Positions 1 through 27,030 of a stretch of 27,030 bases of DNA are shown in pieces. This DNA comes from Macrostomum lignano. Taxonomy: Eukaryota. Where the stretch lies: positions 1-27,030 of the forward strand of contig NIVC01005072.1 in NCBI GenBank assembly GCA_002269645.1, given 5' to 3'. The notes below the pieces were generated by a model. It saw nothing but the letters and a program-made list of their open reading frames with translations, was not told where the DNA came from and made no database searches. The translations under genes and the position numbers were made by a program. Numbering within the stretch: the stretch's first letter is position 1; each line of letters begins with the position of its first letter.

Positions 1-1054
<1,054 letters not shown>

Positions 1055-1742
1055 GCATGCATGGGCTGCATGGGTCGGGGGAAGACGGGAGCCACTGCAG
1101 TCCGCTGGCCGAAGGGTGGATATCAGTCAACGTCTGCTTTCTGGATGGCAGCTGGTTCTTTTGTCGGCTTGCCTGGATAGAAAAGAAAGAGACAGCAGAC
1201 AGGGCTGGCTTGCGGACTACCTGCCTCTCGCAGTCCCCGCTTGTCCACGGAGTTCTAGAACTAAGAACCTGGAGTGAAGATCAGAGAGTCAGCTGCATTT
1301 CACCATAGCCTGCCGAACTCGTGCGAACAGCAGAGCTGCATTCGATTGTAAAACTGGGGTTTGGGGTGGGTGCAGTTGGTTTCCACTCCGAATCGGTAAC
1401 TCTAGAGCTCCATGGCCTGTCTGGGTAGCGCGGAGTCATGGCGAGACCATTTGAACAGTCAATGACTGTCGCCAGTCTGAGAGGCAAACAATGGTGCGGT
1501 TTGTCGGAGAGCCAGAAGCTCAAAGCCGGACTAGGGCTCTCTTCAAGGCAGCAATAATATGTCAGCTGACCTACTTTTGTTACACTTACGAGCTTGAACA
1601 CTCTTCTGTTGCTCTGTAGGCAGCACTCTTCATACTACTGAAGCTAGTGATGCATTGAAAATCTGCTTATATGAAATTTACGAATGAGGAATGACTCGTA
1701 CTTTCATAAAGTTAAACATAGACCATAAAAATTGCTCATTTA

Positions 1743-2353
1743 GGCAATGCTGGATGTTGTGTCATTTGGACAATGCTGGATGTTGTGTCATTTGGACAAT
1801 GCTGGAAGTTGTGTCATTTGGACAATGCTGGATGTTGTGTCATTTGGACAATGCTGGATGTTGTTTCAGTTGGACAATGCTGGATGTTGTGTCATTTGGA
1901 CAATGCTGGATGTTGTGTCAGTTGGGCAATGCTGGATTTTGTCTCAGTTGGGCAATGCTGGATGTTGTGTCAGTTGGACAATGCTGGATGTTGTGTCATT
2001 TGGACAATGCTGGATGTTGTGTCATTTGGACAATGCTGGATGTTGTGTCAGTTGGGCAATGCTGGATTTTGTCTCAGTTGGGCAATGCTGGATGTTGTGT
2101 CATTTGGAAAATGCTGGATGTTGTGTCAGTTGGACAATGCTGGATGTTGTGTCATTTGGAAAATGCTGGATGTTGTGTCATTTGGACAATGCTGGATTTT
2201 GTGTCAGTTGGACAATGCTGGATGTTGAGTCATTTGGACAATGCTGGATGTTGTGTCAGTTGGACAATGCTGGATGTTGAGTCATTTGGGCAATGCTGGA
2301 AGTTGTGTCATTTGGACAATTCTGAATGTTGTGTCATTTGGGCAATGCTGGAT
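1743..2353 (+). repeat. 26-bp minisatellite, about 23 copies
   Basis: Unit caatgctggatgttgtgtcatttgga. The 26-aa periodicity (3 units) in all three + frames shows the overlapping ORFs are repeat artefacts. Confidence 0.97.
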
Positions 2354-3734
2354 CAAGGACTACTAGCAGTATAGAAGTCCTTATGCTGGATGTTTTATCA
2401 TGTTGACGCTTTTTAAATACTTTCTGCTGGCTGACGCCGGCGCCCCAGATTCGGTCGACCTCTAAGTTCGCAATCAAGCCCTGAAGCGCGCCCTGTGACA
2501 CTGTTCACAAGACCAACTCACTTTGAATAGCAACATTCTATATCTAAACGGTCGCTACTGTGTTTTTCATAGGAAATATTTATTCGCCTTCGACCCTCTA
2601 GCATATATTTTCCCTCAAGGCTTCAACTCTACTTAACGTTTTACACATCGTTTATCTGGCTTCTACGAACGTTTTTATTTCCTTCTTTAGCGACTGGGCC
2701 TAATACTAATTTAAATATTATTGTAAAATCACACAAATCCTACAGGCTTCATGAAGAAATGTGCGATGGGAGTTGTTCAAACCATCCACGTCAATGATTT
2801 TCTAATCCGCGATACGCGATTGGCTGCGGATGGGGCAGCATCCCTCCCTACCCCACATTAGAATTTCCTATGTATACAAGCAACTGGAATAAATGCTGGA
2901 TATTTTTCACGCGCTAATCATCATTCAGGTCAAGTCCGAGGTTCTACATAACATTTACGCTGGTAAGTTGCCTATGGTTTTCCTTTAAGCTATTTTTACT
3001 GATGCATGAAGTCAAGCGTGCTTCTTCTTGTCTGTTTGAGTTGGAAACTATTCTGTTAGAGCAGCTAGTCATTTACCTAATTTGTCAAGTCAGCCTGCTC
3101 ATTCAACCATGTAGTTGTTTCGTCTCCCTGCTTTGTACTTGTGATGCTGGCTGATTCTTGGCGGAGAGGCTTGGGTCTTAGCTACTACGGTCAAAGTGTT
3201 GAGTGTTTTTTCAAAGGTACAACCCTACATGTATCTCAGACACAAAATGTAATTCAGATTCAAGTTCTTTCAAGAAACATTGATTAGACTACGAAAGCCG
3301 TGAGAACTGTCGCATGGGAAGTGTTCCATCGAGCTGGGGAGATGATGCATTATCGATTGCTTGAGATTGGTTTGAGACCCAGTCTCATTCTAGAATATCA
3401 AATCGGCATTTTAAGTCCAAGCTTATTTTAAAATCCCTAAAGAATCACGAGATCAACTGGTTGTTTCGATTACAGATCCCCAAGCTTACCCAGTCGCTTG
3501 CTTGTCTGTCATCATGCATATCGCTGATCGATATCTCCAGAACAGGCCTCCATTTTCTGAGCTGCGTTGATTCCGTCGTGTTTCCGATTTCTTGTCACAT
3601 TCAATTTCGAGCACAGTGCGAGAAGACCAATCGTCTCTATACAGAAGCTATTCGTATTCCATCTGTTTTGAACAAAATTTCAGCTACTTCGGTCAGAAGA
3701 ACAACAAAACCGCAAAGTGAGCTTAAGAGTAGCA

Positions 3735-3926
3735 ATGGACGCTACGGACACGCCAGAGTGCGAGCAGCTCGCCTCCGAGTTCGTCAATTCTTCAACACCC
3801 GTGGTTGGAGTTCGGGCCAGCTTCGATTCGTCAAACGCCCTACTGATCATGTTCATCATCGGCTGCGTATCCGTGATGGTGGCCAAGCTGTTCCAGCTTC
3901 TCACGAGTCAAGTCTATCAGCAGATG
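3735..3926 (+). CDS. DUR3: DUR3-like exon 1 (N-terminus and first hydrophobic segment)
   Basis: ATG at 3735, MDATDTPECEQ...LLIMFIIGCVSVMVAKLF...QQM, donor ATG|GTGAGT at 3927, phase 0. Confidence 0.75.
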
Positions 3927-6900
3927 GTGAGTCGTGTACGCAGATTCAAGTGCTTCAAAAAATGAGGCTACAGTTAATTGTTATTCCGTAAGTATGGTAG
4001 CAATTCGTTCATCCTATAAAGATAGTGCTTAGCTCATTAAGTTCGTTAAAAACATTCTTAAGTTATCCCAGTGTTTGACGTACATGTAACTTTAGACTTA
4101 GCTGAGATGTGAACTCTAATCAGCCATTCGTCAATGAAGTTTGCTGGTGCTGCTTACAATCCGCGGAGGCGAGCATCCTGGAGCACTAACATTCGCTCGT
4201 AGGCACAAGCCAAGCGCCAAAGTCAGCAAGAAGACCAAATCACATCCCAGATATATGTAACCACGCAGGACACGGGCGACAACTCCTTCGACGCTGGTGG
4301 CAACGTGAGCGTCGGCCTCACGGCTGCAACGCTGGTGTCGCAGTGGACCTGGGCAGCCACTTTGCTCCAGTCCTCTTCGGTGGCCAGCAAGTACGGCATC
4401 TCCGGACCGTTCTGGTACGCGTCTGGCGCCACGATCCAGCTGCTGTTGTTTGCTATGATCTCCGTACAGTTGAAGATTCGAGCACCCGGTGCTAAGACCT
4501 TCCTGCAGGTGATCTGGGCCAGGTTCGACAAGAAGACCCACGTCACATTCTGCGTTTTCGCTTTGGCTACTAATATCATTGTCACGTCAATGTTGATGCT
4601 GGGTGAGGCAACGGCAGTATTAACCAATTAGTTGTCAGTTATTCGCACTGTGTCCAATTATCTTCGATTGTCAGTGAATTAAGCTGAAAATTGTCAACCA
4701 ATCAAAGTACAAGACACAAAGATTGCAATCAAGACTCGAGGAAAATATTATCTTTTTGTTTAGAGTTCCCCAAAAACTGGATAAACTGAATATACGAGAT
4801 CCCTTTTTCGTAGATAGAAGATTAACTGAGACAAATAATAATTGATAAAATTGTGCATTAAAATGCAGTAAAAAACGTTCCGACAGTCTCCGAAATCCAT
4901 GTGACGACAGATATGGACTTGACCTTGGCCCTAAAACTCCAAAAGAGATGACCAGAGTAGAGCATACCCCCAAGTGTATCTAGAAGCAGAGAGTAAAGCT
5001 CTTTCTTTTTAAAAATAAAAATAGAAAGCAAGAAGAGCATCATTAAAAGTCTGACTTGAATGCTTCAAGAAAGTTTAAAAAATGGTAGCTAGTAATTGAC
5101 TAATAGATTCTACAACGTTTTATAAGCTTGTTCTTCAAATCATTCAAATGACTTGCCATCATTATTCCACTCCCTCACCTTAATGAAGGCGGAACAGCCG
5201 TGCTTACAAACCTAATTAAAGACTTCTCAGTTGAGTACGCCACCTGCCTGGTGTGCGCTGTGATCGGCTCCTATACCTTCATCGGAGGGCTTGGCGCCAC
5301 CTTCTACATGAGCTACTGTGCTACGGCCATCATGTTTGTCATTCTGCTGATCTGCATCATGCAGGTGTACCACGTTGAGACGCCGGGCAACCCGTTAGGT
5401 ACGTAAACTGTTTTCCAGTGAGCTCATGAAATGATTTGTTAATTAACCGGTAGAAACTGCCCATGCAACCCGTTTGGTCAGGCTCCGTGGCCAAGGTCTA
5501 CCAATACGTGGACTGCCTGACGGGCCCGGTCGGAAACGAGGGTCGCAGCTACTTGACTCTTATTAGCATCGACGGTCTTATGTTTGGCATAATTAATATT
5601 ATCGGTAAGAACTTTAAGTACGAGGTAGCTGCACTACAAAAAGGCACCAGGAATATTTGATTGAAATACCTCCGAATGAAAAAGCAATTTTTTCTTAAAG
5701 AAAGAACAACGCATCCTTGTCTGGAGAAAGCGCAGTGATTTCAACAAATTTTGGTTCTGGCAATAAGCTTTTTAAAAAAAGCATTAAAATCATTCTGATA
5801 TCATCTGATCATGTATGGGGATATTGACGTTTAAACGCGTGGACTGTACACCTATCAGTCAAGTTCGTGCGTTAGCTGGTCAATCCAGCTTCGTATGCAA
5901 TGTACAGTATAATTTGCAGCCAAGTCGTCGTATAGACAAAGCGCTCGTCCCTTCTTGGCGAGATCTGGGCTGTCCTATCTATGGACTGAACTACCAAAGA
6001 GAGTAATATTTAATCGAATCATTAATAACCTCATTGACAGGCAACTTCGGCACCGTATTCGTCGACCAGTCCTTCTGGCAGTCTAGCGTAGCCGCCAAAC
6101 CGAAGACCGGCGCCCTTGGATTCTTGTCTGGCGGCGTGGTCTGGTTCGCCATACCGTTCTGCTTTGCCACAGCGATGGGATTGGGCTACATCAGTTTGAG
6201 CTTCATGCAGGGCCAGCCTATTCTATCCGATGCTGACATTGACAAGGGTGGGCACGGTTGAGAAAACTACGTTGGCTATTGGTTTCTTGGATTAAATTTT
6301 CATTTTGGTGAACTAACCTGACGTGCATTTCAATTTCGAATCTTGCACTTCTAGGACTCGTTCCGCCAGCAGTGGCTCAGAGACTACTTGGCCTGCCGGG
6401 CGAACTAATGATCGTGGTCATGCTGATCATGGCGGTCATATCGACTGGCTCTTCTGAGATCATCGCCGTGGTTTCCATCCTTATCTACGATGTGTACGCT
6501 GTCCATCTGAAGGTCCGTGTTAGCCTTTAATTACACATTTCTGTTGTAATCCTACCAATCAATCGTCATAGCTAGTATTGCTTTTGTCAGCCTAACTGAG
6601 AATAAAGCCATCCAAAGTGAGAATCCTGCCTACGCTGACTGCGAAGGGCCTGGCTGCGTGCAGCCTTAGTCTATGGGCCATAGACTATAAAGGATAAGCA
6701 AAGTGATAAAAAGCCATCCAATGTGAGAATCGATTGGTCTATGCGTCGTATTCTTTTATTTTTATACCTTCTGAGCCATATGACTAGCCAATAGCCAATA
6801 GCTTGAACGGAATAACGGAAACAGGAACACACTGGATGATGTCTTTTTAAAACTTTGCTTGTCCTTTATAGTCTATGGCTCATAGACTAGGCTGGACGCA

Positions 6901-9900
6901 GCTAGGCCCTTCGTATTCAGCGTAGGCAGGATTCTCACTTTGGATGGCTTTATTCTCAGTTAGGCTGACAAAACCTATACTCGTAAATGTTGAATTACTC
7001 TTGCAAAATAGCCGACCGACAAATCCGGAAAATTCAATTGCCATTCCCGCAGCCATACAGAGCGGCCCTGGACTCGAACTCCTGCATTCTGTGCGGCAAA
7101 GCCAAGGGTCGGATGGCGAATCCTAGGGACAAGTGCTCCTGCGAGAGCATGACGTTCTGCCTGGAGTGCAAGCAGGACAATGAGTGAGCAACTAAGACGA
7201 AATCAACTCTACTTTGAAACTTATTGTAGATTGTTTATACGAAGGAGAAAAAACTCGACCTTTTTGAGTGCTTTCAGCCTTTCGGTGTCAAAGATAAGCC
7301 ATTGACAATAACAGAAATAACTGTTTCACATCAGTGAACAAGATAAAAAAACCTGTTTCTAAGCAAAAAATAATGTTCCTCTGTAATGCTTTTTCTGATA
7401 AATGCGAGTCTTAAGAAAATGGTCTTTGCTTAGGGTTGGATTCAAGGACTACACAAGTCGAAGGACAGGAAACAACGTTTCTTGGAAAATTTAGGAGGCA
7501 GGATTTACTTACCGACAAAATACGTTATTCAGATAAGCAGGTTTTCATTTTTCAGCACAAAAATTGACATTGCTTTTGATAGAAGGGAGACCCAATGCTC
7601 CTCTTTTGACATCTCTTGCCTTTCTCATAGCTCTATTGATATTCATAAAGCTTTTAGTTTAGAAAAAAGGATTCTGCAAATTTTAAATCCTACGTACAAT
7701 CGTGCAAGTACTGTGCCTAAAAATCAAATGCATGGCAAAGCTCGACTCATTGGCTTTATGAATCCATTTTATCATCCTTAGCTTAATGACTGAGTAACAA
7801 AATGTGTTACAGATAGATTTCTAAATCCAATCAGATTTTTAGGATTCTTAGGGAAAGTCGCTTATAGATGGAAAGGCTTGTAGGGAATTGCTGAGATGTC
7901 AAGGCAAATAGGTTTCGCTTCGAAGGAGGACAAGATTGCTAGTAGAATCATTTTTTCTGAACGAAAAGCTTTATTATGAATATCAATAGAGCTATGAGAA
8001 AGGCATATCAAAAGATGAGCTCTGGGTCTGCCTCCTATCAAAAGCGATAGCAATTTCTGTGCTGAAATATGAAAACCTCCTATCTCTCCGTGATGTATTT
8101 TGTCGGTAGAACCTTCCTCGTAAAATTTTCCAAGAAATGTACTTTCCCTTCCTTCTACTTGAGCAGTCTTTGGTTGGAAGGAGATCATGATCCACCGGAA
8201 CTATTCTACGAGTGAGCAGTGATTATCCTGTAGTAGCCATGGCACGAAGGCTTAAGCAAATGTTCGGAAAGCATAGTGATTGATACATTGGGAAAATCCA
8301 CTGAATTCGTAGATAGTCGTTTTACATCATAATTTTTACTTTGTTATATTGATCTTAATTAACACTTAAACCTTCACCCAAACTGCAGAGCCATCGCCAA
8401 CAATAAGCGAGCCTTGAAGCCGGCCTACAAGTGCAAAACTCACGGCGCCTATCGAAGCTACAAAGACTACCTGAGCGCCATGAAGGACTGGTGCATTGTG
8501 TGGACCACGCTGGCCATCATACCCATGACTTTCGTTCTGAACTTCATGCAGATCTCGCTAGGCTGGCTGTACCTGTTCATGGGCGTGCTAATTGGCTCGG
8601 CCGTGGCGCCGATCTGCCTGAGCATGTGCTGGGCCAGGCTGACTGGCAAAGCCATGGTCGCTGGCTCGGTGTCGGGCACGGTGCTGGGCCTCGTCGCCTG
8701 GCTCACCACGGCTGCGTTCATGGAGGGCGGCCTGGGGCAGTTCATGAAGAGCACGGGCTCGAACGAGGCCATGCTAGCTGGCAATCTCGTGTCTATGGGA
8801 CTCGGCCTCATAGTCACAGTGGTTGTTACCATGGTAACTAATCGGGATTTTCAACCGGAGAAAGCGGCCGAAGTCTGGGAGACAACTCGAGACATTGACA
8901 ATCCGCTGCACCCGTGGTCCGAGCTGTACGCCAAGTGAGTTCCAGCTGTAAATGCATGCAATGGCCACTGCAACTAATGCCGTAGACAGCTTTGGCTTTC
9001 AATACAAGCTCAGACTTCGCATCGTTGAATGGGCAAAATCATTTGCAACAATGACTGACTGTATAGGCCAGAGGCGGGAGAAAGGAGGTGAGGGAACAAA
9101 GGAGAAGAAAGAAGACGAGAGGAGGGATAAAATTGAAGAGGGGAGAGGAGAAGGGAGAGGAGAGGAGATTAGAGAGAAGGTAGCTGAGAAGAGACACAAA
9201 CTTTGAGCCCGAAGGCCGGATAGAGAGGCTTCGCACGGGCCAATCTCTGATTTACAAGCTCGAAAGTTGGTGCCAACGTTAGTCCGATAGTGGAAGCGGA
9301 ATGGAGCGTTAGTCCCTTGTGTGTCGCTAGTGAAAGTCAATGATATCCTGTTCAACAGTCAACGATGTGACCTTTCCAACGATAGAAGAAGCGACAATTT
9401 ACAAAGAAAAATTCGTTAGTATTTGAATTTTTTATCAAAGGAGATCCGTCTCTGGGATCACCTGTGGGCGCCTATCAATCATTTCATGATTAACAGTGGA
9501 GTAACTTTTTCCAGACGAATATAATGTCTCCCTTCGAATCATTCGTGGTATTTCAAGGCCAGATTAACCTGACGTCAAAGCTCAAAGCTGTAGCCATGTG
9601 AAAAGCCAGCTCAAGTATCATGTATTTCGGTCCACACGGATGTTTCAAAAGTCATGCTAGCCGCATTGGCACCAAAGAACGGAACATTCTAGTTACTAAG
9701 GATGTAGCGACTTTTTGCATCTTGGCGGGTTTCATTTTGCGGCTTCAATGTCATTTTAGTATAGCTGGGCTATTTCGGTCGAGCCATTCATCTAGTTAGT
9801 CTCTATGAAGGTTAATTGCGCGCTAGTAGAGGAGGAGTTTGTCAAGAAAAATCAAACTGATACACCGATGATGAATGCCATCGGGCATGGGTGAGCAGTT

Positions 9901-11495
9901 GAAATTCGATGCTTGCATACAGTTTCTGTCCGAAGCTGCAGCTCTATAGCAAACGGCTACATTTATAGTTAATGAGATAACGGTCTAATTAGACTCGTGA
10001 GGAAACCACCCAAGCATTGGTTTGTAATCCTTTCTATAGTCATAGTTGCAAATAAAGTTTTACAAATTTACCTAAGAAAGTAAACAATTAACCAATTATT
10101 TAAAAAAATTATTAGCATTTAAGAGTCGCAAGAAATATTTATAGTTTGCGATATTGTAAGACTGGATGTAATGAAATTAATGCGTGTAGATAGATTGAAA
10201 TCGCAGGATTCAATTTCAGCTCGCATATTCAAAGTTCTACGAGAGTTATTTTTATTTAAAAGCATCTGTTGTGTTTCCCACGAAGATTGATTGAGCGGGT
10301 TCGTCTGCTATTGTGTGCGTTAAACCGTTCCCATCCTTTAAGATGCATGGCATTGGGCAGTTACAGTTCAAGTTCAAACTGAAGCTGCAGTATGGCAGGC
10401 TCCCTACTACTTTCAAATTGACTGGCGTCATTGAGTAAATAAAAATTCAACACGACCAACTTCCCTTTCGAGTTCAGCTGTTGCGCGACCTGCCTGAATC
10501 AAAAGTAGCATTGAAACTTTAATATATTTTAGGCATACGTGCATTTATAGTAAGGCTAAATTTAGCATTTTATCTGGACACACGGCCGATTTAGTGGTCG
10601 GACTAGCTGTCTTTCGCCTGATGCTCAGCAAATTAAAGTCTACCTGGGAATTCTTGCATAACGTTCGCTTGCGAAGTTAAGTTACTTAAAAAATTGCCTG
10701 TATTGACGATCTTTATATTTTAAACTTGACTCGGAAGACATAAATTTACTTTGAGCAATAAAAGTATAAGGAACGTGTGGCAGCAGCAAGCTTTCTACGA
10801 TCGCGTCCTTCTACTTTAGTTAGCTAGTCCATGGATCGTGCTATAGCGCACGACTTCAAGGTCGGAGGTTCGATTCCCTATCCCACTCGGAACAATTTGT
10901 GTCCTTGAGCAGGACACTTAACTCTGCATTGCTTCAGTTCACCCAGCTGTAAAATGGGTGCCAGCATTAGCTGGGGTAATTGAGGCTGTGTGTGGCGACC
11001 CCCCAGTCCTTGGACTGAACAGCCGTACGCAGCCTTCAAATGCGCCGCGCAATAGCTGCGGCTGAGCTGTCGGTTGCACATCTGCACATTTATAGGGCAA
11101 GTGTAATCAATTATTTATTATTATTATTATCTGTTGCAAATAAGCATCAACAAGCTCAACCCCCAAACAACAATCAAAGGGAGATGAACCTCAGCGGAGC
11201 GCACTGCTTGGACAATCGGCCCAGCCTGGAAGCCACCGAGAAAGCCTTTCGCTGGGCCAAATACATAGCTAATTTTGGAGCGGTCAGCCTCACCGTCATC
11301 CTCATCCTGGTCTGGCCCCTGGGCATGCTGGCCGTTCCCAAGCTGAACTTGACCGGCTTCGCCAGCTGGATCACCCTGGTGGACGTCTGGGCCTTCGCCG
11401 GCGCGATTTTCATCATAGCGATGCCAATATTCAACGAGATTATGGCCATCCGGGATGCGCTGCGACAGAAGAAACAGGTTGGGGCCAGCGGGTGA
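3735..11495 (+). CDS. DUR3: DUR3-like urea active transporter (sodium:solute symporter family); join(3735-3926,4203-4602,5189-5398,5482-5604,6041-6247,6355-6512,7053-7183,8389-8934,11180-11495), about 760 aa
   Basis: DUR3 motifs SQWTWAATLLQSS, YGISGPFWYASGATIQ, GGLGATF, GNFGTVFVDQSFWQS, STGSSEIIAV, IGSAVAP and AGNL. All eight introns are GT-AG with compatible phases; exons sum to 2283 nt (760 aa + stop). Confidence 0.93.
4203..4602 (+). CDS. DUR3: DUR3-like exon 2
   Basis: Branch-like CACTAAC then TCGTAG| acceptor at 4202; encodes ...DNSFDAGGNVSVGLTAATLVSQWTWAATLLQSS...TSMLML; donor G|GTGAGG, phase 1. In-phase alternative acceptors exist at 4250 and 4268. Confidence 0.9.
5189..5398 (+). CDS. 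DUR3: DUR3-like exon 3
   Basis: AAG| acceptor; GGTAVLTNLIKD...SYTFIGGLGATFYMSY...GNPL; donor G|GTACGT, phase 1. Confidence 0.92.
5482..5604 (+). CDS. DUR3: DUR3-like exon 4
   Basis: TCAG| acceptor after an 83-bp intron; GSVAKVYQY...GNEGRSYLTLISIDGLMFGIINII; donor G|GTAAGA. Confidence 0.92.
6041..6247 (+). CDS. DUR3: DUR3-like exon 5
   Basis: ACAG| acceptor; GNFGTVFVDQSFWQSSVAAKP...WFAIPFCFATAMGL...DIDK; donor G|GTGGGC. Confidence 0.93.
6355..6512 (+). CDS. DUR3: DUR3-like exon 6 (absent from the ORF track)
   Basis: CTTCTAG| acceptor; GLVPPAVAQRLLGLPGELMIVVMLIMAVISTGSSEIIAVVSILIYDVYAVHLK; donor AAG|GTCCGT, phase 0. Confidence 0.92.
6586..6969. mobile_element. Foldback / MITE-like element with long terminal inverted repeats in DUR3 intron 6
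   Basis: About 125-bp arms (6586-6713 versus the reverse complement of 6843-6969), roughly 90% identical, starting GTCAGCCTAACTGAGAATAAAGCCATCC. No coding capacity and no clear direct TSD. Confidence 0.8.
7053..7183 (+). CDS. DUR3: DUR3-like exon 7 (Cys-rich loop)
   Basis: CCGCAG| acceptor; PYRAALDSNSCILCGKAKGRMANPRDKCSCESMTFCLECKQDN; donor GA|GTGAGC, phase 2, matching exon 8. Confidence 0.88.
7445..8172. mobile_element. Diverged long inverted repeat (old foldback element) in DUR3 intron 7
   Basis: 7445-7675 aligns to the reverse complement of about 7950-8172 (shared tttcttggaaaattt, ttgcttttgatag, ctttctcatagctctattgatattcata); about 75-80% identity by eye. Confidence 0.7.
8389..8934 (+). 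CDS. DUR3: DUR3-like exon 8
   Basis: CTGCAG| acceptor; EAIANNKRALKPAYKCKTHG...LGWLYLFMGVLIGSAVAPICL...AGNLVSMG...DIDNPLHPWSELYA; donor AA|GTGAGT, phase 2. Confidence 0.93.
10816..11130 (+). mobile_element. tRNA-derived CORE-SINE copy 1 (DUR3 intron 8)
   Basis: B-box GGTTCGATTCC at 10867; CORE-like TGTGTCCTTGAGCAGGACACTTAAC...CTTCAGTTCACCCAGCTGTAAAATGGG; body nearly identical to the copy at 12572; followed by a (TTA)n-like tail at about 11110-11130. Confidence 0.85.
11180..11495 (+). CDS. DUR3: DUR3-like exon 9 (terminal, last two hydrophobic segments)
   Basis: AAAG|G acceptor (weak pyrimidine tract) gives ELYAK-EMNLSGAHCLDNRPSLE...ILILVWPLGML...WAFAGAIFIIAMPIFNE; TGA at 11493-11495. Confidence 0.85.
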
Positions 11496-12571
11496 AGCAA
11501 TGATCGAGAAAGTACTGATCACTGGCCTACCTGCCTGTGAGCTATGAGAGATTCTCCGCTCTATGACTTTACTGATCCTGCCCGAGAATCTACTGTTTGT
11601 CTGTCTCAGATAGTTGTAGATGGGCCACTCGTAATCCCGCGGGGTTATGACCATAGACTGTAGCTTCTGCTGCTCTCAAGCTAGTGTCTATGGCCCTAAC
11701 CGCGGGCTCTTCGGCATGGAATTGAAGGAATATCATGGGGATTGCTCACCTGAGAAATGTCTGTGGCCCCAAACCACCTCCAACCTCTTGAGACAGTCCA
11801 TCACTGATCAATTACATTGGCTGAGTCTATAAACTAAACTACCAACTATCAACTTTATTGATATTTGCTTGAGCGCCAGGGTTCATTTCAGTATAGAAAT
11901 ATTTGTCCTACAGAAAGAGCAAATGTACATCACGAACAATGTAGAGAGCATTAGTAGCTGGTGTAGAAACAATAGGATCGAAGTGTATAAGCTATACTAG
12001 CAGATTGGTGGATGTCTGCATAACCGAGAGCACGAACTTTGCCAGTCAAGAAAGTTTGCTAGTACATTGATGCCAATAAATTGTTGCTGGGTGGCAAGTT
12101 CGTAGGTTCGTAGACCCGTTGATATCGATCACACTACGAGTCTGAAAGCACTCCTGTTACTGTCAGCATATGTCTAAGGTTTCAACTATCGCTCTGGTGT
12201 ATTCATATCTGAAAATCCATCCTACCGATCTGCATGGTGTATCTTGTCTCCAAGTCTGTATCGCCTCTATTACACTGTATACATCTAAACGCAGCTCTCT
12301 CGGCAAATATTTATTATAAATGCTTTTTTGTTAAAATGGATTAAGAAAAGCGTCTAGAGTTGTAGGATTAGATAGTCATAGCTAGTAGTTTCATTATATG
12401 CACGCACTTTTTCTACTTTTTTTAATCTATAAAAATGTAACTAAATGCCCATGCAGGATAGTTTACAAATGCAACAATTAATCCAAAAATGTTTTACTGC
12501 ATTCCATTTTCATGCACATTAGTTATTTGCATTCGCTAGAGGCGAGGGAATTTAATGGCTATTAGCCTAGA

Positions 12572-12814
12572 GGGGGTTGTAGCTCAGTGGTTTGAGCCGT
12601 CGGACTCACGAGCGAAAGGTCGGGAGTTCGATTCTCGACCCACTCGGAACAATTTGTGTCCTTGAGCAAGACACTTAACTCTGTACATTGCTTCAGTTCA
12701 CCCAGCTGTAAAATGGGTGCCAGCATTAGCTGGGGAAATTGAGGCTGTGTGTGGCGACCCCCCAGTCCTTGGGGCGCGCAATAGCTGCGGCTGAGCTGTC
12801 GGTTGCACATCTGC
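12572..12814 (+). mobile_element. tRNA-derived CORE-SINE copy 2 (intergenic)
   Basis: A-box TAGCTCAGTGG (12580), B-box GAGTTCGATTC, degenerate cloverleaf, then the same CORE domain and 3' body as the 10816 copy. Confidence 0.87.
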
Positions 12815-13668
12815 TCATTAGGGCATATCAGCCCTAATGATATACGAGTACATGTATATCAGCTAGATAGAAAGTTTTCGGAATTTCAAGCACTAAATTG
12901 ACAATATAAAATAAAGCAATCATGCATTTCATTCAAGGTGCACTAACAAATTTGTGTGAGGTAAAAGCACGGCAAAGTTCAAAACATCATTGTTTCCTTT
13001 TTTGCACAGCGCTGAATTCGGTTTCACCAATAGAAATTTTTGTAGAGATTCCGTCCAGAGAAAACACACAAAGTTTGCTTGCCTGTTTCCGGTAGTAATT
13101 CATGTAAAAATAGCTGGATAAAAACTGGCGAGTGCACCTTGAAGGAAACACTTGCATTTGAAGGTGAGATGGGAATTTAGCGCCCTTTTAGTGTTCCATG
13201 GGCCGATGCCCAACAGACAGGATCTGTTGCAAATAATTGCTACTACTAAATTCTCTCGAAGATATGCAAATCGTTTCGTGACGAGCATCAAGCGTGTTAC
13301 CCTGTCCAAAGAGAAAAACTTGCTTTAAATTTTGGCTACATGTATAAAAAGTCAGCTGAATATTTGAACCGACACGGAACGGAAGAAACTCGAAAGGACA
13401 CGTGCAAACGACTTGCAGCTATTGATCAACAGTTTTTGTTAAACTATAGATTTTTTGAGACAAAGAAACTTCTGGCAATAACCTTAACGCGTAACGCGTA
13501 ATTAAAGAAAACAAAAGTTTATTACACCTGTTTTTAATATATTTGTTACTGGATAATAAATATATATTTAATCATTTCGGCTAATTTGCGCATCGCAGAA
13601 TTTGTCATTTAATCTAGATCGACAGACAGATAGACATTTTTTAGGAATTGGGTGCTACAGTCCAGACC

Positions 13669-14098
13669 ACAGATACTAGAATAACTAGATGGCCACTCAG
13701 CACATTTGCGTGCAGCCTACTTGCAGTTCAGTAGTAAGTTAAACAGAAGCATTTTAATGTATTTTTAAAGACAAGGCTTATTTATAAGGTTCTTGACCCC
13801 CCGAGCTTAAACCCTCCAACTCCACAACAGAACCTCTAGCCCTGGCCTGCCCCACCACCCAATTTTTATTGCCTTCCTCGCTTGTTCCAGCCTAAATCTG
13901 CCATGCACATTTCAGTGGCTAGATGTACATTATGACTAAACCAATTAGCAAGCTGTTTACGCCTGCAAGTCATCTCAGCTGCCTTTATTATTATATAATA
14001 GCTTATGTATTCTTTATTGCTACTGAACTGAAAGTAGAAAGCTGTTTTGCTAAGTATTTATGCCTGAGTGGCCCATCTAGTTATTCTAGTGTATCTGT
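13669..14098. mobile_element. Inverted-repeat (MITE-like) element downstream of DPM3
   Basis: Left arm acagatactagaataactagatggccactcag...cagttcagtag (13669-13737) matches the reverse complement of 14018-14098. Confidence 0.65.
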
Positions 14099-14433
14099 GT
14101 AGGCTGACACAAACCACACTCGATTTAAATGCTGAAATTTGAATTCAATATTTAAACAGCGTTGCTTATTTTAACAAAGCAAATGGCGTCAACAGTTAAC
14201 AGATTATCAATATAATGTACTTTGTTCCAATTAAAATCACATATAACTAAAAAAACGGAAACAAACCCACGAGCGTAAATAAAGTGAAAACCGGTTTCCA
14301 ACAAACACCATTAGGTATACACAGAGTATCGATTTTATCTAACAGATAGCTGAAACAGACTATATGCAGCTACTTGCAGTAGGACACAATGCACATTGCC
14401 AGAAAAATTCTGCGCTTTTACTATACATACAAA

Positions 14434-14748
14434 CTAACTAGTTTTCTTATCCCCTTTGGGATCGACAAATTTGAATCCCCGTTTAGCCAAGTCAGCTTTC
14501 GCCTCGTCAATCTCTCTGACCAGTTCCGAGTGCGCCTCTGGACAGTCGTTGAACATCAGCACTCGATACACGATGGTCAGAGCTGAGGCCAGCCCGAACA
14601 GTCCGCCTGCGTACAGCGGCAGCCAGTTAGTCACGTGACGGCCCATGGGGGTCAGCTCTACAGGGATCAGGTCGTGCATCAGAGCCAGCCAAAGGGCGAT
14701 GAAACAGCCGCCACCCAGCAGCCACTGCATCAGTTTGGTTAGGGCCAT
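14434..14748 (-). CDS. DPM3: Dolichol-phosphate mannosyltransferase subunit 3, intronless, 104 aa
   Basis: MALTKLMQWLLGGG...WLPLY...YRVLMFNDCPEAHSELVREIDEAKADLAKRGFKF matches the DPM3 pattern (TKLxQW, two TM segments, YRVxxFxDC, coiled-coil tail). The upstream 32 codons of the listed ORF run into a satellite and are excluded. Confidence 0.95.
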   Translation of the reverse strand: MALTKLMQWLLGGGCFIALWLALMHDLIPVELTPMGRHVTNWLPLYAGGLFGLASALTIVYRVLMFNDCPEAHSELVREIDEAKADLAKRGFKFVDPKGDKKTS

Positions 14749-14810
14749 CGGGGCGTCATGAAGAGATTCACGAATCTGAGTACAAGTGCACTTATACCCA
14801 TTCATTCTAG

Positions 14811-15950
14811 TGTACAGTCCTATTATTCGAGTGTATAGTCCCAATCATTCTAGTGTACAGTCCCTATTATTCTAGTGTACAGTCCTTATTATTCTAGTGT
14901 ACAGTCCTTATTATTCTAGTGTACAGTCCCTATTATTCTAGTGTACAGTTCCTACCATTATAGTGTACAGTCCCTATCACTATTGTGTACAGACCCTATC
15001 ATTCTAGTGTACAGTCCCTACCATTCTAGTGTACTGCAGTCCCTACCATTCTAGTGTACATTCCCTATCATTCTAGTGTACAGTCCCTATTATTCTAGTG
15101 TACAGTCCCTATTATTCTAGTGTACAGTCCCTATTATTCTAGTGTACAGTCCCTATTATTCTAGTGTACAGTCCCTATTATTCTAGTGTACAGTCCCTAC
15201 CATTCTAGTGTACAGTCCCTATCACTCTAGTGTACAGACCCTATCATTCTAGTGTACAGTCCCTATCATTCTAGTGTACAGACCCTATCATTCTAGTGTA
15301 CAGACCATACCATTCTAGTGTACAGACCCTATCGTTCTAGTGTACAGACCATACCATTCTAGTGTACAGACCCTGCCATTCTAGTGTGCAGTCCCTATCA
15401 TTCTAGTGTGCAGCCCCTATCGTTCTAGTGTGCAGTCCCTATCATTCTAGTGTGCAGCCCCTATCGTTCTAGTGTACAGACCATACCATTCTAGTGTACA
15501 GACCCTGCCATTCTAGTGTACAGACCATACCATTCTAGTGTACAGCCCCTATCGTTCTAGTGTACAAACCATACCATTGTAGTGTACAGACCCTGCCATT
15601 CTAGTGTGCAGTCCCTATCATTCTAGTGTGCAGCCCCTATCGTTCTAGTGTACAGACCATACCATTCTAGTGTACAGACCCTATCGTTCTAGTGTATACA
15701 GACCCTATCATTCTATTGTACAGACCCTGCCATTCTAGTGTGCAGTCCCTATCACTCTAGTGTACAGACCCTGCCATTCTAGTGTGCAGTCTCTATCACT
15801 CTAGTGTACAGACCCTGCCATTCTAGTGTGCAGTCCCTATCACTCTAGTGTACAGTCCCTGCCATTCTAGTGTACAGTCCTTATCATTCTAGTGTGCAGT
15901 CCCTATCATTCTAGTGTACAGACCCTGCCATTCTAGAGTACAGACCAATC
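14811..15950 (+). repeat. 22-bp minisatellite, about 52 copies, between RPB9 and DPM3
   Basis: Unit ttctagtgtacagtccctatta with blockwise variants (gaccctgcca, gaccatacca, gtgcag). Confidence 0.97.
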
Positions 15951-16317
15951 AATTTAGATTTGAAGTAAATAAATTACGAACTTAAAAGTTTCGAAATTAC
16001 AAATTGATTATGTTTACAAGGAAAATTTAATTTAGGTTTCAATTAGTAGAACAGATAAGCACATTTAGGGTTATTAACTACAATGAATTCATTGTTTTGT
16101 TGCCAATGAACTCAGAATCGGAGTAATAACAACCGGCAATACAAAAAATGCAAACATTCAAATCAGCTACAATGGCTGCTGTCAGTTCAATAATGAAAAA
16201 ATTTAAGGCAACCCAAAATAACTACCAAAGCACAAGTCCACATAATGGGATCTGCAGATCTCATATAGCCATAAAAATCAAATATGTTATTTCACATGTA
16301 TTAGACCTTCGGACCTT

Positions 16318-17190
16318 CAGATCCCAGTTCACACAGATCCAAGTTCACAGATCCCAGTTCACACAGATCCAAGTTCACAGATTTGAGTTCACAGATCCAA
16401 GTTGACACACAGGAAAATCTCGCAGACCCCAGTTCACACACAGGAAAATCTCGCAGATCCCAGTTCACACACAGGAAAATCCCGCAGATCCCAGTTCACA
16501 CACAGGAAAATCTCGCAGATCCCAGTTCACACACAGGAAAATCTCGCAGATCCCAGTTCACACACACAGGAAAATCCCGCAGATCCCAGTTCACACACAG
16601 GAAAATCCCGCAGATCCCAGTTCACACACAGGAAAATCCCGCAGATCCCAGTTCACACACAGGAAAATCTCGCAGATCCCAGTTCACACACAGGAAAATC
16701 CCGCAGATCCCAGTTCACACACAGGAAAATCCCGCAGATCCCAGTTCACACACAGGAAAATCCCGCAGATCCCAGTTCACACACAGGAAAATCTCGCAGA
16801 CCCCAGTTCACACACAGGAAAATCTCGCAGATCCCAGTTCACACACAGGAAAATCTCGCAGATCCCAGTTCACACACAGGAAAATCTCGCAGATCCCAGT
16901 TCACACACAGGAAAATCCCGCAGATCCCAGTTCACACACAGGAAAATCTCGCAGATCCCAGTTCACACACAGGAAAATCTCGCAGATCCCAGTTCACACA
17001 CAGGAAAATCCCGCAGATCCCAGTTCACACACAGGAAAATCTCGCAGATCCCAGTTCACACACAGGAAAATCTCGCAGATCCCAGTTCACACACAGGAAA
17101 ATCTCGCAGACCCCAGTTCACACACAGGAAAATCTCGCAGATCCCAGTTCACACGTAGGAAATCCCGCAAACCCCAGTTCTCAGCAGTTC
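16318..17190 (+). repeat. 31-bp minisatellite, about 25 copies plus a degenerate lead-in, directly after the RPB9 stop
   Basis: Unit agatcccagttcacacacaggaaaatc(t/c)cgc; 31-aa periodicity in the artefact ORFs. Confidence 0.97.
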
Positions 17191-17464
17191 ACTGAGCAGA
17201 CGTATCAGTCCACTTGTAGGCGCAGCCCTCATTGCGGCACACATAATAGAGCTTCATGCCCTCCTCGGCCCGTTTACTCTGCGACTGGAAGAACACAGCG
17301 TCCTTGTGGTGGCACATGGGACAGGGGTGCTCGTTGGTCCTGGGCAGAGTTGGGTCGTGAATAACGTCGGCCACAATTTGGGTCAGCTCGTCGACGTCGT
17401 GCTCAACTTTGTTGACGTAGACACACGGGTTCAATGCTGGCTGGGAGTAGCCGCAGTTGCGGCA
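17189..17464 (-). CDS. POLR2I: RPB9 exon 2
   Basis: Strong pyrimidine tract and CTGCAG| acceptor; [19 protein letters not shown]...KWTDTSAQ*. Confidence 0.96.
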
Positions 17465-19237
17465 CTGCAGTGGGAAGATGGAGAAAGGAGAAATGAGTTA
17501 AAAAAACAGCTGAATACACAAGCAAGCACATGCAGCTTATTACAACTGAACATGTCTCTATGACAGGGTGTCCTCATGGATTTTATGATGGGGACAAAGC
17601 CAAGAATTCTACGACTAATTTCCTATACATTATACATTTTGGCGCCGCAGACAGGCAATCATTGTGGCGCCGCAGGCACTCATTTTGGCGCCACAGGCAC
17701 TCATTTTGGCGCCACAGGCACTCATTTTGGCGCCACAGGCACTCATTTTGGCGCCACAGGCACTCATTTTGGCACTGCAGGCACTCATTTTGACACCACA
17801 GGCACTCATTTTGGCGCCGCAGGCACTCATTTTGGCGCCGCAGGCAGGCACTCATTTTGGCGCCGCAAGCAGGCACTCATTTTGGCGCCGCAGGCAGGCA
17901 CTCATTTTGGCGCCAGAGGCACTCATTTTGGCGCTACAGGCATTCATTTTGGCGCCGCAGGCAGGCACTTATTTTGGCGCCGCAGGCAGGCACTCATTTT
18001 GGCGCCGCAGGCACTCATTTTGGCGCCGCAGGCAGGCACTCATTTTGGCGCCAGAGGCACTCATTTTGGCGCTACAGGCATTCATTTTGGCGCCGCAGGC
18101 AGGCACTTATTTTGGCGCCGCAGGCAGGCACTCATTTTGGCGCCAGAGGCACTCATTTTGGCGCTACAGGCATTCATTTTGGCGCCGCAGGCAGGCACTT
18201 ATTTTGGCGCCGCAGGCAGGCACTTATTTTGGCGCCGCAGGCACTCATTTTGGCGCCGCAGGCAGGCACTTATTTTGGCGCCGCAGGCAGGCACTCATTT
18301 TGGCGCCGCAGGCAGGCACTCATTTTGGCGCCGCAGGCAGGCACTTATTTTGGCGCCGCAGGCAGGCACTCATTTTGGCGCCGCAGGCAGGCACTCATTT
18401 TGGCGCCGCAAGCAGGCACTCATTTTGGCGCCGCAGGCAGGCACTTATTTTGGCGCCGAAGGCAGGCACTCATTTTGGCGCCGCAGGCAGGCACTCATTT
18501 TGGCGCCGAAGGCAGGCACTCATTTTGGCGCCGAAGGCAGGCACTCATTTTAGCGCTAAAGGCAGGCACTCATTTTAGCGCTAAAGGCACTCATTTTGGC
18601 GCCGCAGGCACTCATTGTGGCGCCGCAGGCACTCATTTTGGCGCCACAGGCACTCATTTTGGCGCCGCAGGCACTCATTTTGGCGGCGCAGGCACTCATT
18701 TTGGCGCCGCAGGCAGGCACTTATTTTGGCGGCGCAGGCAGGTACTCATTTTGGCGCCGCAGGCACTCATTTTGGCGCCAGAGGCAGGCACTCATATTAG
18801 CGCTAAAGGCACTAATTTTGGCGCCGCAGACAGGCACTCATTATTATGGTACCTTATAGCGCCGAAGGTGATATATTTGGCGCCCTAATGCAAAATTCTA
18901 TCACGGGCTACAGTGTGGGGCGGGAGGGCAAAGCATTTACTGTCCACCATGTCTCTGCCGCTAACAATGTCCATGCTCCATGGCCTCATCATGTCAACCC
19001 GATAAAGTTTCAGAGCAGTTTAGGTTAAGCTTAAATTGCTACTGTTAGTAGTAGTCGTAACAAATAACTAACCGAATAAACCAACTGCCTATTGGCCTTA
19101 TCCTCCCTGGGATACAGCATATTGTTGCACTCCTGGCAGAACAGAATGCCGACAAATTTCAGACCGCCGGACGCACCGTCGTCGCCCTCCTTGTCCCTGT
19201 TGCTGGACACCGAGGCCGCGTCATCAAAACCGTCCAT
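17189..19237 (-). CDS. POLR2I: RNA polymerase II subunit RPB9; join(19237-19073,17464-17189), 146 aa
   Basis: [20 protein letters not shown] / CRNC / [53 protein letters not shown]; both zinc ribbons intact; phase-0 intron TCG|GTTAGT...CTGCAG|TGC. Confidence 0.97.
17637..18895 (+). repeat. 21/25-bp minisatellite filling most of the RPB9 intron
   Basis: Unit ggcactcattttggcgccgca (21 bp) and a 25-bp variant with an extra ggca; all frames open, producing artefact ORFs. Confidence 0.97.
19073..19237 (-). CDS. POLR2I: RPB9 exon 1
   Basis: ATG at 19237 directly preceded by cactaataAG; 55 codons ending QLVYS, then GTTAGT donor. Confidence 0.95.
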
Positions 19238-19344
19238 CTTATTAGTGCAATGAGACGCATGAACACGATTGTAGAAAGGCGCTATTGATGCTACTGCTGT
19301 AGGATTTAAGTAGTATATATAATATAAGATTTAATAAGGACATT

Positions 19345-19770
19345 TCTCGAAAGCTGATGAGGATTCCTGAATGCTTATGGGAATTCCCGAGTGATGATGG
19401 GGATTGCCCGAATGCTGATGCGGATTCCCCACATGCTGGTGGAGATTCTCGAAAGCTGATGGGGATTCCCAAATGCTTATGGGGATTCCCCAAGTGATGA
19501 TGGGATTCCCGAATGCTTATGGGGATTCCCCAAGTGATGATGGGATTCCCGAATGCTTATGGGGATTCCCCAAGTGATGATGGGATTCCCGAATGCTTAT
19601 GGGGAATACCCAAATGATGAGGAGGATTCCCGAATGCTTATGGGGATTCCCCAAGTGATGATGGGATTCCCGAATGCTTATGAGGATTCCCCAAGTAACG
19701 ATGGGGATTCCCGAACGCTTATGGGGTATCCCCGAGTGATGATGGGATTCCCGAATGCTTATGAGGATTA
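19345..19770 (+). repeat. 40-bp minisatellite (dimer of two GGGATTCCC-containing 20-mers), about 10 copies
   Basis: Unit ggggattccccaagtgatgatgggattcccgaatgcttat, exact at 19481, 19521 and 19561; degenerate flanks. Confidence 0.96.
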
Positions 19771-20455
19771 GACGGTGCTGATCAGGACAATCCCATACTT
19801 TAATTAAAAAAGTTGAACAACGCAACAAAAATACTTGTTGAGGCTGGCTCAAATTAGCGTAGAATAAATAATTACTTATTCATGAATGGCATTGAGCAGA
19901 AAATGTCAAAAATACATTAAATGTAAGTGACCAATTTTGTACGTCAGCCGAAAAAGCATTGAAGTCAGCGCGAAAAAATCCCTATTCAAATTGAACACAC
20001 GGGGAAAATCGATCAAAGCTACAATTAAAAACTTTGACGCCGTCTAAGTTATAAGACAGGCATTAAAAAACTAAAATTGACTCGCATATGCCATGCTTGA
20101 ATTGCACATATGCAGTAGAAATATTACCTCACGTCAAAGTCAAACACACTAGTTGAGTATTAAATTTATCTAACAAAAATAATATGTTGTCAATTTGCTA
20201 GTAATTCCCTATTATGACTACTGCCGTACTAGTGACAATGAGTAGTAAAACGGGGACACGGCTAATGGAGCCTGCTATTAAGGCCAGGGGAGGCTAAGAT
20301 TACGAAGCATACAAAAATAAACAAAAATGCACGCCTATAACTATATATTATAGATTAGATGAAGCAGCTAAAAGTACAATCAGTACTAGCTTGCTAATAT
20401 ATAAACTCATTATCCAGTGTCTTGTCAAGTCCGGCGAGAGAGCCGGCCAGTTCAC

Positions 20456-22885
20456 CTATTTCTTCCGGCTGCGCAGACCGATCCGCCTACCTGGGGCAGG
20501 TTTCGCCGACTCGTCGCCGTCGCCTCCCCGACGTCGTTGACGACGCGACGACTGACGACTCTCGACGATGTCCGTGCGGACGCTCAGAGAGCTGCTGGCG
20601 CCGCTGGCCGCGCTGTCCGGCGAGCCGCCGACGAATTCGGACGACGCCGCTCGGCTGGCTGGTCGGCCGCGACGTCGACGACCGGCGACGGCGGAGCGAC
20701 TTCCGACAACAGCGGAGGAGCTGCTGCGGACCGAGTCTGGCGACGCGGCGGTGGCCTCCTCTGGCAGGGCTGGCAGATCGTCGGCTGCGGCGGCCGAAGC
20801 GACGGAGGCTCGCCGACCGCCGACAGTGGCTGCACGCGGCGGCTGCTGCGGCGACCACGCAGGCGGTTCGACCGTCTGATAGACGGGCCGGCCGGGGCGC
20901 TGGCGATGGACATCTCCGAGTCCAAGGAGCTGGCGCTGGTGTTCAACAGATCCTCCTCATCGGCGACTGTCGCGGCTGTCGAAGCGGACGCCGACTGTTG
21001 CGTGGACTGCGACTGCGGAGGAGGTGGCGGAGGCGGCATCGCCAAGTCAGCTTCGTCAACGGACTGGACTGAGGCGCGGCGAGAGCTCCGACGTAGCTTT
21101 TGCTGCGGCGGTGGCTGAGCCAGTGACGGCGCTGCCGAGTCGGGGTAGGCGGCGCCGACATGGACACCCGTCGCCGAAGCTGGTATTTCACCTCCGGCGA
21201 CGCCGCCATCGTCTCTTCGGTAGCGTCTTCGGCTTCTGGCTGTTCTACATCCGCCTTGTCGTCACTGTCCGACTCGCTGGATGACGAAGCGGCAGCCTCC
21301 TCGGCGGCCGCCACCGTCTCGTCCTGCTTTGACACTCGCCGCCGACGACTTCGCTGACCGACGGCGCGCTTCGGTCCCGTTTTACGACGTCCATCAGCGG
21401 TGGCGGCGGCGCTACGTCGCGTCTTCGGCACCGTAGAGGCAGCATCCGCTTCCGTCTTCACATCCTCCGCATTCTCCTCCTTACTAGCATTGTCAGCCTC
21501 CTTTTCCTTTGCGTCTGGCTTCTCTGCGTCAGCACTGCTTTGCGTCGACTCCGACAAACGTCGAGGTCGTCGACGACCACGCCGACCTACTGAACGTCTT
21601 GTCGATATCGTTTCTTCCTCTTCGTCTTCCTCCCCCACTTCCTCATCGACGTCCTCCTGCCTGGATGCAGAGGGCCCTGCCACAGGCGGCTGATTAGAAA
21701 AGAAGCTGTCAGTTTCGAAGTGGCTTTCCGTTTCACGATCCCCGGAGATATTCGCCGTTTGTTCCGATTGCCGCTCATCGGCCGTAGCAACCGCTTCCTC
21801 TTGCATGCCGGCGGAACTAATATCCATGCTGACCTCCTGCACGACCGTCTTCTGACCGAAATCGCCCGCGTCCGCGGCTGGACGACTAGCGCCGGTGGAT
21901 GGGCTGACGCTTTGCGGCGACGTCGAATGGACGACAATTGGTGAGCCGGCGGGACGTCGAACTACTACTACTGATATTACTGACGGCGACTGCTGCTGCT
22001 GGGACTGAGGTGAGAGTGGGTGCGACTGTTGATCTTGCGAGGACACTCGCTGAGTCGGCTGCTGAAGCGGAGGCGACACCTGCTGAGTTGACTGCTGAAG
22101 CGGAGGCGACACCTGCTGAGTCGGCTGCTGAAGCGGAGGCGACATTCGCTGAGTCGGCTGCTGAAGCGGAGGCGACATTCGCTGAGTCGGCTGCTGAAGT
22201 GGAGGCGACACCCGCTGAGTCGGCTGCTGAAGTGGAGGCGACACCCGCTGAGTCGGCTGCTGAAGTGGAGGCGACACCCGCTGAGTCGGCTGCTGAAGTG
22301 GAGGCGACACCCGCTGAGTCGGCTGCTGAAGTGGAGGCGACACCCGCTGAGTCGGCTGCTGAAGTGGAGGCGACACCCGCTGAGTCGGCTGCTGAAGTGG
22401 AGGCGACACCCGCTGAGTCGGCTGCTGAAGTGGAGGCGACACCCGCTGAGTCGGCTGCTGAAGTGGAGGCGACACCCGCTGAGTCGGCTGCTGAAGTGGA
22501 GGCGACACCCGCTGAGTCGGCTGCTGAAGCGGAGGCGACATTCGCTGAGCCGATCGGATAAATCGAGCCCGACCCAGCTTGGTCGGCGGACTGAAAACGA
22601 AGTCAGCGCTGCTAGCAGACGCCGTGTCAACCGCCGCTGACTGTACAGCTGCTAGCCGAATATTCGGCAAAGGCTTAGCGAAGGTGAACGAGGAAGCGGA
22701 AGGCTGCTCGGATTCGATTCTGGGCGCAGCGGCGGATGCGGCACCGGGGGAAACGGAGCGGCGGCCAAGCAGGTCGCTGCGAGCCATTGAAGCTACGGGA
22801 CTGGCAGCGGTGACGGCTGGGCTACAGAAGGGAACTGATACGACTGATTCTGGCGGAGGCGGCGTGGGCCGCTCGACAACCGGAG
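20456..22885 (-). CDS. Orphan gene, long terminal exon (two apparent -1 frameshifts near 21143 and about 20835)
   Basis: The 655-aa ORF reads as plausible protein to ...YQLRRRVSMSAPPTP, then the 21045 frame (PPPPPPPQSQ...DEEDLLNTSASS), then a third frame lacking a start codon (ADDLPALPEEATAASPDSVRSSS...RSRKK*). Confidence 0.7.
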
Positions 22886-25454
22886 CTGGAATGGCGACAG
22901 GAGAGTTCAACGAGGCTCAGTTAGTTTATCGCAAAGTAGGACACAGTACGAATGAGAGCTTTGCTTTTCTATCATAATTTATCCGATGACATTTTAATAA
23001 GCATCTATTTTGAGTTTCGTGAGCATTCGCATTATGAGCACTCTATCTTTAAGCATTCACTCTATGAGAATTTGCTTTATGAGCATTCGCTCTATGAGCA
23101 TTAGCTCTATGAGAATTTGCTCTATGAGCATTCGCTCTATGAGCATTAGCTCTATGAGAATTTGCTCTATGAGCATTCGCTCTATGAGCATTAGCTCTAT
23201 GAGAATTTGCTCTATGAGAATTTGCTCTATGAGCATTCGCTCTATGAGCATTCGCTGTATGAGAATTCGCTCTATGAGAATTTGCTCTATGAGAATTCGC
23301 TCTATGAGCATTCGCTCTATGAGCATTCGCTCTATGAGCATTCGCTCTATGAGCATTCGCTCGCTCTATGAGCATTCGCTCTATAAGAATTCGCTCTATG
23401 AGCACTCGCTCTATGAGCATTCGCTCGCTCTATGAGCATTCGCTCTAAAAGCATTTGCTCTATGAGCATTCGCTGTATGAGAATTCGCTCTATGAGAATT
23501 TGCTCTATGAGAATTCGCTCTATGAGCATTCGCTCTATGAGCATTCGCTCTATGAGCATTCGCTCTATGAGCATTCGCTCGCTCTATGAGCATTCGCTCT
23601 ATAAGAATTCGCTCTATGAGCACTCGCTCGCTCTATGAGCATTCGCTCTAAAAGCATTTGCTCTATGAGCATTCGCTCTATGAGCATTCGCTCGCTCTAT
23701 GAGCATTCGCTCTATAAGAATTCGCTCTATGAGCACTCGCTCTATGAGCATTCGCTCGCTCTATGAGCATTCGCTCTAAAAGCATTTGCTCTATGAGCAT
23801 TCGCTGTATGAGAATTCGCTCTATGAGAATTTGCTCTATGAGAATTCGCTCTATGAGCATTCGCTCTATGAGCATTCGCTCTATGAGCATTCGCTCTATG
23901 AGCATTCGCTCTATGAGCATTCGCTCGCTCTATGAGCATTCGCTCTATAAGAATTCGCTCTATGAGCACTCGCTCGCTCTATGAGCATTCGCTCTAAAAG
24001 CATTTGCTCTATGAGCATTCGCTTTATGAGCATTCGCTCTATGAGCATTCGCTTTATGAGCATTCGCTTTATGAGCATTCGCTCTATGAGCATTCGCTTT
24101 ATGAGCATTCGCATTAGACTTCGTGCTGAGGAATTATCGCTCCAACTGAACAGATTAAAAAAAGCTTAATAAAAGTCACACTACCAATAACAAAGACCCC
24201 CATCGCTTACAGGTGTCCTCTGGCGTTACAAAGACATCAGACGACGAAGCCGGCGACACGGCAGCGCTTCCACGGTTAGACTGGCTGACGTCATCGACAG
24301 AGTTTATTTTCGGCGGCACAGCCAACCCTTGAGGTCGAGGCGGCTTTGTTGCCGAAGTGCCGCTGTCATCTGGTGAAGATAAAAAATTGTGCAACTACAG
24401 ATGTACGACTTTACCTGAACAAGTTCTGATCAGCTCATTTTTATGAAGTGTCTCAAAAGACGAAAATGTTTTGGTTTTTTATCAGATAATAAGTGGTGGC
24501 TGCCTTGGAGGCGATGCAACAAAAAATCAGCCTAAAAATCAGCCGTGTACTAACCGCTGCCAATTATGCTTAACTTAAAATCCAAATGTTTCCAATCTCA
24601 CCTGGATTGGAAAATATAGGTCGCTTTCACAAGCTCAAAACATCACAAGCTTGAAGCTTCACAAGCTCACAGCTTCATCACAAGCTCGAAACTGCACAAG
24701 CTCAAAGCTTCATCACAAGCTCAAAGCTTCATCACAAGCTCAAAGCTTCATCACAAGCTCAAAGCTTCATCACAAGCTCAAAGCTTCATCACAAGCGCAC
24801 AGCTTCAGCACAAGCTCAAAGCTTCACAAGCGCACAGCTTCATCACAAGCTGTTCAGAAAAACTTCGAGACAAACTCAAAATTCCGCTTCACGAAACGCC
24901 CCAGAAACTCACAAACTCAAAATTCCGCGCTCACGAAACGCCCAGAAACTAAAAACTAGACCTTGACACGTGATCTGGCAGAATAACTCCACCTGAAAAC
25001 AAACGCTCACCAGACGACAGTGCAGTCAAGTCGGGGCCAACCGCCGCAGTCGCTTCGGCCATTTCAACATCGAATGACCGGCTACTGCTGAGCTTGGCCT
25101 TCCCGACGCTTTCACTGCTGCAGCGGCGCGGGGCCGGAGGCGGACTGCTCGCGCTTGTAGGACGGAGAGTCGAAGCTGGTCTCGTCCAGATCTGCACCGA
25201 TGGAAAAGACTTGAGCTATAATGATCCATTGTGTTAAAATTTGCCATAATCAATGAACACCAACCAATCGGTATGGGAGACGGGCCTGGCGCCGGCGAAG
25301 GAGACGCAGCAGTTGGCGGCGGAGGTCCGGGAGTTGCACGACGTTGCATTGGCTGAGAATCTGAAGGCTGCCGCTGCTCCGGACTGGCGTCCTCAACGGC
25401 GTCGGCAAACGCGCAGCCGTCCAGCGGGGCTGTGCGATCGCTGATGCTGATTGC
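20456..25454 (-). CDS. Hypothetical large low-complexity (S/P/A/R/Q/E-rich), probably nuclear protein; model join(25454-25265,25215-25011,24369-24211,22885-20456), about 990 aa if three 1-nt frameshifts are repaired
   Basis: GC-rich coding-like blocks bounded by GT-AG sites. Phases match at 25011/24369 and 24211/22885 (CTAAC branch upstream of 22886). Basic clusters and an acidic tract; stop TAG at 20458-20456 after RRIGLRSRKK. No family recognised. Confidence 0.7.
22047..22549 (-). repeat. In-frame 33-bp coding minisatellite, 15 copies of R(V/M)SPPLQQPTQ
   Basis: Arg codons at 22544 and 22049 are 495 nt apart (15 x 33). Confidence 0.95.
23019..24114 (+). repeat. 15-bp minisatellite in the orphan gene intron, with higher-order duplication
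   Basis: Unit tatgagcattcgctc; marker variants ataagaattcgc and ctctaaaagcatttg each recur four times. Confidence 0.97.
24211..24369 (-). CDS. Orphan gene internal exon
   Basis: ttttttatcttcaccAG| acceptor and T|GTAAGC donor, both phase 1; DDSGTSATKPPRP...VSPASSSDVFVTPEDT. Confidence 0.8.
24627..24851 (+). repeat. 19-bp minisatellite, about 11 partly degenerate copies
   Basis: Unit aagctcaaagcttcatcac. Confidence 0.9.
24871..24953 (+). repeat. Two-copy tandem duplication of about 41 bp
   Basis: acaaactcaaaattccgc(t/g)(t/ct)cacgaaacgccc(c)agaaact occurs twice. Confidence 0.85.
25011..25215 (-). CDS. Orphan gene exon (5' frame ambiguous)
   Basis: TATAG| acceptor at 25216 and G|GTGAGC donor at 25010. 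The 3' part reads SSESVGKAKLSSSRSFDVEMAEATAAVGPDLTALSS; the 5' part is best in another frame (VFSIGADLDETSFDSPSYKR) if spliced from the upstream exon. Confidence 0.65.
25265..25454 (-). CDS. Probable most-upstream visible exon of the orphan gene
   Basis: cctcAG| at 25455, open frame AISISDRTAPLDG...SQPMQRRATPGPPPPTAASPSPAPGPSPIPI, then an AT-rich 49-nt GT...AG segment (25264-25216). Confidence 0.5.
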
Positions 25455-25505
25455 CTGAGGCCTCGGCTCTTAGTCCGGCTGTCGAGTTTTCCGCAGTATG
25501 GACAC

Positions 25506-27030
25506 TATTGATAATTAGGGAAACACCTGCGAGGATATGAGATATTGGATAATTAGGGAAACACCTGAGGATATGAGATATTGATAATTAGGGAAACACC
25601 TGAGGATTATGAGATATTGATAATTAGGGAAACACCTGAGGATATGAGATATTGAATAATTAGGGAAACACCCGATGAGGATATGAGATATTGATAATTA
25701 AGGAAACACCTGCGGATATGAGATATTGATAATTAGGGAAACACCCGATGAGGATATGAGATATTGGATAATTAAGGAAACACCTGCGGATATGAGATAT
25801 GATAATTAGGGAAACACCCGATGAGGATATGAGATATTGATAAATTAGGGAAACACCTGAGGATATGAGATATTGATAATTAGGAAACACCCGATGAGGA
25901 TATGAGATATTGATAATTAGGGAAACACCTGAGGATATGAGATATTGATAATTAGGGAAACACCTGAGGATATGAGATATTGATAATTAGGGAAACACCT
26001 GAGGATATGAGATATTGATAATTAGGGAAACACCTGGCGGAATATGAGATATTGATAATTAGGGAAACACCTGAGGATATGAAGCATTTGATAATTAGGA
26101 AACACCTGAGGATATGAGATTATTGATAATTAGGGAAACACCTGCGGATATGAGATATTGATAATTAGGGAAACACCCGATAAGGATATGAGATATTGAT
26201 AATTAGGGAAACACCCGATGAGGATATGAGATATTGATAATTAGGGAAACACCCGATGAGGATATGAGATATTGATAATTAGGGAAACACCTGAGGATAT
26301 GAGATATTGATAATTAGGGAAACACCTGAGGATATGAGATATTGATAATTAGGGAAACACCTGAGGATATGAGATATTGATAATTAGGGAAAACCCTGAG
26401 GATATGAGATATTGATAATTAGGGAAACACCTGAGGATATGAGATATTTGATAATTAGGGAAACACCTGAGGATATGAGATATTGATAATTAGGGAAAGC
26501 ACCGCGATGAAGATATGAGATATTGATAATTAAGGAAACACCTGCGGATATGAGATATTGATAATTAGGGAAACAACCTGAGAGATATGAGATATTGATA
26601 ATTAGGGAAACACCTGAGGATATGAGATATTGATAATTAGGGAAACACCCGATGAGGATATGAGATATTGATAATTAGGGAAACACCTGCACGATGAGGA
26701 TATGAGATATTGATAATTAGGGAAACACCCGATGAAGATATGAGATATTGATAATTAAGGAAACACCTGCGGATATGAGATATTGATAATTAGGGAAACA
26801 CCGCGATGAGGATATGAGATATTGATAATTAGGGAAACACCCGATGAAGATATGAGATATTGATAATTAAGGAAACACCTGCGGATATGAGATATTGATA
26901 ATTAGGGAAACACCCGATGAGGATATGAGATATTGATAATTAGGGAAACACCTGAGGATATGAATATTGATAATTAGGAAACACCTGAGGATATGAGATA
27001 TTGATAATTAGGGAAACACCCGATGAGGAT
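25506..27030 (+). repeat. 35/38-bp satellite, about 42 copies, running off the window end
   Basis: Unit gatattgataattagggaaacacctgaggatatga; 38-bp variant with cccgatgagg; sporadic 1-nt indels. Confidence 0.98.

What the first reader, a model, noticed from the sequence alone, without database searches (positions are those of the whole stretch)
14434..25454. Candidate trans-spliced operon: orphan gene -> RPB9 -> DPM3
Three co-oriented genes with little unique DNA between them once arrays are subtracted (about 0.8 kb and 0.4 kb). Each ORF is preceded by an AG acceptor with no evident upstream exon: cctcAG 25455, cactaataAG directly against the RPB9 ATG (19238), and tgtactcAG 14776. All three are in phase 0 with the ORF, as expected if an AUG-terminated flatworm-type spliced leader is added. 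ATTAAA signals lie at 19335 (about 95 nt before the RPB9 acceptor) and 16031 (about 110 unique nt before the DPM3 acceptor, ignoring the array), similar to nematode intercistronic spacing. Caveats: acceptors were chosen by eye and the organism is inferred.
Basis: partly seen in the sequence, partly recalled or inferred. Interest (0 to 1): 0.7.

Follow-up and report, generated by a model that had tools for sequence, protein, structure and literature searches.

The report
Flatworm ELYS–RPB9–DPM3 trans-spliced gene cluster

Summary
The window is the whole 27,030-bp contig NIVC01005072.1 of the Macrostomum lignano Mlig_3_7 assembly.

Three parts of the interpretation fail:
- The "orphan gene" is the last four exons of an ELYS/AHCTF1 homologue. 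Its upstream exons are missing only because the contig ends inside an intronic tandem array, so the AG at 25455 is a cis-splice acceptor.
- The trans-splice acceptors of RPB9 and DPM3 are not at 19238 and 14776. They lie 20 nt and 8 nt upstream of the ATGs (first exon bases 19257 and 14756).
- The spliced-leader (SL) AUG is out of frame at both real sites.

The evidence for the real acceptors comes from four paralogous contigs. One unannotated copy of each gene keeps a canonical TTCCAG| or TTGCAG|. The annotated copies read TTCATG| or TGCATG|, which are the last bases of the SL. This fits the published polishing of the assembly with RNA-seq reads.

Both downstream genes are therefore very probably SL trans-spliced. 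The stop-to-acceptor distances after subtracting arrays are 772 and 427 nt, which meets the published operon criterion for this species (<1 kb). Co-transcription itself was not shown. Novelty is low.

The parts
25506..27020 (.). 35/73-bp tandem array inside an ELYS intron; the contig ends in it
   Evidence: TRF. The same array lies in paralogs L001 and L002, with ELYS exon-like ORF segments upstream of it in L002.
25265..25454 (-). It carries one extra C (~25411) compared with paralogs.
   Evidence: The AG is unchanged in all copies compared, so there is no SL footprint here. It lies inside the span of the ELYS gene models 1..8838 (L002) and 1..6824 (L001).
25011..25191 (-). ELYS exon; two 1-nt deletions (~25129, ~25119) compared with paralogs
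24211..24369 (-). ELYS exon
   Evidence: AG/GT borders and frame continuity into the last exon
20456..22885 (-). Last ELYS exon, ending in stop TAG at 20458-20456. It contains an in-frame 33-nt repeat (PPLQQPTQRVS, 22042-22549). Two 1-nt deletions (~21138, ~20850) break the frame in this copy.
   Evidence: The stop coincides with the annotated ELYS stop of L002 and L007.
19770..20455 (-). Unique AT-rich ELYS 3' UTR / spacer, with ATTAAA at 19804-19799
19344..19769 (.). 20/40-bp tandem array in the ELYS-RPB9 spacer
19330..19335 (-). ATTAAA, 72 nt upstream of the RPB9 trans-splice junction
19258..19261 (-). RPB9 SL acceptor, overwritten in the assembly. The window reads CATG (the last 4 nt of the SL) where paralog L007 reads CCAG within gtgTTCCAG|.
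19238..19257 (-). RPB9 5' UTR (20 nt) after the trans-splice junction
   Evidence: The annotated 5'-partial CDS SHCTNKM of L002 needs a transcript start at -18 to -20.
19073..19237 (-). RPB9 coding exon 1
17465..19072 (-). RPB9 intron (GT..AG) holding a 25-bp tandem array (17635-18842)
17189..17464 (-). RPB9 coding exon 2 with stop TGA
16318..17180 (.). 31-bp (plus 14/30-bp) tandem array starting 9 nt after the RPB9 stop, so inside the presumed 3' UTR
16026..16031 (-). ATTAAA, the candidate RPB9 poly(A) signal
14802..15943 (.). 22-bp tandem array in the RPB9-DPM3 spacer
14757..14760 (-). DPM3 SL acceptor, overwritten in the assembly. The window reads CATG where paralog L001 reads GCAG within ctcTTGCAG|.
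14749..14756 (-). DPM3 5' UTR (8 nt)
   Evidence: The annotated 5'-partial CDS APMALTK of L002 and L007 needs a transcript start at -6 to -8.
14434..14748 (-). DPM3 coding sequence (104 aa, single exon)

Best explanation
The region is the 3' end of the ELYS/AHCTF1 gene followed by RPB9 (POLR2I) and DPM3, all on the minus strand of a M. lignano contig.

RPB9 and DPM3 mRNAs receive the 35-nt spliced leader at canonical YTNCAG acceptors. These are TTCCAG|CGTCTC (first exon base 19257) and TTGCAG|ACGCCC (first exon base 14756). In this contig both acceptors are masked. The bases just upstream of each junction were overwritten with SL bases (..CATG) when the assembly was polished with RNA-seq reads.

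Each acceptor lies a short distance downstream of an ATTAAA that follows the preceding gene. The distance is 72 nt for RPB9, and about 105 nt for DPM3 after subtracting the 22-bp array. Most likely, therefore, the three genes are transcribed as one precursor. That precursor would be resolved by 3'-end cleavage of the upstream mRNA and SL trans-splicing of the downstream one, as described for about 15% of M. lignano genes.

The SL AUG is out of frame at both sites. It opens short upstream ORFs of 33 and 6 codons. The proteins start at their own ATGs.

Status of each step:
- Shown: gene identities, geometry, and SL-directed base changes at the two junctions.
- Inferred from annotation and those footprints: trans-splicing at these sites.
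- Inferred from spacing only: co-transcription.
For: Organism and contig:
- Exact protein and contig matches to Mlig_3_7.

ELYS:
- Gene models with Pfam ELYS-bb and ELYS domains end just upstream of RPB9 in three paralogous contigs, with products of 1554, 2210 and 2290 aa.
- The L002 and L007 stops map to window 20456.

Acceptors:
- In a four-copy alignment of 2,482 unique columns, only 22 vary.
- Six of those 22 fall at positions -2 to -5 of the two junctions, and each changes the base to the SL base.
- The intact AG survives only in the copy where that gene is unannotated: L007 for RPB9 and L001 for DPM3.
- The annotated 5'-partial CDSs of L002 and L007 start exactly where transcripts beginning at -20 (RPB9, L002) and -8 (DPM3, both) would make TransDecoder start them.

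Published methods and criteria:
- Pilon polishing used RNA-seq reads. Gene 5' ends were cut at SL-read peaks by TBONE, and ORFs were called by TransDecoder (PMC5730564).
- The SL sequence, the YTNCAG acceptor motif, the <1 kb repeat-adjusted operon criterion and the ~100 bp mode come from PMC8629364.

Distances and signals.
Against: - No RNA reads could be inspected. Trans-splicing is inferred from annotation 5' ends and assembly footprints.
- No polycistronic RNA or single promoter was shown. About 60% of trans-spliced M. lignano genes are not assigned to operons.
- The real, unadjusted spacers are 1.2 and 2.4 kb and could hold promoters.
- Two annotated CDS starts do not sit at the inferred junctions and are unexplained: L001 RPB9 at -9 and window DPM3 at -3.
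- The ELYS-RPB9-DPM3 order is absent from two cestode genomes.
Confidence: 0.65

Rival explanations
1. RPB9 and DPM3 are SL trans-spliced at the sites inferred here, but each is transcribed from its own promoter in the spacer. The SL replaces a short outron, and the cluster is a tight gene neighbourhood rather than an operon.
For: - Most SL trans-spliced genes of M. lignano (about 60%) are not in operons.
- The physical spacers are 1.2 and 2.4 kb.
- In the paralogs, the locus tags BOX15_Mlig024333g1 and BOX15_Mlig022563g1 are RPB9 models named separately from ELYS.
- The arrangement is not conserved in cestodes.
Against: - After subtracting arrays, the distances from ATTAAA to acceptor (72 and ~105 nt) fall at the ~100 bp mode that characterises operonic pairs.
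- Very little unique sequence lies between the last ATTAAA and each acceptor, which leaves little room for a promoter.
Confidence: 0.27
2. Three SL acceptors at 25455, 19238 and 14776, each in phase 0, so that the SL AUG starts translation. The first gene is an orphan that begins at 25454.
For: The AGs exist and are in phase 0 with open frames. Flatworm SLs do end in AUG.
Against: - 25455 lies inside the ELYS gene model of the paralogs, with exon-like ORF segments upstream of the array in L002.
- Annotated RPB9 CDSs include 9-18 nt upstream of the ATG, so the mRNA does not start at 19237.
- Annotated DPM3 CDSs start at -3 or -6, not at -27.
- Neither TAATAAG nor TACTCAG fits YTNCAG.
Confidence: 0.03
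3. The CATG/GCATG variants at the two junctions are real differences between gene copies, not polishing artefacts, and say nothing about trans-splicing.
For: The copies are separate contigs of a hidden polyploid and do differ elsewhere (16 other variable columns).
Against: - Six of eight positions next to two independent junctions vary, against a background of 0.65% per column.
- All six changes go to the SL base.
- The changes appear only in copies that carry an RNA-based annotation.
- RNA-seq polishing of this assembly is documented.
Confidence: 0.02

Closest known systems
Spliced-leader operons of Macrostomum lignano (Wudarski et al. 2017, PMC5730564; Ustyantsev & Berezikov 2021, PMC8629364)
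   Same: - Same species and same assembly.
- Co-oriented conserved housekeeping genes.
- Downstream genes SL trans-spliced at YTNCAG acceptors.
- Repeat-adjusted spacing under 1 kb and close to the ~100 bp mode.
- Tandem repeats inflate the spacers.
- Three-gene operons make up 18% of the catalogue.
   Different: Nothing substantive. This locus is not named in any text I could search, and its precursor RNA was not seen here.
Caenorhabditis elegans SL2 operons
   Same: About 100 nt between the upstream gene's 3'-end signal and the downstream trans-splice site. Resolution of the precursor by coupled cleavage and trans-splicing.
   Different: M. lignano has one 35-nt SL and no dedicated downstream leader. 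Here, kilobase-scale satellite arrays sit inside the spacers and inside a presumed 3' UTR.
Flatworm SL 3'-terminal AUG used as initiator methionine (recalled from Cheng et al. 2006; related tool paper PMC9851317)
   Same: The M. lignano SL ends in AUG.
   Different: At the acceptors inferred here the SL AUG is out of frame. It opens a 33-codon ORF (RPB9) and a 6-codon ORF (DPM3), both overlapping the true starts.
ELYS/AHCTF1 nucleoporin
   Same: Paralogous gene models carry the ELYS beta-propeller and ELYS domains and have a long disordered C-terminal part.
   Different: The window holds only that C-terminal part. It has no detectable homologues, which is why it looked like an orphan.

Membership tests
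M. lignano SL operon (criteria of PMC8629364) | Immediately adjacent genes in the same orientation, with no opposite-strand gene between them | tested here: met
   ELYS 3' exons, RPB9 and DPM3 are all on the minus strand. Only these three genes are called in the locus.
M. lignano SL operon (criteria of PMC8629364) | The downstream gene is SL trans-spliced | tested here: met
   The evidence is indirect. SL-base footprints lie at -2 to -5 of both junctions, canonical TTCCAG/TTGCAG is retained in one paralog each, and annotated 5' ends lie at the junctions. No reads were inspected.
M. lignano SL operon (criteria of PMC8629364) | Repeat-adjusted intergenic distance below 1 kb | tested here: met
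   Even the stop-to-acceptor distances are 772 and 427 nt after subtracting TRF arrays.
M. lignano SL operon (criteria of PMC8629364) | One promoter and one polycistronic precursor RNA | not testable with these tools
   No RNA-seq, long-read or TSS data were accessible. The RPB9 protein cluster had no transcript-derived members.
Nematode SL2-type operon | A dedicated second spliced leader for downstream genes | not tested
   The literature reports a single 35-nt SL in M. lignano. There is no SL RNA gene in the window (best match 21/35; Rfam none).
SL-AUG-initiated flatworm ORF | The SL AUG is in frame with the main ORF, with no intervening stop | tested here: not met
   At 19257 and 14756 the SL AUG is in phase 2. 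Its ORF ends after 33 and 6 codons respectively.
RPB9 (RNA polymerase II subunit 9) | N-terminal RPB9 zinc ribbon plus C-terminal TFIIS-type zinc ribbon | tested here: met
   PF02150 at 2.1e-13 and PF01096 at 4.4e-12. The protein is 60-71% identical to metazoan RPB9.
DPM3 | Full-length match to the DPM3 family profile | tested here: met
   PF08285 at 1.3e-25, covering profile positions 2-90 of 90.
ELYS/AHCTF1 | ELYS beta-propeller and ELYS helical domain | tested here: inconclusive
   Both domains are present in the paralogous gene models that span the homologous exons. They are absent from the window because the contig is truncated. I could not retrieve the full protein.

The most novel reading that the evidence does not exclude
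The overwritten acceptors may be an assembly-wide artefact. Pilon polishing of Mlig_3_7 with SL-bearing RNA-seq reads may have replaced the AG, and up to three further bases, of many expressed SL acceptors with SL sequence. If so, three things follow. It would depress the published acceptor motif count, where YTNCAG was found at only 9,551 of 21,754 sites. Real acceptors would look non-canonical. And trans-splice sites could be read directly from the assembly by comparing paralogous copies.
Probability: 0.5. Interest if true: 0.3.

Novelty: new member of a known kind. Interest (0 to 1): 0.2.

Why it matters
The biology changes little. SL operons with repeat-inflated spacers are already catalogued genome-wide in this species, and this locus fits the catalogue's own criteria.

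There are two practical points:
- An apparent orphan gene with an unpaired acceptor at the end of a contig should first be checked against paralogous contigs. Here it is simply the tail of ELYS.
- In the Mlig_3_7 assembly, the bases just upstream of expressed SL acceptors can be RNA-derived. Acceptor motifs, splice-site predictions and construct designs that rely on these bases (for example promoter or outron reporters in M. lignano transgenesis) should be checked against genomic reads.

Tried and rejected
- A word-based protein search with the 655-aa ELYS C-terminal ORF was saturated by low-complexity words and returned nothing.
- A 147-aa query built from exon-like segments upstream of the array in L002 found only a 52% identical M. 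lignano paralog, not the annotated ELYS proteins. The exact exon joints upstream of 25454 therefore stay unverified.
- An exhaustive HMMER search with 365 aa of the ELYS tail gave one weak hit (E 2.7e-4).
- Pfam on the L002 upstream exons gave nothing.
- The sigma-70 promoter / intrinsic terminator scan was run, but it does not apply to a eukaryote.
- Synteny: RPB9 loci of Echinococcus and Hydatigera have no ELYS or DPM3 neighbour. Two Logan RPB9 contigs come from unrelated compact genomes.
- Gene-level trans-splicing or operon tables were not held for PMC8629364, PMC5816591 or PMC5730564. No paper text mentions the gene IDs.
- Rfam and tRNA scans of the window were empty.
- The upstream YTNCAG site at 19296 (ctacag|CAGTAG) was considered as the RPB9 acceptor. 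I rejected it as the main site because no copy shows an SL footprint there and the annotated CDSs do not extend to it.
Full report
**What the window is.** The spliced RPB9 product is identical to M. lignano proteins. A 91-aa RPB9 fragment and a 105-aa DPM3 protein of this exact sequence are recorded on a 27,030-bp contig, NIVC01005072.1 of assembly GCA_002269645.1 (Mlig_3_7). The window is therefore that whole contig. It begins in an (AGAT)n microsatellite and ends in a 35-bp tandem array, so both ends are assembly breaks in repeats.

**Checking the observation.**
- The three AGs end at 25455, 19238 and 14776 on the minus strand.
- RPB9 has two exons, 19237-19073 and 17464-17189. They are separated by a GT..AG intron that contains a 25-bp array.
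- RPB9 has both zinc ribbons (PF02150 2.1e-13, PF01096 4.4e-12), and DPM3 (14748-14434) matches PF08285 at 1.3e-25.
- ATTAAA lies at 19335 and 16031, with a third at 19804.
- After subtracting the TRF arrays, the unique DNA is about 0.8 and 0.4 kb, as stated.

**The "orphan gene" is the tail of ELYS.** Three other contigs of the same assembly carry 98-99% identical copies of the locus: L001 = NIVC01004938.1, L002/L006 = NIVC01002208.1 and L007 = NIVC01002317.1.
- In each copy, the gene that ends just upstream of RPB9 has a product of 1554, 2210 or 2290 aa with Pfam ELYS-bb and ELYS domains. Each gene model also runs beyond the fetched locus.
- In L002 the 35-bp array is intronic, and exon-like ORF segments bounded by GT and AG lie upstream of it.
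- The AG at 25455 is therefore an internal cis acceptor. Upstream exons are absent from the window only because the contig stops in the array.
- The window holds four ELYS exons: 25454-25265, 25191-25011, 24369-24211 and 22885-20456.
- Compared with its paralogs, this copy has five 1-nt indels in coding sequence, near 25411, 25129, 25119, 21138 and 20850. That explains the chain of overlapping ORFs and why the deposited annotation has only a 437-aa fragment ending at 20943.
- This C-terminal part has no Pfam domain and no detectable homologue, so by sequence alone it does look like an orphan.

**Where the spliced leader is really added.** The M. lignano SL is CGGTCTCTTACTGCGAAGACTCAATTTATTGCATG, and the top acceptor motif is [T/C]TNCAG. 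In the deposited annotation, gene 5' ends were cut at peaks of SL-trimmed reads (TBONE) and ORFs were called with TransDecoder. TransDecoder extends an ORF to the transcript start when no stop codon intervenes.
- The L002 RPB9 CDS starts SHCTNKM, which means a transcript start at -18 to -20 from the ATG.
- The L002 and L007 DPM3 CDSs start APM, which means a start at -6 to -8.
- In the window, the bases immediately upstream of -20 and -8 are gtgttCATG| and ctcttCATG|, so both end with the last four bases of the SL.

Comparing the four copies settles the question.

| Site | Copy with intact acceptor | Other copies |
|---|---|---|
| RPB9 | L007: gtgTTCCAG\|CGTCTC | window and L001: TTCATG\|; L002: TGCATG\| |
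| DPM3 | L001: ctcTTGCAG\|ACGCCC | window, L002 and L007: TTCATG\| |

- Across 2,482 aligned unique columns, only 22 vary among the four copies. Six of those 22 are at positions -2 to -5 of these two junctions, and each change converts the base to the SL base.
- The canonical AG survives only in the copy where that gene is not annotated: RPB9 in L007, and the frameshifted DPM3 in L001. This pattern holds in eight of eight cases.
- The simplest reading is that abundant SL-bearing RNA reads overwrote the last bases of the outron.
- These footprints mark the true junctions: first exon bases 19257 (RPB9) and 14756 (DPM3).
The DPM3 models start downstream of his.

**Consequences for the SL-AUG idea.** Joining the SL to the inferred junctions puts its AUG in phase 2 at both genes. 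It opens a 33-codon ORF that overlaps the RPB9 start, and a 6-codon ORF (MTPRWP) that overlaps the DPM3 start. The proteins must start at their own ATGs. The phase-0 coincidence came from AGs chosen by eye.

**Is it an operon?** Ustyantsev and Berezikov defined M. lignano operons on this same assembly. Their criteria are adjacent co-oriented genes, a downstream gene that is SL trans-spliced, and a repeat-subtracted intergenic distance under 1 kb. The distribution of such distances has a mode near 100 bp. About 15% of genes qualify, and 18% of operons have three genes.
- Here even the stop-to-acceptor distances qualify: 1198 nt (772 unique) and 2432 nt (427 unique).
- ATTAAA at 19335 ends 72 nt before the RPB9 junction.
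- ATTAAA at 16031 lies about 105 unique nt before the DPM3 junction once the 22-bp array is removed.
- By the published criteria, ELYS-RPB9-DPM3 is an operon.
- A polycistronic RNA or a single promoter was not shown and could not be tested. No transcript-derived sequences for these genes were reachable, and no gene-level tables are held.
- I put co-transcription at about two in three. The main rival is three closely packed genes with their own promoters, the downstream two still being trans-spliced.

**Other context.**
- Array lengths differ between the paralogous copies while the unique segments are nearly identical. The distance from the RPB9 ATG to the DPM3 ATG is 4489 nt in the window, 4587 in L001, 4956 in L002 and 4490 in L007. 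This fits the published view that repeats accumulate neutrally in operon spacers.
- The gene order is not found next to RPB9 in Echinococcus or Hydatigera.
- The window contains no SL RNA gene, no Rfam match and no tRNA.

**Unexplained.** Two deposited CDSs do not start at the inferred junctions. These are L001 RPB9 (TNKM, transcript start at -9 to -11) and window DPM3 (PM, start at -3 to -5). Possible causes are secondary peaks from multi-mapped or over-trimmed SL reads, or the filtering applied for GenBank submission. I could not test either.

**Verdict.** The first gene, all three acceptors and the in-frame SL-AUG idea are wrong. The locus is an unremarkable member of a catalogued class. 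The only item of some technical interest is the SL footprint left in the assembly by RNA-seq polishing.

Noticed in passing
window 19258-19262 and 14757-14760 (minus strand); L001, L002, L007 at the homologous sites: Assembly bases just upstream of SL junctions are replaced by SL bases (CATG or GCATG) in every annotated copy, and are intact (CCAG or GCAG) in the unannotated copy. This looks like an artefact of polishing Mlig_3_7 with RNA-seq reads. It may bias published acceptor-motif counts.
   Followed up: yes
window ~25411, ~25129, ~25119, ~21138, ~20850: Five 1-nt indels in ELYS coding exons compared with paralogous contigs break the reading frame in this copy. They are either uncorrected long-read errors in a redundant contig or decay of a duplicate gene.
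   Followed up: partly
L001 ~14630 (homologous to window 14716): The DPM3 copy on NIVC01004938.1 lacks one G and is frameshifted after 11 codons. It is not annotated, and it is the only copy that keeps the genomic TTGCAG acceptor.
   Followed up: partly
window 22042-22549 (minus strand): A 33-nt in-frame coding repeat (about 15 copies of PPLQQPTQRVS) lies in the ELYS C-terminal exon. The deposited 437-aa model spans 1611 nt and therefore skips 297 nt (nine repeat units) there. That suggests copy-number differences between the transcript and this contig.
   Followed up: no
window 4305-11500 (plus strand): Several exons of a sodium:solute symporter family gene (PF00474, 1.1e-07 on concatenated ORFs) converge on DPM3. 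No gene is called there in the deposited annotation of this contig or of L002.
   Followed up: partly
window 10849-11090 and 12562-12810; L002 ~590-900; L001 1198-1439: A dispersed repeat of about 240 bp, roughly 90% identical between copies, gives similar ORF translations such as ...LAPILQLGELK.C.ELSVLLKDTNCS.... It looks like a SINE-like element, but ARAGORN finds no tRNA in the window.
   Followed up: no
window 1-1054 and 25506-27020: Both contig ends lie in tandem repeats, (AGAT)264 and a 35/73-bp array. The contig boundaries are therefore assembly breaks, not biological limits.
   Followed up: yes
window 19238-19257 (minus strand): The 20-nt RPB9 5' UTR (CGTCTCATTGCACTAATAAG) loosely resembles parts of the SL (CGGTCTC..., ...ATTGCA). 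This might cause SL over-trimming, and might explain the alternative annotated 5' end at -9 in L001.
   Followed up: no
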